Assembly (NCBI GenBank): GCA_964427005.1
Contig: CAYRTL010000007.1
Coordinates: 23,202-87,201 of the forward strand
DNA: 64,000 nucleotides
Origin: an uncultured Acetobacteraceae bacterium
GTDB taxonomy: Bacteria; Pseudomonadota; Alphaproteobacteria; Acetobacterales; Acetobacteraceae
Reading direction: 5' to 3'
Below, piece after piece: positions 1 to 64,000 of this stretch. A model generated the notes under the pieces. The model saw only the letters and a program-made list of their open reading frames with translations. It did no database searches and had not been told where the DNA came from. The position numbers were made by a program, and so were the translations under genes. The stretch's first letter is position 1. Each line of letters opens with the position of its first letter.

Positions 1-866
1 CAGCTTGCCTCCTCGAGTTTGCCGTTGCGTCGCACCCAAGGGCGATCCAGCCTGCGCCGGCGCAGCCCGTCGAGGGCGAAGCGCGACTTGTCGCCCAGCC
101 ACTCCTCGTTCACGTCCTCATTCAGCCGCGGCAGGATGCGCAGCACTTCGGGGCCACGCGCATCGATGCGAATGTTGGTTCCAACGGCGTCCAGCACGTC
201 GATGCTGTCGACCTTCGACAGTTCCCACGGCCGCGCGATGAAGGCATAGGGCTTCGACGTCAGTGCGCCGACAGGACACAAGTCGATGATATTGCCGGAC
301 AGTTCGGAGCCCAGCGCTTTCTCGACGTAGGTGCCGACTTCCATGTGCTCGCCACGCGACGTGGCGCCGAGTTCCGGCACGCCCGCGACCTCAGTAATGA
401 AACGAATGCAACGCGTGCAGTGGATGCAGCGCGTCATCACCGTCTTCACCAGCGGGCCGAGATTCTTGTCTTTCACCGCCCGCTTGTTCTCGGCATAGCG
501 AGAGTGGTCCATGCCGTAGCCCATCGCCTGATCCTGCAGGTCGCACTCGCCGCCCTGATCGCAGATCGGACAGTCAAGCGGATGGTTGATCAGCAGGAAC
601 TCCATCACACCGCGGCGCCCGTTGCGCACCATCGGCGTGTCGGTGTGTACCACCATGCCGTCGGCAACAGGATAGGTGCAGGATGATATCGGCTTGGGCG
701 GCGCCTTCTCGATCTCCACCAGGCACATGCGACAGTTGCCGGCGACGGAGAGGCGTTCGTGATAGCAGAAGCGGGGGATCTCCTTGCCGGCGGCCTCACA
801 GGCCTGCAGCACGGAGGAGCCGTTAGGGACTTCAACCTCGATGCCGTCGACGGTGACCTTGGCCAT
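1..866 (-). CDS. nuoG: NADH-quinone oxidoreductase subunit G, N-terminal part (gene continues past the left window edge)
   Basis: Absent from the ORF track because there is no stop in the window. My own reverse-strand translation from ATG (866-864) gives [59 protein letters not shown]...[17 protein letters not shown]...[10 protein letters not shown]...CPVGALT. These are the 2Fe-2S and 4Fe-4S cysteine motifs of NuoG. Follows nuoF in canonical order. Confidence 0.9.
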
Positions 867-882
867 TATGCGCTCCGTCCCA

Positions 883-988
883 CTGTCATTGCGAGGAGTG
901 TAGCGACGAAGCAATCCCCATCACGCAGCCGCAGGCTCGATCGCGCGCCAACACGATGGAGATTGCTTCGCTGCGCTCGCAATGACAG
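883..988. repeat. REP-like imperfect palindromic intergenic element between nuoF and nuoG
   Basis: Left arm ctgtcattgcgaggagtgtagcgacgaagcaatc (883-916) pairs with the reverse complement of the right arm gattgcttcgctgcgctcgcaatgacag (961-988), with a spacer of about 44 nt. Confidence 0.6.
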
Positions 989-993
989 GTGAA

Positions 994-2283
994 TCATTCT
1001 GCGGCCATCCGCATGCCACGTGCCTTGTAGGCCGCGATACGCTCTTCCATGACCGGACGGAAGTGCCGGATCAGCCCCTGGATTGGCCACGCCGCCGCAT
1101 CCCCCAGCGCGCAGATCGTATGTCCCTCGATCTGCCGGGTGACCTGTTCGAGCGTGTCGATCTCGGGAACCTCGGCCCTGCCCTCCACCATGCGATTCAT
1201 CACGCGCCACATCCAGCCGGTGCCTTCGCGGCATGGGGTGCACTGACCGCAGCTCTCATGCATGTAGAACTTCGACAGCCGCGCAATCGCCTTGATGATG
1301 TCGGTGGACTTGTCCATCACGATCACCGCCGCGGTTCCCAATCCGCTCTTCACCTCGCGCAGCGAGTCGAAATCCATCAGCACATCGTCGCAGATGCTCT
1401 TCGGAATTACCGGCACCGACGCGCCGCCGGGGATGACTGCCAGCAAATTGTCCCAGCCGCCGCGCACGCCGCCCGCGTATTTGTCGATCAGCTCGCGCAG
1501 GGGAATGCCGAGTTCCTCCTCGACATTGCACGGCTTGTTCACGTGACCGGAGATGCAGAACACTTTCGGTCCCGAGTTCTTCGGCCGCCCCAGCGAATTG
1601 AACCACGCCGCACCACGCCGCATGATCGTCGGCGCCACAGCGATGCTTTCGACGTTGTTCACGGTGGAAGGGCAGCCATACAGCCCAACGGCGGCGGGGA
1701 ATGGCGGCTTTAGCCGAGGCAGGCCCTTCTTGCCTTCCAGGCTTTCGAGCAGTCCCGTTTCCTCACCGCAGATATACGCGCCGGCGCCGCGATGCAGGAA
1801 CACGTCGAAATCATAGCCTGATCCGCACGCGTTCTTGCCGATGAGACCCGCCTCATACGCCTCGTCGATCGCCGCCTGCAGAACCTTCGCCTCGTTGGCG
1901 AATTCGCCGCGAATGTAGATGTACGCAGCGCCAGCGCCCATGGCGAAGCCGGCGATCAGGCAGCCTTCGATCAGCTTGTGCGGATCGTGGCGCATGATGT
2001 CACGGTCCTTGCACGTGCCCGGCTCGCTCTCATCCGCATTCACGATCAGATAGCAGGGACGATCCGACTGCTTCGGCATGAACGACCATTTCAGGCCGGT
2101 GGGGAAGCCCGCGCCGCCGCGGCCACGCAGCCCCGACGCCTTCACCTCCTCCACAATCGCGTCGCGTCCCTTCTCCAGAATGGCTTTCGTGCCATCCCAG
2201 TCGCCGCGTTTAAGCGCGCCCTGCAAGAACGGATCGTACAGTCCGTAGAGGTTGGTGAAGATGCGGTCCTTGTCCTGCAACAT
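994..2283 (-). CDS. nuoF: NADH-quinone oxidoreductase subunit F
   Basis: Track ORF 994..2301. [14 protein letters not shown]... is the typical NuoF N-terminus, with ATG at 2283 four nt after the nuoE stop. Has [10 protein letters not shown] (NADH/FMN site) and the [10 protein letters not shown] 4Fe-4S motif. An alternative GTG start lies at 2301. Confidence 0.95.
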
Positions 2284-2287
2284 CGGA

Positions 2288-2944
2288 TCAGCTCTCCGCA
2301 CCGAAATTCAATGTCGTCAGCGTGGTCGGACCACCCTCGGGCGCGGACGTCTGTCGTCCCTTCATCGATCCCGGCGGTGGCGGCTCGCCGCGGCGCAGAG
2401 CTTCGAGCAACTGAGTGGTGCTTTCCGCATCGAGATCTTCATAGAAGTCGTCGTTCACCTGAATGATCGGCGCGTTCACACAGCCGCCAACGCATTCGAC
2501 CTCGGTCATGGTGAACATGCCATCGGCGCTGGTCTCGCCCCAACCGTCGATGCCGGTTAGCGCGCGGCACGCCGCCACCACTTCGTCGGATCCGCGAAGC
2601 CAGCACGGCGTGGTGGTGCAGACCTGCAAATGATATTTGCCGATCGGCCGAAGGTTGAACATGAAATAGAAGGTAGCGACCTCATAGACGCGTATTGGCG
2701 CCATATCGAGCCGCCTGGCTACCTCATCCATCCCAGCAGTTGGCACCCATGCGCTGCCGGTCTGCCGCCGCATCTGGTTCTGCACCAGATACAGCAGCGG
2801 TATTACGGCGCTCGCCTGCTTCCCCGGCGGATACTTCGCCAGTATCGGCGGAATTGCTGCCTCGCTTTCCGCATCGAAGCTAAAGCTCGCCGGCTGATAG
2901 GATTCCGGGAACGGCTCGGGATTGGTCTGCGTGCTCTCGGCCAT
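2288..2944 (-). CDS. nuoE: NADH-quinone oxidoreductase subunit E
   Basis: 218-aa ORF with the 2Fe-2S thioredoxin-like motifs ([11 protein letters not shown]...[10 protein letters not shown]). Sits between nuoD and nuoF. Confidence 0.95.
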
Positions 2945-2946
2945 TT

Positions 2947-4155
2947 CTATCTGTCAATCTCACCGAATACGATATCGAGCGATCCGATGATTGCCACCGC
3001 ATCCGCCAGCATGTGCCGCTTCGCCATGACATCTATTGCTTGCAGGAAGGCAAACCCGGTCGAACGTATCTTGCAGCGATACGGCCTGTTGGTTCCATCC
3101 GCAACCAGATAGACACCGAATTCGCCCTTCGGACTTTCAACGGCGGTGTAAGTCGCGCCAGGCGGTACGTGGTAGCCCTCGGTGTAAAGTTTGAAGTGAT
3201 GGATCAGCGCTTCCATCGAGCGCTTCATTTCCGATCGGCGTGGCGGTGTGAACTTGCGATCCTGCACCTTTACCGGCCCTGGCTGCATCTTGCTCAGTGC
3301 CTGGCGGATGATCTTGACGCTCTCGCGCATCTCCGCGAGCCGCACCAGGTAGCGGTCATAGCAATCGCCGTTGCGTCCGACAGGAACTTGGAAATCGACT
3401 TCGGCGTACTTGTCATAAGGCTGGGCGCGACGCAGGTCCCACGGCACGCCGCTGGCCCGCAGACATGGCCCGGTGAACCCCCATGCCAACGCCTGCTGCG
3501 CGTTCATCACGCCGATATCGACCGTACGCTGCTTCCAGATGCGATTGGCGGTCAGCAGCTCCTCAAGGTCGTCGATGAACTTCGGGAACCCTTCCGACCA
3601 CGCTGCAATTCGCTGCTCCAGCCCCGCGGGGAGATCTCGCGATACGCCGCCGGGCCGAAAATAGTTGGCATGAAGCCGCGCACCTGACGCAGCCTCATAG
3701 AACTCCATCAGCTTTTCGCGTTCTTCGAAGCCCCACAGGCTTGGTGTGATCGCGCCGACGTCCAGCGCGTATGTCGTCACATTGAGCAGGTGGTTGAGCA
3801 CGCGCGTGATTTCGGCGAACAGCACGCGAATCCACTGTGCACGCTCCGGCGCCTCGATGCTCAGCAGTTTTTCCGTCGCCAGTGCGAAGGCATGCTCCTC
3901 GCACATGGGCGAGACGTAATCCAGACGATCGAAATACGGCACCGCCTGCATATACGTCTTGTATTCGATCAGCTTCTCGGTGCCACGGTGCAGCAGGCCG
4001 ATATGCGGATCGGCTCGCTCCACCACCTCGCCATCCATTTCCAGGATCAGCCGCAGCACGCCATGCGCAGCCGGATGCTGCGGGCCGAAATTAATCGCAT
4101 GGCTGTCGATCTCGACGACTCTGCTGGCAGTGGGACGAGCTTCGATGTCACTCAT
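2947..4155 (-). CDS. nuoD: NADH-quinone oxidoreductase subunit D
   Basis: 402-aa [28 protein letters not shown] and the C-terminal DIVFGEIDR are hallmark 49-kDa subunit sequences. Confidence 0.97.
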
Positions 4156-4763
4156 CGCTTCGACCCTTCTTCTTCCGCGCGCACCGTGTGTACCTTCTCA
4201 TCGCCCGGCAGCGTGGTCAGCGCTTCCCACGGCGAGAGGAAATCGAAGTGCCGCCAATCCTGCGTCAGCCGGACCGGCTCGTACACCACCGCCTTGCGGT
4301 CCTCATCGTAACGGACCTCGACATAACCGGTCAGAGGGAAGTCCTTGCGCAGCGGATGACCCTCGAAGCCGTAATCCGTCAGGATGCGTCGCAGATCGGG
4401 TTGGCCGGAGAACACGATGCCGAACAGGTCCCAGGCCTCGCGTTCCCACCAGGTTGCCACCGGCCAAACGGTATGCACCGACGGCACGGGCGTATTCTCA
4501 TCGGTCGTGATGATGACGCGCAGCCGCTGGTTCAGCGAGACTGACAGCAGGTTATAGACGACATCGAAGCGCTGGGTGCGTTCCGGCCAATCGACGCCGC
4601 AGATGTCCATCACCTGCTCGAACGCCAAGCGCGGATCATCACGGAGCGTAAACATCAGCGACAGCAACGAATCGCGCTCAGCATGCGCCACGACTTCGCC
4701 CTTCTCCACGAAGGTGGAGCGAACGCCTGGCAGTGTGGCTACGGTTTCGGCGAGATCAGCCAC
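4152..4763 (-). CDS. nuoC: NADH-quinone oxidoreductase subunit C
   Basis: Track ORF 4152..4919 over-extends into nuoB. A GTG at 4763-4761 overlaps the nuoB stop (GTGGCTGA) and gives [14 protein letters not shown]..., about 203 aa, which is normal NuoC length. Confidence 0.9.
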
Positions 4764-5310
4764 GGAGGATCGTCCCCGTGCGCCGGATCTTCTTTTGCAA
4801 CTGCATGATGCCGTACACCAGCGCCTCGGCTGTCGGTGGACAGCCAGGTACATAGACGTCCACCGGTACAATGCGATCACAGCCACGCACGACGGAATAG
4901 GAGTAATGATAGTAGCCACCGCCGTTGGCGCAGCTTCCCATGCTGATCACCCAGCGCGGCTCCGGCATCTGGTCGTAAACCTTGCGCAGCGCCGGCGCCA
5001 TCTTGTTGGTCAGCGTGCCTGCGACGATCATCACGTCGCTTTGCCGCGGCGAAGCGCGGGGGATGGTACCGAAGCGATCGAGATCGTAGCGCGGCATGTA
5101 GGCGTGGATCATCTCCACTGCGCAGCAGGCAAGCCCGAATGTCATCGGCCACAGCGAACCGGTGCGCGCCCAGTTCACCACTTTGTCGATATTGGCGACG
5201 ATGAAGCCCTTATCGGCGATTTCGCCGGTGATGCCTTTGACGACCGCGTCCTGCTCCGGCCCTGGCGGCAACGTGTCACGGTTCCAGGCGATGGCTGTGC
5301 TTCCGCTCAT
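4756..5310 (-). CDS. nuoB: NADH-quinone oxidoreductase subunit B
   Basis: 184-aa ORF with [16 protein letters not shown] and GCPP motifs (N2 cluster ligands). Confidence 0.95.
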
Positions 5311-5314
5311 GGTG

Positions 5315-5680
5315 CTACTCCCAATCCAACGCTCCCTTGCACCACTCGTAGATGAATCCCACGGTCAGCACGGCGAGGAAGCCCATCATCGACAGGAAAC
5401 CAAACCAGCCGATGTCCTTCAGCGATACTGCCCAGGGAAATAGGAACGCGACTTCCAGATCGAAAATGATGAAAAGAATTGCCACGAGATAGAAACGCAC
5501 ATCGAAGCGGCGCCGTGCATCGTCGAACGGCTCGAAGCCACATTCGTAGGGGGAAACCTTCTCCGGATAGGGTTTCTGGCGAGCGGCAAGCAGCGAACCG
5601 CCGACCATTGCGATCGCGATTCCGCCGGCGATCACCATGAACACCAGGATGGGGAAGTATCCGTAGAGCACTGGCTGCAT
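5315..5680 (-). CDS. nuoA: NADH-quinone oxidoreductase subunit A
   Basis: 121-aa three-TM protein with PYECGF...[18 protein letters not shown], the NuoA signature. First gene of the operon. Confidence 0.93.
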
Positions 5681-5822
5681 GTCAGGTCCGATCGAACAGG
5701 CGGATGCCGCGCATCACGCGGCAGGCCGCAGCCTTTAAGGCTGTGCCAAACCAGCCACCCCGATGCGAGACGCGGCGGACATTAGCCCCAACCGCTGCGC
5801 GCCGCTAGGGCACCGCATGATC

Positions 5823-5899
<77 letters not shown>

Positions 5900-5947
5900 A
5901 TGGAAGGCGGCCGTTTAGGCTGCCGGGATGGTGGCGTCAAGGACGCC

Positions 5948-6022
5948 TGGTGGGCGGTGACGGATTCGAACCGCCGACCCTCTCGGTGTAAACGAGACGC
6001 TCTACCGCTGAGCTAACCGCCC
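5948..6022 (-). tRNA. tRNA-Val (anticodon TAC)
   Basis: Reverse complement is gggcggttagctcagcggtagagcgtctcgtttacaccgagagggtcggcggttcgaatccgtcaccgcccacca. Acceptor GGGCGGT/ACCGCCC, anticodon stem tctcg/cgaga, loop ttTACac. Confidence 0.9.
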
Positions 6023-6026
6023 GAGA

Positions 6027-6099
6027 GTGGTCAGCGGTCAGTTGTCAGTGGATCAGTCAGCAATCCGCTGACCACTGACTACTGGCCACTGATCACTGA
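6027..6099. repeat. Heptad-based palindromic element (GYGGTCA units facing TGACCRC units)
   Basis: gtggtca gcggtca gttgtca gtggatca gtcag (6027-6060), loop caatccg, then ctgacca ctgacta ctggcca ctgatca ctga (6068-6099). Abuts and overlaps the hup stop codon (6093-6095). A sister copy lies at 27307-27380. Confidence 0.7.
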
Positions 6100-6365
6100 A
6101 CCGCGTCCTTCAGTCCCTTTCCTGCCTTGAAACGCACGGTGGTTGACGCCGGAATCGTCATTTCTTCGCCGGTGCGCGGATTGCGCCCTGTACCGGCCTT
6201 GCGTTCAGCCGTCTGGAACGTGCCAAAGCCAACCAGGCGCACTTCCTCCTTGTTCTTCAATGCGCTCTCAATCGCGCCGAACACCGCATCGACCACTTCC
6301 GATGCCTTCGTGCGAGGCAAGTCGGTCTGGTCGGCGACAGCCGCGATGAGATCCATTTTGTTCAC
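6093..6365 (-). CDS. hup: DNA-binding protein HU
   Basis: The track ORF is over-extended. GTG at 6365 (RBS gagagg 9 nt upstream) gives (M)NKMDLIAAVADQTDLPRTKASEVVDAVFGAIESALKNKEEVRLVGFGTF...RNPRTGEEMTIPA, the classic HU/IHF fold at about 90 aa. Confidence 0.9.
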   Translation of the reverse strand: MNKMDLIAAVADQTDLPRTKASEVVDAVFGAIESALKNKEEVRLVGFGTFQTAERKAGTGRNPRTGEEMTIPASTTVRFKAGKGLKDAVQ

Positions 6366-6514
6366 TGGCGCAATCCTCTCGATCCGGTGAGTGGGTGATG
6401 CCGGCGCGAACGGCCGGTCAGAGCGGGCGACACTAAACGGCGCGATGTCTGCCTCGTCAATGACAGCAGAAAGGCTCGCTGGCGTTAACCAGCGAGCCTT
6501 TCGCTGCACTTGCT

Positions 6515-8965
6515 TCAGTGTGGCAAAGATGCCGTAGGCTGCTCCGCAGGAGGCGGGGTGACCGGCTCCGGCGGTTCCTCCCACTCGATCGGCACAGGCT
6601 TCGTGACGAGTGCCTGCGCGATCACCTCATCCACATCAGCCACCGGCACCAACTTCAGGTTCTTCTTCACGTTGTCCGGAATCTCAGCAAGGTCCTTCTC
6701 ATTCTCCTTCGGAATGAAGACCGTGGTGATCCCGGCACGCAAAGCCGCCAGCAGCTTCTCCTTCAGCCCGCCTATCGGCAGCACACGGCCGCGCAACGTG
6801 ATCTCGCCGGTCATGGCGACGTCGCGCCGCACTGGAATGCCGGTCAGTACCGACACGATCGATGTCGCCATGGCCACACCAGCGGACGGTCCGTCCTTCG
6901 GCGTCGCACCCTCGGGCACGTGCACGTGGATGTCGCGCTTCTCGAACAGCGTCGGCTTGATGCCGAACTTCGTCGAGCGCGACCGCACGTAGCTGAGTGC
7001 GGCGGAGACGCTTTCCTGCATCACGTCGCCCAGCTTGCCCGTCTGCTTCACGTTACCCTTGCCGGGCAGCATGACGCTTTCAATCGTCAGGATCTCACCG
7101 CCGACCTCGGTCCAGGCCAGGCCGGTGACGACACCAACCATGTCCTCGGCCTCGGTTTCGCCGAAGCGGAACTTCCGAACGCCCGAGTATTTTTCGAGGT
7201 TCTTCCGCGTGATCATCACCTTCTTGGTCTTCTTGGTGACGATTTCCTTCACCGCCTTGCGGGCAAGATTGGCGATCTCGCGCTCCATGTTCCGCACGCC
7301 CGCTTCGCGGGTGTAGTAGCGGATCAGGTCGCGCAGCGCGTCATCCGAGATGTGCCACTCATCGGCCTTCAGGCCATGCGCTTCAGACTGCTTGCCGATC
7401 AGGTGACGCTTGGCGATCTCCACCTTCTCATCCTCGGTGTAACCCGGGATGCGGATGATCTCCATGCGGTCCATCAGTGGCTGCGGCATGCGCAGGCTGT
7501 TCGCCGTGGTGACGAACATCACGTCCGACAGATCGTAATCCACCTCCAGGTAGTGGTCGTTGAAGGTGGAGTTCTGCTCCGGATCCAGCACCTCCAGCAG
7601 TGCCGAAGAAGGATCGCCGCGCCAGTCGGCGCCGAGTTTGTCGACCTCATCCAGCAGGAACAGCGGGTTGGAGGTCTTCGCCTTCTTCATGCCCTGGATC
7701 ACCTTGCCGGGCATCGACCCAATGTAGGTGCGCCGGTGACCGCGGATTTCCGCCTCATCACGCACGCCACCAAGCGACATGCGCACGAAGTTGCGGCCCG
7801 TGGCCTTCGCCACCGACTTGCCAAGCGAGGTCTTGCCGACGCCGGGCGGCCCGACCAGGCAGAGGATCGGCCCGCGCACCTTCGGTGACCGCGCCTGAAC
7901 GGCGAGGTACTCGATGATGCGTTCCTTCACCTTCTCCAGCCCGTAGTGATCGGCCTCCAGCACCTTCTCAGCCGCGTTCACATCGTTGCGGATCTTGCTG
8001 CGTTTCTTCCAGGGGATCGACAGCATCCAGTCGAGGTAGTTGCGCACTACCGTCGCTTCGGCGCTCATCGGGCTCATGGTCTTGAGCTTCTTCAGCTCCT
8101 GCATGGCCTTTTCGCGCGCTTCCTTGGAAAGCCGCGTCTTCTTGATGCGCGCCTCGAGTTCGGCGTTCTCGTCCTTGCCGTCCTCGCCTTCGCCCAACTC
8201 CTTCTGGATCGCCTTGAGCTGCTCGTTCAGGTAGTACTCGCGCTGCGTCTTCTCCATCTGCCGTTTGACCCGGTTGCGGATCCGCTTCTCCACCTGCAGC
8301 ACGCCGATTTCGGACTCCATGTGCCCGAACACCCGCTCCAGACGCTCGCCGATCTTGGCGGTCTCCAGCAGTTCCTGCTTCTCGGGGATCTTCAGATTGA
8401 GATGGCTCGCCACCGTATCGGCGAGCTTCGAGGGCTCCTCGATCTGGTTCAGCGAGACCAGGACCTCAGGCGCGATCTTCTTGTTGAGCTTGATGTACTG
8501 CTCGAACTGAGAGACGACGGTGCGTCCCAGAGCCTCCAGCTCCTTCGCGTCCGCGCCCTGATCGGGCATCGCCTCGACGAACGCCTCGAAATAGGCATCC
8601 GTGTCATTGAAGCCGACGATTCTCGCGCGCCGGCCGCCTTCGACCAGCACCTTCACCGTGCCATCAGGCAGCTTCAGAAGCTGCAAAATCGTCGAAACAG
8701 TTCCAACGCGGTAAATATCGTCCGTTGAGGGATCGTCCTGCGCCGCGTTCTTCTGAGCGACAAGCAAGATCTGCTTGTCGTCCTTCATTACCGCCTCCAG
8801 CGCGCGGACGGACTTCTCCCGGCCAACGAACAGCGGCACGATCATGTGGGGGAAGACGACGATATCGCGTAGCGGCAGCACTGCCAGCAAATCGCCCTGC
8901 GCGGGCACAGGCAGCTTTTCCTCCGGGCGTCCCTGCGGTTCCGCAGGCCGATCGGATTCATCCAT
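6515..8965 (-). CDS. lon: ATP-dependent Lon protease
   Basis: 816 aa. Has the LON N-domain, Walker [10 protein letters not shown], and the protease site [14 protein letters not shown]. Confidence 0.97.
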
Positions 8966-9146
8966 GATTGACCTCCTTATGGACAGTCGACGCCGACTCC
9001 GCCCGACTTACTACGAGTTCTGCGGCACGGAAGGCGTCTGGTGGAAGACAGACCCACCAGTCAGCACCGCATATCGGCTGCCCGGGGAAGCAGCGCAAGG
9101 TCTTGAAAATTCTGGGTCGCAATTTCGCGAGGGGCTGTCCGCCTGC

Positions 9147-10400
9147 TCAGGCGGAACTCTCAGCCCGTTCCTTCCCGTAGAGGTATAGCGGGTTGGCTCG
9201 CGATTCGGCGACTTCGCGATTGATGACCACCTCCTCTACGCCGTCGAGACCAGGAAGATCGAACATGGTGCCCAACAGAATTGCCTCCATGATCGAGCGC
9301 AACCCACGGGCGCCGGTGCGGCGCGCGATCGCCCGTGTGGCCACTGAACGCAAAGCGTCGTCGGTAAAGGAGAGTTTCACCCCCTCCATCTCGAATAGCC
9401 TGCCGTATTGCTTGATCAGCGCGTTCTTCGGCTTGGTCAGGATCTCCATCAATGCGCCTTCATCGAGATCCTCCAGCGTGGCAACCACTGGCAGACGCCC
9501 GATGAACTCCGGGATCAGGCCGAACTTCAGCAGGTCTTCCGGCTCAACTTCCCTGAGTATCGCGCCCGTCCGCCGCTCATCGGGGGAGCGGACCTCCGCG
9601 CCGTAGCCAATGCCGGACCCCTTGCCCCGAGCCGCAATGATCTTCTCCAGGCCGGAGAAGGCACCGCCGCAAATAAACAGGATGTTGGTGGTATCGACCT
9701 GCAGGAACTCCTGCTGTGGGTGCTTACGGCCACCCTGGGGCGGCACCGAAGCGATGGTCCCTTCCATGATCTTGAGCAGCGCCTGCTGGACGCCCTCACC
9801 GCTCACATCCCGGGTAATGGACGGATTGTCCGACTTGCGGGAAATCTTGTCGACTTCGTCGATATAGACGATGCCCCGCTGCGCCCGTTCCACATTGTAG
9901 TCGGCCGACTGCAGCAGCTTCAGGATGATGTTCTCGACGTCCTCACCGACATAGCCCGCCTCGGTCAGGGTCGTTGCATCCGCCATGGTGAACGGCACGT
10001 CGAGGATGCGCGCCAGTGTCTGGGCCAGCAGCGTCTTGCCCGAGCCGGTGGGCCCCACAAGCAGGATGTTCGACTTGGCGATCTCGATGTCGTTGTTCTT
10101 CTGCCCGTGTGCCAGCCGCTTGTAATGGTTGTGGACTGCCACCGACAGTACGCGCTTCGCGTGGTCCTGACCGATGACGTAGTCGTCTAACACCTTGCAT
10201 ATTTCGCGCGGCGTCGGAACGCCGTCGCGGGACTTCACCAGATGGGTTTTGTGCTCCTCACGGATGATATCCATGCAGAGTTCGACGCACTCGTCGCAGA
10301 TGAATACGGTCGGGCCGGCAATAAGCTTGCGGACCTCGTGCTGGGACTTGCCGCAGAACGAGCAGTACAGTGTGTTCTTCGAATCGCCGGACTTGCTCAT
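9147..10400 (-). CDS. clpX: ATP-dependent Clp protease ATP-binding subunit ClpX
   Basis: 417 aa. Zinc finger [26 protein letters not shown], Walker A GPTGSGKT, pore loop GYVGED. Confidence 0.97.
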
Positions 10401-10575
10401 GCGTACTCCTGCCCCGGACTCGCGGGGAGCCAGGGGACGACTTTACCCCCCGCAAGGCGCGAGGGACAAGAACCGTGGAAATCCCTCTCCCGCGAGGCGG
10501 AAGAGGGCCGGGGAAGTGTTAAATGTGACCCCCTCCCCGATCTCCCCCACTGCGGGAGAGAGGGTCTGACGAAGC

Positions 10576-11220
10576 TCAGCTCCGACCGCCAGCCTCTTCC
10601 GGAGTCGGACGGTTCTCCACCACCTCATCGACGAGACCAAAATCCCGGCTCTCTTCGGCGGACATATAGGTGTCGCGTTCCAGCTTGCGCTCGATCGCCT
10701 CGATCGGCTGACCAGTATGCCGCACGTAGATCTCGTTGAGCCGCTTGCGCAACGTCAGAATTTCGCGAGCCTGGATTTCGATGTCGGTCGCCTGCCCTTG
10801 GGCACCCCCTGAAGGCTGGTGAACCATGATCCGCGAGTTGGGCAAGGCGTAGCGCTTGCCCTTCGCCCCGGCGGTCAGCAGCAGGCTGCCCATGGAGGCG
10901 GCCTGGCCGATGCACACGGTGGATACCGGACTACGGATGTACTGCATCGTGTCGTAGATCGCGAGGCCGGCAGAGACCACGCCGCCCGGGCTGTTGATGT
11001 AGAAGGACACATCCTTGTTCGGATTTTCCGACTCCAGATACAGGAGCTGGGCGCAGATGAGCGCACTCACCTGGTCATAGACGGGGCCTGTCAGGAAAAT
11101 GATCCGCTCCTTCAGCAGGCGTGAATAGATGTCGAAGGCGCGCTCGCCCCGGGCGGTCTGTTCCACCACCATCGGCACAAGATTATTGGCGTAAACTTCA
11201 ACAGGATCGCGATCCCTCAT
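10576..11220 (-). CDS. clpP: ATP-dependent Clp protease proteolytic subunit ClpP
   Basis: Track ORF 10576..11235 starts at a TTG. ATG at 11220 gives [47 protein letters not shown], with catalytic GQAASMGS and MVHQP. Confidence 0.95.
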
Positions 11221-11302
11221 GGCGGGCACCTTCAAGTCGTAGGGAGCGTCTTAGATAAGTGGAACCTGACCGGACTCCAACCAGCGGAACGGCAGAGAAT
11301 GT

Positions 11303-12658
11303 TCACCCCGCTGCCTCTTCCGGCTCCTTGGCGAGCTCTTCTCCCGTCACCGTCTTATCCTCAACCTTCGCCAGCTCGATGATGAAATCGATGACCTTTT
11401 CCTCAAACAGCGGCCCGCGCAGCGTCTCCGCCGCCCTCGGATTCTGGCGAAAGAACTCAAAAATCTGCTGTTCCTGCCCCGGGTAGCGCGAGGCCTCCGC
11501 CCGCATGGCGCGCGTCATTTCGTCAGCCCCGACTGTAATGCTGTTCACCCTGCCGATTTCCGCCAGCAGCAATCCGAGCCGGACCCGGCGTTCGGCAATC
11601 TTCCGGTAATCGGCCTTCAGCGTGTCCTCGTCCTTGTTCTTATCGTCCTCGTCCAGGCGGCCCTGCTTGCGATCGGCTTCCAGCCGCTGCCAGATCTGGC
11701 TGAACTCCTGCTCCACCATACCCTCGGGCGAGGCGAACTGGGTCATGTCCGCCAGCGCGTCCAGCAACTGCCGCTTCAGCCTGAGGCGGGCAAGCTGGTC
11801 GTATTCCGCCTGAGTACGCTTGGACACAATGTCCCGCAGTTCCGCGAGGTCATCGAAGCCCAGCTTCCTCGCCAGCTCATCGTCAACCGCGGGCACCAGC
11901 GGACGGCTCAGCTTGTGGGCCGTCACTTCGAACGACGCGGCCTTGCCCGCCAGTGTCGGGACTCCGTACTCCTCCGGGAAGATCACCTCGATCGTCCGGG
12001 TCTCGCCTGGCTTCATACCTTCAAGTTGTTCGCTGAAGCCCGGAATGAAGCCGGCGCCGCCGATTTCGACCTCCATCTCCTTGCCCGTGCCGCCAGGGAA
12101 CTCGGTTCCCTCGATCCGACCAACATAATCGACCGTCAGCACCTCTCCCTTCTCGGCACCCCGGTCACCCCGCTCTTCGGCCGGTATCTCCTCCAACGTC
12201 CGATTACGCTGCGCGATCTCCGCTATTGCCTTGTCCACCGTGTCCGGCGCGACCTCCGCCTTCATCCGGGTTAACTCTATGGTGGAGAAGTCCGGCAGCG
12301 TGATGTCAGGCAGCAGTTCCAGTTCGACCTTGAACTCGAGGTCCTTCGCCTCCCCGGCACCTGCGTCGAGGTTCAGCACATCGATTTTCGGCTGCAGCGC
12401 GGGCCGCAGCCCCCGCTCCGTCAGCACCTGCTGCGTGGCTTCGCTGACCGACTGCTCCAAGACCTCGGCGGTGACCGCGGAGCCATAGCGCTGCCGCACC
12501 ACGGTGGGAGGCACTTTCCCGGGACGGAAACCCGGCAAGTTCAGCGTCTTGCCCAAATTGGCCAGCCGCGCGGCGCGTTTGCTCTCGATATCCGCAGCGG
12601 GCACCACGACGGTGTAGGCGCGCTTCAACCCCTCGGATAGCGTCTCGGTAACCTGCAT
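11303..12658 (-). CDS. tig: Trigger factor
   Basis: 451 aa. MQVTETLSEGLKR...GFRPGKVP ribosome-binding signature and a central FKBP-type PPIase region. Canonical tig-clpP-clpX-lon order. Confidence 0.95.
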   Translation of the reverse strand: MQVTETLSEGLKRAYTVVVPAADIESKRAARLANLGKTLNLPGFRPGKVPPTVVRQRYGSAVTAEVLEQSVSEATQQVLTERGLRPALQPKIDVLNLDAGAGEAKDLEFKVELELLPDITLPDFSTIELTRMKAEVAPDTVDKAIAEIAQRNRTLEEIPAEERGDRGAEKGEVLTVDYVGRIEGTEFPGGTGKEMEVEIGGAGFIPGFSEQLEGMKPGETRTIEVIFPEEYGVPTLAGKAASFEVTAHKLSRPLVPAVDDELARKLGFDDLAELRDIVSKRTQAEYDQLARLRLKRQLLDALADMTQFASPEGMVEQEFSQIWQRLEADRKQGRLDEDDKNKDEDTLKADYRKIAERRVRLGLLLAEIGRVNSITVGADEMTRAMRAEASRYPGQEQQIFEFFRQNPRAAETLRGPLFEEKVIDFIIELAKVEDKTVTGEELAKEPEEAAG

Positions 12659-12689
12659 TGTTTCACCCTGCCTCCGTCTACCCGCCTCG

Positions 12690-12774
<85 letters not shown>

Positions 12775-13009
12775 GCTCGCAAGCTGGCGGCCACGCGAGG
12801 GCGCGGCTTTACCCCAGCCGCTCAGGCGCGACAAGCGCACGAGGCGCTTTGAGATTTCGGCCGCTGGTATCAACGTCCGCGCGGGGCTATACCTCGCGTC
12901 CCATGATTTTGCGCTTTTGCCGCTCAAATTCCTGTGCGTCCCCCCATGCCAAGCAAGCCGACCTCGTGCTAGCTTGGTTTCAACCGTTATCATTTCGTAG
13001 GTAAGTCGC

Positions 13010-13972
13010 ATGGCTCAGACCAGCCGCAGCAAGGGAAAGGCTCGGCCCCGGTCCCGCTCTGGCAACGGGTCCCACGAAACGGCCGCCACGCCGCCATCGC
13101 GTGACTACAGCATTGCTGCGGTGGGCCGGGCTCTGGACCTTCTGGAGGCCCTCTCACGTATCGGTCCCGCCCCTCTGGCGGCTCTGGCAGACGAGGCACG
13201 GTGCACCCGCACGGCAGGGTTCCGGCTTCTACGCACGCTGGAGGCACGTGGGTTTGCCATCCAGGACGAAGCGCGCGGGATGTGGCGGCTCGGCGCCAGA
13301 TGGGGGGTGCTGGGACGTGCTGCCGCCGAACAGGGTGCCCTGGAAGCCACGGCGATGCCGTTCCTTGCCGCACTCGGCAAGACCAGCGGCGAGAACGTGT
13401 ACTTGCGGGTTCGCGACGGCCTGGAGTGCGAAACCATCGCCGTCTACCAAGCCGACCCCGGGCTCCGGGTATACAGCGAAGTTGGCAAGCGCCAGCCGCT
13501 GCATGCCGGCTCAAGCCGGATGCTGCTGGCCTATGCGCCGGAGGCGGTTCAGACCCAGGTCCTGGCACAGCGCCTGCCCCGGTTCACCCCGGCCACACGA
13601 ACCGACGCTGCCTGGATCGCAGCCGATCTTCAGCGCATCCGCAGCCGTGGCTACCTGCTTACCACGGATGAGGTTGTGGCTGGCGCGGCCACGGTCGCCG
13701 CCCCGGTTCGCGACGCGTCCGGACAAGTCGTCGCGGTGTTGTCCGTCAGCGCACCGACCATGCGGATGCGGCCTCCCAGGCCCCGCGCCCTACTACCGAT
13801 GGTCCTGGATGCCGCGACGAAACTGTCGCGAGCGCTGGGGGCCGCGGCGAGTGAAAACGCTGCGCGTAGCGCCACCAGCCCCCGCGTCGGCACGTCAGCT
13901 ACGGCCGGCGCCGATACGGGCGCGCTCGCGCCGGTTCTGGCCTCCCCCGGCCCTCACTCCATCTTTCGCTGA
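13010..13972 (+). CDS. IclR-family transcriptional regulator
   Basis: 320 aa. Winged-HTH region VGRALDLLEALSR...LADEARCTRTAGFRLLRTLEARGF followed by an IclR effector domain (PLHAGSSRMLLAY...AAPVRDASGQVVAVLSVSAP). Confidence 0.9.
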   Translation: MAQTSRSKGKARPRSRSGNGSHETAATPPSRDYSIAAVGRALDLLEALSRIGPAPLAALADEARCTRTAGFRLLRTLEARGFAIQDEARGMWRLGARWGVLGRAAAEQGALEATAMPFLAALGKTSGENVYLRVRDGLECETIAVYQADPGLRVYSEVGKRQPLHAGSSRMLLAYAPEAVQTQVLAQRLPRFTPATRTDAAWIAADLQRIRSRGYLLTTDEVVAGAATVAAPVRDASGQVVAVLSVSAPTMRMRPPRPRALLPMVLDAATKLSRALGAAASENAARSATSPRVGTSATAGADTGALAPVLASPGPHSIFR

Positions 13973-13975
13973 TCC

Positions 13976-16636
13976 TCAGGCCTCTTCCCTTGGCTTGAGT
14001 ACGCCTGAGTAGGTGAGAAGCGCCAGCGACGTCGCAAGCTTTCCCAGGAACGAGAAGGTGGGCCAAAACACGCGCCAGAATTCAGTCCCTGGACCGGTAT
14101 CGACCCAGCATTTGTCCGTCTGGTGCAGCGCCATCACCGGCACCATCATGTCCATCGCATAGAACATCGGATTGATGTCGCTCCGCCCGCAGGGCGGCGC
14201 CGGGGCCGTATTCTGCTCATGTTCGGCGCGCAGGAAAGCTGGCGCCTCACTCACCTCGGTCATGGCATAGGAGTAATTGACCACCAGCACCTTGGACTGT
14301 TTCCACGCCCACCACACGCCACCAGTGCCGATGGCCAGCAGAATGAGCACGGTCAGGGTTGCCCGCACCGGTGACAGTCCGAAGCCAAAGCACACCCCCC
14401 AGATGCCGCGCACCAGCCGTGCCAGCCAGTTGGAACTCGGCATCACCCATTGTTCGACAATGGCCACTTCGCGAGCCGCCTGATAATGCCCTTGCGCCCG
14501 GAGCACCTTTGCGAGGTGCCGGTACGGCTGAGGATGGAATTCAGCCGCCTTCGATTCCTGCCGGTGCACCCATTCTAGGCGCTGCTTGATATGAGCACGC
14601 TGGGCATGCAGCCTGCGCCAGGCAAGCCGAACGGCCCAGGCAGGCGAACGTCCATGTCCGGGGAGAGAAGCCCAGCGGCTGAGCGCTGATACCGCTATCC
14701 CGATTCCACTGCCTTCGTCGGAGGGGAGATGGCCAAATCGGTCATATACGAACCCGTCCAGGTTCAGCAGGCAGACTATTCCCTCCCCAGTCCGTCCGGC
14801 GCCCCACCCAGCCGGAAAACCCTCATCGTCGAGCGTGGCGGCCCGAGCGCCGCCCAGATCGATCGTGAGCGGCACCTCCGCCATGAAATCACGCGCCATG
14901 ACCGCCGCACCGATACGAGCATGCGCGAGGTGCACCCGCGGCAATGCATCGAAGCCCTTGCGGTAGCCGTACTTGCTGTCGCCATAGGTAATTTCGGCGG
15001 GAAACCGCAACTCATCCCAGATCAGGCTGCCCCCCGTCTGTAAATTCTCGCAGTCCAGCCGGCCGAGTACCGCGAGGTTCAACAGCTTCACATCGCCAGC
15101 GACCGAGAGATTGGTGGCTACCAACGCACCCGCCGCCGTGCGGCCCGCCGCCATTGGCGATGGACCAATAAAGACCGCACCCGAGCAGTCGAGGTCGCGG
15201 CCGACCTTGGTGCCCCAAAGACTGACGTACCCAAGACTGGCGAAGCCCTGGTTCAGCAGCACGTCGCCGGCGATCGCCACATTGGTCAGGCGCAGCGTCT
15301 CGCGCGAACCAGTCTCCGGCCAGTTCTCGAACGAGGCCCCGCAACATTCCACGTTGCTGTCCACCGTCGCCCCAAGCAGGCTCACGCCCCCGCGCGCGGT
15401 GAACCCGTGGCGTAACAGCACCGCGCCACCAATGGTGGCGTTCTCCGCGGCGAGCGCCACTCCGGTGCCATTGGCGGTCGGGTTGCTGAAGCTGGCGCCA
15501 TCGCACTCCAGATTGCCGCCGAGTTTCGCTCCTATCAGGCTGACGGTGCCTCGCGCTGTGAAACCATTGCGCAGCAGGACGGCGCCGCCGATGACGGCAT
15601 GATCCGCGGCGAGGGCGACTCCGGTTCCGTCTTTCGTGGCATTGGTCAGCTTGGCCCCGTCACATTCGAGGCTGCTGGCGATCCGCGTGCCCCGCAAGGT
15701 GATCGCGCCCTCGGCAGTAAAGCCGTTGCGTAATAGTAGCGAACCGCCGATTTCGGCGGTGTCCGCCGCCAGGACAACACCACTCCCGTCTTCGGAACGA
15801 TTCACCAGCCGTGCGCCATTCATATCAAGCGTGCCGGCGATGCGCGCGCCCATGAGCCAGATGAGGCCTGCTGCAACGAACCCGTCGCCCAGGATCACCA
15901 CTCCATCGAAACGCGCGGCCTGGGCACCAATCGCGTCGCCTTCTCCCGCGCCGACGCCGGCACCACGCGCCACCACGTCTCCCGTGACGTGCGCGGTATC
16001 CAGCGATACGCCGCCGATGGCTGTGAAACCGCCCATCAGGTCCAGGCTGCCTCGAATTTCCGCTCCTGAGAGCCGCAGCGCATAAAGCGCGTCGCGGTTT
16101 GCAATGCCTGGCCTTGGCGGTGGGACGTGCAGGCGTGCTCCCCGTGCGAGCAGATCCCCATCAATCACCGCGGCATGCGCGTCGATCCAGGCCGCATCTT
16201 CCAGGGGCGTTGCGCCGGTGAAGTCGAACGACCCATCGATGCGCAGTCCCCGCATACGCACCTCGCCAATGCGGCTGTTGCGCAGCGACAGGCGCGCCAA
16301 GCGGGCATTGCAGAAGTCGAGCGGCGCTGCGATTTCACAGCCCTCCAGCGCGAGCGCGGGCAACCCCGCGCCCGACGGGCCGGCGCAATCGGCGAGATCG
16401 AGCGTCTCCTCGAGGCGTGCGCCGCGGATTCGCACGCCCGGCAGTCTGATGGGCCACGCGCTGTCTGCCGGCTGCAATCCAAGGAGCAGATGGCGCAAGA
16501 AGGCGGCCCGAATGAGCGGGGGGTCCTCACCCGGAAACCGCGCCACCTCACCTGCCGCCGTCCGTGCGATCACCTCCGCCTCTGCGTCGAGCAGAATCGC
16601 TGGATCGAAGCCAGGTTTGCGCAACTCGTCAGGCAT
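13976..16636 (-). CDS. Large uncharacterised repeat (beta-helix-like) protein with C-terminal membrane anchor
   Basis: 886-aa ORF. Residues about 260-475 are 48-aa tandem units (G.K/RL.G.LECDGA.F.N....GTGVALAA..A.IGGAVLLR.GFTARG.VSL). The C-terminus has a conserved-looking LDGFVYDRF...RLEWVHRQ...FHPQPYRHLAKVLRAQGHYQAAREV segment and predicted TM helices (VCFGFGLSPVRATLTVLILLAIGTGGVWW; FWPTFSFLGKLATSLALL). Confidence 0.85.
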   Translation of the reverse strand: MPDELRKPGFDPAILLDAEAEVIARTAAGEVARFPGEDPPLIRAAFLRHLLLGLQPADSAWPIRLPGVRIRGARLEETLDLADCAGPSGAGLPALALEGCEIAAPLDFCNARLARLSLRNSRIGEVRMRGLRIDGSFDFTGATPLEDAAWIDAHAAVIDGDLLARGARLHVPPPRPGIANRDALYALRLSGAEIRGSLDLMGGFTAIGGVSLDTAHVTGDVVARGAGVGAGEGDAIGAQAARFDGVVILGDGFVAAGLIWLMGARIAGTLDMNGARLVNRSEDGSGVVLAADTAEIGGSLLLRNGFTAEGAITLRGTRIASSLECDGAKLTNATKDGTGVALAADHAVIGGAVLLRNGFTARGTVSLIGAKLGGNLECDGASFSNPTANGTGVALAAENATIGGAVLLRHGFTARGGVSLLGATVDSNVECCGASFENWPETGSRETLRLTNVAIAGDVLLNQGFASLGYVSLWGTKVGRDLDCSGAVFIGPSPMAAGRTAAGALVATNLSVAGDVKLLNLAVLGRLDCENLQTGGSLIWDELRFPAEITYGDSKYGYRKGFDALPRVHLAHARIGAAVMARDFMAEVPLTIDLGGARAATLDDEGFPAGWGAGRTGEGIVCLLNLDGFVYDRFGHLPSDEGSGIGIAVSALSRWASLPGHGRSPAWAVRLAWRRLHAQRAHIKQRLEWVHRQESKAAEFHPQPYRHLAKVLRAQGHYQAAREVAIVEQWVMPSSNWLARLVRGIWGVCFGFGLSPVRATLTVLILLAIGTGGVWWAWKQSKVLVVNYSYAMTEVSEAPAFLRAEHEQNTAPAPPCGRSDINPMFYAMDMMVPVMALHQTDKCWVDTGPGTEFWRVFWPTFSFLGKLATSLALLTYSGVLKPREEA
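15215..15850. repeat. Intragenic tandem repeat, period about 144 bp (about 4.4 units)
   Basis: The DNA encoding residues 263-474 of the 886-aa protein shows recurring strings such as ggtgaa(a/c)cc(g/a)t(t/g)gcg.a.cag.a.ggcgccgcc(g/a)at and ggcgccatcgcactccag / ggccccgtcacattcgag at a spacing of about 144 nt. Confidence 0.7.
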
Positions 16637-16660
16637 TGTGTTCGCCAGACACGCCGCTCA

Positions 16661-17431
16661 TCAGAGCTTTCCGGCCTTCTTCGCTTCATCCAGCAACGCG
16701 GGCACGCCCTCGGTGATTGTATGGATTCCGAGTACGCTGGTCAGTTGCAGCACTTCCATGATTTCAGCGACGGTTGCGCCATGCGCCAGCGCGTTGCGGA
16801 TGTGCGTACGCAGGCCGGGCATATACAGATGTGTTGTGGCAGCATCGATCGCGACATAGATCAGCTCGCGAATCTTCGGCGCCAGCGTGCCGTGTTGCCA
16901 AGGGACAGAGGAAAGTCGCGAATAGGCGTCGAAGAATTCCGGAGAATGCTGCAAGAGCTGTTCCCACACGGGATTCCAATAGCCGCGATTGGCGACGAAT
17001 TCCTGTTTCAGCCTTTCCTGTTCTGCCGTCAGCGGCCCTTCCTTGACCTCGGAGCCACGACCTGACTTGCGCAACTCGTCAATCAATATCGGTAACCCGG
17101 TCGAGATCGTATGAATGCCGAGTACCGACACGATCTGCAGCACTTCCATGACTTCGTCACGCGAAGCGCCATGCTTCAACGCGTTGGCGATATGAATTCG
17201 CGTACCGGGGTTGTAGAGATGCGTGGTTGACGCATCGATCGCGACGTAAATCAGTTCCTTGATCTTCGGCGGCAGCGTGCCGTGCTTCCAGGGCACTGAG
17301 GAGAATGCGCTGTACGCCTCGAAAAATTCTGGCGAAAGCTGCAGCACGCCATCCCACAGTTCGCTCCAGTAGCCTCGGGCCGCAGTGAATTCGTCCTTGA
17401 GCTTCTGCCGGCGTGCATCGAGTTCGGCCAT
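16661..17431 (-). CDS. Carboxymuconolactone decarboxylase (AhpD-like) family protein, tandem two-domain form
   Basis: ATG at 17431 (RBS ggagg). The two halves are clearly paralogous: RGYWSELWDGVLQLSPEFFEAYSAFSSVPWKHGTLPPKIKELIYVAIDASTTHLYNPG versus RGYWNPVWEQLLQHSPEFFDAYSRLSSVPWQHGTLAPKIRELIYVAIDAATTHLYMPG. Confidence 0.85.
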   Translation of the reverse strand: MAELDARRQKLKDEFTAARGYWSELWDGVLQLSPEFFEAYSAFSSVPWKHGTLPPKIKELIYVAIDASTTHLYNPGTRIHIANALKHGASRDEVMEVLQIVSVLGIHTISTGLPILIDELRKSGRGSEVKEGPLTAEQERLKQEFVANRGYWNPVWEQLLQHSPEFFDAYSRLSSVPWQHGTLAPKIRELIYVAIDAATTHLYMPGLRTHIRNALAHGATVAEIMEVLQLTSVLGIHTITEGVPALLDEAKKAGKL

Positions 17432-17491
17432 GTGAGTTCCTCCCTCAGCCGTGGAAGGGTCGGAAGGAAGCCCGCAACAAGTCAAGCACGG

Positions 17492-18448
17492 TTACGTGGC
17501 GGCCCCGTTGCCAATCTCCAGGAACTTCTCGCGCCGGCGTGCCTTCAGGGTGGCGCCGTCCAGCGCGACCAGCGGTGCCAGCGCGGTGGCAACGGCATCG
17601 CCGACCGCGGCGATGGTCGCGGTTGCATCGCGCTGCGCGCCGCCCAGAGGCTCCGGGATGATCATGTCCACCAAGTTGAACCGCTTCATGTCCTCCGCGG
17701 TCAGCCGCAAGGCCTCCGCCGCGGCAGCAGCCTGCGAGGCCTCACGCCATAGGATCGAAGCGCACCCCTCCGGCGAGATGACCGAATAGATGGCATGTTC
17801 CAACATCAGGACGCGGTCGCCGGCGGCCAGCGCGATGGCGCCACCTGAGCCGCCCTCGCCGATGATGGTGGCAACCAGCGGCACGGGCACCTCCAGGCAG
17901 GCTTCGATCGACCGCGCGATCGCATCGGCCTGACCCCGGGCTTCGGCATCAATTCCGGGGAATGCGCCAGATGTGTCCACAAAGCTCAGAATCGGCAGGC
18001 CGAACCGGCCGCCCAACTCAATGAGACGGCGCGCCTTCCGATAGCCCTCCGGCCTCGCCATTCCGAAGTTATGTTTCACGCGGCTTTCCGTATCGGAGCC
18101 CTTTTCGGTCCCCAGCACGACAACAGAGCGTCCACGAAACCGGCCGATTCCGCCCAGGACGGCGGCATCATCGGCGAATGCGCGATCGCCGGCGAGCGGC
18201 GTGAAATTGGTGATCAGCGCGGCAATGTAGTCCATGGCCTTCGGCCGATCGGGATGGCGCGCCACGAGCGTTTTCTGCCACGGGGTCAACTTCGCGTACG
18301 TGGCGCGAAGCTGCCTGTCGGCTACCGCCATCAGCCGCGCCACTTCGTCGGCGATATTGATGCCGTCGGGCTCCGACATGCGCCGGAGCTCTTCGATTTT
18401 GCCCTCCAGTTCGGCAATCGGTTTCTCGAAATCGAGGTAATGGCGCAT
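17492..18448 (-). CDS. accA: Acetyl-CoA carboxylase carboxyltransferase subunit alpha
   Basis: 318 aa. MRHYLDFEKPIAELEGKIEEL... and the GGSGGALA motif are typical AccA. Confidence 0.95.
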   Translation of the reverse strand: MRHYLDFEKPIAELEGKIEELRRMSEPDGINIADEVARLMAVADRQLRATYAKLTPWQKTLVARHPDRPKAMDYIAALITNFTPLAGDRAFADDAAVLGGIGRFRGRSVVVLGTEKGSDTESRVKHNFGMARPEGYRKARRLIELGGRFGLPILSFVDTSGAFPGIDAEARGQADAIARSIEACLEVPVPLVATIIGEGGSGGAIALAAGDRVLMLEHAIYSVISPEGCASILWREASQAAAAAEALRLTAEDMKRFNLVDMIIPEPLGGAQRDATATIAAVGDAVATALAPLVALDGATLKARRREKFLEIGNGAAT

Positions 18449-18495
18449 GGGGCGCGGGCTTTAGCACAATTCCCCGAGCCGGAAAGGCTGTGGGC

Positions 18496-18738
18496 TCAGC
18501 TATGCGGGCCGGCGTTGGCCGGGAAGAAATAGGAGATCGGAACCCCAAGGATCTGGCTCAACCGAACCAGATGCTCGGGAGGCACACGCGTCCTTGCGCG
18601 TTCGTAGGCCTCGATCTCGGCGGAATCCACCCCCAATGAGGCAGCGAGCTGGTCCTGGCTCAGGCCGAGGGCGAGACGCTTTCCCCTGATGCGGCGCCCG
18701 ACATGCTGATCGATCGCCGTCACATCCATTCCTCTCAC
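18496..18738 (-). CDS. XRE-family helix-turn-helix transcriptional regulator (small)
   Basis: 80 aa. VGRRIRGKRLALGLSQDQLAASLGVDSAEIEAYERARTRVPPEHLVRLSQILGVPISYFF is a Cro/C1-type HTH. Confidence 0.75.
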   Translation of the reverse strand: MRGMDVTAIDQHVGRRIRGKRLALGLSQDQLAASLGVDSAEIEAYERARTRVPPEHLVRLSQILGVPISYFFPANAGPHS

Positions 18739-18905
18739 TAAGTCGTCAATACAACGTTAAATTAGCGTTATTCCGTCGGTCTCATAGCCTGAGGACCGCG
18801 GCCGTGCCAGAGGTAAAACGCTCGGGTCTCCCGCGCGAAAGGGGCAGTCTCTTCAACCCGGCGCTATGACCGGCCTAACAGGGCGTCAGTCAGCGAGATA
18901 GCACC

Positions 18906-19472
18906 CTAGCGTAGGCCAGCGGATTTCCTGACCGCGGCCAAAATCTCGGCAGAAAGTTCTGGATCATCGGCAAGCCTCGCCAGAACGACGGCACCGACCA
19001 TGCCGGACAATGTGGCCAAGGCCCGGTCACGGCGCCGTCCGGGCAGACAACCGACCAGCGCGTCCGTCATCCGGCGGATCGAGGCCGTGATCGAAGGCCG
19101 TATGTTGCGCCGGCGCGCCACTTCCGGTCCCAGCGTGGTCAGCACGCAGCCTCTATCGGCCGCCTCTACATGCACCGGATCGAGGTAGCCGCCGACGATC
19201 TGGGCGAGGGCGCTGTCCCGGTCCGCTTCCTGGCTGATCCGCTCCCACCGCGCGGCGGAACGCGCCAGCGACGCGGATGCTGCCTCGGCGACCAGCATCT
19301 CCTTCGAGCCGAAATGCGCATAAAATCCACCATGTGTCAGGCCCGCGTGGTGCATGATCGCATCCACGCCGACAGCATCGATGCCGTGGCTGCGAAACAG
19401 GGCCAGAGCAGATTTCAGGATCCGTTCGCGTGTCTCGGCTTTGCGCTCACTTGTGACGCGCATCTGTGCCAT
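18906..19472 (-). CDS. TetR/AcrR-family transcriptional regulator
   Basis: 188 aa. N-terminal TetR HTH: RERILKSALALFRSHGIDAVGVDAIMHHAGLTHGGFYAHFGSKEML. Divergent from the MFS gene. Confidence 0.88.
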   Translation of the reverse strand: MAQMRVTSERKAETRERILKSALALFRSHGIDAVGVDAIMHHAGLTHGGFYAHFGSKEMLVAEAASASLARSAARWERISQEADRDSALAQIVGGYLDPVHVEAADRGCVLTTLGPEVARRRNIRPSITASIRRMTDALVGCLPGRRRDRALATLSGMVGAVVLARLADDPELSAEILAAVRKSAGLR

Positions 19473-19483
19473 CCCTGTATTGC

Positions 19484-19497
19484 ATGACGATCGTCAT
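19484..19497. promoter_or_regulatory. Perfect 14-bp palindrome ATGACGATCGTCAT, candidate TetR operator 1
   Basis: Read directly from the sequence. Lies 12 nt upstream of the TetR start in the 87-bp divergent intergenic region. Confidence 0.55.
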
Positions 19498-19516
19498 GTA
19501 TTTCCTTGACTAGCAT

Positions 19517-19530
19517 ATGACGATCGTCAT
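19517..19530. promoter_or_regulatory. Second identical palindrome ATGACGATCGTCAT, candidate TetR operator 2
   Basis: Identical 14-mer 33 bp (centre to centre) from the first. A TTGACT hexamer (19506-19511) lies between the two. Confidence 0.55.
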
Positions 19531-19559
19531 GCTTGCGGCAAGTCGCGGAGGAGCTGACG

Positions 19560-20834
19560 ATGGGACCACGCCGCCTTGCCCGCGCGCTGGCCGGACGCAT
19601 CCATTATGCCTGGGTTGTCGTGGGCGTGATGTTCACCGTCATTCTCGCCACTGTCGGCGTCCGCGCCGCACCAGGCGTGCTGATCGTGCCCCTCGAGCAG
19701 GCGTTTGGCTGGAATGCTGCGACGATCTCCGGCGCAATCTCGCTGAACATCCTGCTAGGTGGGCTCGTTGGCCCGTTTGGCGCTGCCCTGATCCAGCGGA
19801 TAGGGATGCGCGGCACAGTGCTCGGCTCGCTCTCGCTGCTGGCGTTTGGCGCGGCCGGCGCCGCATTCGCCCGCCGCCCCTGGGAACTCTATGCCACATG
19901 GGGCGTACTCGTCGGCATCGGCTCGGGCGCCGGCATGGTCGGCATGGCGACGGCGGTGGCCAATCGCTGGTTCGTCGCGCGGCGTGGCCTCGTGGTTGGG
20001 CTGCTGACCGCGAGCAATGCCAGCGGCCAGCTCGTCTTCCTGCCCTTATTGGCAAGCCTGGCCCAAAATCTGGGCTGGCAAAGCGTGCCTTGGGTGGTCG
20101 CGCTGGTGATCCTTGCGCTGATCCCGATCACCGCGCTGGTCCTTGCCGAAAGTCCGGGCAGCATTGGACTTGGGCCCTATGGGGCGGCCACCGAACCGCC
20201 GACCGTGCCGAGTGCCGCCAACCCGTTCGTCATCGCCTTGTCTGGCTTGGCACGCGGCGCGCGCTCCCTGGATTTCTGGCTGCTGTTCGCCAGTTTTGCT
20301 GTCTGCGGCTTCTCCACCAACGGCCTGGTGGCGACCCACCTCATTCCCTACTGCATCGACCACGGTATTCCCGAAGTCGGTGCGGCCAGCCTGCTCGCCG
20401 CAATGGGAATATTCGACCTCATCGGAACAACGGCGTCCGGCTGGCTCACGGACCGCTACAACGCCCGGGTGCTGCTGTTCTGGTACTACGGCTTGCGCGG
20501 CCTCTCGCTGATGATCCTGCCATTCACCAGCTTCGACATGGTCAGTCTGTCGATCTTCGCCGTGTTTTACGGCTTGGATTGGGTCGCGACCGTACCTCCG
20601 ACAGTCGCTCTGACGACGGACGTGTTCGGTAAGCGCGATGCGCCGGTGATTGCATCATGGATCATGTGTGGACATCAGATGGGCGGCGCGCTCGCGGCAC
20701 TTGGCGGCGGCGTGCTGCGCAACGCGACCGGCAGTTACCTCACCGCTTTCGTCGCCAGCGGCACCGCCTGCCTCATCGCGTCGCTGCTGGTGCTGCGGAT
20801 CGCGAGGCGTCCGGTTCTCGTGCTCGCGGAGTAG
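19560..20834 (+). CDS. MFS transporter (oxalate/formate-antiporter-like subfamily by N-terminal similarity to the 45665 MFS)
   Basis: ATG at 19560 preceded by ggaggag. 12-TM-like hydrophobic pattern. The track ORF starts at 19533. Confidence 0.9.
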   Translation: MGPRRLARALAGRIHYAWVVVGVMFTVILATVGVRAAPGVLIVPLEQAFGWNAATISGAISLNILLGGLVGPFGAALIQRIGMRGTVLGSLSLLAFGAAGAAFARRPWELYATWGVLVGIGSGAGMVGMATAVANRWFVARRGLVVGLLTASNASGQLVFLPLLASLAQNLGWQSVPWVVALVILALIPITALVLAESPGSIGLGPYGAATEPPTVPSAANPFVIALSGLARGARSLDFWLLFASFAVCGFSTNGLVATHLIPYCIDHGIPEVGAASLLAAMGIFDLIGTTASGWLTDRYNARVLLFWYYGLRGLSLMILPFTSFDMVSLSIFAVFYGLDWVATVPPTVALTTDVFGKRDAPVIASWIMCGHQMGGALAALGGGVLRNATGSYLTAFVASGTACLIASLLVLRIARRPVLVLAE

Positions 20835-20836
20835 CG

Positions 20837-21727
20837 CTAGGCGGGCCGGGCCAGCGGATGATGCGCCTCGACCAGGCGCTGCAGCCGCTCCGTGAGGACA
20901 TGCGTGTAGATCTGCGTAGTCGCAATATCCACATGACCAAGCAGCAATTGCAGGCTGCGCAGATCAGCCCCACGAGCCAGAAGATGCGATGCGAACGAAT
21001 GCCGGAGCACATGCGGCGAGACGCGCGCCGGGTCCAGGCCCGCATCGAGTGCAACGCGTTTCAGCAGCAGGAAGAAGGCCTGCCGTGTCAGCGGATGCCG
21101 CGGATCGCGCCCAGCAAACAGATAGCGCGTCGCTTTGTCCCCTGTGGACGCCAGCGCCGCGGCCGCCTCTTTCGCGCGTTCGGACAGCGGCACGATGCGC
21201 TCCTTGCCCCCCTTGCCCCGAACCAGCAGGACCGCGGCGTCGCGGGTGAGCGCGCGAATCGGCAGCGCCAGCAATTCCGATACGCGCAGACCGGTCGCAT
21301 AGAGGATTTCCAGCGCCGCTCGCGCGACCACGCCATTCCGCCCGGCCAGGCGCTTGGCGGCATCAAGTAAGGCATCCACCTCCTGTTCGCTCAGATATTT
21401 CGGTAGCGTTCTGGGCAGTCTCGGCGCATCGAGCAGGCGCGTAGGGTCATCGGCTCGTATCCCTTCGCGCAGCAGGAAACGATGGAACTGGCGCAGAGCT
21501 GACAGTCGGCGCGCCGCGGTGCGCGCAGCCAGGCCAGACTTCTGCAGGCTCGCCATGTACGACTGCAGCAGAACCGCATCGCACGCTGCGACCTCGTGGC
21601 CGCGTGCCGACGCAAAAGCCGCAAAATCATCCAGGTCCGCCTGGTACGCGGCCAACGTATTGCGCGCGGCGCCTTTCTCGGCCGCCAGCATCTCCAGAAA
21701 CGCCTCGACGTGCCTGTTCGCCGTCAC
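20837..21727 (-). CDS. xerD: Site-specific tyrosine recombinase XerD
   Basis: 296 aa, GTG start. Has ATGLRVSEL, the HVLRHSFASHLL...GADLRSLQLLLGHVDIATTQIYTHV catalytic R..H-R-H..Y set, and the XerD-type N-terminus (FLEMLAAEKGAARNTLAAY). Confidence 0.93.
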   Translation of the reverse strand: MTANRHVEAFLEMLAAEKGAARNTLAAYQADLDDFAAFASARGHEVAACDAVLLQSYMASLQKSGLAARTAARRLSALRQFHRFLLREGIRADDPTRLLDAPRLPRTLPKYLSEQEVDALLDAAKRLAGRNGVVARAALEILYATGLRVSELLALPIRALTRDAAVLLVRGKGGKERIVPLSERAKEAAAALASTGDKATRYLFAGRDPRHPLTRQAFFLLLKRVALDAGLDPARVSPHVLRHSFASHLLARGADLRSLQLLLGHVDIATTQIYTHVLTERLQRLVEAHHPLARPA

Positions 21728-21731
21728 GCCT

Positions 21732-21875
21732 TCAGTGGCTCTGGAACTTGTCGTTCGGCAGCACCTTCTCCACCGAATGCGGCGTCGGGTTCGGCGGATA
21801 GGCGCCCAGCATCACCACAGCCACGCCGAGTACGACCAGCCCGGCCGCCACGACGATGAAAAAGATGCGGATCAT
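21732..21875 (-). CDS. Small hypothetical membrane protein (47 aa), below the ORF-track length cutoff
   Basis: My own translation gives MIRIFFIVVAAGLVVLGVAVVMLGAYPPNPTPHSVEKVLPNDKFQSH. One clear TM helix. The stop lies 4 nt before the xerD GTG. GC3-rich codon usage like the neighbours. Confidence 0.5.
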   Translation of the reverse strand: MIRIFFIVVAAGLVVLGVAVVMLGAYPPNPTPHSVEKVLPNDKFQSH

Positions 21876-21964
21876 CGTCTCGTTCACCGATTCCTCGCCT
21901 GCATGGATTCGCCGCCGCCTTCATCTTGGCCTGTCCAGCGGGCGGTGTGCTAGCGTTCAGTGTC

Positions 21965-23644
21965 ATGACACGCAACACCGCACTGAAGGAGGCTGTTCCG
22001 CTTCCGGAAGCACTGACCGGCCGCAGCATTGTCCTCGTCGGTTTGATGGGCGCGGGCAAGACTTCGATCGGCCGCAGGCTGGCGGCCAAGTTTGGCCTGC
22101 CGTTCCGCGACGCGGATGCGGAAATTGAGCTGGCCGCCGGCTGTTCGATCCCCGAGCTCTTCTCCCGGTATGGGGAAAGCGACTTCCGCGCCGGCGAACG
22201 CAGAGTGATCCGAAGACTGCTCTCGGGAGACCCGCTGGTGCTGGCCTTTGGCGGTGGTGCGTTCATGGATCCGGAAACCCGCGCCATCACGCGCGAAGAG
22301 GCAGTATCCGTCTGGCTGCGCTGTCCCTTGCCAACGCTTCTGCGCCGCGTGGCTGGACGCGACAATCGTCCACTGCTTGCCGATGGCGATCGGGCGGAAA
22401 CTCTCCAGCGGCTGATGGACGTGCGCTACCCGGTGTATGCCGAAGCCGACGTCATCGTTGACTGCAGCGACGAAAGCCCCGATGCCACGACCAACCGCGT
22501 CCTGAATGCTCTGCTCGCATGGCGGTCACCGCGGCGGCTCTCTGTCGTCTTACCCAGTACCAGCTACGACGTGGTCATCGGCGATGATCTGCTCACCCGC
22601 GCCGGCGCTCTGCTGGCACCGCGTATGGAACAGAAGCGCGCGGTCGTTGTGACTGACGCGACGGTTGCGCAACTGCATCTCCCGGCCCTTCAACGCGGTC
22701 TCGCTGAAACGGGCGTAACCACCAGCCAGATCATCGTTCCGCCTGGCGAGGCCTCCAAGAACCTCGATAGCTGGCAGAGCGTGGTGGACCAGTTGCTGGA
22801 AGCGCGCGTCGAGCGTCGCACGACCGTCATCGCTCTGGGCGGCGGTGTGGTAGGCGACCTGGCCGGTTTCGCCGCCGCCAGCACTTTGCGCGGCCTGCCC
22901 TTTGTCCAGGTGCCAACCACGCTGCTGTCCCAGGTCGACTCCTCTGTGGGCGGCAAGACCGGCGTGAATACGGGGCGAGGCAAGAACCTCGTTGGCGCGT
23001 TTTATCAGCCACGCATGGTGCTCGCCGACACAGGAACGCTCGCGACGCTCCCGCCGCGTGAACTACGCGCGGGATACGCCGAGATCGCCAAGGCCGGGCT
23101 GATCGGGGATGCAGCCTTCTTTGCCTGGTGCGAGGCGAACGGCGCCGCGCTGGTGGGCGGCAACCGCGAAGTGCAGGCCGAGGCCATCATGCGCGCCTGC
23201 GCCTTCAAGGCCGCTGTCGTGGGCGACGATGAGCGAGAGGAGAAGCCGAATGACGGGCGCGCCCTGCTGAACCTGGGGCACACATTCGGTCACGCGCTCG
23301 AGGCGGAATACGGCTACAGCGGAGGCCTGCTACACGGCGAGGGCGTCGCGGTCGGGCTAGGCCTGGCTTTCCGCCTGTCCGCGCGGCTGGGGCACTGCGC
23401 CGCGGCTGATGCGGACCGCGTCGTATCCCACGTGGCGGCGATGGGGATGCCGGCGGAGCTGCGTATGCTGAACCGGCGCTTCTCAGCCGAGACGCTGGTT
23501 GGGCATATGCGGCGTGACAAGAAGGTGCGGGACGGTGCGCTGAAATTCGTACTGGCGCGAGGTATCGGGCAGGCTTTCACCAAGGGCGACGTGCCAGCCC
23601 AGGCTGTTACCGAGTTGCTGCGCGACGAAGGGTGCGGCCCGTAA
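21965..23644 (+). CDS. aroKB: Bifunctional shikimate kinase / 3-dehydroquinate synthase (AroK-AroB fusion)
   Basis: One uninterrupted frame. The N-terminal portion has the kinase Walker A LVGLMGAGKTSIGRRLA. The rest is AroB (GGGVVGDLAGFAAASTLRGLPFVQVPTTLLSQVDSSVGGKTGVN...LNLGHTFGHALE). ATG at 21965; the track ORF starts at 21926. Confidence 0.9.
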   Translation: MTRNTALKEAVPLPEALTGRSIVLVGLMGAGKTSIGRRLAAKFGLPFRDADAEIELAAGCSIPELFSRYGESDFRAGERRVIRRLLSGDPLVLAFGGGAFMDPETRAITREEAVSVWLRCPLPTLLRRVAGRDNRPLLADGDRAETLQRLMDVRYPVYAEADVIVDCSDESPDATTNRVLNALLAWRSPRRLSVVLPSTSYDVVIGDDLLTRAGALLAPRMEQKRAVVVTDATVAQLHLPALQRGLAETGVTTSQIIVPPGEASKNLDSWQSVVDQLLEARVERRTTVIALGGGVVGDLAGFAAASTLRGLPFVQVPTTLLSQVDSSVGGKTGVNTGRGKNLVGAFYQPRMVLADTGTLATLPPRELRAGYAEIAKAGLIGDAAFFAWCEANGAALVGGNREVQAEAIMRACAFKAAVVGDDEREEKPNDGRALLNLGHTFGHALEAEYGYSGGLLHGEGVAVGLGLAFRLSARLGHCAAADADRVVSHVAAMGMPAELRMLNRRFSAETLVGHMRRDKKVRDGALKFVLARGIGQAFTKGDVPAQAVTELLRDEGCGP

Positions 23645-23726
23645 CGCGGGGTGCCCGCCCGTTGCGCCACCTGCGTCGAATGCCATATGCACCCCTGCTG
23701 CGCTGCACAACAACCAGGAGTCCATA

Positions 23727-24347
23727 ATGCCGTTGACCCCGCCCCAGGATCGCGAATTGTTGCATTCGCGCGACATCGTCCTGCGCGGCTATCGGCGGGC
23801 AGACGGGCTTTATGACATCGAGGCGCAGCTTACCGACACGAAGACGTACGGCACCGCCAACTTTGATCGGACCTACATCGAGGCCGGTGAGCCGATCCAT
23901 GGCATGTGGCTGCGGCTGACGGTGGATGAACATCGCCGGATCATCGCCAGCGAGGCGGCCAGCGACTACACGCCCTACTCCATTTGTCCGACAGCCGCAC
24001 CGAACTTCGCCCGGCTTGCCGGGCTGCAAATCAAGCCTGGCTTTCTGAAAGAGGCCGCCAAGCGTATCGGCGGCACGGCGGGCTGCACGCATTTGCGCGA
24101 ACTGCTGCAGCAAGTGGCCACGACGGCCTACCAGACAATCGATCCAGCCAAAGCAAAGCAGGAAGCCGATGCGGCGGGAGAATCGAATGAGTCCAGCGGA
24201 GACCGCCTGGACGCGCGGATCGCCGCGAAGATGGGCGGCGCGCCGGCGATCCTGAACACCTGCGTCGCCTATGGCACCGGCAGCCCGGTTGTGCAGCGGC
24301 GCTGGCCGCATCTCTATACCGGGCCGGAGAAGCAGGCGGCCGACTAG
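23727..24347 (+). CDS. DUF2889-like protein
   Basis: 206 aa. The pattern LHSRDIVLRGYRRADGLYDIEAQLTDTK...GTAGCTHLRELL matches my recollection of the DUF2889 family. Function unknown. Confidence 0.75.
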   Translation: MPLTPPQDRELLHSRDIVLRGYRRADGLYDIEAQLTDTKTYGTANFDRTYIEAGEPIHGMWLRLTVDEHRRIIASEAASDYTPYSICPTAAPNFARLAGLQIKPGFLKEAAKRIGGTAGCTHLRELLQQVATTAYQTIDPAKAKQEADAAGESNESSGDRLDARIAAKMGGAPAILNTCVAYGTGSPVVQRRWPHLYTGPEKQAAD

Positions 24348-24348
24348 A

Positions 24349-24648
24349 CTAGGCGGCGTGCTGCTCGTAGAAAGCGAACGGTCCCCGATCGAGCACCCCA
24401 TGATTCGCAGCCTCGTGCCCCGCTTCATTGGCGGCCTGCCGAAAATATTGCAGCACGAATACCCGCACGGCGCTGGTACGCCCACCGCTGTGGCCAACAG
24501 CCTCAATCTGGCGAACCAGTTGATTTAAGTCTTGGCGCTCGCGCCGGCAGATCTCGGCAAGCGCATCCCACAGCTCCGGCTCCAGACGCATGCTGGTTCT
24601 GCCACGCTCCGCAACGACGTTACGGTTGACCAATCGACTGCCCGTCAC
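24349..24648 (-). CDS. Ribbon-helix-helix domain protein (COG4321-like)
   Basis: The core RTSMRLEPELWDALAEICRRERQDLNQLVRQIE resembles the RHH family usually found as small stand-alone genes. The start is uncertain: GTG 24648 with aaggggg RBS, TTG 24633, or ATG 24591. The track start at 24780 would overlap the lrp-like gene. Confidence 0.65.
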   Translation of the reverse strand: MTGSRLVNRNVVAERGRTSMRLEPELWDALAEICRRERQDLNQLVRQIEAVGHSGGRTSAVRVFVLQYFRQAANEAGHEAANHGVLDRGPFAFYEQHAA

Positions 24649-24703
24649 GGCCGCCCCCTTTCCGGTGACCGCGGCAGAAAAACACAGGCATCCTAAGAAA
24701 TGG

Positions 24704-25168
24704 TTAGATTGGCAGCGGGGCCGCCTTGAGCCGCTCCATGGAGAACCTGCTGGTGACGTTGCGCAGCGGCACTGCGGCAATCAACTTGCGATAGAACTCG
24801 TCGTAGGCGGCAATGTCCGGCACTACAACGTGCATCAGGTAATCGACGTCGCCACTCATCCTCCAGGCGTCGACGATTTCGGGCATCGTCTGCACCACGT
24901 CGGCGAATCGCTTCAACCATTCGCCGGAATGGTCCGCGGTCTCCACCTCGACGAACACCGAAACGGGCAAGCCGACTTTCGCCGGGTCAATCGTCGCTAC
25001 ACGGCCGCGGATGACGCCGTCCTGTTCCAGCCGGCGGATCCGCTTCCAGCAAGGTGTAGAGGTCAGGCCAACCCGATCGGCAATCTCGGCGAGAGATAGC
25101 GAAGCATCGGCGGCAAGCAGGCGCAGGATCTCGCGATCCACCCTGTCCATGTCCTTGTCCGTTGGCAT
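24704..25168 (-). CDS. Lrp/AsnC-family transcriptional regulator
   Basis: ATG at 25168 (RBS gaggtgg). DREILRLLAADASLSLAEIADRVGLTSTPCWKRIRRLEQDGVI HTH plus a RAM/ACT-like C-terminal domain. Confidence 0.9.
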   Translation of the reverse strand: MPTDKDMDRVDREILRLLAADASLSLAEIADRVGLTSTPCWKRIRRLEQDGVIRGRVATIDPAKVGLPVSVFVEVETADHSGEWLKRFADVVQTMPEIVDAWRMSGDVDYLMHVVVPDIAAYDEFYRKLIAAVPLRNVTSRFSMERLKAAPLPI

Positions 25169-25262
25169 GATCGTCTCACCACCTCCGCACGTCACTGATA
25201 GCAGAAAATTGCCATAAAATGCATCCAGCGGGGTGCAAAGAAAAGAATTTGGCAGGTTCGCG

Positions 25263-25559
25263 TCAAACGGCTTGCCGGGCGTGCTCCTCCGGCGTGCGAA
25301 GCGTCAGCGACAGGGCGTGCATGCCGTCGGCGAACTCGGCCGTAAGCGCCTCGTGCACCGCGCGAGACCGGGCCAGCCGGTTCATGCCGAGAAACGCCTC
25401 GCTAACCAGCAGTACGCTGTAATGCGTCTCGCCACCTGGGCGCGCACCGGAATGGCCCGCATGGCGTGCACTGTCGTCTGTGACGCGCAGGAGCCTGGGG
25501 GAAAAAGCCCGAGTCAGGACGGCCTCTAGCCTTGCGGTGCGGGATGGCATTGCCGACAT
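25263..25559 (-). CDS. BolA-family protein
   Basis: RLLRVTDDSARHAGHSGA...HYSVLLVSEAFLGMNRLARSRAVHEAL is the BolA signature. The start is M21 or M24 of the track ORF. Confidence 0.85.
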   Translation of the reverse strand: MSAMPSRTARLEAVLTRAFSPRLLRVTDDSARHAGHSGARPGGETHYSVLLVSEAFLGMNRLARSRAVHEALTAEFADGMHALSLTLRTPEEHARQAV

Positions 25560-25628
25560 ATCGAATGTCTTCCCAGCGTCGCCAAGAGCCAGTTGCCAAG
25601 TCCCCGACAAGCTGCCCATAACGGCACC

Positions 25629-26222
25629 ATGAGCCGACGTGCCCCCAAAGCCAGGGCCTATGCACCGGATCCCGCCGCGCCAGGGCGCTGTTGCGACATG
25701 CCTGGCTGCGAAGCGATGGGCGAGTATCGTGCGCCCAAGTCACGGCGCAACCTGAACGATTACTGGTGGTTCTGCCTGGAACACGTGCGGGCTTACAATG
25801 CCACCTGGGACTACTACAAAGGCATGTCGCCGGGAGAAATCGAGGCGCAGCTTCGTGCCGATACTGCCTGGCAGCGTCCATCCTGGCCGCTGGGCCGAAT
25901 TGGCAAGGCTGCGGCGTGGGACGAGGAACTGCTGCGCGACCCGCTGCATCTGCTCGCGGCTGGCCGCATCAAGCGCGGCCCAAGGGAACAACCGCAGCAG
26001 ACGCCCCCCGAGTTGCGCGGACCGCTTGCGACGCTTGGCCTTTCCTGGCCCACCACTCTGGATGCCGTGAAGACTCGCTACAAAGAGTTGGCGAAAAGGC
26101 ACCATCCGGACGCCAATGGCGGCGACCGGGCCGCTGAGGAGCGACTCAAGGATATCAATCTTGCCTACGCCGCTCTGCGCTCGCGCCTGATGCCTGCGCC
26201 CAGTGTGGCAGCCGCCGACTAA
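25629..26222 (+). CDS. J-domain (DnaJ-like) protein
   Basis: C-terminal J-domain with the HPD tripeptide: [41 protein letters not shown]-terminal Cys-rich segment [16 protein letters not shown]...[12 protein letters not shown]. Confidence 0.85.
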
Positions 26223-26292
26223 TTCCCCGCTCTTGCGCAAGCGCGAGCCAGGACTAGACTTTTCATTGATCGACACAGGAACCGCCCACCCG

Positions 26293-27306
26293 ATGAACAA
26301 GGTTGCCTCTCTGGCCGAAATTCGCCCGACCTCCGCGATCGACTTGCCGGACACCAAGGTGTCGGCGCGCGAGGCATTCGACATCGAGACCGACATGCAG
26401 GTGCCGGCATTTTCCGTGCGCACCGAGCATGTCCCCGATATCGACACGGCCTACAAGTTCGACCGCGAGACGACGCTCGCCATTGTCGCCGGCTTCGCGT
26501 TCAACCGCCGATGCATGATCCAGGGGTATCACGGCACCGGCAAGTCGACGCATATCGAGCAAGTGGCCGCGCGGCTGAACTGGCCCTGCATCCGCGTCAA
26601 TCTCGACAGCCACATCAGCCGCATCGACCTGATCGGCAAGGACGCCATCGTGTTGCGCGATGGCAAGCAGGTGACTGAGTTCCGCGAAGGCATCCTTCCC
26701 TGGGCGCTGCAACATGCCTGCGCGCTGGTGTTCGACGAGTACGATGCCGGCCGGCCAGACGTGATGTTCGTGATCCAGCGCGTGCTCGAAGTCGAGGGTA
26801 AGCTGACGCTGCTCGACCAGAACCGCGTGATCCGGCCACACCCGTCGTTCCGGCTATTCTCCACCGCGAACACCGTGGGCCTGGGCGATACAACCGGGCT
26901 GTATCACGGCACGCAGCAGATCAATCAGGGTCAGATGGACCGCTGGAACATCGTCGCCACGCTGAACTACCTCCCGCACGCGATGGAGACGTCGATCGTG
27001 CTGGCAAAACTCGGCGCCGATCCGAAGGATGCGGCGATGAAAAAACGCATCGAAGCGATGGTGGCGCTGGCCGATTTGACGCGCGCGGGCTTCATCAACG
27101 GCGACATCTCCACTGTTATGTCGCCGCGCACCGTGATCACCTGGGCCGAGAACGCTCGCATCTTCGGCGATGTCGGGTTCGCCTTCCGTGTGACGTTCCT
27201 GAATAAGTGCGACGAGGCGGAGCGCGCCACGGTGGGCGAGTACTACCAGCGCTGCTTCAACGAGGAGATCCCGACAGGCGGGTTCACGACGCGCAAGTTC
27301 AACTAA
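26293..27306 (+). CDS. cobS: Cobaltochelatase subunit CobS-type AAA+ (MoxR-like) ATPase
   Basis: ATG at 26293. Walker [10 protein letters not shown], Walker B LVFDEYD, typical CobS length (337 aa) and N-terminus ([20 protein letters not shown]). Confidence 0.9.
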
Positions 27307-27380
27307 GTGGTCAGTGGTCAGTGGTCAGCGGTCAGTCGAGCCGCCCACACTGACCACTGACCCCGACAACTGACCACTGA
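27307..27380. repeat. Heptad-based palindromic element (4x GYGGTCA facing TGACCAC units), sister of 6027-6099
   Basis: gtggtca gtggtca gtggtca gcggtca gtcgag (27307-27340), ccgccca, then cac tgaccac tgacccc gacaac tgaccac tga (27348-27380). Fills the whole cobS-cobT spacer. Confidence 0.7.
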
Positions 27381-27382
27381 AG

Positions 27383-29260
27383 ATGAGCGGCACGAACAAA
27401 GACAACACGCGAGCTGAAGAGTTCAAACGCGCGACTGCCGGCGTGCTGCGCGCGATTGCGGAAGTGCCTGACGTGCAGGTGGCATTTCAGCCAGGGCCAT
27501 CGGGTCTTTCTGGCAAGCGTGCGCGGCTGCCGCTGCCAACGCGGGCATTGCCTCCGCAGGAAATGGCGCGGTTGCGCGGCGCATCGGACGCGCTGGCGCT
27601 ACGGCTGCGTCACCACGACGATGCCGTCCATGCCGCGCGCATGCCGGCGCGCCGCGAGGCGAAGGACGTGTACGACGCACTGGAGCAAGTGCGTGTCGAG
27701 GTGGTCGGTTCGCGTCATATGTCAGGCGTGGCGGCCAATCTGCAGTCCAAGCTGGCCGAGGAATGCGAGTCCGAAGGCTACGACCGCATGACGCGCAAGG
27801 ATCAGCTTCCGATCCAGGCAGCGCTGTCGTTGCTCGCGCGCGAGCAGATGTCAGGACAGCAGGTGCCCGAAGCGGCCCGGCGCATCCTGGACATGTGGCG
27901 CGATACACTTGGCGACTCCGCCGATGCGGCGCTGGCGGAAATGAACGCCGCGCAAGACGACCAGACGGCATTTGCGCGAGCTGCCCGGAAACTGCTGGCG
28001 GCGCTCGATCTCGCCGAGGCCGAAAGCGACGCGGAGCCCGAGGATCAGACCGAGGAAGGCGAGGAAGGCGGCGAACAGTCCGGCCAGCAGGACGAGCAGC
28101 AGGACGGTTCGGGCCAGAGCGAATCCGAGCAGGACAGCATGCTCGGCGCCAATCCCGAGGAGATGGAAGGCGACGCAGCCGATGACGAGGGCACCGAATC
28201 GGATGACGAGGCGGCGGTAGCCGAAGGCGACGACAGGCCAGGCGGCCCGCAGCCGCGACGTGAGCGCGGCAATCCGGATAACGAGGCGGTCTATCGTGCC
28301 TACACTCGTCTCTACGACGAAGAGATCGAAGCCGAGGAACTGTGCGACCCCGATGAGCTGACCCGGTTGCGCCAGCAACTGGACCAGCAGTTGCAGCATC
28401 TGCAAGGCGTGATCTCGAAATTGGCCAACCGGCTGCAGCGGCGACTCCTGGCGCAACAGACCCGCGCCTGGGAATTCGATTTGGATGAAGGTCTGCTCGA
28501 CGCTGGCCGGCTATCGCGCGTGGTGGTCAATCCGCTCCAGGCCTTGTCGTACAAGCGAGAGCTGGACACGGAATTCCGTGACACAGTGGTGACGCTGCTG
28601 ATCGACAATTCCGGATCGATGCGCGGACGGCCGATCACCGTAGCGGCGATGTGCGGTGACATCCTGGCACGCACGCTGGAGCGCTGCGCCGTGAAGGTCG
28701 AGGTGCTTGGCTTCACCACGCGCGCCTGGAAGGGTGGCCAGAGCCGCGAGAAGTGGGTGCAGGAGGGCAAGCCGCGCAATCCCGGGCGGCTGAATGATCT
28801 GCGGCACATTGTTTACAAGGCCGCGGATTCGCCGTGGCGTCGTGCACGCAAGAACCTGGGCCTTATGCTGCGCGAGGGGCTGCTGAAGGAGAACATCGAC
28901 GGCGAGGCGCTGCTGTGGGCGTATCGCCGCCTGCTGGTACGGCCGGAGCACCGGCGCATCCTGATGGTGATCAGCGACGGCGCGCCGGTGGATGATTCGA
29001 CGCTGTCAGTGAATCCCGGCAACTACCTGGAGAAGCACCTGCGCGAGGTGATTCGCGACATCGAGAACCGCGACCAGGTGGAGCTGATTGCCATCGGCAT
29101 CGGCCACGATGTGACACGCTACTATCGCCGTGCGGTCACTATCGTGGATGCCGAGGAACTTGGCGGCACGATGATGAAGAAGCTGACAGAGCTATTCGAC
29201 GAGGACATGGAGGCGGCGTGGGCTCGAGCGGCGAGCGAGCGCGCGGCACTGGTTGTCTGA
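27383..29260 (+). CDS. cobT: Cobaltochelatase subunit CobT-type protein (acidic linker plus C-terminal vWA domain)
   Basis: 625 aa. Highly acidic D/E/Q tract (aa about 205-290). vWA/MIDAS-like [11 protein letters not shown] and [15 protein letters not shown]. Confidence 0.9.
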
Positions 29261-29262
29261 GC

Positions 29263-29664
29263 GTGGCGGAGGAGGATATCCTCGCGGCCATCGCATTCAA
29301 CTCAGACGGACTTGTACCCGCGGTCGCGCAGCAGCACGATACAGGCGAGGTGTTGATGCTCGCCTGGATGAATCGTGATGCCGTTTTGGAAACGCTAAAG
29401 ACCGGCCGCGTCTGCTATTTCAGCCGCTCGCGCAATGCGCTGTGGCGTAAAGGCGAAACATCAGACCAGGTGCAGCATTTGAAGGAACTGCGGGTCGATT
29501 GCGACGGTGACACGCTCCTGCTGCTGGTCGATCAAGAAGGCGTGGCGTGCCATACCGGACGTCGAAACTGTTTCTTTCGCGCCATGCGCGACGGCAAGCT
29601 GGTGGAAATCGCAAAACCCCAGGTTTCGCCGGAAACGCTGTACGGCTGCCGCGGGCACGACTAA
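29263..29664 (+). CDS. hisI: Phosphoribosyl-AMP cyclohydrolase
   Basis: GTG at 29263, 2 nt after the cobT stop. [26 protein letters not shown]...[39 protein letters not shown] is the HisI signature. Confidence 0.9.
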   Translation: [133 protein letters not shown]

Positions 29665-30327
29665 TCAGCAGGCGCTGGCGTTCGCGAAGTCCGCTCTTCC
29701 TTCCGCGGTCAGAACACCAAGGAAGAACAGGTCCAGCCCCTTCTGGAATGTCGCCCGCGGCGTCAGGCCGGTGCGTTGCATCACCGCGGGTTGCTGTAGC
29801 CCGTGCATGGCCTGCAGCCAGAATTCCACCAGGAAATCCACGTCGAGGTCGCCGCGAACCATCCCTTCGGCTACGCCAACACGAAACAAACGACCGAACA
29901 CGATCGGTATGTTGAGCTCTCGCATATCGCGCAGGCGCTGATAACAAGCCGGCGCGAAGCGCTGCAGATCGCGGACGAATTCGGGCGTAACCACGCTGAA
30001 CTGAAGACCGACGACACGCAGCACGGCACGCAGCTTCTGGGTGAAGCTGCAGGACGCGTCATTCAGTACCACATCCACTTCCCGGCGTATCGTTCTCGCG
30101 GTCGCATCGATGATCGACTCGACCAGCGCGTCCTTGGAAGCGAAATGGGCATAAAGCGTCTTCTTGCTCATGCCGAGTTCATGCGCGAGCGCATCCATGG
30201 TCACACCGCTGAACTTGTGCGCCAGTATCAGCTCGCGCGCGGTACGCAGAATGCGGCCGGACGGGGTGTCGTCCACGTCGAACGGCACGACGTCCGGGGT
30301 TGCCGATGTCATCTCCTCATGCGGCAT
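29665..30327 (-). CDS. TetR-family transcriptional regulator
   Basis: HTH: ILRTARELILAHKFSGVTMDALAHELGMSKKTLYAHFASKDAL. ATG at 30327 overlaps the upstream monooxygenase stop (ATGCCGCATGA). An alternative ATG lies at 30312. Confidence 0.85.
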   Translation of the reverse strand: MPHEEMTSATPDVVPFDVDDTPSGRILRTARELILAHKFSGVTMDALAHELGMSKKTLYAHFASKDALVESIIDATARTIRREVDVVLNDASCSFTQKLRAVLRVVGLQFSVVTPEFVRDLQRFAPACYQRLRDMRELNIPIVFGRLFRVGVAEGMVRGDLDVDFLVEFWLQAMHGLQQPAVMQRTGLTPRATFQKGLDLFFLGVLTAEGRADFANASAC

Positions 30328-31909
30328 ACCGGGTCGGGCGCGCCTCCGCCACGCCTTGCGGCTGCAGGACACGCCGGACATAGTTGGCTAACCGATCGAG
30401 ACCGCTGTCATCGCCGCGCGCCGCAATGACATGGTCGGGACGTATCAGCACCCACCCTGGCCCATTCATCCGGTAGCGCGCCGCCGCCTCATCCTTCACC
30501 TCGAGATGAAGTGTTTGCAGCCATGGCCCGGCCGCTGCCATCAGCCCATCAGAAAGCGGCATGTCGCCAAACAGCAGCAACGTATGTCTCGGCGCACCCA
30601 GTATCGGCCACAGCCGCCGAATCTCACCCGTTGCCCCGTCGCTATATCCTGCGTCCAATGCGCGCGTGCCCACATCGGTACGGCGCGGCCGCGATGGGGG
30701 TGCGCCAAGCTCGATCAGGCCGCCATCGTGATAAACGATGGCCGTCTCCGAGAGCTCGATCTGCAGCTTCCGCTGCACCACCGGGAAACGCATCACGACA
30801 GGCAGGATCACGTTCTTGAGGATTGTCGGCACAATACCGGTGCCGAAGCTCACGTGCAGCTTTTGCGCCGCCCCCTTGATCACCTCGCGCGCAATCGGCC
30901 GGCGCTCAGCTTCGTAGCTGTCGAGCAACAAGTCGGCATCACCGACACCGTTCAACACGTGGGCGAGTTTCCACCCCAGATTGACCGCATCCTGGATACC
31001 GGTATTCATGCCCTGCCCACCGGCGGGGCTGTGGATGTGCGCGGCATCACCGGCGAGGAAACAGCGTCCGTCGCGATAACGCGCGGCTAGGCGCTCATTG
31101 ATCCGGAACGTCGACAGCCAGCTCGCATCGTGAAGCCGCAAACCGCCGCGGCCGTGCCGATCCAGTAGTGTCTGGATCTCCTGCAATGTCGGCGGCTGAT
31201 CCCCGCCCTGGGCTCGAACGACAAAGATGCGCCAGATTCCATTCTCCACCGGAAACAGCGCAGCCGTCCCGCCGTTCTGCCACCAGAGATAGATGCTTGC
31301 CGGATCCAGTGCGCCACCCTCGATGCGTGCATCGGCGAGGAGACAGATCTGCGGCTCGGTGTAGCCTTCAAAATCGATACCTAGTCCGTGCCGCACCGTG
31401 CTGCGGGCGCCGTCGCAGCCGACGAGATAGCGGGTGCGCAGCGTCTCCTCCGTCCCCTCGGGGCGACGGAGCGTCGCGGTGACGCCGGCGTTATCCTGGA
31501 CAAAGTCGAGCAGTTCGACACCTCGCTCGACCTGCGCACCGACGCTGGCGAGTTGCTGACCAAGCAGTTGTTCGGTTCGCGATTGCGGCAGCAGCAGAGG
31601 GAATGGATAGGGGCTGTCTATGCCGCCACCGACGTTCAGTGACGCGAGTTCTCGCCCACGCGTGCCAGCCGACAAAGCGTGCAGGCGCACGCCTTGATCC
31701 AGGAAGCCCGGCATCAGACCCATCGCATCGAATGCTTCGAGCGTTCCGCTCCAGACGGCGAGTGCCTTCGACACTTGGCTCGGCTGCGGCGCCCGATCCA
31801 CAATGCGGACCGGAATGCCGAAACGCCGGCAGGTGATGGCGAGCGACAGCCCCACCGGCCCCGCGCCTGCCACAAGGACCTGGGGGGTGTTGATGTCTGT
31901 CCTTGGCAT
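30317..31909 (-). CDS. FAD-dependent aromatic-ring monooxygenase (PheA/TfdB-type)
   Basis: ATG at 31909 (RBS ggaga). GxGxxG VLVAGAGPVGLSLA, and FLAGDAAHIHSPAGGQGMNTGIQDAVNLGWKLA. The C-terminal thioredoxin-like extension is typical of this family. The track ORF (to 32182) over-extends. Confidence 0.88.
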   Translation of the reverse strand: MPRTDINTPQVLVAGAGPVGLSLAITCRRFGIPVRIVDRAPQPSQVSKALAVWSGTLEAFDAMGLMPGFLDQGVRLHALSAGTRGRELASLNVGGGIDSPYPFPLLLPQSRTEQLLGQQLASVGAQVERGVELLDFVQDNAGVTATLRRPEGTEETLRTRYLVGCDGARSTVRHGLGIDFEGYTEPQICLLADARIEGGALDPASIYLWWQNGGTAALFPVENGIWRIFVVRAQGGDQPPTLQEIQTLLDRHGRGGLRLHDASWLSTFRINERLAARYRDGRCFLAGDAAHIHSPAGGQGMNTGIQDAVNLGWKLAHVLNGVGDADLLLDSYEAERRPIAREVIKGAAQKLHVSFGTGIVPTILKNVILPVVMRFPVVQRKLQIELSETAIVYHDGGLIELGAPPSRPRRTDVGTRALDAGYSDGATGEIRRLWPILGAPRHTLLLFGDMPLSDGLMAAAGPWLQTLHLEVKDEAAARYRMNGPGWVLIRPDHVIAARGDDSGLDRLANYVRRVLQPQGVAEARPTRYAA

Positions 31910-32021
31910 ATGCGTTTCTCCGCCTGGATAACGGAGAAACTCTATTGGTTTTTCAGGTTTCCAGTCAATGGCGGAATGTTCGATATACGAAACCGGCATG
32001 ACCGCCTTGGCCACTCCACAA

Positions 32022-32801
32022 TCATCGCTGAACGTCCCCAGACACAAGGGGTGAAGTACTCGATGACGCCATTCCTTGTGGCCTGGACGGTCCTTTGGCG
32101 AGTTGCAGCCGCGCAAGTGCAGTCTGCCGCATAGCCTCATTGTCGATGCCGGAATATTCGCTTTCCGCGCTTTCGAACACATCCGCGGCCTGTCTGGGTG
32201 CGTGGGCCTGATTTAGCTCGCACCAGCTCCACGACGAGTAGATGTAGCCCTTCTGCAGTCGGGCTAAGTTATCGGCACCTTTGATCAGGGTAACCGCGTC
32301 CCGAAACATTTTGCGGCCTTCCTCAAAGCGCCTTTGCGCGAAGAGGAAGGCCGCGTAGCCTCGTATCGCGAGTGAACGTGTGACGTCGTTCGGAGATGCC
32401 CGGATTGATTTGAGGAAGTGAGTTTCCGCTGTAACAAGATCGCCTGCGTTCGCGCTGAGCATGGCGATGGTGTTGTAGTCGACCGCGGTCACCAGTGAGG
32501 GCACGAGATTTGTGAGGTAAACAGCCTGATTGAGCAGCCCCGCGATCCTTTGTCCCAGGACGTTGTCGATATTCTGCTGCATTTCGAGGTTGTCTTTCGC
32601 TTCGCCGAACATGAGGCGAGCGTATTCCAACTGGCTGTCGGTAATCTTGTCGGTTGTTTCTGTCAGTTGCTGGCGGATATCGCGGCGCTGCTCGTTGCGA
32701 CCTCGGATATAGCTTACCAGAAATGCTACGATCGACAGTGCGAGGGCGAGCGTGCTGAGAGAAATTGTCAGAAGGTCCTTTGTCTCCATTTCCTCCCCCA
32801 T
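32022..32801 (-). CDS. Hypothetical membrane-anchored protein with TPR-like C-terminal region
   Basis: Start at ATG 32801 or 32789. One N-terminal TM helix (LLTISLSTLALALSIVAFLVSYI), then helical repeats (DLVTAETHFLKSIRASPNDV...RGYAAFLFAQRRFEEGRKMFRDAV). Low-GC context. No family recognised. Confidence 0.6.
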   Translation of the reverse strand: MGEEMETKDLLTISLSTLALALSIVAFLVSYIRGRNEQRRDIRQQLTETTDKITDSQLEYARLMFGEAKDNLEMQQNIDNVLGQRIAGLLNQAVYLTNLVPSLVTAVDYNTIAMLSANAGDLVTAETHFLKSIRASPNDVTRSLAIRGYAAFLFAQRRFEEGRKMFRDAVTLIKGADNLARLQKGYIYSSWSWCELNQAHAPRQAADVFESAESEYSGIDNEAMRQTALARLQLAKGPSRPQGMASSSTSPLVSGDVQR

Positions 32802-33086
32802 CCCTCTACTGTGGTTCTTCGCCAAGTTGCGCGGAGCTTGGAACGCGCAATTGAGACACCGAAAGGCAAGTAGGTAAATGCCCAGCAATTCATTGCGCAA
32901 AGTGGAGAATGCCGCGGGTATGGAGGCGTAAGTTGCCTCGTCGCGACCGAAGCTCGGCAACCGCACTCAGAAGTGCAGTACCCAAATGCGCAGGTTGGCA
33001 CTCTGGACGAGGCTGGAGTCCCGGCCCGAGGCAGACCTTGGAGGACCGTGCCAGGGTCTGTGGCGGCGTACTCCAAGTGCCTGAAC

Positions 33087-33105
33087 GCTGGTGGGGCTGA
33101 GGGGA
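33087..33105. repeat. 19-nt near-identical copy of the tRNA-Ala 3' end (candidate att remnant)
   Basis: gctggtggGgctgagggga (33087-33105) versus gctggtggAgctgagggga (35658-35676, spanning the tRNA 3' terminus): 18/19 identical. A degenerate continuation follows (ggttccacccc versus ttcgaacccc). Confidence 0.5.
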
Positions 33106-33198
33106 GGTTCCACCCCAGTCCAAACCAGCGTCATAGCTCAAGCGCCTGTAGCGGCTTGAAACGGACGCCGCCCTGTTCCTCGCTCGTTCCTCAGATAC

Positions 33199-34320
33199 CT
33201 ATGCAGGCCAGTTGCTACGTCCCCAGGCGCACAGGCTGGTAAAGCCGCTGCCTGCAGCCATGATGTTGTCCTGGTCGAAGGTAATACCGAGGAAGGAATA
33301 CTCCTCTTCACCGCTGACAACCCCTACGATCCGAGGATCACCACCCCACCAGCCAAACAATGGGCCACCGGAATCGCCCGGAGTCACATCAGCCGTATCC
33401 GACTCCAGCTCTTCTCCGCCATTGGAATCCGAATCCGTGTCGCCGACGGTGATGCCACCCTGGAAAGACGGGCGTTGTGCATTGGCGATTGCGCCCGGGT
33501 AGCCAATCAAGCTCCAGTAAGGATCGTCGTTCCAATTATCGCTGTAGCCGTTGTAACCAAAATACCCGAGCCACTGCCCAAGCGGCTCATAGAGCCGCAG
33601 CACCGCCCAGTCGTATCCGGTGACGTTGCCACTCGTATTATAGCCGCGTGCATCGGATACATACGATTCTATGCCGGGTCCGTGCAGGGAGGAGCCGTCG
33701 TAATAAGCAGGCACGAACCGCATCCACCACGGGCTGTCACCCCACGGGACCATGTGCCCCGCCGTAATTACGATCCGATCACCGACGAGAGCGCCAGTGC
33801 CGCTTTCGCCCCGATTGTTGAAGATGCGTCCTACGAGGCCCCAGGGCCAGGCAGCGTCGCGAAACTGCCAGCGATCGTCATTGCCGAATACCCACAGGGG
33901 TCGAACCGAGCGGCCATTAAAGCGACGCAGCGATGGTCTCGCCTCTATCAGACTCCGACGGGGACTGAACAACGCATCTGCCCATGCAGGCTTATAGGCA
34001 CCGATTGAGACATCAGCACCAAAACCTTCCAGGAAATGCTCTGGGCCCATCCGCTCGGCGGATCTACCGGGTAGATGACCCAATAAGGTTGTATCGAGGG
34101 GCGTATCAACTCGCCACAAAGCCCGATCGCCGACCTGCGCACGTGTAACATGCACCGTGGGTTTCTCGGCATGCGCCGCATCGATGTAAACCGTTCGCAT
34201 CCTCGCGCGTTCGGCCATTTCCTCGGGGGGCTTACCAGTGCCGAAGACAGCAGGGCGTGCCTGAACGCGTTCCAGACGATCAGGTGCGTTGCGATCACCA
34301 AGAAATCGGAAAGATGGCAT
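33199..34320 (-). CDS. Trypsin-fold (S1 family, V8/glutamyl-endopeptidase-like) serine protease with an unknown N-terminal domain of about 150 aa
   Basis: Catalytic triad contexts: VITAGHMV (His), YDWAVLRL (Asp), TPGDSGGPLF (Ser). No N-terminal signal peptide is visible (MPSFRFLGDRNAPDRLERV). Confidence 0.8.
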   Translation of the reverse strand: MPSFRFLGDRNAPDRLERVQARPAVFGTGKPPEEMAERARMRTVYIDAAHAEKPTVHVTRAQVGDRALWRVDTPLDTTLLGHLPGRSAERMGPEHFLEGFGADVSIGAYKPAWADALFSPRRSLIEARPSLRRFNGRSVRPLWVFGNDDRWQFRDAAWPWGLVGRIFNNRGESGTGALVGDRIVITAGHMVPWGDSPWWMRFVPAYYDGSSLHGPGIESYVSDARGYNTSGNVTGYDWAVLRLYEPLGQWLGYFGYNGYSDNWNDDPYWSLIGYPGAIANAQRPSFQGGITVGDTDSDSNGGEELESDTADVTPGDSGGPLFGWWGGDPRIVGVVSGEEEYSFLGITFDQDNIMAAGSGFTSLCAWGRSNWPA

Positions 34321-34853
34321 CGTAGTCCTCCCTAGTGAGAGCCGGCAGCAACATCAATCAGCATTGGCCGGATCTGTGGCGGGCCTGCTCATTGCATCTC
34401 CGGCTTTGGTTTCCGGGTTGGGTCAACCCATCAGGAGAGTTGGTTCAGTCACATTGGTATCTACGCCATTTGCTGCCTGATTGGTGTGAAATTCATCACA
34501 GCGCCTCTCGATCCTATGCGCGCAAGACGATCACGTGCAGCCCCGTTTCTTTGATGCCACATCGCACCTTTGCCAGACCGAATTCTAGAAGAGCCACTCA
34601 AATAGTCGTTGAATGTTCCTATTTTGGAATGACATGGCAGTGTGAGGAATTCACATTGGGCTCTTGGCAATCCCGCTTGGACCCACGAATTGGAAACTAC
34701 CCTCCGCTAACAAGCTGCGCCTTCTCTGCCCTCAGCGATACGTCAGGGACCTGCGAGGCAGTGGAGTTACTATTCACCACTGCCTCCAGACGCTGGCATC
34801 CGACCAAACGCATGCAGCAGACGAACGGGACTTGACTCAGACGGAGTCACGGA

Positions 34854-35560
34854 ATGTCACTTACAATAGCCGATGTTCTGACCACCTTTAATGACGGCAT
34901 AACGCTCGGGATCTACTTCTGGGTCGGTCCGATTTACGTCAGTGGCATTGGATACCGCCTGGTGCGCGATAGTATCTACGGAGGGTATATCCAAGTCGTC
35001 GAGGGCGCCAAACCAGAATCTGGCATTCTATGATTCGATAAAGATATGCTGACAACCCAGGCCGGCAGTTCCCCCGCAAATTTGGATCAGCGCGCGCTTC
35101 TTCTGCATGAATGCACACATGCGCTGATTGACGTCTTCGACTGCACGACTGCTACGAGACACATCGACGAATTGGCGGCATAAATTGCTCAACACGTGTA
35201 TCTGGTCCGCTCAAACCCGGGCTGGACGGTGGCCTCAAACAATGCTCCGTGGCAAAGCTTCTTTCAGGCGGTATTCGTAGGCTTGACACGCTTGCGGGAA
35301 ATAACACGATCATCACCGTGGCGGACGTCGAACCACTGCGCCAACAACTCGCAGCATTGCCCCGCGTCAATTATGGGACCTTCGCGAAGGATGCCTTAAG
35401 CGGCGCCGACGGGCTGAAGGATTACGGCACCTTTATGAGGCTGGCCCGCAAAATGGCCTCGGGGTATCGTAATAGGCTAAACCTTACGTCGCCAATGATC
35501 GGAGATCCGCGGATGAGGATCCTAAGGACACCCGTGATGCTGATGCCATCACCCACATAA
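34854..35560 (+). pseudogene. Decayed gene encoding an HExxH-motif (putative Zn-metallopeptidase-like) protein
   Basis: My own translation: the frame from ATG 34854 reads MSLTIADVLTTFNDG...AKPESGIL, then an in-frame TGA (35031-35033), then FDKDMLTTQAGSSPANLDQRALLLHECTHALIDVF...DELAA, then an in-frame TAA (35181-35183), then IAQHVYLVRSNPGW... The protein-like reading then switches to the frame of track ORF 35249..35560 (LDTLAGNNTIITVADVEPLRQQLAALPRVNYGTF...). HECTH is encoded at 35106-35120. Confidence 0.55.
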
Positions 35561-35659
35561 ACCGGAAAGCCCGCCCCTTTCGCGGAGTGGGTAATTTCTC
35601 AGCCTGGGACTCCGAGGCTGCAGCCTTGCGGGCTAAGTGCCTGAAAACGCGGGGACGGC

Positions 35660-35735
35660 TGGTGGAGCTGAGGGGATTCGAACCCCTGGCCTCCTCATTG
35701 CGAACGAGGCGCTCTCCCAACTGAGCTACAGCCCC
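35660..35735 (-). tRNA. tRNA-Ala (anticodon CGC)
   Basis: Reverse complement is ggggctgtagctcagttgggagagcgcctcgttcgcaatgaggaggccaggggttcgaatcccctcagctccacca. G3:U70 alanine identity pair present, loop ttCGCaa, encoded CCA. Confidence 0.92.
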
Positions 35736-35859
35736 GTCCCGCGGGGCGCGGACAATGCTCAGAGGCTCCGGGCAAAGTCAAGCAGGTCGGGTTTGTTGCC
35801 GGTTGCGGACCGAGTTACCCGCCGCTAGCTTCCGCCGGCTTCAGGAGAACCCTTCCCCG

Positions 35860-36159
35860 ATGATGGCGCTGTTCTGGCTCATTGACCGGCTGCTCAGCCT
35901 GTATATCTGGGCCGTCATCCTTGCGGCGTTGTTCAGCATTCTCACCAGCTTCGGTGTGCTGGACACGCGGAATCGGATCGTCTGGACGATAGGCGATTTC
36001 CTGTATCGCATCACCGAGCCAGCGCTGCGCCCAATCCGCAATCTGCTGCCGAACCTGGGTGGGATTGACGTCAGCCCGATCATTCTGATCCTGCTGTTGC
36101 AGGCCGCCCGCATGCTGCTGGGCGAGATCGAGTTGAGCCTGTTGCGGAGCATCTATTGA
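35860..36159 (+). CDS. yggT: YggT-family membrane protein
   Basis: ATG at 35860. 99 aa: MMALFWLIDRLLSLYIWAVILAALFSIL...RITEPALRPIRNLLPNLGGIDVSPIILIL is the typical YggT pattern. Confidence 0.85.
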   Translation: MMALFWLIDRLLSLYIWAVILAALFSILTSFGVLDTRNRIVWTIGDFLYRITEPALRPIRNLLPNLGGIDVSPIILILLLQAARMLLGEIELSLLRSIY

Positions 36160-36458
36160 CTCCGTTCTGGCGTCCATTGCCTGACGGTGTCGCCGTGGCA
36201 GTCAAGGTGCAGCCGAAATCGCGTCGGCCCGGCGTACATGGGACCGCCCCCTCGGGAGAAGGGGAGCGGTTGCGCATCGGGGTCAGTGAAGCGGCGGATG
36301 GGGGCCGCGCCAACCGCGCGGCGTGCGCGGCCCTGGCCGATGCCCTTGGATTGCCCGCTTCCGCCGTCCAACTGACCCTGGGCACGACCAGCAGAGAGAA
36401 GACACTTCACGTGTCAGGCGATCCTGCCGCACTCGGCGCCAAGCTGGCGGCGCTGTGA
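36156..36458 (+). CDS. DUF167 (YggU-like) protein
   Basis: 100 aa. The TTG start overlaps the yggT stop (ATTGA). [11 protein letters not shown]...[35 protein letters not shown] matches DUF167. Conserved yggT-yggU pairing. Confidence 0.8.
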
Positions 36459-37303
36459 CGGCGCGCATCATCGACGGCAAGACGGTAGCCGGCGCCCTGC
36501 GGGCGCGCCTCGCAGAGCAGGTCGCACTGCTGCCATTCCGCCCAGGCCTCGCGGTGGTATTGGTCGGCGACGATCCGGCGAGCGCGGTGTATGTCCGCAG
36601 CAAGGATCGCGCGGCCAACGGGGTCGGCATTGCCGCACATACGATCCGCCTGCCAGCTGAGATTTCCGAAGAAGAGCTGGTCACGCGCATCGCACGACTT
36701 AACGCGGACCCCGCGATCGACGGCATCCTGGTGCAGCTCCCACTACCGGCGCACATCGCCACCCAGGCGGTGATCGAAACAGTTGATCCAGCCAAGGATG
36801 TTGATGGCTTTCACCCGCTGAATGCGGGGCGGCTTGCGGCGGGCAGTCCTTTCCTGATCCCCTGCACGCCCCTTGGGGTGATGAAGCTGGTTGCGGAAGC
36901 CGGCGTGACCCTGGAGGGCGCGCGCGCCCTTGTGTTGGGACGTTCGATGATCGTCGGCAGACCGATGGCGTCATTGCTGCTTACCGCGAATGCCACGGTC
37001 ACCACGGCTCACTCCCGCACACGCGACCTCGCCACGGAGTGCCGCCGGGCCGACGTCATCGTGGCGGCGGTAGGCAGGCCTGAACTGGTGCGCGGTGACT
37101 GGATCTCCCCCGGTGCGGTGGTGATCGATGTCGGGATGAACCGCCTTCCCGACGGCAGACTTGTCGGCGACGTGGCATTCGAGGAAGCGATCGCGATTGC
37201 CGGCGCGATCACACCGGTGCCAGGGGGCGTCGGCCCGATGACGATTGCCTGTCTGTTGGAGAATACCGTGACCGCCGCGCTGCGACGGCGATCAGGCGGC
37301 TAG
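36455..37303 (+). CDS. folD: Bifunctional methylenetetrahydrofolate dehydrogenase / methenyl-THF cyclohydrolase
   Basis: GTG at 36455 overlaps the DUF167 stop (GTGA). (M)[15 protein letters not shown]...[21 protein letters not shown]...[10 protein letters not shown]...PGGVGPMT. Confidence 0.95.
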
Positions 37304-37728
37304 AAGTCGGTGCAGCGGCCGTTGACTTCCCAGTCGCCGTAGCGAGTCGGCTCCGGCCCCTTCGGACCGCCGATCTCTTTTGGCATCGGCTTCGCGCCCA
37401 GTGACGCAAGCGCGGCGTTCCTGTCGCGATAGATCGGCATCAGGCCGATCATGCCCGCCACTTCCAGCACACGTTCCACCTCAGCCACCGGATTGAGCAG
37501 GACCAAGGAGCCACCGCGCCGCTGCACAGTCTTTGCGGGGATGAGCAAGCTGCGGATGCCGATAGATGAGAGGGCGCTGACATTCGTCAGATCAACGACA
37601 ACACCGACGTGAGAGGCGGCAACGGCATTGAACTGCAAATCGATCGCATCAGCCCCGGCGATGTCCAGCTTTCCATCCAGCACTATGACGACGACGCCAG
37701 GAGCAATTGGCTCGACAACCATCCTCAT
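37300..37728 (-). CDS. STAS-domain (anti-sigma-antagonist-like) protein fused to a C-terminal DUF1674/SDHAF4-like motif
   Basis: ATG at 37728 with ggaga RBS. Residues 1-110 look like SpoIIAA/STAS ([19 protein letters not shown]...[22 protein letters not shown]). The last 30 aa, [27 protein letters not shown], match the conserved C-terminal core of DUF1674 proteins. Confidence 0.8.
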
Positions 37729-40700
37729 GCTCTGTCTCCGTCGTGTCAGGTCGAGGCGGCCGCGGACGGCGGAACCGCAAACGGCCGATCAACAGATAAA
37801 TGACCGGCGTTGTATAGAGCGTCAGCAGTTGCGACGCGAGCAGTCCGCCGACGACAGACACACCCAGGGGTTGCCGTAGCTCGAAACCGGGGCCGGTCCC
37901 GACGGCGAGCGGAACAGCACTGAGCACGGCAACCAGCGTGGTCATCACAATCGGCCGCACGCGTCTGCGCGCCGCAAGCACAATGGCATCGAAGGGTGCC
38001 AGCCCCTCTTCTCGCTCAGCCTGCAAGGCAAAATCGACCAGCATGATCGCGTTCTTCATGACCATGCCGACGAGCAGGATGCAGCCGATTGTCGTAATCA
38101 GGGTGAATTCGATCCCAACGATGCGCAGCGCCAATAGCGCGCCAAAGATCGCAGGCGGCAAGGTGGTCAGGATCGTAAACGGATGCGCATAGCTTTCGTA
38201 CAGGACACCTAGAACCACGTAGACCGCAAAGATCGCAGCAAGGAAGAGAAAGAGTTGCTGTGTGCCCGTCTTGGTTGCTTCGCCCGCCTCGCCGCGGAAT
38301 TCAGCACGGATATCGTCGGGCAGGTGAAGGTTGCGCTCCAGGCCGCGGATTGCGGTGATCGCCTGCCCGAGCGAAACACCAGGAACCGTATCGAACGAGA
38401 TGGTCACCGCAGGGAATTGGCCGCTGTGGACCATCCACATGGTGCCATGGCTCCGCCCCAGCCGTGTAAGCGCAGCCAGCGGCACTTGCCCGCCACCGGC
38501 GCCAGGTACGAACACCGTGTTCAGTGACGAAGGATCGGCCTGCATCGCAGGTCCGGCTTCCAGCACGACACGCGAATAGTTATGCGGCAGATAGATCGTG
38601 CGGATCTGCCGCTGACCGAATGCATCATACAAGGTATTGTCTATCGCCAGTGGCGTCACGCCCATGGCGGCAGCGCGGATACGGTCGATCTCCAGCCCGG
38701 CCTGCAGCCCGGCAAGCTCATTGCTGTTGATGACGTCGGTCAGCGTCCCTTTCAGCTCAAGCATTCCTCGTCGCATTCTGTCAGCCCACTGCGCGAGATA
38801 ATCCGGATCGCTGGCCGTGAGCGTGTACTGGTAACGCGAAGCACTGCTCTGGACTCCAAGCACCAGGTCCTGAATGGGCGTGAAGAAGACGCGGACGCCT
38901 TCGATCTTTGCCATGCGCTCGCGCAGGCGCACGATCACCTGCTGAACGGTCAGCTTGCGCTCGGACGGCGGCCTCAGCGCCACGAACATCTCACCATTGC
39001 TCAACACCGAACCATTATCCGTGCCGATGTATGAATTTAGCCCTTCCACCGCAGGATCCTGCAGGATGGCTTCCGATACCGTCCGCTGCAGCCCTGACAT
39101 GGCTGAGAAGGACACATTGGCGACGGTGACCGTCCGCACGTAAATCACACCAGTGTCCTGCGTCGGCATGAACCCTTTCGGCAGATTGAAGTACAGAAAT
39201 ACGCTGCCGGCCGTCACCGTCAGCGCGGCCGCCACAGTGAGGGCGCGATGCCGCAGGACCCAGCCGAGACTGCGCAGGTAGCCACGCAGCAATAAGGTGT
39301 CCCGCTGCGGCGCAGCCTCCCTTTGGCGGAGAAAGCGGCTGCACAGCATCGGCGTCAGGCTGAGCGACACCAGCGCGGAGGCTACAATGGCGGCGACAAC
39401 GGTGATGCCGAACTCGCGGAAATAGCGTCCGACGACGTCTGGCATGAACAAAACCGGTATCAGCGCCGCAATCAACGCAGCCGAGATCGCCAACACCGTG
39501 AAGCCGATCTGGCGAGCCCCGGCCACGGCTGCTTGCCGCGGACCGTCACCCCGCTCCATCAGGCGCATGATGTTCTCGATCATAATCACCGCATCATCCA
39601 CGACGAAGCCGATCGCGACGGTGACCGCCATGAGGGTGAGGTTGTCGAGGCTGTAGCCGAGGCGCTCCATCACCACGAGCGTTGCTGCCAAGCCGACAGG
39701 AATGGCCAGCGCCGGGATCACCGTCGCACTCAGGCGCTTCAGGAACAGACCGGCTACCAGCACGACCAGGCCGATGGCGATCAGGATGGTGAGCTGCACG
39801 TCCGCTATCGCGGCGCGGATCAGCCGGCTGCGGTCGATGATGGTGTGCACCTTGATCGCCGGTGGAATCCAGTGTTGCAGCCGCGGCAGCAGTTCCTTCA
39901 CGGCATCGACAGTCGCCACGATGTTGGCGTCGGGCTGCTTCAGGACACGGATGACGACACCAGGATCCTTGTTATACCAGCCGGCCAGGCGCGTATTGAT
40001 CACGCTGTCCGTCACATCGGCGATATCGCGCAGCAGCACTGGCGCACCGTTGCGCCAGGCCACCACCACGTCGCGGTACTCCGCCGCCATGAACAGCTGA
40101 TCATTGGCGCTGATGGTCCAGGAGTGGTCGTCGAATTTCAGCGTTCCCTTCGGTAGATTCACGGACGCGTTGCGCACGGCCGCCCGGATTTGCTCCAAGG
40201 AGACATGCATCGCGGCGATCTGCCCCGGATCGACCCGGATTCGAACAGCACCGCGTTCGGCACCACTGACGATGACCTGTGCCACGCCGGGGACCTGGGA
40301 TATCTGCTCCGCGACGACTGTATCGGCAATGTCGTAAACCTCGCTGGGATCGAGCACCTCAGACGTCAGAGACAACGCGATCACCGCCCAGTTGGATGGA
40401 TTGGCCTTCCAGTAGGTTGGTGGCTGAGGTAGGTCCTTGGGCAGATTTGGACCGGCGACATTGATTGCAGCCTGGATCGCACCCGCAGCCGCATCGATGT
40501 TCTTGTCCAATTGGAACTGCACGGTGAGTTGCGTTCCGCCGGTCGCGCTGAACGAGCGCATTTCCACGATCCCAGGGATCGTGCCCACCTGACGTTCCAG
40601 CGGCTGCGCTAGGGCCGATGCGATGGTATCGGCGCTGGCCCCCGGAAGACCGGCCCACACCGCGATCGTTGGGCGATCTACCGCCGGCATCGCGGCGATT

Positions 40701-40798
40701 GGCAGGCGAAGATAGGCGGCAATGCCGATGAGCAAAACGCCGACCGCGAGCAGTGTGGTGGCGACTGGCCGGCGGACCCAAAGGGCCGATACGTTCAT
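37649..40798 (-). CDS. mdtC: RND multidrug efflux permease (MdtC-like)
   Basis: About 1049 aa, 12-TM RND architecture. MNVSALWVRRPVATTLL... ATG at 40798 shares its A with the upstream stop (TGATG). The 3' end overlaps the STAS gene by 80 nt. Confidence 0.93.
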   Translation of the reverse strand: MNVSALWVRRPVATTLLAVGVLLIGIAAYLRLPIAAMPAVDRPTIAVWAGLPGASADTIASALAQPLERQVGTIPGIVEMRSFSATGGTQLTVQFQLDKNIDAAAGAIQAAINVAGPNLPKDLPQPPTYWKANPSNWAVIALSLTSEVLDPSEVYDIADTVVAEQISQVPGVAQVIVSGAERGAVRIRVDPGQIAAMHVSLEQIRAAVRNASVNLPKGTLKFDDHSWTISANDQLFMAAEYRDVVVAWRNGAPVLLRDIADVTDSVINTRLAGWYNKDPGVVIRVLKQPDANIVATVDAVKELLPRLQHWIPPAIKVHTIIDRSRLIRAAIADVQLTILIAIGLVVLVAGLFLKRLSATVIPALAIPVGLAATLVVMERLGYSLDNLTLMAVTVAIGFVVDDAVIMIENIMRLMERGDGPRQAAVAGARQIGFTVLAISAALIAALIPVLFMPDVVGRYFREFGITVVAAIVASALVSLSLTPMLCSRFLRQREAAPQRDTLLLRGYLRSLGWVLRHRALTVAAALTVTAGSVFLYFNLPKGFMPTQDTGVIYVRTVTVANVSFSAMSGLQRTVSEAILQDPAVEGLNSYIGTDNGSVLSNGEMFVALRPPSERKLTVQQVIVRLRERMAKIEGVRVFFTPIQDLVLGVQSSASRYQYTLTASDPDYLAQWADRMRRGMLELKGTLTDVINSNELAGLQAGLEIDRIRAAAMGVTPLAIDNTLYDAFGQRQIRTIYLPHNYSRVVLEAGPAMQADPSSLNTVFVPGAGGGQVPLAALTRLGRSHGTMWMVHSGQFPAVTISFDTVPGVSLGQAITAIRGLERNLHLPDDIRAEFRGEAGEATKTGTQQLFLFLAAIFAVYVVLGVLYESYAHPFTILTTLPPAIFGALLALRIVGIEFTLITTIGCILLVGMVMKNAIMLVDFALQAEREEGLAPFDAIVLAARRRVRPIVMTTLVAVLSAVPLAVGTGPGFELRQPLGVSVVGGLLASQLLTLYTTPVIYLLIGRLRFRRPRPPRPDTTETEHEDGCRANCSWRRRHSAGWKAGHRRG

Positions 40799-43700
40799 CA
40801 CGGGGCCGCTGTCGCGGGCACGCGACGGAAGCGTGCCAAGAGGTGCGCGAAACCGAGATAGATGACTGGTGTCGTGTACAGCGTCAGGAACTGGCTCAGC
40901 AGCAGACCGCCGACGATTGCAATGCCAAGGGGCCGGCGCAGCTCAGATCCCGTTCCGGTGCCCAATGCCAACGGCAGCGCACCCAGCAAGGCAGCCATCG
41001 TCGTCATCATGATCGGTCGGTAGCGGAGGCGACATGCCTGGCGGATCGACTCCTCAGGCGGGCGGCCCTCATTGCGTTCTGCGTCCAGCGCGAAGTCCAC
41101 CATCATGATGGCGTTCTTCTTCACGATGCCGATCAAAAGGACGATCCCAATCAGCGAAATCAGGTCCAGGCTCTCGCCGCACATCATCAACGCCAGCAAC
41201 GCTCCCACGCCGGCGGACGGAAGCGTGGACAGGATCGTGATCGGATGGATGAAACTCTCGTACAGCACTCCCAACACGATGTAGACTGTGATGATAGCCG
41301 CCAGGATCAGCAGCTTCTCGCTCGAAAGAGAGGCAGCGAACTCGGCGGCGGTACCAGCCAGGCTGGTAGCGATGGCATCGGGGAGGCCAATGCGGCGCTC
41401 CGTCCGATGCAATGCATCGACCGCCTGGCTCAGCGCCACGCCGGGCGGGAGGTTGAACGAGATGGTCGATGATGGAAACAACCCCTGATGCGTGATGACC
41501 AGCGGAGCCAATCGCCGCTCCACGCGTGCGAACGTGGAGAGCGGAATGGGCGCCGATGAGGCATGGAAGCCTGCACTGACGCCACTCGCGGCGTCATCAG
41601 TGCTCGGGGCAAGTGCGTTCGCCGCCGTGACGTAGATGCGATCAAGCACCGACGCGTCGGTGCGGAACGACTGACTGGCTTCCAGGATCACATGGTACTG
41701 CGTCAGCGGCGAGTACACCATTGCGATCTGCCGCTGGCCGAACGCATCGTACAAAGTATTGTCGATCACGCTCATGGTGACGCCGTAACGCGCAGCCGCA
41801 GCACGATCGACGTGGATCGCCATCTCCAGACCCTCATCCTGCTGATCGCTTGCGACATCAGCAAACGTGGGGTCCTGCCGCATCGTCTCGGCGAGGCGCT
41901 GCGTCCATGACCGCAACTCCAGCGGATCCAGGTCCTGCAGCACGTACTGGTACTGCGTCGGCGAGGGACGTGTTTCAATTGTGACTTCCTGCACCGGTTG
42001 CAGATGGAGCGCTATCCCCGATACGCCGCCCACCGCCGTCCGCAGCCGCTGCATCATGGTATCGACCGATCCACGCCGCTTATCCGGCGGACCGATATCG
42101 ATATAGAGGCGCCCTCGATTGAGAGTGGGATTCACGATCCCGGCGCCAACGAAGCTATCGACCGTCCGCACCGCCGGGTCGCGCGCGATGGCCTCCGCCA
42201 GCGCACGTTGCCGATCCGCCATGCCGGCGAAAGAGATGTCCTGCGCGGCTTCGGTCACGCCAACCAGCAGTCCGGTATCCTGCTGCGGCAAAAACCCTTT
42301 CGGAATCACTACGTGAAGCCAAATCGTCGCTACCAGCGTCAACGCCGTGCAGAACAGCGTCCAATTCCGGTGCCGCAGCACCCAATCCAGGCTCCGTAAA
42401 TACGCCTCACAGGTCGCATCGAACGCGCGCTCGCTCCAGCGGAACAAGGCATTGGGACGATGATCGGGTGGATCCTGATGCAGGAACTGCGCGCACATCA
42501 TCGCCGTCAGCGTCAGCGACAGCACGCCAGAGATGATCACCGCCAAGGACAGCGTGATAGCGAATTCACGGAACAGCCGTCCGACCACACCGCCCATGAG
42601 CAGCAGCGGGATGAACACTGCGATCAAGGACACGGTCAGCGACACGACGGTGAAGCCGATCTGCCGCGAGCCCTTCAACGCAGCAATGAGCGGCGGATCG
42701 CCTTGTTCAACGTAACGGGCGATGTTCTCGATCATCACGATCGCATCGTCCACCACAAACCCCGCGGCGATCGTCAATGCCATTAGCGAGAGGTTGTCGA
42801 GACTGTAGCCCAACAACGCCATGGCGCCGAACGTGGCCACAAGAGAGACGGGCAGCGCGACAGATGGGATCACGGTTGCCCACAGCTTGCGCAGGAACAC
42901 GAAGATCACCATCACGACCAGCGCGACCGTTAACAGGAGCGTGAACTGCACATCCGCAATTGCAGCGCGAATGGTCGTGGTGCGATCGGTAATGACCGAG
43001 ATCTTCAGCGCCGGCGGCAGGCTGGCGGCAAGCTTCGGCAGCAGCCCTCTCACCGCCTCCACGACACGAATCGTGTTGGCACCCGGCTGCCGCTGGATGT
43101 CCAGTATCACCGCTGGTGCACTGTTGTACCAGGCGGCGAGTTCGGCATTCTCGACGCTATCCACTGCCCGTCCGATGTCGCGCAGCAGCACCGGTGCACC
43201 GTTGCGATAGGCCACCACCGTGGCCTCGTAGACATCGGCAGTCAGCAACTGGTCGTTAGCGCCGATCTGGAATGCCTGGTGCACACCGTCGAGCTGCCCC
43301 TTGGGATTGTCGATCGTGCTGGAGGCAATGGCGCGTCGAACGTCCTCGAGGGAAAGCCCCAGCCCGGCGAGCTTGGCGATATCGGCCTGCAGCCGTACCG
43401 CACGTGTTTGTCCACCTTCCACCGTCACCGCGCCGACACCGCCGATCTGCGAGAGCTTCTGCACAATCGTCGTCTCGGCGTAGTCGTTGACCTCATGGAG
43501 TGGCAGCGTGTCCGAGGTCAGTGCCAGGATCAGCACTGGTACATCGGCTGGGTTGACCTCGTGATACACCGGCGGTCCAGGCAGCAATTGGATCGGAATC
43601 CATCCCGCTGCGGCGTCGATCGACGCCTGCACATCCTGCGCGGCCGCGTCGATGTTCCTGGAAAGGTCAAAGGTCAGCGTGATCTGGCTGATGCCATATG

Positions 43701-43947
43701 AGCTGATGGAATTCATGTTGGTCAGCCCGGAGATCTGACCGAAATGGTGCTCCAGCGGAGCAGTGATGGAGGTTTCCACCACGTTAGGCGAGGCACCCGG
43801 ATAAGCCGTGACAACCTGGATAGTCGGGAAATCGACGTCCGGCAGCGCGGCAACCGGCAGCACCCGGTAGCCCAGTAGCCCAAGCATCACTAACGCTATC
43901 GTCAGCAATGTTGTGGCGACTGGCCGCATGATGAACGGCGCGGACAT
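40798..43947 (-). CDS. mdtB: RND multidrug efflux permease (MdtB-like)
   Basis: About 1049 aa. MSAPFIMRPVATTLLTIALVMLG... is a typical AcrB/MdtB N-terminus. Immediately follows the MFP gene. Confidence 0.93.
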   Translation of the reverse strand: MSAPFIMRPVATTLLTIALVMLGLLGYRVLPVAALPDVDFPTIQVVTAYPGASPNVVETSITAPLEHHFGQISGLTNMNSISSYGISQITLTFDLSRNIDAAAQDVQASIDAAAGWIPIQLLPGPPVYHEVNPADVPVLILALTSDTLPLHEVNDYAETTIVQKLSQIGGVGAVTVEGGQTRAVRLQADIAKLAGLGLSLEDVRRAIASSTIDNPKGQLDGVHQAFQIGANDQLLTADVYEATVVAYRNGAPVLLRDIGRAVDSVENAELAAWYNSAPAVILDIQRQPGANTIRVVEAVRGLLPKLAASLPPALKISVITDRTTTIRAAIADVQFTLLLTVALVVMVIFVFLRKLWATVIPSVALPVSLVATFGAMALLGYSLDNLSLMALTIAAGFVVDDAIVMIENIARYVEQGDPPLIAALKGSRQIGFTVVSLTVSLIAVFIPLLLMGGVVGRLFREFAITLSLAVIISGVLSLTLTAMMCAQFLHQDPPDHRPNALFRWSERAFDATCEAYLRSLDWVLRHRNWTLFCTALTLVATIWLHVVIPKGFLPQQDTGLLVGVTEAAQDISFAGMADRQRALAEAIARDPAVRTVDSFVGAGIVNPTLNRGRLYIDIGPPDKRRGSVDTMMQRLRTAVGGVSGIALHLQPVQEVTIETRPSPTQYQYVLQDLDPLELRSWTQRLAETMRQDPTFADVASDQQDEGLEMAIHVDRAAAARYGVTMSVIDNTLYDAFGQRQIAMVYSPLTQYHVILEASQSFRTDASVLDRIYVTAANALAPSTDDAASGVSAGFHASSAPIPLSTFARVERRLAPLVITHQGLFPSSTISFNLPPGVALSQAVDALHRTERRIGLPDAIATSLAGTAAEFAASLSSEKLLILAAIITVYIVLGVLYESFIHPITILSTLPSAGVGALLALMMCGESLDLISLIGIVLLIGIVKKNAIMMVDFALDAERNEGRPPEESIRQACRLRYRPIMMTTMAALLGALPLALGTGTGSELRRPLGIAIVGGLLLSQFLTLYTTPVIYLGFAHLLARFRRVPATAAP

Positions 43948-43950
43948 CAC

Positions 43951-45150
43951 TCAGCCGCTGTGCTGACGGGGCGGTTCCTGCTCGCGTTTGATGACCTCGA
44001 CGGGGACACCGGCCTCGAGCCTGAACTGGCCGTCAACCACCACCTGCTCCCCGGGCCTTACGCCGCGCTCAACCAGCACGCGTCCGTCCATTGCCTGGCC
44101 AGCCATCACGGTCCGCAACTCGGCTTTCTGCTCCTGCGAGACCACCCACACGAAATCGCCTCGCGGACCATGACGCAGTCCGGCCGCGGGTACCGTGACG
44201 GCCGCCTTTCTTTCATCCACCACGATGCGCCCATTCACGAAATTGCCAGGCCAGAGATGCAGGTCCTTGTTCGGGAAGCTGGCCTTCAGCTTGATGGTGC
44301 CGGTGGACTGATCAACCTGGTTGTCCACCAGATCGATCGTGCCTTCGTCCAATCGGGTACGGTCATCCGCGGCGAATGCGATCACCGGTATGCGCGTCTG
44401 TCCCGGTGTCAACTTTCCTTGCGCCACGGAACTGGCCGCCAGCGTGAAGACCACTGAGATCGGCCGCAATTGCGTGATCACCACCATCGGCGTGTTATCG
44501 GAGGCATGTACGAAATTGCCCTGGTCGATCTGGCGGATACCGGCTCGCCCCTCGATGGGCGAGCGAATCATCGTGTAGCTGAGCTGTGTCGTCGCGAACT
44601 CGATCTGCGCCTGATCGCTATCTATCTGGGCGCGATACTGATCGACTTGTGCCCGCTGCTGATCCACCTGCTGGCGTGAGGCAAAGTTGCGCAGCGCCAG
44701 CTCCTCATAACGTTTCAGATCGAGCAGCGCACCCTGCAGCAGAGCCTCGTCCTTCGCGCGCGCCGCGCGCTGCTGCGCCAACTGTGCCTGGAACGGCCGT
44801 GGGTCGATGATGGCCAGCGGATCGCCAGCCTTCACGTCCTGCCCCTCCTGGAACAGCACCTGCATGATCTCGCCGTCCGCACGGCTCTTCACCGCCACCG
44901 TATTGTACGCCTGCACGGTACCAATGCCGGTCAAATAGATCTTCACTGGTTCTGAACGTGACACCCCGATCGACACCGGTATGGGCGTTGCGGCTGGTGG
45001 TGGTAATGGCGGGGCGCTCGCCATCACGCGCTCACGCAGCGCCGTGAGGTCCATCCTGGCATCCGTCAGGTACAACGCTGCCCCAACCGCCAGCACCGAG
45101 ACCGCGCAGGCGACACCGACCCGGACCACGAGTTGCCGTGACGGGATCAT
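43951..45150 (-). CDS. mdtA: RND efflux membrane-fusion (periplasmic adaptor) protein (MdtA-like)
   Basis: 399 aa. N-terminal TM/signal anchor, lipoyl-like and coiled-coil hairpin regions (AQLAQQRAARAKDEALLQGALLDLKRYEEL). First gene of the MFP-RND-RND operon. Confidence 0.9.
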   Translation of the reverse strand: MIPSRQLVVRVGVACAVSVLAVGAALYLTDARMDLTALRERVMASAPPLPPPAATPIPVSIGVSRSEPVKIYLTGIGTVQAYNTVAVKSRADGEIMQVLFQEGQDVKAGDPLAIIDPRPFQAQLAQQRAARAKDEALLQGALLDLKRYEELALRNFASRQQVDQQRAQVDQYRAQIDSDQAQIEFATTQLSYTMIRSPIEGRAGIRQIDQGNFVHASDNTPMVVITQLRPISVVFTLAASSVAQGKLTPGQTRIPVIAFAADDRTRLDEGTIDLVDNQVDQSTGTIKLKASFPNKDLHLWPGNFVNGRIVVDERKAAVTVPAAGLRHGPRGDFVWVVSQEQKAELRTVMAGQAMDGRVLVERGVRPGEQVVVDGQFRLEAGVPVEVIKREQEPPRQHSG

Positions 45151-45233
45151 GGGGGCGCACCCTATGGCCTCTGTGCTATCTCGCGCAATCGGGCCAAATG
45201 TAACAGTCCGTCACCGAGAGCAGGGAGGGACAG

Positions 45234-45668
45234 ATGGTACGCGTGGTGGGAATCGACCACCTGGTGATCAGAGTGAGCGACTACGAAAAGTCCAAAGCCT
45301 TCTATGGCCGGCTGTTCGACTTCCTCGGTTTCGAGATTTCCGAGGAATACGACGATGCCATCGGCTGGACCAACGGCAAGACACGTTTCTGGATCGGGCC
45401 CGCCGATGAGCAAGGCCGCAAGCACAGATACCGCATCGGCGACGTGGGGTTTCATCACTACGCATTCCAACTGCGCAGTCGCAAGGATGTCGATGCGCTG
45501 CAAGCGTTCCTGCAGGAACTCGGCGCGGAAATCGTGGATCCGGCGGGCGAGTACTATGACGATTACTACGCGGTGTTCTTTCTGGATCCTGACGGTCTCA
45601 AGCTGGAGGGAATGAAGTATGGTGAACGCCATGCCCACGAGGCACGCAAGAAAGCGAAGGGACGATGA
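45234..45668 (+). CDS. VOC/glyoxalase-family protein
   Basis: 144 aa. IDHLVIRVSDYEKSKAFYGRLF...HHYAFQLRS...VFFLDPDGLKLE is the beta-alpha-beta-beta-beta VOC pattern. Confidence 0.85.
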   Translation: MVRVVGIDHLVIRVSDYEKSKAFYGRLFDFLGFEISEEYDDAIGWTNGKTRFWIGPADEQGRKHRYRIGDVGFHHYAFQLRSRKDVDALQAFLQELGAEIVDPAGEYYDDYYAVFFLDPDGLKLEGMKYGERHAHEARKKAKGR

Positions 45669-46981
45669 CCGCCACTCCAAAGGAGACTATCTACACGCGC
45701 CTGCCTATCTTCTATGGCTGGGTCGTGGTTGCTGTCGTCTTTGTCACGATGGGTATTGCGGTCAATGCGCGCACCGCATTTTCCTTGCTGTTTCCACCGA
45801 TCCTCGATGAGTTCGGCTGGGAACGCGGCACGACAGCCGGCGCATTTTCCTTCGGCTTCATTATCTCCGCCATCATGAGTCCCTCGCTGGGCAAGCTGAT
45901 GGACCGGCGCGGACCGCGCGTCGTGAACGAACTTGGCGTGGTGCTGATCGGATCGGGAATGCTTCTGGCGACCTTGGTGCATGAGCCATGGCATCTTTAT
46001 GCGACGCTCGGAATGCTTGTCGGCGGTGGCAGCGTGTGCCTGGGCTACACGGGACAGGGCCTCTTCCTGCCGAATTGGTTTGTCCGTCGCCGAGGTCTGG
46101 CGATGAGCCTCGCGTTTTCAGGTGTCGGAGTAGGCTCGGTCATCGTGCTGCCTTGGATGCAAACACTTATCGGCAGCACGGGATGGCGCAGCGCATGTAT
46201 GGCTCTCGGAATTGTCGTGCTTGTATTGCTGCTGCCGCTCAATCTGCTGGTGAGGCGAAAGCCGGAGGATATTGGCCTGGAACCGGATGGCGACCGCTCG
46301 TCCCATCTTTCCCGCGCGAGCAGCCACGCGGTAAACGTAGTTGATCATGCCTGGGTCGCGATCGACTGGACGCTATATCGCGCGATCCGCACCAGCCGCT
46401 TCTGGTGGATCGCTGTCGGATATTTCTGCGCGCTGTTCGCCTGGTACTCGGTGCAGGTGCACCAGACGAAGTATCTGGTGGAAGTCGGGTTTACTCCGGC
46501 CACCGCTGCCTGGGCACTCGGCACGGTCAGCCTTGCCGGTATCCCGGGACAGATTGCACTTGGCCATTTGTCAGATCGAATCGGGCGCGAATTCGTATGG
46601 GCGATCGGAAGCCTCGGCTTCACCGTAACGTTTCTTCTGCTGCTGGTACTCCGAGACACACCTGTGCCTGCCCTGCTTTACTTGATGATCGCCGCCCAAG
46701 GTGTGCTGGGCTACGGCATCACCTCGGTGATCGGCGCCATTCCAGCCGAGATATTCCAGGGCCGCCATTACGGGACGATCTTCGGCACGCTGATGCTGGC
46801 ATCCATCGGCGGTGGCGCTGTCGGACCATGGCTGACGGGCACGCTGCATGACTCAACCGGCAACTACACGCTCGCTTTCTGGATTGCGATCTGCTGCAGC
46901 CTGGTGTCGGCGGTTGCTGTCTGGTTGGCCGCGCCGCGCAAGGTCCGTACGGTTGCTGGACGCGTGGCGCGGCCTGGGTGA
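45665..46981 (+). CDS. MFS transporter (OFA-like)
   Basis: 438 aa. The start overlaps the VOC stop (ATGA). 12 hydrophobic segments. N-terminus paralogous to the 19560 MFS (YGWVVVAVVFVTMGIAVNARTAFSLLFPPILDEFGW). Confidence 0.9.
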   Translation: MTATPKETIYTRLPIFYGWVVVAVVFVTMGIAVNARTAFSLLFPPILDEFGWERGTTAGAFSFGFIISAIMSPSLGKLMDRRGPRVVNELGVVLIGSGMLLATLVHEPWHLYATLGMLVGGGSVCLGYTGQGLFLPNWFVRRRGLAMSLAFSGVGVGSVIVLPWMQTLIGSTGWRSACMALGIVVLVLLLPLNLLVRRKPEDIGLEPDGDRSSHLSRASSHAVNVVDHAWVAIDWTLYRAIRTSRFWWIAVGYFCALFAWYSVQVHQTKYLVEVGFTPATAAWALGTVSLAGIPGQIALGHLSDRIGREFVWAIGSLGFTVTFLLLLVLRDTPVPALLYLMIAAQGVLGYGITSVIGAIPAEIFQGRHYGTIFGTLMLASIGGGAVGPWLTGTLHDSTGNYTLAFWIAICCSLVSAVAVWLAAPRKVRTVAGRVARPG

Positions 46982-46992
46982 CTGAAGGTAGA

Positions 46993-47922
46993 TCAGAACC
47001 CGACGCGATCGCCGCCTTTCAGTTTAAGGATTTCGCGCGCTTCCTTGGGGGTCGCTATCTCCAGGCTCAGCTCCTCCAGGATGCGGCGGATCTTAGACAC
47101 CTGCTCGGCATTCGATTTCGCCAGTTGCCCACGACCGATGTACAGGCTGTCTTCCAGGCCGACGCGCACATTGCCACCGAGAATGCCAGCCATCGTGGTG
47201 AAAGCCATCTGGTGCCTTCCCGCCGCCAGCACGGACCACACGTAAGCATCGCCGAACAACTTGTCCGCTGCCTCCTTCATGAACAGCAGATTGCGAGGAT
47301 CGGCGCCGATGCCGCCGAGAATGCCGAAGATGGTCTGCACGAACAGCGGAGGCTCGACGATTTTCTGATCGAGGCAATAGGCCAGATTGTATAGATGCCC
47401 GACATCGTAGCACTCGAATTCGAACCGTGTGCCGTGCGCCTTGCCCAAACGCTCGACGATACCAGCGATGTCGCGGAACGTATTGCGGAAAATATGATCG
47501 TCGGTGCGATCGAGATACGGCTTCTCCCAATCGTATTTCCACGTCTTTACCCGATCGCCGGCGCGCGAGATGTTGAAGTTCATGCTGCCCATATTGAGGC
47601 TGCACATTTCCGGCTTCGCTTGCAGCGGGGCAGCGAGCCGATCATCGAGCGTCATGTTGAGACCGCCACCCGTGGTGATGTTCACCACTGCATCGACATT
47701 CTGCTTGATCACCGGCAGAAAGCGCATGAAGACCGCCGGGTCCGGCGTAGGTGCGCCCGTCTCCGGATCGCGCGCGTGCAGATGGATGATCGCCGCACCC
47801 GCCTCTGCTGCCTCTATGGACGAACGCGCAATCTCCTCAGGCGTTATCGGCAGGTAGTCCGACATGCTGGGCGTGTGAATCGCGCCGGTAACGGCACAAC
47901 TGATGATCACCTTGCTGGGCAT
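46993..47922 (-). CDS. BKACE-family (3-keto-5-aminohexanoate cleavage enzyme-like, DUF849) protein
   Basis: 309 aa. VIISCAVTGAIHTPSMSDYLPITPEEIA...AGAAIIHLHARDPETG...NITTGG is the TIM-barrel BKACE signature, including Zn ligands. Confidence 0.88.
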   Translation of the reverse strand: MPSKVIISCAVTGAIHTPSMSDYLPITPEEIARSSIEAAEAGAAIIHLHARDPETGAPTPDPAVFMRFLPVIKQNVDAVVNITTGGGLNMTLDDRLAAPLQAKPEMCSLNMGSMNFNISRAGDRVKTWKYDWEKPYLDRTDDHIFRNTFRDIAGIVERLGKAHGTRFEFECYDVGHLYNLAYCLDQKIVEPPLFVQTIFGILGGIGADPRNLLFMKEAADKLFGDAYVWSVLAAGRHQMAFTTMAGILGGNVRVGLEDSLYIGRGQLAKSNAEQVSKIRRILEELSLEIATPKEAREILKLKGGDRVGF

Positions 47923-47984
47923 GGTTTCCTCCCGATCCGCTCAGATGGGCCAATCTGCACCGCTGGGATGCAGGAGACCAGAGG

Positions 47985-49016
47985 TCAGGGCTTCAGGATC
48001 ACCTTGGAGGCGGCACGCTGACGCGCCAACTCGAAGCCCTCAAGCCCGCGCTCCAGCGGCAAGCGATGCGTGATCATCGGCCGCAGCCCTTCTGACTCAC
48101 GACCCATCAGGTCCAGCACCCGATCCCACGTGGAGCGCGCACAGCTATGCGTGGCACGCAACTGATGGCGGGCACGCACGAAATCCGTCAGAGGGAGAGA
48201 AACCGGTCCAGGATGGATGCCAGCCACGACAAGCACGCCGGCCGTGCGCAAGACACCGAGACCATCTACGATGCTGGGCGGATAACCTGTCGCCTCGATC
48301 ACCACATCAGCCATGCGGCCGTTGGTCACCGATAACACCTGATCCCTCAGCGGCACGTCGGCCACATCGATGAGGTCATGGAACCCAAGCTGGCGCAGTA
48401 CATCGAACCGAGGCGCGTCGGCGCGACCCGCGACCAGCACCCGCCCCGCGCCTGCCGCGCGAGCAAACACCGCGATCGCCTGACCGATGGTGCCTGGTCC
48501 CATCACCAGCACCACATCGCCGAGGCCAACATCGCCCGTCAGCACGGCCTCGCACCCCACTCCGAGCGGCTCAGTCATCGCGCCGAGTTCGGTATCGACG
48601 GTCTCTGGCAACGGCAGACAGTTCGCCGCCGGCAGCGTCACATGACGAGCGAAGCCGCCGTCGCGGGTGAGTCCGATTGCCTGCCGGCATTGGCAGTTAC
48701 GCGTATCACTACGGGCACACGCGGGACAGGTGCCACATGCGATCATCGGCATCACCGTGACACGCGTCCCTTCAGCAAGGCTCACGCCAGGACCCTTCGC
48801 GATGACGCGGCCGGCGAACTCGTGCCCCATGGTTACCGGCAGATGAGATACCATGAAGCCATAACCGTCGGTCCATTCGTACGCATGGACATCCGAGCCG
48901 CAGATGCCAACAGACTCGATATGCAGCGTGACCTCACCGGCTGCCGGGGACTGCGGGTCTGCCGCGTCGCTGAATTCCAGACCGAAGCGCGGCTGTCGCT
49001 TCTGTAGAGCAAGCAT
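47985..49016 (-). CDS. Zinc-dependent medium-chain alcohol/polyol dehydrogenase
   Basis: ATG at 49016. GICGSDVHAY, catalytic Zn site MGHEFAG, structural Zn CGTCPACARSDTRNC, Rossmann GPGTIGQ. Confidence 0.9.
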   Translation of the reverse strand: MLALQKRQPRFGLEFSDAADPQSPAAGEVTLHIESVGICGSDVHAYEWTDGYGFMVSHLPVTMGHEFAGRVIAKGPGVSLAEGTRVTVMPMIACGTCPACARSDTRNCQCRQAIGLTRDGGFARHVTLPAANCLPLPETVDTELGAMTEPLGVGCEAVLTGDVGLGDVVLVMGPGTIGQAIAVFARAAGAGRVLVAGRADAPRFDVLRQLGFHDLIDVADVPLRDQVLSVTNGRMADVVIEATGYPPSIVDGLGVLRTAGVLVVAGIHPGPVSLPLTDFVRARHQLRATHSCARSTWDRVLDLMGRESEGLRPMITHRLPLERGLEGFELARQRAASKVILKP

Positions 49017-49196
49017 AGTGTGGCCCCCCATGTCGTGCTAGCATGGTGAGGTCAACCAGATTTTTCCGGCTAAATCCACCGTATGAACGGTCTCGCAATC
49101 ACCAGCCGCTGCGCCGTGTGACAGGCTGGGCAGGTGTCCCTTATACTAGGCTGGACGAAGTGGCCCCCCGTGGGGAACACTGAAAGCACTGGGTAA

Positions 49197-49273
49197 GTCC
49201 CCGTAGCTCAGCAGGATAGAGCACAGGATTCCTAATCCTGGGGTCGTGAGTTCGAATCTCGCCGGGGACGCCA
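49197..49273 (+). tRNA. tRNA-Arg (anticodon CCT)
   Basis: gtccccgtagctcagcaggatagagcacaggattcctaatcctggggtcgtgagttcgaatctcgccggggacgcca. Acceptor GTCCCCG/CGGGGAC, anticodon stem cagga/tcctg, loop ttCCTaa. Confidence 0.92.
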
Positions 49274-50046
49274 ATGAGTGCATCAATATAACATGGAATA
49301 AGTAACGAGCCGCCATCACGAATCACTTCGCGCCCGGGCTGCCTCGGACCTAAATTTCGGGCTGTGCGCTCTGATGAGACACCGCCAGCATGGCACCGGC
49401 AGGGACCACGGCTACCATCCCGATTAGAAGATTTTTCCATCCGCCAGTCTGCGACAGCATATTGCGCGGATGCAGACGGCAGTTTCAGCAGACCTAGCTT
49501 CGCTTTCGTAACGCGACGAAACGGAGGCACTGCTGCCATGCCTGGTCCAATGTCCAGACCGAACCGCTCGTCATGCCGCCGGAGCCTCACCCGGAGAGGC
49601 TTCTACGCGCCTACACGCGAGACGAGATCGAACTGAGCGGCGATGAGCCACCTGATCGGCGTTCTCACCCGAATGCGGTTCTTTGCTCCGACCAATGTCA
49701 TCGCGACAGCGGAGGCCGTGGTCAGGGCCATCACGGAGGCGCTGAGCAAGAGCCTCGATCCCGATCCGCTTCTGAAGTTCAGCGAGATCTGCAGGGCAGA
49801 CCTGGACAGCTTGCATCGAAACCAGGGCGTGAAGCGAGCGACTTCGGAACGATGCCGTTCTCCGCCTTCACTCAGGTGCCGTCGAGCTGGAGCGGCAGAC
49901 GATCGGATGATTGGTCAGGCGCCACACCTCGGATACATCCACGCCTTCTGGGTGCTGGGGCTGATCTCGCTGGCGGGTCGAACCTGCTATGGCACCACCT
50001 GCCCGCCTGACAGACGCAACGCCAGGGTCACGGGCGTTGATCTAGA

Positions 50047-50060
50047 TCAATGAGAGCAGC
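50047..50060. promoter_or_regulatory. FNR/FixK-type box, perfect palindrome TTGATCTAGATCAA
   Basis: Exact match to TTGAT-N4-ATCAA. Lies about 220-235 nt upstream of the phosphoketolase start, in an otherwise gene-free tract. Confidence 0.6.
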
Positions 50061-50280
50061 CGGGCTCTAGGCTCTGATTATTTGCCAGTCACCGGAAGTC
50101 ACGCGGCGATGCATTAAGAGCACGAACGGGCCGGCATCATCCGAGAGGGACCTGGGCTTCTGGGGCAAACGGACTACGCCACTAGATCACCGTGACGTGG
50201 AGGACCTGTGCGCCATCGGCCACGTGTCCCGCACATAGCGCAAGACGATAGTTTACCTAACTATGGAGGCGACCGTGACG

Positions 50281-52719
50281 ATGCTTGATCGCCAGTTGAT
50301 GACATCGCATTCAGATGAAGCTCTCAGCGCATATGGACCTGCTCGATCGACGATTACGGGTTCTCCCCTTGGCCACGACGAGCTGCGTAAGATCGACGCC
50401 TATTGGCGGGCCAGCCTGTATCTCTGCCTGGGCATGCTGTACCTCAAGGACAACCCCCTGCTCCGGTCGCCGCTCGAACTGAAGCACACGAAGCCGCGTC
50501 TGTTGGGCCACTGGGGCTCGGACCCTGGCCAATGCTTCACGTACGTCCACTTCAACCGGCTGATCAACAAATACGACCTCGACGCCATCTATGTTTCCGG
50601 ACCCGGACATGGAGCACCGGCGGTCCTGTCCCAGGCGTATCTGGAAGGCAGGTACTCTGAAGTCTATCCAGACAAGAGCGAAGACGTGCGGGGGATGCAA
50701 CGCTTCTTCAAGCAGTTCTCCTTTCCTGGTGGCATCGGTAGCCATGCCACCCCCGAAACGCCCGGCAGCATCCATGAAGGTGGCGAGTTGGGCTACAGCC
50801 TCTCGCACGCCTACGGAACGGTCTTCGATAACCCGGACCTCATTACTCTCGCGGTCGTGGGCGACGGAGAATCGGAAACCGGTCCACTGGCCACCAGTTG
50901 GCACAGCAACAAATTCCTGAATCCAATCATCGATGGCGCAGTGCTGCCGGTCCTGCATCTCAACGGCTACAAGATCAACAACCCGACCATCCTGGCTCGC
51001 ATCAGCCGAGACGAGTTGACGGCACTGTTCACCGGTTACGGATACACGCCGTATTTCGTCGAGGGCAGCGATGCGGACAGCATGCACCAGGCGATGGCGG
51101 CGACCCTGGAGCATTGCGTCCTGGAGATCCGCAAAATCCAGGAAGAGGCGCGCCGCACCGGCCGCGCCTTCCGGCCACGCTGGCCCGTGGTCATCCTGCG
51201 CAGTCCCAAAGGCTGGACAGCCCCGCGAGAGGTGGACGGACATTATCTCGAGGGGTTCTGGCGCGCGCACCAAGTCCCGCTGCCGGATATTGCCACCAAC
51301 CCTGGCCAATTGCGGCTGCTGAAAGAGTGGATGCGCAGCTACAAGCCCGAGGAGCTCTTCGACGAGGAGGGGCGCCTGCTGCCCGAGCTGAAGGCCCTGG
51401 CCCCCACGGGCAACCGGCGTATGAGCGCGAATCCGGTCGCTAACGGCGGTTTGTTGCGCCAGCCTTTGTCGATGCCGGACTTCCGCCAATTCGCCGTCGA
51501 AGTCGAGAAGTGCGGCGCGACCCTGGCGGGGAACGTGCCCGCCCTCGGCAATTTTCTGCGCGAGGTCATGCGGCTGAATATGCGGAACTTCCGCGTGTTC
51601 GGACCGGATGAGACGCAGTCCAACCGGCTGCAGGCTCTCTACGACGTCACCAAGAAAACATGGCTGGCGGAGTACTTTCCGGAGGATGCCGATGGGGGCA
51701 ACCTCGCTCCGGACGGTCGCGTCATGGAGATGCTCAGCGAGCACACCGTGGAAGGATGGCTCGAGGGGTACATCCTGAGCGGCCGGCACGGCTTCCTAAA
51801 CAGTTACGAGTCGTTCATCCACGTCATCGACTCGATGGTGAACCAGCACGCCAAGTGGCTCGACAAGTGCGATGAGCTGCCATGGCGGGCCCCGGTGTCG
51901 TCGCTCAACTTGCTGATCACCGCGCTGGTCTGGCGCCAGGACCACAACGGCTTCACGCACCAGGACCCCGGGTTTCTCGATCTTGTCGTCAACAAGAGTC
52001 CGAGCATCGTGCGCGTTTACCTGCCACCTGATGCCAACTGCCTGCTTTCGGTGGCCGATCATTGCCTGCGCAGCGTCAACTACATCAACGTCATTGTCGC
52101 GGACAAACAGGTCCATCTGCAATACCTCGACATGGACGCGGCGATCGTCCACTGCATGAAGGGCGCCACCATCTGGACCTGGGCGAGCAATGACGCTGAC
52201 GCCGAGCCAGACATCGTCATGGCGAGTTGCGGCGACGTGCCGACGATGGAGTCTCTGGCGGCCACCGCCCTGCTCCGGCAACACTTGCCCGAGCTCAAGG
52301 TCCGGTTCGTCAACGTGGTGGACCTGTTCAAGCTGGTGCCTCACACAGAGCATCCGCACGGGCTGACGGACCACGAGTTCGCAGCCCTTTTCACCCCGCA
52401 CAAGCCTGTGGTCTTCAACTTCCACGCCTATCCGTGGCTGATCCACCGCCTCACTTATCGCCGTCGCGGCCAGCACAACATTCACGTGCGCGGCTATAAG
52501 GAGCAGGGCAACATCAACACACCGCTGGAACTGGCCATTCGCAACCAGACTGACCGTTTCAGCCTCGCCATCGACGCGATCGATCGGGTCCCCCACCTGG
52601 GCGCCAGAGGGGCCGGTGTTCGCGAGGCTCTGCTGAACCAGCAGAGAACTTGCCTGAACCATGCCCACGAATTTGGCGTGGACCCGTTGAACATCACCAA
52701 CTGGGAGTGGCCGTTCTAA
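50281..52719 (+). CDS. xfp: Xylulose-5-phosphate/fructose-6-phosphate phosphoketolase
   Basis: About 812 aa. [33 protein letters not shown] and EGGELGY are phosphoketolase signature stretches. ATG at 50281 has a ggagg RBS. An alternative ATG lies at 50263. Confidence 0.96.
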
Positions 52720-52731
52720 GGAGATCTTTTG

Positions 52732-53790
52732 ATGACCGATGATCTCGAGAGCGTTGCACTGAAGCTGGTTGGCGACGGGAAGGGAATTCTCGCAGCGGAC
52801 GAGACCGTTCACACCTTGACCAGCCGGTTCGATACCCTCGGCATCCCGTCGACCGAGAAGACCCGGTGCGCCTACCGTGAAATGCTCTTTACCGCGGGCG
52901 TGGCCGAGTTCATCAGCGGTGTCATCCTGCAGGACGAAACCATCCGCCAGAACAGCTCTGACGGCACACCGCTCATCCAGCTTCTTTCGCAGCAAGGTAT
53001 CCTGCCGGGCATCAAAGTCGATTTAGGTGCGAAGCCGCTCGCCGGCGCCTCAGGCGAAACAGTTACCGAAGGCCTCGACGGCCTCCGGGATCGCCTGTCG
53101 GGGTACCGCGATATGGGCGCCCTCTTCGCGAAGTGGCGCGCGGTCATCCATGTCAGCGACACTCTGCCGAGCCAGACTTGCATCAGCGCGAATGCGCACG
53201 CGCTGGCGCGGTATGCAGCGCTCTGTCAAGAACAGCATCTCGTTCCTATTGTCGAGCCGGAAGTGCTGATGGACGGGTCGCATTCGATTGAACGCTGCGA
53301 GGAGGTCACCGGAAGAGTCCTTCATGGCGTGTTTTCTGCGCTCGATGCACAGAGGGTCTGGCTGGAGCACATGTTGCTGAAACCCAACATGGTCATTGCC
53401 GGCAAAGAGTGGCCTCATCCGGCTTCGGTTCAGGAGGTTGCTGTCGCCACATCGCGCTGCTTGCGTCGCCACGTTCCGGCGGCAGTGCCGGGTATTGTGT
53501 TCTTGTCAGGCGGCCAGGACGATCGCGCAGCCACGGTCCATTTGGATGCAATTAACCGGCTGCCCGGGAACAAGCCGTGGAAGATCAGTTTTTCCTATGG
53601 GCGTGCACTCCAGGACCACGCGCTGGAGACGTGGCATGGGCGAGACGAGAACTTAGCCGCGGCCCGGCAAGCGCTGCATCAACGCGCCCGTTGTAACAGC
53701 GCAGCCAGTCTCGGCAGGTACACAGATGAGATGGAAGCGTCGGTTAGCATTCCCAGTTCGCCGCATCGCCGTGAATGGCGCGATGACTGA
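52732..53790 (+). CDS. fba: Class I (Schiff-base, eukaryote-type) fructose-bisphosphate aldolase
   Basis: 352 aa, RBS aaggag. KGILAADETVHTLTSRF, IVEPEVLMDG, MLLKPNMV (Schiff-base Lys) and FLSGGQ. Confidence 0.92.
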   Translation: MTDDLESVALKLVGDGKGILAADETVHTLTSRFDTLGIPSTEKTRCAYREMLFTAGVAEFISGVILQDETIRQNSSDGTPLIQLLSQQGILPGIKVDLGAKPLAGASGETVTEGLDGLRDRLSGYRDMGALFAKWRAVIHVSDTLPSQTCISANAHALARYAALCQEQHLVPIVEPEVLMDGSHSIERCEEVTGRVLHGVFSALDAQRVWLEHMLLKPNMVIAGKEWPHPASVQEVAVATSRCLRRHVPAAVPGIVFLSGGQDDRAATVHLDAINRLPGNKPWKISFSYGRALQDHALETWHGRDENLAAARQALHQRARCNSAASLGRYTDEMEASVSIPSSPHRREWRDD

Positions 53791-53818
53791 TCGAGGCGCC
53801 ATCCGAGGGTGTCAAGGT

Positions 53819-53832
53819 TTGACTTAGATCAA
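53819..53832. promoter_or_regulatory. FNR/FixK-type box TTGACTTAGATCAA
   Basis: TTGAC-N4-ATCAA, 28 nt after the fba stop and 54 nt before the amylase ATG (53886). Confidence 0.6.
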
Positions 53833-53885
53833 TGCCAAGCTGCTGGGTAAGCCAGTACTTCGTCCAATTCAGGGGGAACAGCGCG

Positions 53886-55427
53886 ATGGCGATCAGATCA
53901 CTGTGGTGGCGCAGTAGATTGTCAGTGCTCCGGGCGATACGGCTTACGGTCGCCGCTGTTTCCTGTATCACTTTTACTCCATCGCTTCTCGCTTACGCCC
54001 AGGCTGGATTCGACGACGATCGGGTCATGCTCCAGGGCTTTTATTGGGAATCCAGCCGCCACGGATATCCGAAGTTCCTTCAGTTCGGTACTGAACACTG
54101 GTACGCGATCGTAGCGAGAGAAGCTCCCGCCATCCAAGCGGCTGGATTCGATCTTGTGTGGCTGCCTCCGCCCTCTTTCGCTGGTGGCTACAGCGCCGGC
54201 TACGACCCGAAGGAATACTTCGTGCTCGACAACAGCTACGGCAGCCAGCAGGAGCAGCGGGCTGCGCTCGAGTCCCTGCTGGCCGACGGCATCGAGCCGG
54301 TCGCCGATATTGTCATAAATCACCGAAACGGCAGCGAGAAATGGGCTGATTTCAAAAACCCGGCCTGGGGAACCTGGGCAATCACCCGCGATGACGAAGC
54401 ATTCACCAATCCAGCTTCAGAAGTATACAACACGCCCGTCGAGCTTCGTGGCGCACCAGAGGAGAGCCCCCAGTATCGCCCGTCGGGTGACTTTGCGTAC
54501 GCCTCATTCCGTGACATCGATCACACCAATACGCAAGTTCGACGCGACATCATTCGTTATCTTCTTCAGTTGAAGAGCCTCGGATATCGAGGTTGGCGAT
54601 ACGACATGGTACACGGCTACAACGCGAAGTGGATCGCCGTTTACAACAGAGCCACCGCACCGACATTCTCCGTGGGCGAATACGACTGGGATAAGCAGGC
54701 TGAGCAGCGAGGATGGGTATGGTCCACTGCCACAGGCCCGGGTGATCTCACGACTTCCAGCGACGTGTTCGATTTTTCGAGCTTTTTCACGTTGAAAGAC
54801 AACAAGGGACGTTATGCGGCTTGGTATGGCTTCGGCCAGGGCGTCGGTCTCGTCGGGGACAATACCGATGGCCATCCCTGGAAAAATCGGGCCGTCACCT
54901 TCATCGAGAACCATGATACCGGGTACCGTACGAATGAAGACGGCTCACCCGAGAATGGCCATAGCCAGGACAACTTCGCCAACGGATGGGAAGTAGAACA
55001 AGCTTACGCACAGATCCTGACTCACCCCGGAGTTCCGACCGTATTTTGGAAGCACTATTTCGACTGGGGGCCGGATCTTCAGAATAAGATTCACGCCCTC
55101 ATCAATGCGCGGAAGGTGGCAGGCGTCAACGCGGGCAGTACGCTCTATCTCCAGGACAATGCGCGGCAAAGCGGCGTCTATGCGGCCAGGGTTGTAGGTC
55201 GAAATGGCGACCTCTACGTCCGTATCGGGGGCGATGATGCGACGTGGCAACCCTCGAACTCCGGCTACGCGAACTATCGGGAGTATGCGGAGGGAGCTGG
55301 ATGGAAAGTCTGGGTCACTCTCCCGGGCAATCCTGATGTCCAGCATAAGCAGGCCCATGCGCCCTTCCCTGTTCCGACATACCGGCCGGCAGAGACAATC
55401 ACTGTTCCGGATAATTTGCTGAACTAG
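53886..55427 (+). CDS. GH13 alpha-amylase with N-terminal signal peptide
   Basis: ATG at 53886 (RBS ggggga). Signal-like MAIRSLWWRSRLSVLRAIRLTVAAVSCITFTPSLLAYA/QAG. GH13 regions DIVINH, GWRYDMVHGY, FSVGEYDW, FIENHDT. The VMLQGFYWES N-terminus resembles plant/archaeal-type amylases. Confidence 0.9.
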   Translation: MAIRSLWWRSRLSVLRAIRLTVAAVSCITFTPSLLAYAQAGFDDDRVMLQGFYWESSRHGYPKFLQFGTEHWYAIVAREAPAIQAAGFDLVWLPPPSFAGGYSAGYDPKEYFVLDNSYGSQQEQRAALESLLADGIEPVADIVINHRNGSEKWADFKNPAWGTWAITRDDEAFTNPASEVYNTPVELRGAPEESPQYRPSGDFAYASFRDIDHTNTQVRRDIIRYLLQLKSLGYRGWRYDMVHGYNAKWIAVYNRATAPTFSVGEYDWDKQAEQRGWVWSTATGPGDLTTSSDVFDFSSFFTLKDNKGRYAAWYGFGQGVGLVGDNTDGHPWKNRAVTFIENHDTGYRTNEDGSPENGHSQDNFANGWEVEQAYAQILTHPGVPTVFWKHYFDWGPDLQNKIHALINARKVAGVNAGSTLYLQDNARQSGVYAARVVGRNGDLYVRIGGDDATWQPSNSGYANYREYAEGAGWKVWVTLPGNPDVQHKQAHAPFPVPTYRPAETITVPDNLLN

Positions 55428-55500
55428 GCTCTGAGGCCTTTGGCAGTGAACGCAGCAGTCACGGTCGAAGGCCCACCAAGTCTGAGATCGGAGTAGCAAC

Positions 55501-56085
55501 GTGAACGTGTTCTTGATGCGACACGGCGAGACGGCGTGGAGCCTGAGTGGCAGGCACACCAGCACGACGGATCTTCCTTTGACCGATAACGGACGCCGGG
55601 TTGCGGAGAGGCTGCAGCCCGTGCTCGCGAGAGAAACGTTCGCCCGTGTCTTCGTCAGCCCAATGCGGCGCGCGCGAGAGACCTGCGAATTGGCGGGTCT
55701 CGGCAATGCAGCCGTCATCGACCCGGAACTGGCGGAATGGAACTACGGCGAATACGAGGGGCTGACGCCCAAACAGATCCACGAGAAGGTGCCCGGCTGG
55801 CTGATTTTCCGCGACGGTTGCCCGGGCGGCGAAATGCCAGAGCAAGTGAGTGCCAGAGTGGATCGAGTGATCGCCCGGGTCCGCGCTGTTGACGGCGATG
55901 TCGCTGTGTTTGCACACGGACACGTGCTCCGCGTCTTCGTCGCACGGTGGATCGGGCTTCCGGTAGGCGCCGCAGAGCATTTCTTGCTCGATACGGCCAC
56001 ATTGTCCGTTCTGTCCTACTACTACGAACTTCCCGCTGTCAGGGTCTGGAACGGATCCCTGCCGACACAGGATAAGCCGCGATGA
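55501..56085 (+). CDS. Histidine-phosphatase superfamily (phosphoglycerate-mutase-like) protein
   Basis: 194 aa, GTG start. The catalytic RHG motif is in FLMRHGET, with a second His in FAHGHVLRV. Its stop overlaps the glgP start (ATGA). Confidence 0.85.
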   Translation: MNVFLMRHGETAWSLSGRHTSTTDLPLTDNGRRVAERLQPVLARETFARVFVSPMRRARETCELAGLGNAAVIDPELAEWNYGEYEGLTPKQIHEKVPGWLIFRDGCPGGEMPEQVSARVDRVIARVRAVDGDVAVFAHGHVLRVFVARWIGLPVGAAEHFLLDTATLSVLSYYYELPAVRVWNGSLPTQDKPR

Positions 56086-58568
56086 ATGAAGCAAAGCAAC
56101 TCGTCTGTGATCAGGAGCTTCTTACGCGGTACGGCTGTGGCCCGATCCGGTTCTCCGGGCGCGACGACGCCTTGTACGAGCGGCACCTGCTGTTCGACGA
56201 TGTCGTCGCTCCGGAAGAGGCCGGGTCGCGCGAGCGCTTCGAGGCAGCCGCGCGTTCGGTGCGAGATGTGCTGTCGCAACGCTGGATACTGACGGACAGA
56301 ACCTATGACCGGGAGGATCCGAAGCGAATCTACTATCTGTCGATGGAGTTTCTGATCGGGCGGTCGCTCTCCAACAATATCACCAATCTTCTGCTCGATC
56401 CCTTCGCGAAGGAACTCGCCGCCCGGAGCAAGCTCGACCCGCTCGCCATCATCGAACAAGAACCCGATGCCGGGTTGGGCAACGGCGGGCTCGGTCGTTT
56501 GGCGGCCTGCTTTCTCGACTCTATGGCGACGATGCAGCTCCCGGCCATCGGCTACGGGTTGCGTTACGAGTACGGGATGTTCAAACAGTCCATCCAGAAC
56601 GGCTGGCAGCATGAAGAGCCAGACAACTGGCTGCGCCGCCAGGACCCATGGGAAGTGCCGCGTCCGGACGAGGCGGTGGAAGTCAGGCTTAACTGTTCGT
56701 TCGCGCTGCAAGACGGGCACCTGCACCCTGTGGCGGGCCGACCATCTTCGCTGATCGGCATACCGTTCGATCGACCGGTGGTCGGCTATGGCGGCAAGAC
56801 CATCAATACATTGCGCCTGTGGGGCGCCGCTGCGCCAGACTATTTCAATTTCCAGGAATTCAGCACTGGCGATTTTGTCGGCGCCCTGGCTGGGACTCTC
56901 GCAGCTGAATCGCTGACCCGAGTGCTGTACCCAGACGACTCCACAAACATGGGGCAAGGTCTGCGCTTCGGGCAGGAATATTTCCTCGTCGCCTGCTCAT
57001 TGGCCGACCTCGTCCGGCGCTTCCGTCGCAGCAATGCCGATTGGAGCACGTTCCCTGACAAGGTCGCGATTCAACTCAACGATACGCATCCGACGATGGC
57101 AGTGCCGGAGTTGATGCGGATCCTGCTCGACGAGGCGCAGGTCGGCTGGGACCAGGCCTGGGATATGACGCAGAGGACGTTGGCGTACACCAATCACACC
57201 CTGCTGCCCGAAGCGCTCGAGAAATGGCCGCTCGCGTGGTTCGAGATGATGCTGCCGCGCCATCTGGAAATCATCCTCGAGATCAATCGGCGTTTCCTCG
57301 GCGCCGTCCGGAAGCGCTATCCCGGCGACGAGGAGCGGGTGCGGCGCATGAGCCTGGTCGAGGAAGGCGCCGAGCGGAAGATTCGCATGGCCAACCTCGC
57401 CATCGTCGGCTCGCACAGCACCAATGGAGTCGCCGCGATCCACACCGACCTGCTGCGGAAAACTACGGTCAAAGACCTGGCTGAGATGTTTCCGGAGCGT
57501 TTCAACAACAAGACCAACGGCGTCACGCCGCGAAGATGGCTATTGCTGGCGAACCCTGCGCTCGCCGGCACAATCACCGCGGCGATCGGAGACGGCTGGC
57601 TGACCGATCTCAGCCGATTGCGCCAACTGACGCCTCTCGCCGAAGACAAATCCTTTCGTCAGGCGTTCCGCAACGCCACGCAGGAGGCCAAAACGCGCTT
57701 TGCCGATTGGCTCAAGACAACGACTGGACAGATCGTTGACCCCGCCAGCATTTTCGACTGTCAGATCAAGCGCATCCATGAATACAAGCGGCAACTGCTC
57801 AACGCGTTGCGCATAATCGTGCTGTATAACCGGCTGCGTGAGAACCCGGGCCTTGCGACGACGCCGCGCACGTTCTTCTTCGCTGGTAAGGCAGCGCCGG
57901 CCTATCGGCTGGCCAAGCTGATCATCAAATTCATCAATAACCTCGCCGGCACGATCGATGGCGATTCGATCGCGCGAGACCGTCTCAAGGTCGTGTTCCT
58001 CCCGGATTACTGCGTCTCGTTGGCCGAGAGGCTGATTCCGGGCGCCGAGGTCTCCAACCAGATCTCGACCGCCGGTTACGAGGCGAGCGGCACGAGCAAC
58101 ATGAAGTTCATGATGAATGGAGCGCTGACGATTGGCACACGCGACGGCGCGACGATTGAGATGGCGGAAGAGGCCGGCGAGGAGAACTTCTTCCTGTTCG
58201 GCTTGAGTGCCGATGAGGTGGCCGGCAGCCGCAGTTGGTACAATCCGCACTGGCATTACGACAACGAGCCGGAAACCCGCGCCGCGCTGGACCTGATCTT
58301 CTCCGATCATTTCAGCCGCTACGAGCCCGGCATTTTCGCTCCGCTGCGCGACACGCTGCTGACGCAGGGAGACCACTACATGCATCTGGCCGACCTCAAA
58401 TCCTATCTCGAGGCGGACCAGAAGCTGACCGCGTTGTACGCCGACCGCGACGCCTGGGCGCGCAAGGCGATCCTGAACGTGGCATGCAGCGGGAAGTTCT
58501 CCAGCGACCGCACGATCGCCCAATACGCCGCCGAGATCTGGCGAGCGAAGCCGTGTCCGGTGTCGTGA
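56082..58568 (+). CDS. glgP: Glycogen/maltodextrin phosphorylase
   Basis: 828 aa. [33 protein letters not shown] and the PLP lysine region [16 protein letters not shown]. Confidence 0.96.
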
Positions 58569-58581
58569 AAAGGATCAGTGC

Positions 58582-60261
58582 ATGACCATTTCGCCCCTCG
58601 CCGGCAAGCCGGCGCCCGCGGAGATGCTGGTCGATCTGGCCCGCCTCGAACGCGACTATTTCGAACGCAGGCCCGATCTCGACGACCACGAACAACGAGT
58701 CAGCTTCGGGACCAGCGGCCATCGCGGCTCATCGCTGCGCGGCTCCTTCAACGAAGCCCATATCATGGCCATTACCCAAGCCATCTGCGACTTCCGACTG
58801 GCGCACGGAATCAGTGGGCCGTTGTTCATGGGGCGGGATACGCACGCGCTCTCCGAGCCTGCCCAGCGCACAGCGCTCGAGGTTCTCGCCGGCAATCACG
58901 TGCACACCGTTATCCAGCAGAACGATGGGGTGACCCCGACGCCGGTCATCTCGCACGCAATCCTCGTCCACAATCGCGGGCGAAGCGAGCATCTCGCCGA
59001 CGGCATTGTCGTCACCCCTTCGCACAACCCGCCGGAGGATGGCGGGTTCAAGTACAATCCGACGCACGGAGGTCCGGCCGATGTCGACGTGACGCGGTGG
59101 ATCGAGAACCGAGCCAACGAATTGCTGCGCACTGCCAATGCCGGCGTGAAGCGGGTGGGTTTCGCCGCAGCCGTCAACGCCGACACGACGCAGCAGGAAG
59201 ACTTCCTCCTGCCCTACGTCAACGATCTACGCAACGTCGTCGATATGGAGGCGATCCGCGCCGCCCGCCTCAAGCTTGCCGTCGACCCTCTCGGCGGCGC
59301 CGCGGTGCATTATTGGGAACCGATCAACGCGATCTACAAGCTGGACATCGCCGTGACCAACCCGAAGGTTGACCCGACCTTTTCGTTCATGACCGTCGAT
59401 TACGACGGCAAGATCCGCATGGACTGCTCCAGCCCGTATGCGATGGCGCGGCTCGTCGAGCTCAAAAACCGCTACGACGTCGCCTTCGCCAACGACCCGG
59501 ATTCCGATCGGCACGGCATCGTCACACCGTCGTCAGGCCTGATGAACCCTAATCACTATCTGGCCGTGGCCATCCATTATCTGCTCACGCACCGTCCCGA
59601 GTGGCCCGCACGTGCCTTGGTTGGCAAGACGCTGGTTAGCAGCGGGATGATCGACAGGGTCGTGCAAAATCTCGGCCGCCGGCTTCAGGAGGTACCGGTG
59701 GGCTTCAAATGGTTTGTACCGGGACTCCTCAACGGCTCGTGCTGCTTCGGCGGCGAGGAGAGCGCCGGAGCGAGCTTCCTGCGACACGACGGCACAGTCT
59801 GGACGACTGACAAAGACGGCCCGATCATGGGTCTGCTGGCGGCCGAGATCACCGCCCGCACGGGGAAGGACCCGGGCGAGCATTACCGCAAGCTGACCGC
59901 ACAACTCGGAACTCCCCATTACACACGAATCGACGCGCCGGCGACGCCGGATCAGAAGGCCAGGTTGGCGAAGTTGTCCCCCGAAGACGTCAAGGAATCG
60001 CAGCTCGCGGGCGAGCCGATCATCGCCAAACTGTCACGCGCTCCGGCCAACGACGCTCCGATAGGTGGCATCAAGGTCGTGGCCGCGAGCGGTTGGTTTG
60101 CCGCCCGGCCGTCCGGCACGGAGAACCTGTACAAGATCTACGCAGAAAGTTTCATGGACCAATCGCACCTGGACGCCCTCGTCAGCGAAGCGCAGGCGAT
60201 AGTTAAAAATGCCCTGGAGATTCCCGAGGCAAGCCAGGCGCAAGATGGCGGAAAGCGATGA
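58582..60261 (+). CDS. pgm: Phosphoglucomutase (alpha-D-glucose phosphate-specific)
   Basis: 559 aa. The active-site phosphoserine loop [10 protein letters not shown], the metal loop [12 protein letters not shown], and GGEESAG. Confidence 0.95.
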
Positions 60262-61808
60262 TCGGGGGCAGCCAGCCTGCAGGTCCGTGCTTGTTCCCAG
60301 CGGAGTATCGCGCTTCGGGCCTGCTGTTGCATATCACCTCGTTGCCATCGCGCTATGGCATCGGTGATTTCGGCCCGGAAGCCGAGGCGTGGATCGATCG
60401 GCTTGCAGATTCCGGTCAAAGCTGGTGGCAGGCTCTGCCGCTTGGTCCAACGGGGTATTACAATTCGCCTTATTCACCACTGTCGTCCTTCGCCGCGAAC
60501 GAATTGCTGATCAGCCCGGCCCGCCTGATCGAGGACGGCCTGCTTCCGGCCGGTTCCGGCGAAGACCGGTTGTTTCCGGTGGCGGCTGTCGATTATGAGG
60601 CCGTCATTCCCTTCAAGCATCGTTTGGTTGAGCAAGCCTGGTGCAGCTTTTGTGCCGGCGTGCGGCCCGATCTGAAGCCTGACTACGAGCAGTTCTGCCA
60701 CGACCATCACAATTGGCTGGACGATTACGCATTGTTCCGCGCGTTGAGGGACCGTCACGATGGCGCGCATTATCTCGAGTGGCCGGAGGAATTGGTCGGG
60801 CGCGTTCCCGCAGCGATCGCGCAAGCTCGACAAGAGTTGCAAGGCCAGATTGATTCGGTTCGGTTTGCACAGTTCCTCCTTTTCCGCCAAGGAGAAGCCC
60901 TCAAGCGGCGCGCTCGCGCTAAGGGCGTGCGCCTGATCGGCGATCTGCCCTTCTTCGTTGCCGCCGACTCGAGCGATGTGTGGGCAAATCCAGATCTGTT
61001 TCTGCTGGATGATCGCCGTAGGCCGAAGGTTGTCGCTGGCGTCCCGCCGGACTATTTCGCCGCAGATGGCCAGTTGTGGGGCAACCCGGTGTATGACTGG
61101 GATGCTGTTCGCCGTACCGGTTATCGTTGGTGGATACAACGTGTGCGCACCCTGCTGGCGCATGTGGACGTGGTTCGCCTCGACCACTTTCGTGCGTTCG
61201 CAGCTGCGTGGCATGTGCCAGCGGACGCGGCGACCGCACGAGTTGGCGAATGGGTACCGGGGCCGGGCGAAGGCTTCTTTACCGCACTACAGAGCGAACT
61301 AGGCGCTCTACCTTTCATTGCCGAAGATTTGGGGCTGATCACGCCTGATGTGACTGCGCTGCGTGAGCAATTCGAATTGCCCGGACTCCGTGTCCTGCAA
61401 TTCGCCTTCGATGGTGATCCAGCCAATCCCCACCTACCTCAAAACTATGTGACAAACACAGTCGTGTATACAGGCACCCACGACAATCCCACGACGTGCG
61501 GCTGGTTCGAAGACCTGCCAGATCACCAGCGGCAGAATCTATGGAACTACGTGCGGCGCCGCGATGGCGGGAGCCGCGAGGCTGCATCCGCGCTGATGAG
61601 TTTGGCGTGGTCGTCCAACGCGGCGCTCGCGATGGCTCCGTTGCAGGACCTGCTTGCCTTGGGCAAGGAAGCGCGCATGAACGTGCCTGGCTTGGCCCAA
61701 GGCAATTGGCGATGGCGGTGCACGGAAGACTTGCTGAACTCATCCGCCTTCCGTTGGCTCAGTGACCTGACGAGATCCACAAGACGGTCGCACAACCAGC
61801 CGCTATGA
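60258..61808 (+). CDS. malQ: 4-alpha-glucanotransferase (amylomaltase)
   Basis: 516 aa, start overlaps the pgm stop. [34 protein letters not shown] and YTGTHDN are GH77 motifs. Confidence 0.93.
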
Positions 61809-63880
61809 ACTCTATCGAGACGACCGGTCGCAGCTCCCCAATTGGAGCGTCCGTGGGTTGCGGCGGCACCAACTTCAGCCTGTACTCCCGCTCCGCCATT
61901 GCTGTCGATTTGCTGTTCTTCGACAAGGCCGATGATAGCCGGCCCGCGCGCACGATCCGCATCGATCCCGCCACAAATCGCACCTACCACTATTGGCACG
62001 TATTTGTGCCGGATGTGCAGCCTGGGCAGATCTATGGCTACCGCGTGCACGGTCCTTTCGATCCCACCATGGGCATGCGATTTGATCCCTCCAAGGTTCT
62101 CCTCGACCCCTACGGCCGTGCCGTGGCGGTTCCGAGCGGCTACAGTCGCGATGCCGCATCTGGGACTGGCGACAACACCGCAACGGCCATGAAAAGCGTG
62201 GTCGTCAATTCAGGCGCGTACGATTGGGAAGGCGATAAACCGCTGAACACACCATCCTCGCGGACTATCATATACGAAATGCACGTGCGCGGATTCACGC
62301 GACATCCGAATTCGGGCGTGACCGAGTCGAAACTCGGCACGTTCGCCGGTTTGATCGAAAAGATCCCGTACCTGAAGGAGCTGGGCATCACCGCGGTCGA
62401 ACTGCTGCCGGTGTTCCAGTTCGATGCTCAGGACTGCCCTCCCGGACGGGTCAACTACTGGGGTTACTCGCCGGTCTCGTTCTTTGCGCCGCATCAGGCC
62501 TACAGCTCTCGTCCGGATCCGCTCAGTGCGGTGGACGAATTCCGCGACATGGTGAAGGCGCTGCATCGAGCGGGCATCGAGATCATCCTCGACGTCGTGT
62601 TCAACCACAGTGCGGAAGGTGACCACAGCGGGCCGACACTGAGCTTTCGCGGGCTGGACAACGACACCTACTATATTCTGCAAGATGACCGTTCACGGTA
62701 CGCCAACTACAGCGGTACCGGGAATACGCTGGATGCGAATCATCCAGTCGTTCGCCGCATGATTGTCGACAGCCTTCGATATTGGGTCGAGGAGATGCAT
62801 GTGGACGGTTTCCGGTTCGATCTCGCCGCGATTCTGTCGCGCGACGTATCGGGTCAGCCGATGCCAAACCCGCCGGTGCTGTGGGACATTGAATCTGATC
62901 CGCTCCTCGCGGGAACCAAGCTCTTCGCAGAAGCCTGGGACGCTGCTGGCCTGTATCAGGTCGGCAGCTTCATCGGGGACGCCTGGAAGGAGTGGAATGG
63001 ACAATTCCGTGACGACGTCCGCAGCTTTTTCCGTTGCGATGAGGGCACTGTCACGCGCATGGCCGATCGTTTGCTCGGCAGCCCCGATATCTATGGACAC
63101 AAGGAGCGAGAGCCAGAGCAAAGCATCAACTTCGTGACGTGTCACGACGGCTTCACTCTCAACGATCTGGTTTCATTCAACAGCAAACACAACGAGGCGA
63201 ATGGCGAGGGTAACCGAGACGGCTGGGACGATAATCGCAGCTGGAACTTCGGTATCGAGGGCCCAACGGACGATGCTATCGTGGAGAAGCTGCGCAACCG
63301 GCAAGTGAAGAATTTCCTGACCGTAACGATGCTGTCCGTCGGGATGCCCATGATTCTGATGGGCGATGAGGTACGACGCACGCAGAAGGGCAACAACAAT
63401 GCCTACTGCCAGGACAATGAGATCAGTTGGTTCGACTGGACGCTTGTCGCCACGCACTGGGACGTGCATCGCTTCGTGACGCTGCTCGCAACACGTCTCG
63501 AACTGAGCGACGTGGAGCACGAGCGCCTGCGTGTGCCGCTCAGTCAGCTGATCCGGGAGGCAAACAAGGAGTGGCACGGCGTCAAGCTTGGCCAGCCGGA
63601 CTGGCGCGCTTGCTCTCACAGCATTGCCATTACCGCTGAAGTCCCGAGATTGAAGCTGCTGGTTCATGTGATTCTGAATGCATATCGGGAGCCGCTGCAG
63701 TTCGAGCTCCCGTCGGTGCGCGGCGGAGCAGGCGGTCATTGGCTGCGATGGATCGACACCTCCCTCGAGCCGCCGAATGACATCGTTCCCTGGCAGACCG
63801 CGACTGCAGTGCCTGATGGCTCCTATCGTGCGGAGGCACGTTCCGTTGTGGTACTCGGCGCATGGTTGGGAGCCGGATAA
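61805..63880 (+). CDS. glgX: Glycogen debranching enzyme GlgX
   Basis: 691 aa, start overlaps the malQ stop. YWGYSPVSFFAP, ILDVVFNH, VDGFRFDLA, AEAWD and FVTCHDGFTLND. Confidence 0.95.
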   Translation: MNSIETTGRSSPIGASVGCGGTNFSLYSRSAIAVDLLFFDKADDSRPARTIRIDPATNRTYHYWHVFVPDVQPGQIYGYRVHGPFDPTMGMRFDPSKVLLDPYGRAVAVPSGYSRDAASGTGDNTATAMKSVVVNSGAYDWEGDKPLNTPSSRTIIYEMHVRGFTRHPNSGVTESKLGTFAGLIEKIPYLKELGITAVELLPVFQFDAQDCPPGRVNYWGYSPVSFFAPHQAYSSRPDPLSAVDEFRDMVKALHRAGIEIILDVVFNHSAEGDHSGPTLSFRGLDNDTYYILQDDRSRYANYSGTGNTLDANHPVVRRMIVDSLRYWVEEMHVDGFRFDLAAILSRDVSGQPMPNPPVLWDIESDPLLAGTKLFAEAWDAAGLYQVGSFIGDAWKEWNGQFRDDVRSFFRCDEGTVTRMADRLLGSPDIYGHKEREPEQSINFVTCHDGFTLNDLVSFNSKHNEANGEGNRDGWDDNRSWNFGIEGPTDDAIVEKLRNRQVKNFLTVTMLSVGMPMILMGDEVRRTQKGNNNAYCQDNEISWFDWTLVATHWDVHRFVTLLATRLELSDVEHERLRVPLSQLIREANKEWHGVKLGQPDWRACSHSIAITAEVPRLKLLVHVILNAYREPLQFELPSVRGGAGGHWLRWIDTSLEPPNDIVPWQTATAVPDGSYRAEARSVVVLGAWLGAG

Positions 63881-63921
63881 GAGGCACTTTTGCCCCTGAG
63901 TTGACCGTCGATGCGAGCGAG

Positions 63922-63935
63922 TTGACCTAAATCAA
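63922..63935. promoter_or_regulatory. FNR/FixK-type box TTGACCTAAATCAA
   Basis: TTGAC-N4-ATCAA, 41 nt after the glgX stop. Its target gene lies beyond the right window edge or on the minus strand. Confidence 0.5.
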
Positions 63936-64000
63936 TGAGCACGAACCCGATCGGGTAGAGAAAACCGCCCAGGACACACAGGCCTGCCCATAGGCTGAAA

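Follow-up and report, generated by a model that had tools for sequence, protein, structure and literature searches.

A glycogen-catabolic and phosphoketolase gene cluster with predicted FNR/FixK-type boxes in an uncultured Acetobacteraceae bacterium

Introduction

On a stretch of DNA of 64,000 nucleotides from an uncultured Acetobacteraceae bacterium (the whole of it is called the window here), genes for glycogen breakdown lie side by side with a phosphoketolase gene. This raises the question of which pathway the genes serve and which signal turns them on. An earlier note on this DNA had proposed a low-oxygen module from glycogen to acetyl-phosphate at positions 50,047-63,935, punctuated by three boxes of the FNR/FixK type. 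FNR/FixK/Anr-type regulators are, as a rule, active when oxygen is low. The explanation that we favour, with moderate confidence, is that an alpha-glucan catabolic operon and a phosphoketolase module are wired in this lineage to an FNR/FixK/Anr-type activator of the CRP/FNR family (TTGAT-N4-ATCAA), in the proposed low-oxygen switch and glycogen-to-acetyl-phosphate pathway.

Gene content of the cluster

Gene identities were assigned by Pfam and NCBIfam profile searches with curated cut-offs, and all eight genes of the cluster scored above them. The boxes were located by pattern matching. The features are as follows.

49643..49850, + strand: remnant (C-terminal half) of a small ORF, function unassigned (BLASTP against the 170-aa ORF of related locus L082)
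50037..50050, no strand: Box 1, TTGATCTAGATCAA, a perfect palindrome, predicted FNR/FixK-type site
50263-52719 (ORF; likely start 50281), + strand: xfp, xylulose-5-phosphate/fructose-6-phosphate phosphoketolase (Pfam XFP_N, XFP, XFP_C; NF003617, 1495 bits vs cut-off 1143)
52729..53790, + strand: class I fba, fructose-bisphosphate aldolase (NF033379, 484.7 bits vs cut-off 250)
53819..53832, no strand: Box 2, TTGACTTAGATCAA, predicted FNR/FixK-type site
53832-55427 (ORF; likely start 53886), + strand: GH13 alpha-amylase (Pfam Alpha-amylase and Alpha-amyl_C2)
55501..56085, + strand: hisP, histidine phosphatase, branch 1 (Pfam His_Phos_1, 6.5e-49)
56082..58568, + strand: glgP, alpha-glucan (glycogen) phosphorylase (TIGR02093, 1059.8 bits vs cut-off 552.9)
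58582..60261, + strand: pgm, phosphoglucomutase (TIGR01132, 901.5 bits vs cut-off 778)
60258..61808, + strand: malQ, 4-alpha-glucanotransferase (NF011080, 656.8 bits vs cut-off 477)
61805..63880, + strand: glgX, glycogen debranching enzyme (TIGR02100, 713.3 bits vs cut-off 640.9)
63922..63935, no strand: Box 3, TTGACCTAAATCAA, predicted FNR/FixK-type site

The earlier note had named the same eight co-directional genes, and the profiles agree with it throughout. Its observation of translational coupling holds as well, with ATGA overlaps between hisP and glgP (56082), pgm and malQ (60258), and malQ and glgX (61805), as does the absence of the biosynthetic genes glgA, glgB and glgC, their domains being missing from every sizeable ORF in the window. 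The likely start of xfp is preceded by GGAGG 10 nt 5' of the ATG, and fba begins 9 nt downstream of xfp. No -10 element or terminator delimiting transcription units was recognisable at the locus.

A gene for a Zn-alcohol dehydrogenase (47985-49031) adjoins the cluster. The remnant at 49643..49850, without a Pfam match, aligns over 83 residues (36% identity, E = 2e-10) with a small 170-aa ORF. In the related cluster L082, this ORF stands just before glgX, at the cluster's head. Genes for acetate kinase and phosphate acetyltransferase (ackA, pta), for tkt, rpi, rpe and tpi, and for a CRP/FNR-family regulator were searched for and are missing from the 64-kb window.

The phosphatase and its conserved neighbours

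The closest solved sequence to hisP is Rv3214 of M. tuberculosis (2a6p, E = 5e-39), followed by yeast SHB17/YKR043C (3f3k/3ll4, E = 2.5e-27). The PDB entry names Rv3214 merely as a possible phosphoglycerate mutase, and we know of no physiological substrate for it. With both proteins, hisP shares blocks such as RHG(E/Q)T.WS, EW.YG.YEG, RDGC..GE and FAHGH.LR; it differs from SHB17 in length (194 aa vs 271 aa) and lacks the SHB17 insertions. hisP falls into the Rv3214/SHB17 subfamily and is a candidate phosphatase for sugar bisphosphates (sedoheptulose-1,7-bisphosphate).

Together, xfp, class I aldolase and hisP form a conserved, previously unreported triad. The order xfp-fbaI-hisP is repeated in L081, L087, L173, Lichenicola and Polymorphobacter; among metagenome loci, hisP has xfp as its direct 5' neighbour in 31/62 cases and glgP as its direct 3' neighbour in 21/61. 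Neighbouring genes in the relatives include ackA (with PPK2 in L174/L175), tal, rpiB (in L173), GH65 and HAD hydrolases. In Lichenicola, the arrangement is tpiA-glk-xfp-fbaI-hisP, and in Polymorphobacter, tkt-zwf-rpe-ackA-gnd-tal-pgi-rpiA-xfp-fbaI-hisP, adjoining cydB, an H+-ATPase gene and PPK2. Because the triad sits in relatives with tpiA, tkt, tal, rpi, pgi, ackA and PPK2, its gene context suggests a natural carbon-conserving phosphoketolase cycle.

Predicted regulatory boxes

Three boxes fitting TTGAY-N4-ATCAA had been claimed, and exactly three are present, although the first begins at 50037, 10 nt before the position given for it. They are also the sole TTGA-N6-TCAA matches in 64 kb, as the earlier reading of the intergenic regions had indicated. 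Their non-random fit to the FNR/FixK consensus is borne out by the symmetric a-priori pattern TTGAY-N4-RTCAA, which gives 3 matches against 0.15 expected (0 of 100 shuffles reach 3). With the loosest pattern, 0.51 are expected and 1 of 100 shuffles reaches 3, while TTGAT-N4-ATCAA with up to one mismatch (1.16 expected; at least 3 in 9 of 100 shuffles) is marginal alone. All three boxes share the extended form TTGAYYTARATCAATG, lie inside one 14-kb block and are non-coding, in a window of which only ~12% is non-coding. The idea that they punctuate a single block needs amending: sites exist at its head, middle and tail, but they serve different units, Box 2 going with the amylase cassette and Box 3, in L173, with the next operon.

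Box 1 heads xfp-fba and, probably, the remaining genes of the cluster as well. Between the centre of the box and the likely xfp start are 237.5 nt, and because of this distance of 237 nt, a long leader is predicted for xfp.

The centre of Box 2 lies 60.5 nt 5' of the amylase ATG at 53886, a spacing like the geometry of class II FNR promoters. The box is identical to a ChIP-verified FnrL site of R. sphaeroides at RSP2395 (PMC2908626), and it was also found in Logan contigs from the same population. The inserted amylase segment has this box at its left border. The amylase gene, whose product has a signal-peptide-like N-terminus, is lower in GC (57%; GC3 65%) than its neighbours and is missing from the syntenic loci L081, L087 and L173; its homologues elsewhere stand alone, with no synteny to xfp or glg genes. 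As judged from these comparisons, it is an insertion, together with Box 2, into the ancestral fba-hisP junction.

Box 3 begins 42 nt after the glgX stop. In L173, the closest syntenic relative, an orthologous box (TTGACCTAGATCAA) occupies its position within a conserved block, from GAGTTGACC to GAGCACG, in which 26/27 aligned columns are identical, although conservation of the box is not clearly above that of its flanks (85% identical overall). Since the L173 box lies 5' of an operon for an MlaE-type ABC transporter, phosphofructokinase and GH65 (MlaE, ABC_tran, MlaD, ABC_trans_aux, PFK, GH65), Box 3 is probably a promoter element of the operon that follows, past the end of the window.

Recurrence in related loci

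A perfect TTGAT-N4-ATCAA occurs at most 800 bp upstream in 4 of 24 independent related cluster heads (L081/L086, L105, L107 and L150, in independent metagenome lineages), and the remaining ~400 kb of these loci contains none. In unrelated amylase loci, only one was found in 1.23 Mb. In L081/L086, the box centre lies ~61.5 nt 5' of the conserved ATG of the small ORF, and the L107 box is identical to another ChIP-verified FnrL site (PMC2908626). On pSymA of S. meliloti, TTGATCTCCGTCAA lies upstream of CBS-adhP-xfp-hisP. The box is absent from the related clusters of L082, L083-85, L087, L103, L104, L115, L131, L151, Lichenicola and Polymorphobacter. Because so many close relatives are without it, the predicted wiring is restricted to some lineages.

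Proposed mechanism

Once active, the regulator at Box 1 would turn on xfp-fba, with probable read-through into hisP-glgP-pgm-malQ-glgX. At Box 2, it would turn on the inserted gene for the putative periplasmic amylase, and at Box 3, the operon that follows, which in L173 is made up of the genes for the Mla-type ABC transporter, pfk and a gene for a GH65 phosphorylase. The gene content fits a route from glycogen via glucose-1-phosphate and fructose-6-phosphate to acetyl-phosphate. GlgP, GlgX and MalQ would release glucose-1-phosphate by phosphorolysis, and Pgm with a housekeeping Pgi would convert it to fructose-6-phosphate. Xfp would then cleave fructose-6-phosphate and xylulose-5-phosphate to acetyl-phosphate and erythrose-4-phosphate or glyceraldehyde-3-phosphate. 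The class I aldolase may condense erythrose-4-phosphate with dihydroxyacetone phosphate to sedoheptulose-1,7-bisphosphate, which the SHB17-like phosphatase would convert to sedoheptulose-7-phosphate; transketolase, Rpi and Rpe would regenerate xylulose-5-phosphate. Up to 3 acetyl-phosphates per glucosyl unit could be formed with zero net redox change, and an acetate kinase encoded elsewhere would turn them into ATP. For this organism, we infer the oxygen dependence, operon boundaries, phosphatase substrate and cycle stoichiometry.

Alternative explanations

The boxes may be functional for a CRP/FNR-family protein that senses NO (Dnr/NnrR type), redox, or carbon and energy status, so that the cluster would answer starvation or nitrosative stress and not micro-oxia. 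FNR, FixK and DNR sites are nearly the same and inseparable by sequence alone (PMC2908626); upstream of the closest amylase homologue, in an Acetobacteraceae MAG, there is a CRP-type palindrome (TGTGACCGGCGTCACA) and not an FNR box; and the links of the module in relatives to PPK2, PPK1, a P-type H+-ATPase and an extra ATP synthase fit general energy starvation. Nevertheless, the characterised xfp cases found behind such a box all depend on FixK and low oxygen, the Polymorphobacter supercluster adjoins cytochrome bd oxidase genes, and low oxygen activates the lxa locus, whose content is similar (PMC3721108). We consider this alternative unlikely.

Equally improbable in our judgement is a role other than mainly anoxic ATP supply. 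The cluster might then turn stored glucan into acetyl-CoA in a carbon-conserving way, to feed the synthesis of PHB or lipids or to allow regrowth, or it might be a stress or desiccation module, with the FNR boxes as one of several inputs. Genes for PhaC, acyl-CoA dehydrogenase, 3-hydroxyacyl-CoA dehydrogenase and DUF3141 beside related clusters, DUF3141-pta and fabI in the S. meliloti region, and the lack of ackA in the window speak for it, as do the cultured carriers Lichenicola and Polymorphobacter, which are of lichen origin and lack an FNR box. Against it stand the recurrence of FNR/FixK-type boxes at cluster heads and of ackA as an acetyl-phosphate-consuming neighbour (4 of 112 neighbouring ORFs, including L175; also in L174 and Polymorphobacter).

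That the three 14-mers arose by chance or are relics without function, the cluster being controlled otherwise, is very unlikely: the shuffles with up to one mismatch, the several close relatives without a box and the distance of Box 1 from xfp would allow it, but the count under the a-priori pattern, the confinement of all three to non-coding DNA, their common extended form, the perfect boxes at four independent cluster heads and the retention of Box 3 in L173 argue against it.

Comparison with known systems

In cyanobacteria that are in darkness or anoxic, phosphoketolase reportedly uses sugar phosphates derived from glycogen. The parallel lies in the route from storage glucan through phosphoketolase to acetyl-phosphate and acetate at low ATP. 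The control of the cyanobacterial enzyme is allosteric, by ATP, without an FNR-type box, and we know of no cyanobacterium in which phosphoketolase genes are clustered with glgP or glgX.

The synthetic SCTPK cycle, which makes acetyl-phosphate without CO2 loss, follows the same logic of phosphoketolase, FBP/SBP aldolase, SBPase and pentose-phosphate rearrangement (PMC10468489). The xfp-fbaI-hisP triad would fit it, as would tpiA, tkt, tal, rpi, rpe, pgi and ackA in the relatives. In contrast to the locus described here, where the candidate SBPase is a histidine phosphatase, that cycle is an engineered one, and its SBPase is a cyanobacterial enzyme of the GlpX type. The bifid shunt differs in using transaldolase in place of SBP.

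The lxa locus of Burkholderia cenocepacia is a low-oxygen-activated island of an aerobe, required for anoxic persistence and linked to an Anr/FNR-like TGA-N6-TCA motif; it contains genes for acetate kinase, phosphate acetyltransferase, Zn-alcohol dehydrogenase, a phosphofructokinase-family kinase, a cation ATPase and ABC transporters (PMC3721108). Similar are the ABC-transporter genes and pfk after the Box 3 counterpart in L173, and ackA and P-type ATPases in relatives. However, the paper reports no glycogen genes, the word phosphoketolase has 0 occurrences in it (PMC3721108), and the host lineage differs at the phylum level. The two loci are compared here by gene content and motif.

The closest precedent qualifies the earlier note, whose author was not aware of such a regulon or module architecture: phosphoketolase under FixK has already been shown in Bradyrhizobium and Rhodopseudomonas, and novelty is limited to the glycogen linkage. 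In B. diazoefficiens, bll2518-bll2517 (xfp-ackA) has a FixK2 box and is 10-fold lower in a fixK2 mutant (PMC9104804), and the phosphoketolase protein is induced under microoxia (PMC6515984). In R. palustris, xfp (Rpal_1869/RPA1673) is 9.4-fold lower when fixK is mutated (PMC3050613). The conserved alphaproteobacterial FixK regulon, as predicted, includes phosphoketolase (PMC2908626), and both of these cases belong to it. Common to these systems and the present locus is a TTGA-N6-TCAA box of the FixK/FNR type 5' of the phosphoketolase gene; moreover, Zn-alcohol dehydrogenase is another predicted member of the FixK regulon, and one adjoins the cluster here. Regulation was measured there and is predicted here. 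Whereas xfp is paired with ackA in bll2518-bll2517, here it lacks ackA, is joined to class I aldolase, the SHB17-like phosphatase, glgP, pgm, malQ and glgX, and is accompanied by an extra inserted amylase gene with its own box. A known oxygen-limitation regulon would thereby be extended by a supply line of stored sugar, which may give ATP without respiration.

Genes of the cluster

The earlier note on this DNA described a candidate low-oxygen glycogen-to-acetyl-phosphate module of eight genes carrying three FNR/FixK-type boxes. The observation itself is confirmed, and its interpretation as a whole is partly supported. All eight genes are present with the claimed identities (Pfam, NCBIfam), the ATGA start/stop overlaps were found at 56082, 60258 and 61805, and no glgA, glgB or glgC turned up when the remaining sizeable ORFs of the window were searched with Pfam. 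The three boxes are real 14-mers, but the first lies at 50037-50050, ten positions from the coordinate reported before (50047).

Genes and boxes of the cluster (window positions)
50037-50050: box 1, TTGATCTAGATCAA, a perfect TTGAT-N4-ATCAA palindrome
50263-52719: xfp, phosphoketolase ORF, likely start 50281 behind GGAGG
52729-53790: fbaI, class I fructose-bisphosphate aldolase
53819: box 2, TTGACTTAGATCAA, one T-to-C change at position 5
From 53832: ORF of the GH13 alpha-amylase; the gene calls of sibling contigs place its start at 53886 (513 aa, N-terminus resembling a signal peptide)
55501-56085: hisP, branch-1 histidine phosphatase
56082-58568: glgP
58582-60261: pgm
60258-61808: malQ
61805-63880: glgX
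63922: box 3, TTGACCTAAATCAA, one T-to-C change at position 5

The best NCBIfam model scored above its curated cut-off for six of the eight genes, e.g., Xfp (NF003617, 1495.5 bits, cut-off 1143), GlgP (TIGR02093, 1059.8, cut-off 552.9), GlgX (TIGR02100, 713.3, cut-off 640.9), MalQ (NF011080, 656.8, cut-off 477), and Pgm (TIGR01132, 901.5, cut-off 778). The amylase and the histidine phosphatase fell under every NCBIfam cut-off, and their identity is based on Pfam domains. Xfp is full length (XFP_N, XFP and XFP_C at 1e-174, 3e-84 and 8e-87; Pfam) and is, by its sequence, a phosphoketolase.

We favor the reading of this locus as a boxed glucan-phosphoketolase operon that probably serves ATP supply on respiratory failure. 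A glycogen/alpha-glucan catabolic operon would be fused with a phosphoketolase-aldolase-phosphatase module, under FNR/FixK-type boxes in this lineage. When respiration fails, ATP would be obtained through acetyl-phosphate from stored glucan and, via the amylase, from external glucan too.

The rest of the window holds ordinary chromosomal genes, among them those of nuo subunits, clpP, lon, accA, a xerD-like integrase gene, aroK/B, cobS/T, folD, and genes for an RND pump, an MFS transporter, a BKACE enzyme and a Zn-dependent alcohol dehydrogenase (Pfam). An 886-aa ORF with high GC3 (13976-16636, minus strand) adjoins an IclR-family regulator gene (13010-13972); a weak, sub-threshold pentapeptide-repeat match is its only Pfam hit.

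Gene neighborhoods in related clusters

About 100 related loci were gathered via glgP, glgX and xfp homologues and a metagenome scan with the phosphatase. In the metagenome loci, the upstream neighbor of the phosphatase gene was xfp in 31 of 62 and fba in 6 of 62, and glgP followed it in 21 of 61. The xfp-fbaI-hisP triad operon is widespread, in soil metagenomes as well as on plasmids of cultured alphaproteobacteria. The closest syntenic relative, L173, reads xfp-fba-hisP-glgP-pgm-(rpiB, tkt remnant)-malQ-glgX and matches the window order without the amylase. In L081, a small ORF is followed by glgX-xfp-fba-hisP-glgP-pgm-malQ; L087 is arranged likewise until its contig ends inside pgm, L082 adds PPK2 to the same arrangement, and L083 has glgX-glgP-xfp. 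An IS element with a DDE_Tnp_1_4 transposase breaks xfp in L081 (5752-7095, opposite strand). Several genes are split by apparent frameshifts in the long-read assemblies of L081, L086, L087 and L173, and gene calls there are therefore unreliable.

More distant lineages carry xfp-hisP-ackA-glgP (L174) and ATP synthase-PPK2-ackA-xfp-hisP-glgP (L175). In these regions (L174 3819-17187, L175 1061-13087), the xfp-hisP-glgP core is accompanied by genes for acetate kinase and polyphosphate kinases (PPK2 or PPK1), and by either P-type ATPases or a complete operon for an F-type ATP synthase. Such neighbors tie the module to energy homeostasis. Cultured strains provide further examples. In the Acetobacteraceae isolate Lichenicola cladoniae, the genes run tpiA-glk-xfp-fbaI-hisP, and their ORFs overlap or nearly abut. 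In Polymorphobacter megasporae, the order is tkt-zwf-rpe-ackA-gnd-tal-pgi-rpiA-xfp-fbaI-hisP-glucoamylase-pgm, adjoining cydB, a P-type H+-ATPase and PPK2. This co-directional supercluster lies on plasmid p29362-2 (record 299759-331090; L180/L181) and also encodes a PRC-barrel protein; the glucoamylase-family protein is a giant one. Taken together, the genes resemble a full set for energy maintenance, with ATP made at substrate level and the pmf kept up.

In S. meliloti pSymA (L176, 10745-15981) and Lichenicola (L177, 12410-18555), xfp-hisP is followed not by glgP but by genes for very large proteins, whose annotation is glycosyl transferase or glucoamylase family. By this evidence, the same phosphoketolase module may also be supplied from other glucans, perhaps beta-1,2-glucan or a similar polymer.

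Related clusters differ widely in their surroundings: some follow an RND pump, some an ABC transporter, and others lie on plasmids. Hence the module is possibly mobile, and it may have entered this DNA next to a tRNA gene. A tRNA-Arg(CCT) gene lies at 49197-49273 (plus strand), ~760 bp before box 1. Behind it come ~1 kb in which no gene is called with confidence and a small, truncated ORF (49643-49850). A search of the window gave no direct repeat flanking the module.

The phosphatase and the proposed phosphoketolase cycle

The hisP product matches His_Phos_1 at 6.5e-49 (Pfam). Its closest solved relative is Rv3214 (2a6p, 5e-39) and the second is yeast SHB17/YKR043C (chains 3f3k, 3lg2 and 3ll4, 2.5e-27 to 8.5e-26), both far ahead of CobC/PhoE-type enzymes. 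SHB17 is a sedoheptulose-1,7-bisphosphatase (SBPase), and the hisP product is an SHB17-like candidate for the same activity. A single-sequence AlphaFold model of it (pLDDT 42.6) was unusable. Phosphatase homologues of Burkholderia and Methylotuvimicrobium (42-49% identity) lie in unrelated surroundings.

Together, Xfp, the class I aldolase and the candidate SBPase would supply the three activities that a carbon-conserving phosphoketolase cycle needs beyond housekeeping enzymes. Fructose 6-phosphate (F6P) would be cleaved to acetyl-phosphate and E4P, E4P and DHAP would be condensed to SBP, and SBP would be dephosphorylated to S7P. S7P would then be converted to X5P through Tkt, Rpi and Rpe, and X5P cleaved to acetyl-phosphate and GAP. 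The stoichiometry and the phosphatase substrate are proposals. Xfp, FbaI and the candidate SBPase are the only cycle enzymes within the window. In relatives, the triad is joined by others: rpiB in L173, tpiA in Lichenicola, and ackA in L174 and L175, while Polymorphobacter supplies tkt, rpe, tal, rpiA, pgi and ackA. Among 112 co-directional neighbors, the recurrent families were HAD hydrolases (10), GH65 (8), acetate kinase (4), transaldolase (3), and RpiB (3).

These neighborhoods appear to support the carbon-conserving cycle. A role that is mainly carbon-conserving, or related to PHB, is an unlikely account of the locus as a whole, ackA being a recurrent neighbor of the core, as in L174 and L175; supply of ATP is the reading retained. 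More specifically, the triad may constitute a natural SBP-dependent phosphoketolase cycle, which in this lineage would have been joined with glycogen phosphorolysis and brought under FNR/FixK low-oxygen control for anoxic survival, a proposal we put forward tentatively. If true, it would be the native counterpart of engineered non-oxidative glycolysis (NOG) and of the SCTPK cycle, and respiratory bacteria would ferment glycogen to acetate in a redox-neutral manner with up to ~3 ATP per glucosyl unit.

FNR/FixK-type boxes in the window

The boxes are the sole TTGA-N6-TCAA matches in the whole 64 kb, in line with the earlier note, which had noticed no other full match in the intergenic regions. 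They share the extended form TTGAYYTARATCAATG, which is all they have in common, and no longer repeats link them. The T-to-C change at position 5 also occurs in verified FnrL and FixK2 sites (PMC2908626, PMC9104804). The center of box 1 is 237.5 nt before the xfp start, a long distance, and that of box 2 is 60.5 nt before the amylase ATG. No gene for a CRP/FNR-family regulator is encoded within the 64-kb window, and the boxes might be read by a member of this family that responds to a different signal. This is improbable. Box 2 and the box of a related cluster, L107, are each letter-for-letter identical to a ChIP-verified R. sphaeroides FnrL site (PMC2908626).

The symmetric pattern TTGAY-N4-RTCAA, which is independent of the matches already seen, gave three matches in the window vs 0.15 expected, and none of 100 shuffles reached three. 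With the loosest pattern, 0.51 were expected and one of 100 shuffles equaled the count; with the plain consensus allowing one mismatch, 1.16 were expected and nine of 100 did, which is marginal taken alone. All three boxes lie in non-coding DNA (~12% of the window) and within one 14-kb block. That they are chance matches or non-functional is thus very improbable, even with the marginal result of the plain consensus.

Scans for sigma-70 promoters and terminators gave counts at or below shuffle expectation and were uninformative. The stretch from box 1 to xfp does not look like a riboswitch or other structured leader (folding z-score 0.32; Rfam matches were tRNAs alone).

Boxes at the heads of related clusters

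The box survey covered 24 independent cluster heads with 800 bp of upstream sequence. A perfect TTGAT-N4-ATCAA was found at four (L081/L086, L105, L107, L150) and a one-mismatch box at three more, while 17 had none at up to one mismatch. The remaining ~400 kb of those loci contain no perfect box, and 1.23 Mb of unrelated amylase loci contain one only. The boxless relatives are L082, L083-85, L087, L103, L104, L115, L131, L151, Lichenicola and Polymorphobacter; the FNR-type wiring is therefore confined to some lineages.

The L081/L086 box falls between genes, in a stretch of ~26 nt where L087 shows a gap in the alignment. Its center is ~61.5 nt before the conserved ATG of the first ORF, a geometry matching that of box 2. 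A location inside the RND-pump coding region had been suspected because a 1208-aa fusion is called in L086; the alignment places the box past the pump stop codon. In L107, a 133-aa ORF (1412-1813) lies between the perfect box (1331) and glgX. By eye, its C-terminus resembles an OmpR-type winged helix (Trans_reg_C) without a receiver, and it may be a cluster-specific regulator.

The inserted amylase and the next operon

The earlier note placed the boxes at the head, middle and tail of one block. This order holds, but box 2 came with the amylase insertion and box 3 most probably belongs to the next operon. The 80 amylase homologues (53-80% identity, many phyla) all stand alone, none being syntenic with the cluster; the amylase is therefore a mobile, separately inherited gene. 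Alignment of the fba-hisP junctions shows the amylase and box 2 as an insert that separates the fba stop from the conserved hisP leader, box 2 being at its left edge. Within the cluster, the amylase has the lowest GC and GC3. The periplasmic enzyme would thus have been acquired independently and joined through its own box, a neat example of a new gene wired into an existing regulon.

The closest homologue (L001, an Acetobacteraceae MAG) is 80% identical. A perfect CRP-type palindrome, TGTGACCGGCGTCACA, lies ~85 nt before it (9909-9924), with no FNR-type box there; the same amylase gene may therefore be under different CRP/FNR branches in different hosts.

As for box 3, L173 has TTGACCTAGATCAA at the orthologous position. 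In the surrounding block, from GAGTTGACC to GAGCACG, 26 of 27 aligned columns are identical. With an overall identity of 85% across the flanks, the conservation fits function but does not form a sharp footprint. The genes 3' of the L173 box encode MlaE, ABC_tran, MlaD, ABC_trans_aux, PFK and GH65. Box 3 is therefore most probably part of the next operon, whose genes, deduced from L173, would start just past the window end; this operon would be boxed too.

Comparison with known systems

How obligately respiratory soil bacteria supply themselves with energy without oxygen is partly understood, and FixK/FNR-controlled phosphoketolase-acetate kinase is a known piece. The locus suggests a substrate source for this route, stored or external alpha-glucan, and its aldolase and putative SBPase branch suggests a route to full carbon conservation.

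The predicted conserved FixK regulon includes a putative phosphoketolase, a Zn-alcohol dehydrogenase, a CBS protein and ABC-transporter subunits, and R. palustris RPA1673 is FixK-dependent (Dufour et al., PMC2908626). In R. palustris TIE-1, Rpal_1869 was up ~10-fold in one tested anaerobic condition, 1.4- to 2.4-fold in most others and lower in one, and dropped 9.4-fold in a fixK mutant in one tested condition (PMC3050613). The xfp-ackA operon bll2518-bll2517 of B. diazoefficiens has a FixK2 box and dropped 10-fold in a fixK2 mutant (PMC9104804), and the phosphoketolase protein is microoxia-induced (PMC6515984). S. meliloti pSymA carries CBS-adhP-xfp-hisP behind TTGATCTCCGTCAA, with a phosphatase 73% identical to that of the window. 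The proposed regulation is thus of a known kind, that of the FixK/FNR low-oxygen regulon, which includes xfp.

What is new is the architecture, as a variant and not as a category of its own: glycogen phosphorolysis, the xfp-fbaI-SHB17-like triad, a boxed amylase insertion and a boxed next operon. A phosphoketolase gene behind a FixK/FNR box has already been described, but no published description of the glycogen-gene linkage was found, nor papers on an xfp-glgP cluster or an xfp-histidine-phosphatase pair, in an incomplete literature search.

Upstream of the cluster and divergent from it are a Zn-dependent alcohol dehydrogenase gene (47985-49031, minus strand) and a BKACE-family gene (46993-47922, minus strand). 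The dehydrogenase has parallels in the FixK-regulon prediction (PMC2908626), in adhP beside xfp-hisP in pSymA, and in the induction seen in the lxa locus. Its direct control by box 1 is doubtful because its start is ~1 kb away.

The lxa locus of B. cenocepacia is an analogous anoxic-persistence island with an Anr/FNR-like motif, comprising ackA, pta, and genes for a Zn-ADH, a PFK-family kinase, a cation ATPase and ABC transporters (PMC3721108). The proposed cycle shares its enzyme logic with the engineered SCTPK cycle (PMC10468489). If the proposal is true, the artificial pathway of the engineers (NOG/SCTPK) would already exist in nature as a compact operon.

Follow-up and report, generated by a model that had tools for sequence, protein, structure and literature searches.

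Gene content and FNR/FixK-type boxes of the cluster

The analysed window is a stretch of 64,000 nucleotides from an uncultured Acetobacteraceae bacterium. On its + strand, the genes xfp, class I fructose-bisphosphate aldolase (FBA), GH13 amylase, hisP, glgP, pgm, malQ and glgX follow each other in this order. The features are as follows:

49197..49273, + strand: tRNA-Arg(CCT) (ARAGORN)
50037..50050, no strand: FNR/FixK-type box 1, perfect palindrome TTGATCTAGATCAA, with the xfp start ~215-230 bp downstream
50263..52719, + strand: phosphoketolase Xfp, 818 aa (Pfam XFP_N/XFP/XFP_C; NCBIfam NF003617)
52729..53790, + strand: class I FBA (PF00274, E 4.5e-133; NF033379)
53819..53832, no strand: FNR/FixK-type box 2, TTGACTTAGATCAA, one mismatch, in the gap between FBA and amylase
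53886..55427, + strand: GH13 alpha-amylase (Pfam/NCBIfam; reading of the sequence)
55501..56085, + strand: hisP, histidine phosphatase of 194 aa, candidate FBP/SBP bisphosphatase (His_Phos_1, PF00300, E 6.5e-49)
56082..58568, + strand: GlgP, glycogen/maltodextrin phosphorylase (PF00343; TIGR02093 at 1060 bits)
58582..60261, + strand: Pgm, alpha-phosphoglucomutase (TIGR01132 at 901 bits, over the cut-off)
60258..61808, + strand: MalQ, 4-alpha-glucanotransferase (PF02446; NF011080)
61805..63880, + strand: GlgX, glycogen debranching enzyme (TIGR02100 at 713 bits)
63922..63935, no strand: FNR/FixK-type box 3, one mismatch, directly past glgX and near the contig end

The initial annotation had described a block from 50281 to 56085 comprising three co-directional genes for phosphoketolase, class I aldolase and histidine phosphatase, interrupted by the amylase gene and box 2. 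Profile matches and coordinates confirmed these genes at their positions on the + strand, while the extent of the block was set too short, as the run goes on through glgP, pgm, malQ and glgX.

Xfp matched NF003617 with 1495 bits (cut-off 1143), and the previously assigned position 50281 represents an alternative in-frame start. The FBA, which matched the equivalog NF033379 with 485 bits (cut-off 250), starts ~10 bp after the xfp stop. The start of glgP overlaps the stop of hisP by 4 bp (ATGA), and overlaps of 4 bp were also found for pgm/malQ and malQ/glgX. The longest open reading frame of the amylase opens at 53832, within box 2; judged from the translated sequence, the ATG at 53886, leading into a signal peptide (MAIRSLWW...LLAYA|QA), is the likely start. 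An exported amylase fits poorly with a purely cytoplasmic pathway. On the other side of xfp, no convincing genes were found in the ~770 bp after the tRNA-Arg(CCT), which is likely the border of an acquired block.

The number of boxes matching the pattern TTGAT-N4-ATCAA in the window is not significant, with three compared to 1.16 expected and at least three in 9 of 100 shuffles. Box 2 is placed suitably for a transcript start near 53867. In L008, L010 and L023, the closest relatives among the Alphaproteobacteria, xfp, glgX or hisP is likewise preceded by perfect boxes. Among these, L008 showed a box identical to box 1 at 174 bp upstream of xfp, and L010 showed two perfect boxes upstream of xfp. 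The cluster comprises boxes in promoter position that are kept in relatives. This arrangement resembles the alphaproteobacterial FixK/FNR regulons, in which TTGAT-N4-ATCAA boxes occupy promoter positions; the phosphoketolase of R. palustris is a predicted FixK target with FixK-dependent expression in one growth condition, and that of B. diazoefficiens is induced by microoxia (PMC3050613, PMC6515984). The boxes suggest that a low-oxygen control of the region 50037-63935 would be run by a regulator of the FNR/FixK type.

Family placement of hisP

A score of 166.7 bits against PF00300 (cut-off 21.7) assigns hisP to branch 1 of the histidine phosphatase superfamily, and 38 relatives share the catalytic residues R7, H8, R57, E79 and H141 without exception. 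In the phmmer search against the PDB, Rv3214/GPM2 (2a6p) was the best match with an E of 5e-39 and 137 bits, followed by yeast Shb17/YKR043C (E 2.5e-27, 99 bits, 30% identity) and, as the next class, the alpha-ribazole phosphatases (1e-16). Both leading matches are sugar bisphosphatases that need no metal. The structural comparison, carried out with an AF2 model (pLDDT 94), gave the same first rank in Foldseek: 2a6p was aligned with a TM of 0.91 and an rmsd of 1.2 A over 187 columns at 40% identity, and the complexes of Shb17 with SBP and FBP (3oi7 and 3ll4) reached a TMq of 0.82-0.83. The best NCBIfam model was the Rv3214-type NF009993 (PRK13462). Since its 162.6 bits lie under the cut-off of 226, hisP is regarded as a sister group of the Rv3214 type and not as an equivalog. 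In the tree, Shb17 joins the hisP family against the other histidine phosphatases of the genome, though its branch is long (SH-aLRT 86); within the family, two subclades were found and the phyla are intermixed.

By sequence, hisP belongs to the Rv3214/GPM2-Shb17 branch of the histidine phosphatases. The initial annotation had pointed to Shb17 as an SBPase of this superfamily, and the placement of hisP in a common branch with it supports this idea, the nearest solved relative Rv3214/GPM2 being a demonstrated FBPase. It had also named the glucosyl-3-phosphoglycerate phosphatase GpgP and the mutase GpmB as equal candidates, a ranking that the scores do not uphold. GpgP (4pz9, Rv2419c) was rejected with an E of 7e-9 and 38.7 bits compared to 137 bits for Rv3214, and GpmA/GpmB with 51 bits for GpmB (cut-off 261) and 20-42 bits for the other dPGM models (cut-offs 82-401). 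CobC (97 bits, cut-off 163) and PspA (51 bits, cut-off 350) were rejected as well.

GPM2 is a lithium-resistant, metal-independent FBPase, as proven genetically and kinetically, whose Km for FBP is high (5.5 mM) and which accepts several substrates, while Shb17 comprises both FBPase and SBPase activity (PMC4535450). The mutase activity of Rv3214 is negligible, and the enzyme was earlier described as a broad acid phosphatase on several phosphosugars (summarised in PMC4535450). With Rv3214/GPM2 of M. tuberculosis, hisP shares the length of ~200 aa, the RHG catalytic set and the motifs EW(N/D)YG-YEG and GCPxGE. However, GPM2 was presented only as a back-up gluconeogenic FBPase (PMC4535450), whereas hisP is located in operons of phosphoketolase, the pentose phosphate pathway (PPP) and glucan phosphorolysis. 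Shb17/YK23 (YKR043C; PDB 3f3k, 3ll4, 3oi7) has its subfamily motifs in common with hisP and, as the SBPase of riboneogenesis, acts downstream of an aldolase that forms SBP from E4P and DHAP, which is the chemistry proposed beforehand for this locus. In contrast to hisP, it is ~70 residues longer due to insertions (TMt 0.62), and the position of its Tyr24 is occupied by His19 in hisP and Rv3214. The placement of hisP points to FBP and/or SBP as its probable substrate.

Linkage of xfp, FBA and hisP in other genomes

The gene context was surveyed for 80 loci of hisP relatives from ~ten phyla. A xfp gene was located within 3 kb of hisP in 32 loci, in 24 of the 80 immediately upstream and co-directional, and a class I FBA (fbaI) was found within 10 kb in 19. 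All three genes occurred together in 13/80 loci, which belong to Alphaproteobacteria, Nitrospirota, Binatia and deltaproteobacterial MAGs. Further neighbours within 10 kb were ack (18), glgP (17), a beta-PGM-like HAD (16), tal (12), pgm (12), pgi (9) and tkt (5); within 3 kb, glgP was present in 14/80 and pgm in 9/80 loci, and GH65 lay within ~3.5 kb in 12/80. None of the searched sugar-phosphate genes was found within 10 kb at 24 of the 80 loci. Among 400 evenly sampled genomes of the class, ~17 comprised a true xfp and none a hisP orthologue. This indicates that phosphoketolase usually works without hisP and, compared to the 32/80 loci with a nearby xfp, that the linkage of xfp and hisP lies far beyond chance.

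Annotated sequences, among them plasmids of cultured strains, show hisP in operons. A Lichenicola plasmid carries tpiA-glk-xfp-fbaI-hisP flanked by IS elements, a Polymorphobacter plasmid carries gnd-tal-pgi-rpiA-xfp-fbaI-hisP, and pSymA of S. meliloti carries pta-ackA...xfp-hisP-GH94; in Streptomyces, hisP was found in zwf-opcA-pgi-gnd-hisP. A lack of co-occurrence of the three genes in relatives had been named beforehand as an argument against a common function, and the 13 loci together with the Lichenicola and Polymorphobacter plasmid operons show that the co-occurrence is kept. No published description of the xfp-FBA-hisP linkage was found. Relatives of hisP are present in at least 343 GTDB species, and thousands of metagenome proteins now carry only the label 'histidine phosphatase' or 'PhoE'.

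Predicted pathway and its alternatives

All enzymes of a cycle of the non-oxidative glycolysis (NOG) type are encoded, with Xfp, FBA and the candidate bisphosphatase in the cluster and the rest elsewhere in the genome, which comprises Tal, Tkt, Tpi, Rpe, RpiA, Pgi, Ack and proteins with PTA domains. The genome also encodes a GlpX FBP/SBPase, which makes hisP formally redundant. A second FBA was not found in the assembly by tblastn and PF01116 searches, and as the sole FBA found, the cluster enzyme may be the housekeeping gluconeogenic aldolase. Since no phosphofructokinase of the PF00365 type, the only type searched, was matched in the assembly (92% complete), a futile cycle appears unlikely.

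It is probable that the region 50037-63935 represents a low-oxygen (FNR/FixK-type) operon converting stored glycogen to acetyl-P via a phosphoketolase/aldolase/bisphosphatase cycle. GlgP, MalQ and GlgX would free glucose-1-P at no ATP cost, which would be converted to fructose-6-P by Pgm and by Pgi, encoded elsewhere. Xfp of the cluster would cleave F6P and Xu5P to acetyl-P and E4P or GAP, respectively, and the class I aldolase would combine DHAP with GAP or E4P to FBP or SBP. From these, hisP, as a bisphosphatase of the Rv3214/GPM2-Shb17 kind that needs no metal, would take off the 1-phosphate irreversibly, and the resulting F6P or S7P would re-enter the rearrangements by transketolase (and transaldolase) and subsequently Xfp. 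For each glucosyl unit, such a cyclic carbon flux through the cluster enzymes would yield at most three acetyl-P, from which acetate kinase would gain three ATP, at zero net redox change, an outcome that would suit a respiratory bacterium out of oxygen. Of the loop via SBP suggested by the initial annotation, the bisphosphatase branch and the co-occurrence with xfp and FBA stood, while SBP is not obligatory: since Tal and GlpX are encoded in the genome and hisP has tal as a neighbour elsewhere, a route via SBP is possible but not required, and the FBP-dependent version of the cycle fits equally well.

More tentatively, and with rather more doubt than confidence, xfp-fba-hisP could form the centre of a complete NOG in nature, a pathway hitherto seen as an invention of engineers. 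It would be a horizontally mobile cassette that joins the glucan or disaccharide phosphorylase of its host (GlgP, GH65 or GH94) for survival of anoxia. With the same reserve, the hosts might be seen as soil and water bacteria with a strictly respiratory life (Alphaproteobacteria, Nitrospira, Acidobacteriota, anammox Planctomycetes and Verrucomicrobiota) that ferment storage glucan to acetate, gaining ~3 ATP per glucosyl unit without a redox by-product. A regulation-free bisphosphatase of the histidine phosphatase type might have been chosen because classical AMP-sensitive FBPases stop in energy-starved cells.

Another explanation would be that hisP is a broad sugar-phosphate phosphatase, serving as a relief valve for surplus E4P, S7P, F6P or G6P when the output of GlgP and Xfp ties up Pi, so that no cycle is closed. 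The earlier description of Rv3214 would agree with this, as would the score of hisP under the cut-off of every equivalog model and the variety of adjoining phosphorylases (GlgP, GH65, GH94), whose common feature is the Pi-consuming production of sugar phosphates. However, tight, overlapping operons with the recycling enzymes tpiA, fba, tal and rpiA are no likely place for a wasteful enzyme, and both characterised relatives favour bisphosphates physiologically, which renders this explanation unlikely. A role in glucan metabolism, either as a phosphatase of phosphoglucan (glycogen phosphomonoester) or as a glucose-1-P or glucose-1,6-bisphosphate phosphatase tuning GlgP and Pgm, is considered highly improbable. 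Although hisP is translationally coupled to glgP in the window and the counts of glgP and pgm within 3 kb speak for such a role, the link to xfp persists in many loci where glucan genes are absent (e.g. L030, L031, L037, L038, L057, L061, L066, L085 and L087), which disfavours a phosphoglucan substrate, and the hisP copies of Streptomyces and Polymorphobacter lie inside PPP operons. To our knowledge, no phosphoglucan phosphatase exists in the histidine phosphatase superfamily.

The neighbourhood itself could also be without shared function, the FBA being a housekeeping gluconeogenic aldolase and hisP a passenger of a mobile cassette. The missing second FBA, the adjoining tRNA gene, the mixed phyla in the hisP tree and the rarity of hisP in its class are in line with this view, but neutral passengers would not have lasted in a xfp->hisP order with 4-bp overlaps and co-directionality that is kept over ~ten phyla and both hisP subclades, so that we give it very little credence. 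Least of all do we expect hisP to be another known histidine phosphatase (GpmA/GpmB, GpgP, CobC or phosphoserine phosphatase). The shared fold and weak matches to all of them are opposed by NCBIfam scores far under the cut-offs and by the negligible mutase activity of Rv3214; moreover, genes for GpgS, cobalamin and the serine pathway are absent from the cluster and related loci, GpgS being missing among the eight cluster genes of the window and the annotated recurrent neighbours of hisP.

The predicted phosphoketolase/aldolase/bisphosphatase cycle resembles the bifid shunt and the heterofermentative phosphoketolase pathway in that ATP is gained from sugar phosphate by Xfp and acetate kinase and E4P is processed by Tal and Tkt. 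In the classical bifid shunt, however, GAP proceeds to lactate or pyruvate, and a recycling step by aldolase and bisphosphatase is missing. Engineered counterparts are the NOG strain of E. coli (PMC5889684) and the SBPase cycle with trifunctional phosphoketolase (SCTPK), whose yeast version uses Shb17 (PMC10468489). As in these, an irreversible bisphosphatase for FBP/SBP would act with phosphoketolase and aldolase and with Tkt, Tal, Rpe, Rpi and Tpi, and hexose-P is predicted to yield up to three acetyl-P without loss of CO2 or redox change. In contrast to the synthetic cycles, the three added enzymes would here form a cassette of natural origin that has spread horizontally, draws on glycogen phosphorolysis and is apparently turned on by low oxygen.

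Since sugar is converted to C2 units without carbon loss, non-oxidative glycolysis counts among the landmarks of metabolic engineering; to run it, engineers needed an added phosphoketolase and a boosted bisphosphatase. If the prediction is true, evolution would have reached the same solution as a conserved natural cassette of exactly these parts. The many puzzling phosphoketolase genes that respiratory bacteria carry, rhizobia, Nitrospira and anammox bacteria among them, would then gain a physiological role in drawing redox-neutral ATP from storage glucan when oxygen is lost. Engineers would obtain a small metal-independent bisphosphatase, with the added benefit, if presumed correctly, of being free from the allosteric control that classical FBPases are under, and a function would be assigned to the very abundant hisP family.

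The glycogen-catabolic operon and its putative low-oxygen control

The ORF listing and profile searches revealed a single co-directional run of genes from xfp to glgX:

50263-52719, + strand: phosphoketolase Xfp
52729-53790, + strand: class I fructose-bisphosphate aldolase (FBA)
53832-55427, + strand, probable start 53886: ORF of a GH13 alpha-amylase
55501-56085, + strand: hisP, a His_Phos_1 protein of 194 aa
56082-58568, + strand: glycogen phosphorylase GlgP
58582-60261, + strand: phosphoglucomutase Pgm
60258-61808, + strand: 4-alpha-glucanotransferase MalQ
61805-63880, + strand: debranching enzyme GlgX

The genes for phosphoketolase, aldolase and histidine phosphatase, which the initial annotation had singled out, were correctly recognized and placed, and they are part of a larger glycogen-catabolic operon. 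The intergenic gaps are small, with fba starting approximately 10 bp after xfp and pgm 13 bp after glgP, and the ORF coordinates overlap by 4 bp at the three junctions hisP/glgP, pgm/malQ and malQ/glgX. The amylase probably starts at the ATG at 53886, just downstream of a Shine-Dalgarno-like GGGGGAA, and carries a predicted signal peptide (MAIRSLWWRSRLSVLRAIRLTVAAVSCITFTPSLLAYA, followed by QA) inside an otherwise cytoplasmic operon. The cluster is preceded by a tRNA-Arg(CCT) at 49197-49273, and about 770 bp without convincing genes lie between the two (tRNA and gene-poor tract together: window 49197-50046). On the other side, the contig ends approximately 400 bp past the window, which leaves the other end of the presumably acquired block out of view.

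Three FNR-type boxes (TTGAT-N4-ATCAA) were located:

50037: perfect box
53819: box with one mismatch
63922: box with one mismatch

Their number is not significant alone (3 vs 1.16 expected). At a background rate of 0.04 boxes per kb, a perfect box identical to that at 50037 was observed 174 bp upstream of xfp in one relative (L008), two perfect boxes before xfp in another (L010), one perfect box before hisP in a third (L023), and one-mismatch boxes before fbaI at two Ensifer loci. In R. palustris, phosphoketolase is among the predicted targets of FixK, and under one of the tested growth conditions its expression depended on FixK; in B. diazoefficiens the enzyme is induced by microoxia. Since the boxes recur in the nearest relatives and phosphoketolase is linked to FixK and microoxia elsewhere, a low-oxygen control of the cluster is likely. 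The second box, approximately 60 bp upstream of the amylase start, would supply the amylase and the later genes with a promoter of their own. In a scan for promoter and terminator consensus sequences nothing exceeded the shuffled background.

Identity of the histidine phosphatase

The catalytic residues R7, H8, R57, E79 and H141 of HisP are intact and invariant across 38 relatives. In a search against all PDB sequences, the best match was Rv3214/GPM2 of M. tuberculosis (E 5e-39), followed by yeast YKR043C, i.e. Shb17 (E 2.5e-27). Alpha-ribazole phosphatases came as the next functional class at 1e-16, PhoE, PspA and GpgP ranged from 1e-9 to 1e-11, and no cofactor-dependent phosphoglycerate mutase (dPGM) was found below 1e-5. 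The top NCBIfam model was likewise of the Rv3214 type, although its score of 162.6 bits lies under the cut-off of 226. On these scores dPGM, GpgP, CobC and PspA were rejected; a GpgP-type phosphatase or a mutase, which the initial annotation had considered as alternatives, are much poorer fits than a bisphosphatase.

An AlphaFold model made from the family alignment (pLDDT 94) superimposes on Rv3214 with a TM of 0.91 and an rmsd of 1.2 A at 40% identity, and on the complexes of Shb17 with SBP and FBP with a TMq of 0.82-0.83. In a quick ML tree, the HisP family grouped with Rv3214 and Shb17 and apart from the three other histidine phosphatases of the genome; due to an SH-aLRT of 86 and long branches this placement is suggestive only. 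GPM2 was characterized by genetics and kinetics as a metal-independent, lithium-resistant FBPase (Ganapathy et al. 2015, PMC4535450). It is 31% identical to YK23/Shb17, which has both FBPase and SBPase activity (PMC4535450). Thus, both characterized relatives are sugar bisphosphatases. For the recycling of erythrose-4-phosphate specifically via SBP, as proposed before, this finding provides partial support: the relatives point to a bisphosphatase, but the sequence is equally compatible with SBP, FBP or both as substrate.

The family alignment comprises two subclades differing at the C-terminus. The window-type subclade ends with YY(R/H)xxPAV(K/R)xWN(A/G)P, while the other ends with YEHxLSxPVIRLWNDxxH and shows FSSGH replacing FAHGH. 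Members adjacent to xfp are present in both.

Genomic neighbourhood and distribution of hisP

A genome scan of GTDB species genomes yielded at least 343 hisP relatives, of which the neighbourhoods of the best 80 loci (54-84% identity) were studied. These loci belong to Alphaproteobacteria, Acidobacteriota, Nitrospirota, Binatia, Methylomirabilota, deltaproteobacterial lineages, Verrucomicrobiota and Planctomycetota. Neighbours were called by tblastn with the proteins of the window and other known queries, by Pfam checks and by clustering of adjacent ORFs; greedy ORF clustering under-called genes in high-GC DNA.

Genes near hisP at 80 loci (within 10 kb unless stated)
xfp within 3 kb: 32
xfp directly upstream, co-directional: 24
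class I FBA: 19
acetate kinase: 18
GlgP: 17
beta-PGM-like HAD protein: 16
xfp, FBA and hisP all together: 13
GH65 phosphorylase within approximately 3.5 kb: 12
transaldolase: 12
Pgm: 12
Pgi: 9
transketolase: 5
none of these sugar-phosphate genes: 24

The constant partner of hisP is phosphoketolase together with enzymes rearranging sugar phosphates, while the glucan or disaccharide phosphorylase varies. The clearest cases come from annotated plasmids in cultured strains. On a plasmid of Lichenicola cladoniae the order is tpiA-glk-xfp-fbaI-hisP, flanked by IS elements; on one of Polymorphobacter megasporae it is gnd-tal-pgi-rpiA-xfp-fbaI-hisP, where stop and start codons overlap, and S. meliloti pSymA carries pta-ackA ... 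adhP-xfp-hisP-GH94. In rhizobia (loci L011, L014, L057 and L120, the last being pSymA 1223864-1248424) the place that GlgP has in the window is taken, after xfp-hisP, by a GH94 phosphorylase of about 1300 aa and a 'glucoamylase family' protein; the block on pSymA also includes, further upstream, pta-ackA-fabI, a CBS protein and adhP.

Since many loci pair xfp with hisP but have no glucan gene, i.e. the linkage to xfp stays where glucan genes are absent, a phosphoglucan phosphatase was rejected. The operon zwf-opcA-pgi-gnd-hisP on plasmid p1 of Streptomyces fungicidicus, with an actinobacterial homologue of 48% identity as last gene, connects the wider family with the pentose-phosphate pathway also where phosphoketolase is absent. 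Some members of the wider family do not fit the proposed role. The homologue on the plasmid of M. alcaliphilum 20Z (1944-2618; 49% identity), located among feoB, a P-type ATPase and a ZIP transporter, showed no sugar-metabolism context and gives no support. In the long-read MAG of the closest relative (contig_20377), xfp, fba and glgX are each broken into two and hisP has unusual substitutions (RHRET, not RHGET); faulty assembly, rather than pseudogenes, is the probable cause.

Phyla are intermingled in the hisP tree (25 label changes vs a minimum of 9), and copies of 81-85% identity occur in MAGs of Acidobacteria and Armatimonadota. Based on both observations the cassette appears to spread horizontally. 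Within an even sample of 400 other genomes of the class to which the window belongs, true xfp was present in about 17, while no hisP orthologue was found; the latter leaves no statistic for xfp-hisP co-occurrence across the class. HisP is therefore a rare accessory that the majority of xfp genes do without, an optional add-on to phosphoketolase metabolism and no general requirement.

A possible route from glycogen to acetyl phosphate

Besides the cluster genes, the host assembly (92% complete, 234 contigs) encodes GlpX, a short transaldolase, Tkt, Tpi, Rpe, RpiA, Pgi, Ack and PTA-domain proteins. Accordingly, all enzymes of a cycle of the non-oxidative glycolysis type are encoded. Class II FBA and class I FBPase were not found in this 92%-complete assembly, nor was PFK (PF00365), which would form a futile cycle with a bisphosphatase; the class I FBA of the cluster was the only FBA detected. 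Since transaldolase and GlpX are both present, there is no strict need for an SBP branch or for HisP. A second, solitary xfp (host contig C152, G000:C152:5308-7704, - strand; 61% identity to Xfp of the window) has no hisP, FBA or ack alongside; the N-terminus of its neighbour resembles Ppx/GppA by eye. Moreover, four paralogues of glgP and several of glgX are present in the assembly.

The main rival explanation, that HisP serves as a broad sugar-phosphate relief phosphatase, is considered unlikely. We regard it as rather probable that HisP acts as a bisphosphatase within a cycle fed by glycogen. Phosphorolysis of glycogen would provide hexose phosphate, from which Xfp would form acetyl phosphate, while FBA and HisP would return the leftover triose phosphate and erythrose-4-phosphate to F6P or S7P through FBP or SBP, with HisP supplying the irreversible step. 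In the literature searched, no paper connected bacterial phosphoketolase with a histidine phosphatase. The cycle proposed from the genes shares the logic of synthetic non-oxidative glycolysis and SBPase cycles (PMC5889684, PMC10468489), and would yield at most 3 ATP for each glucosyl unit of glycogen without a redox burden.
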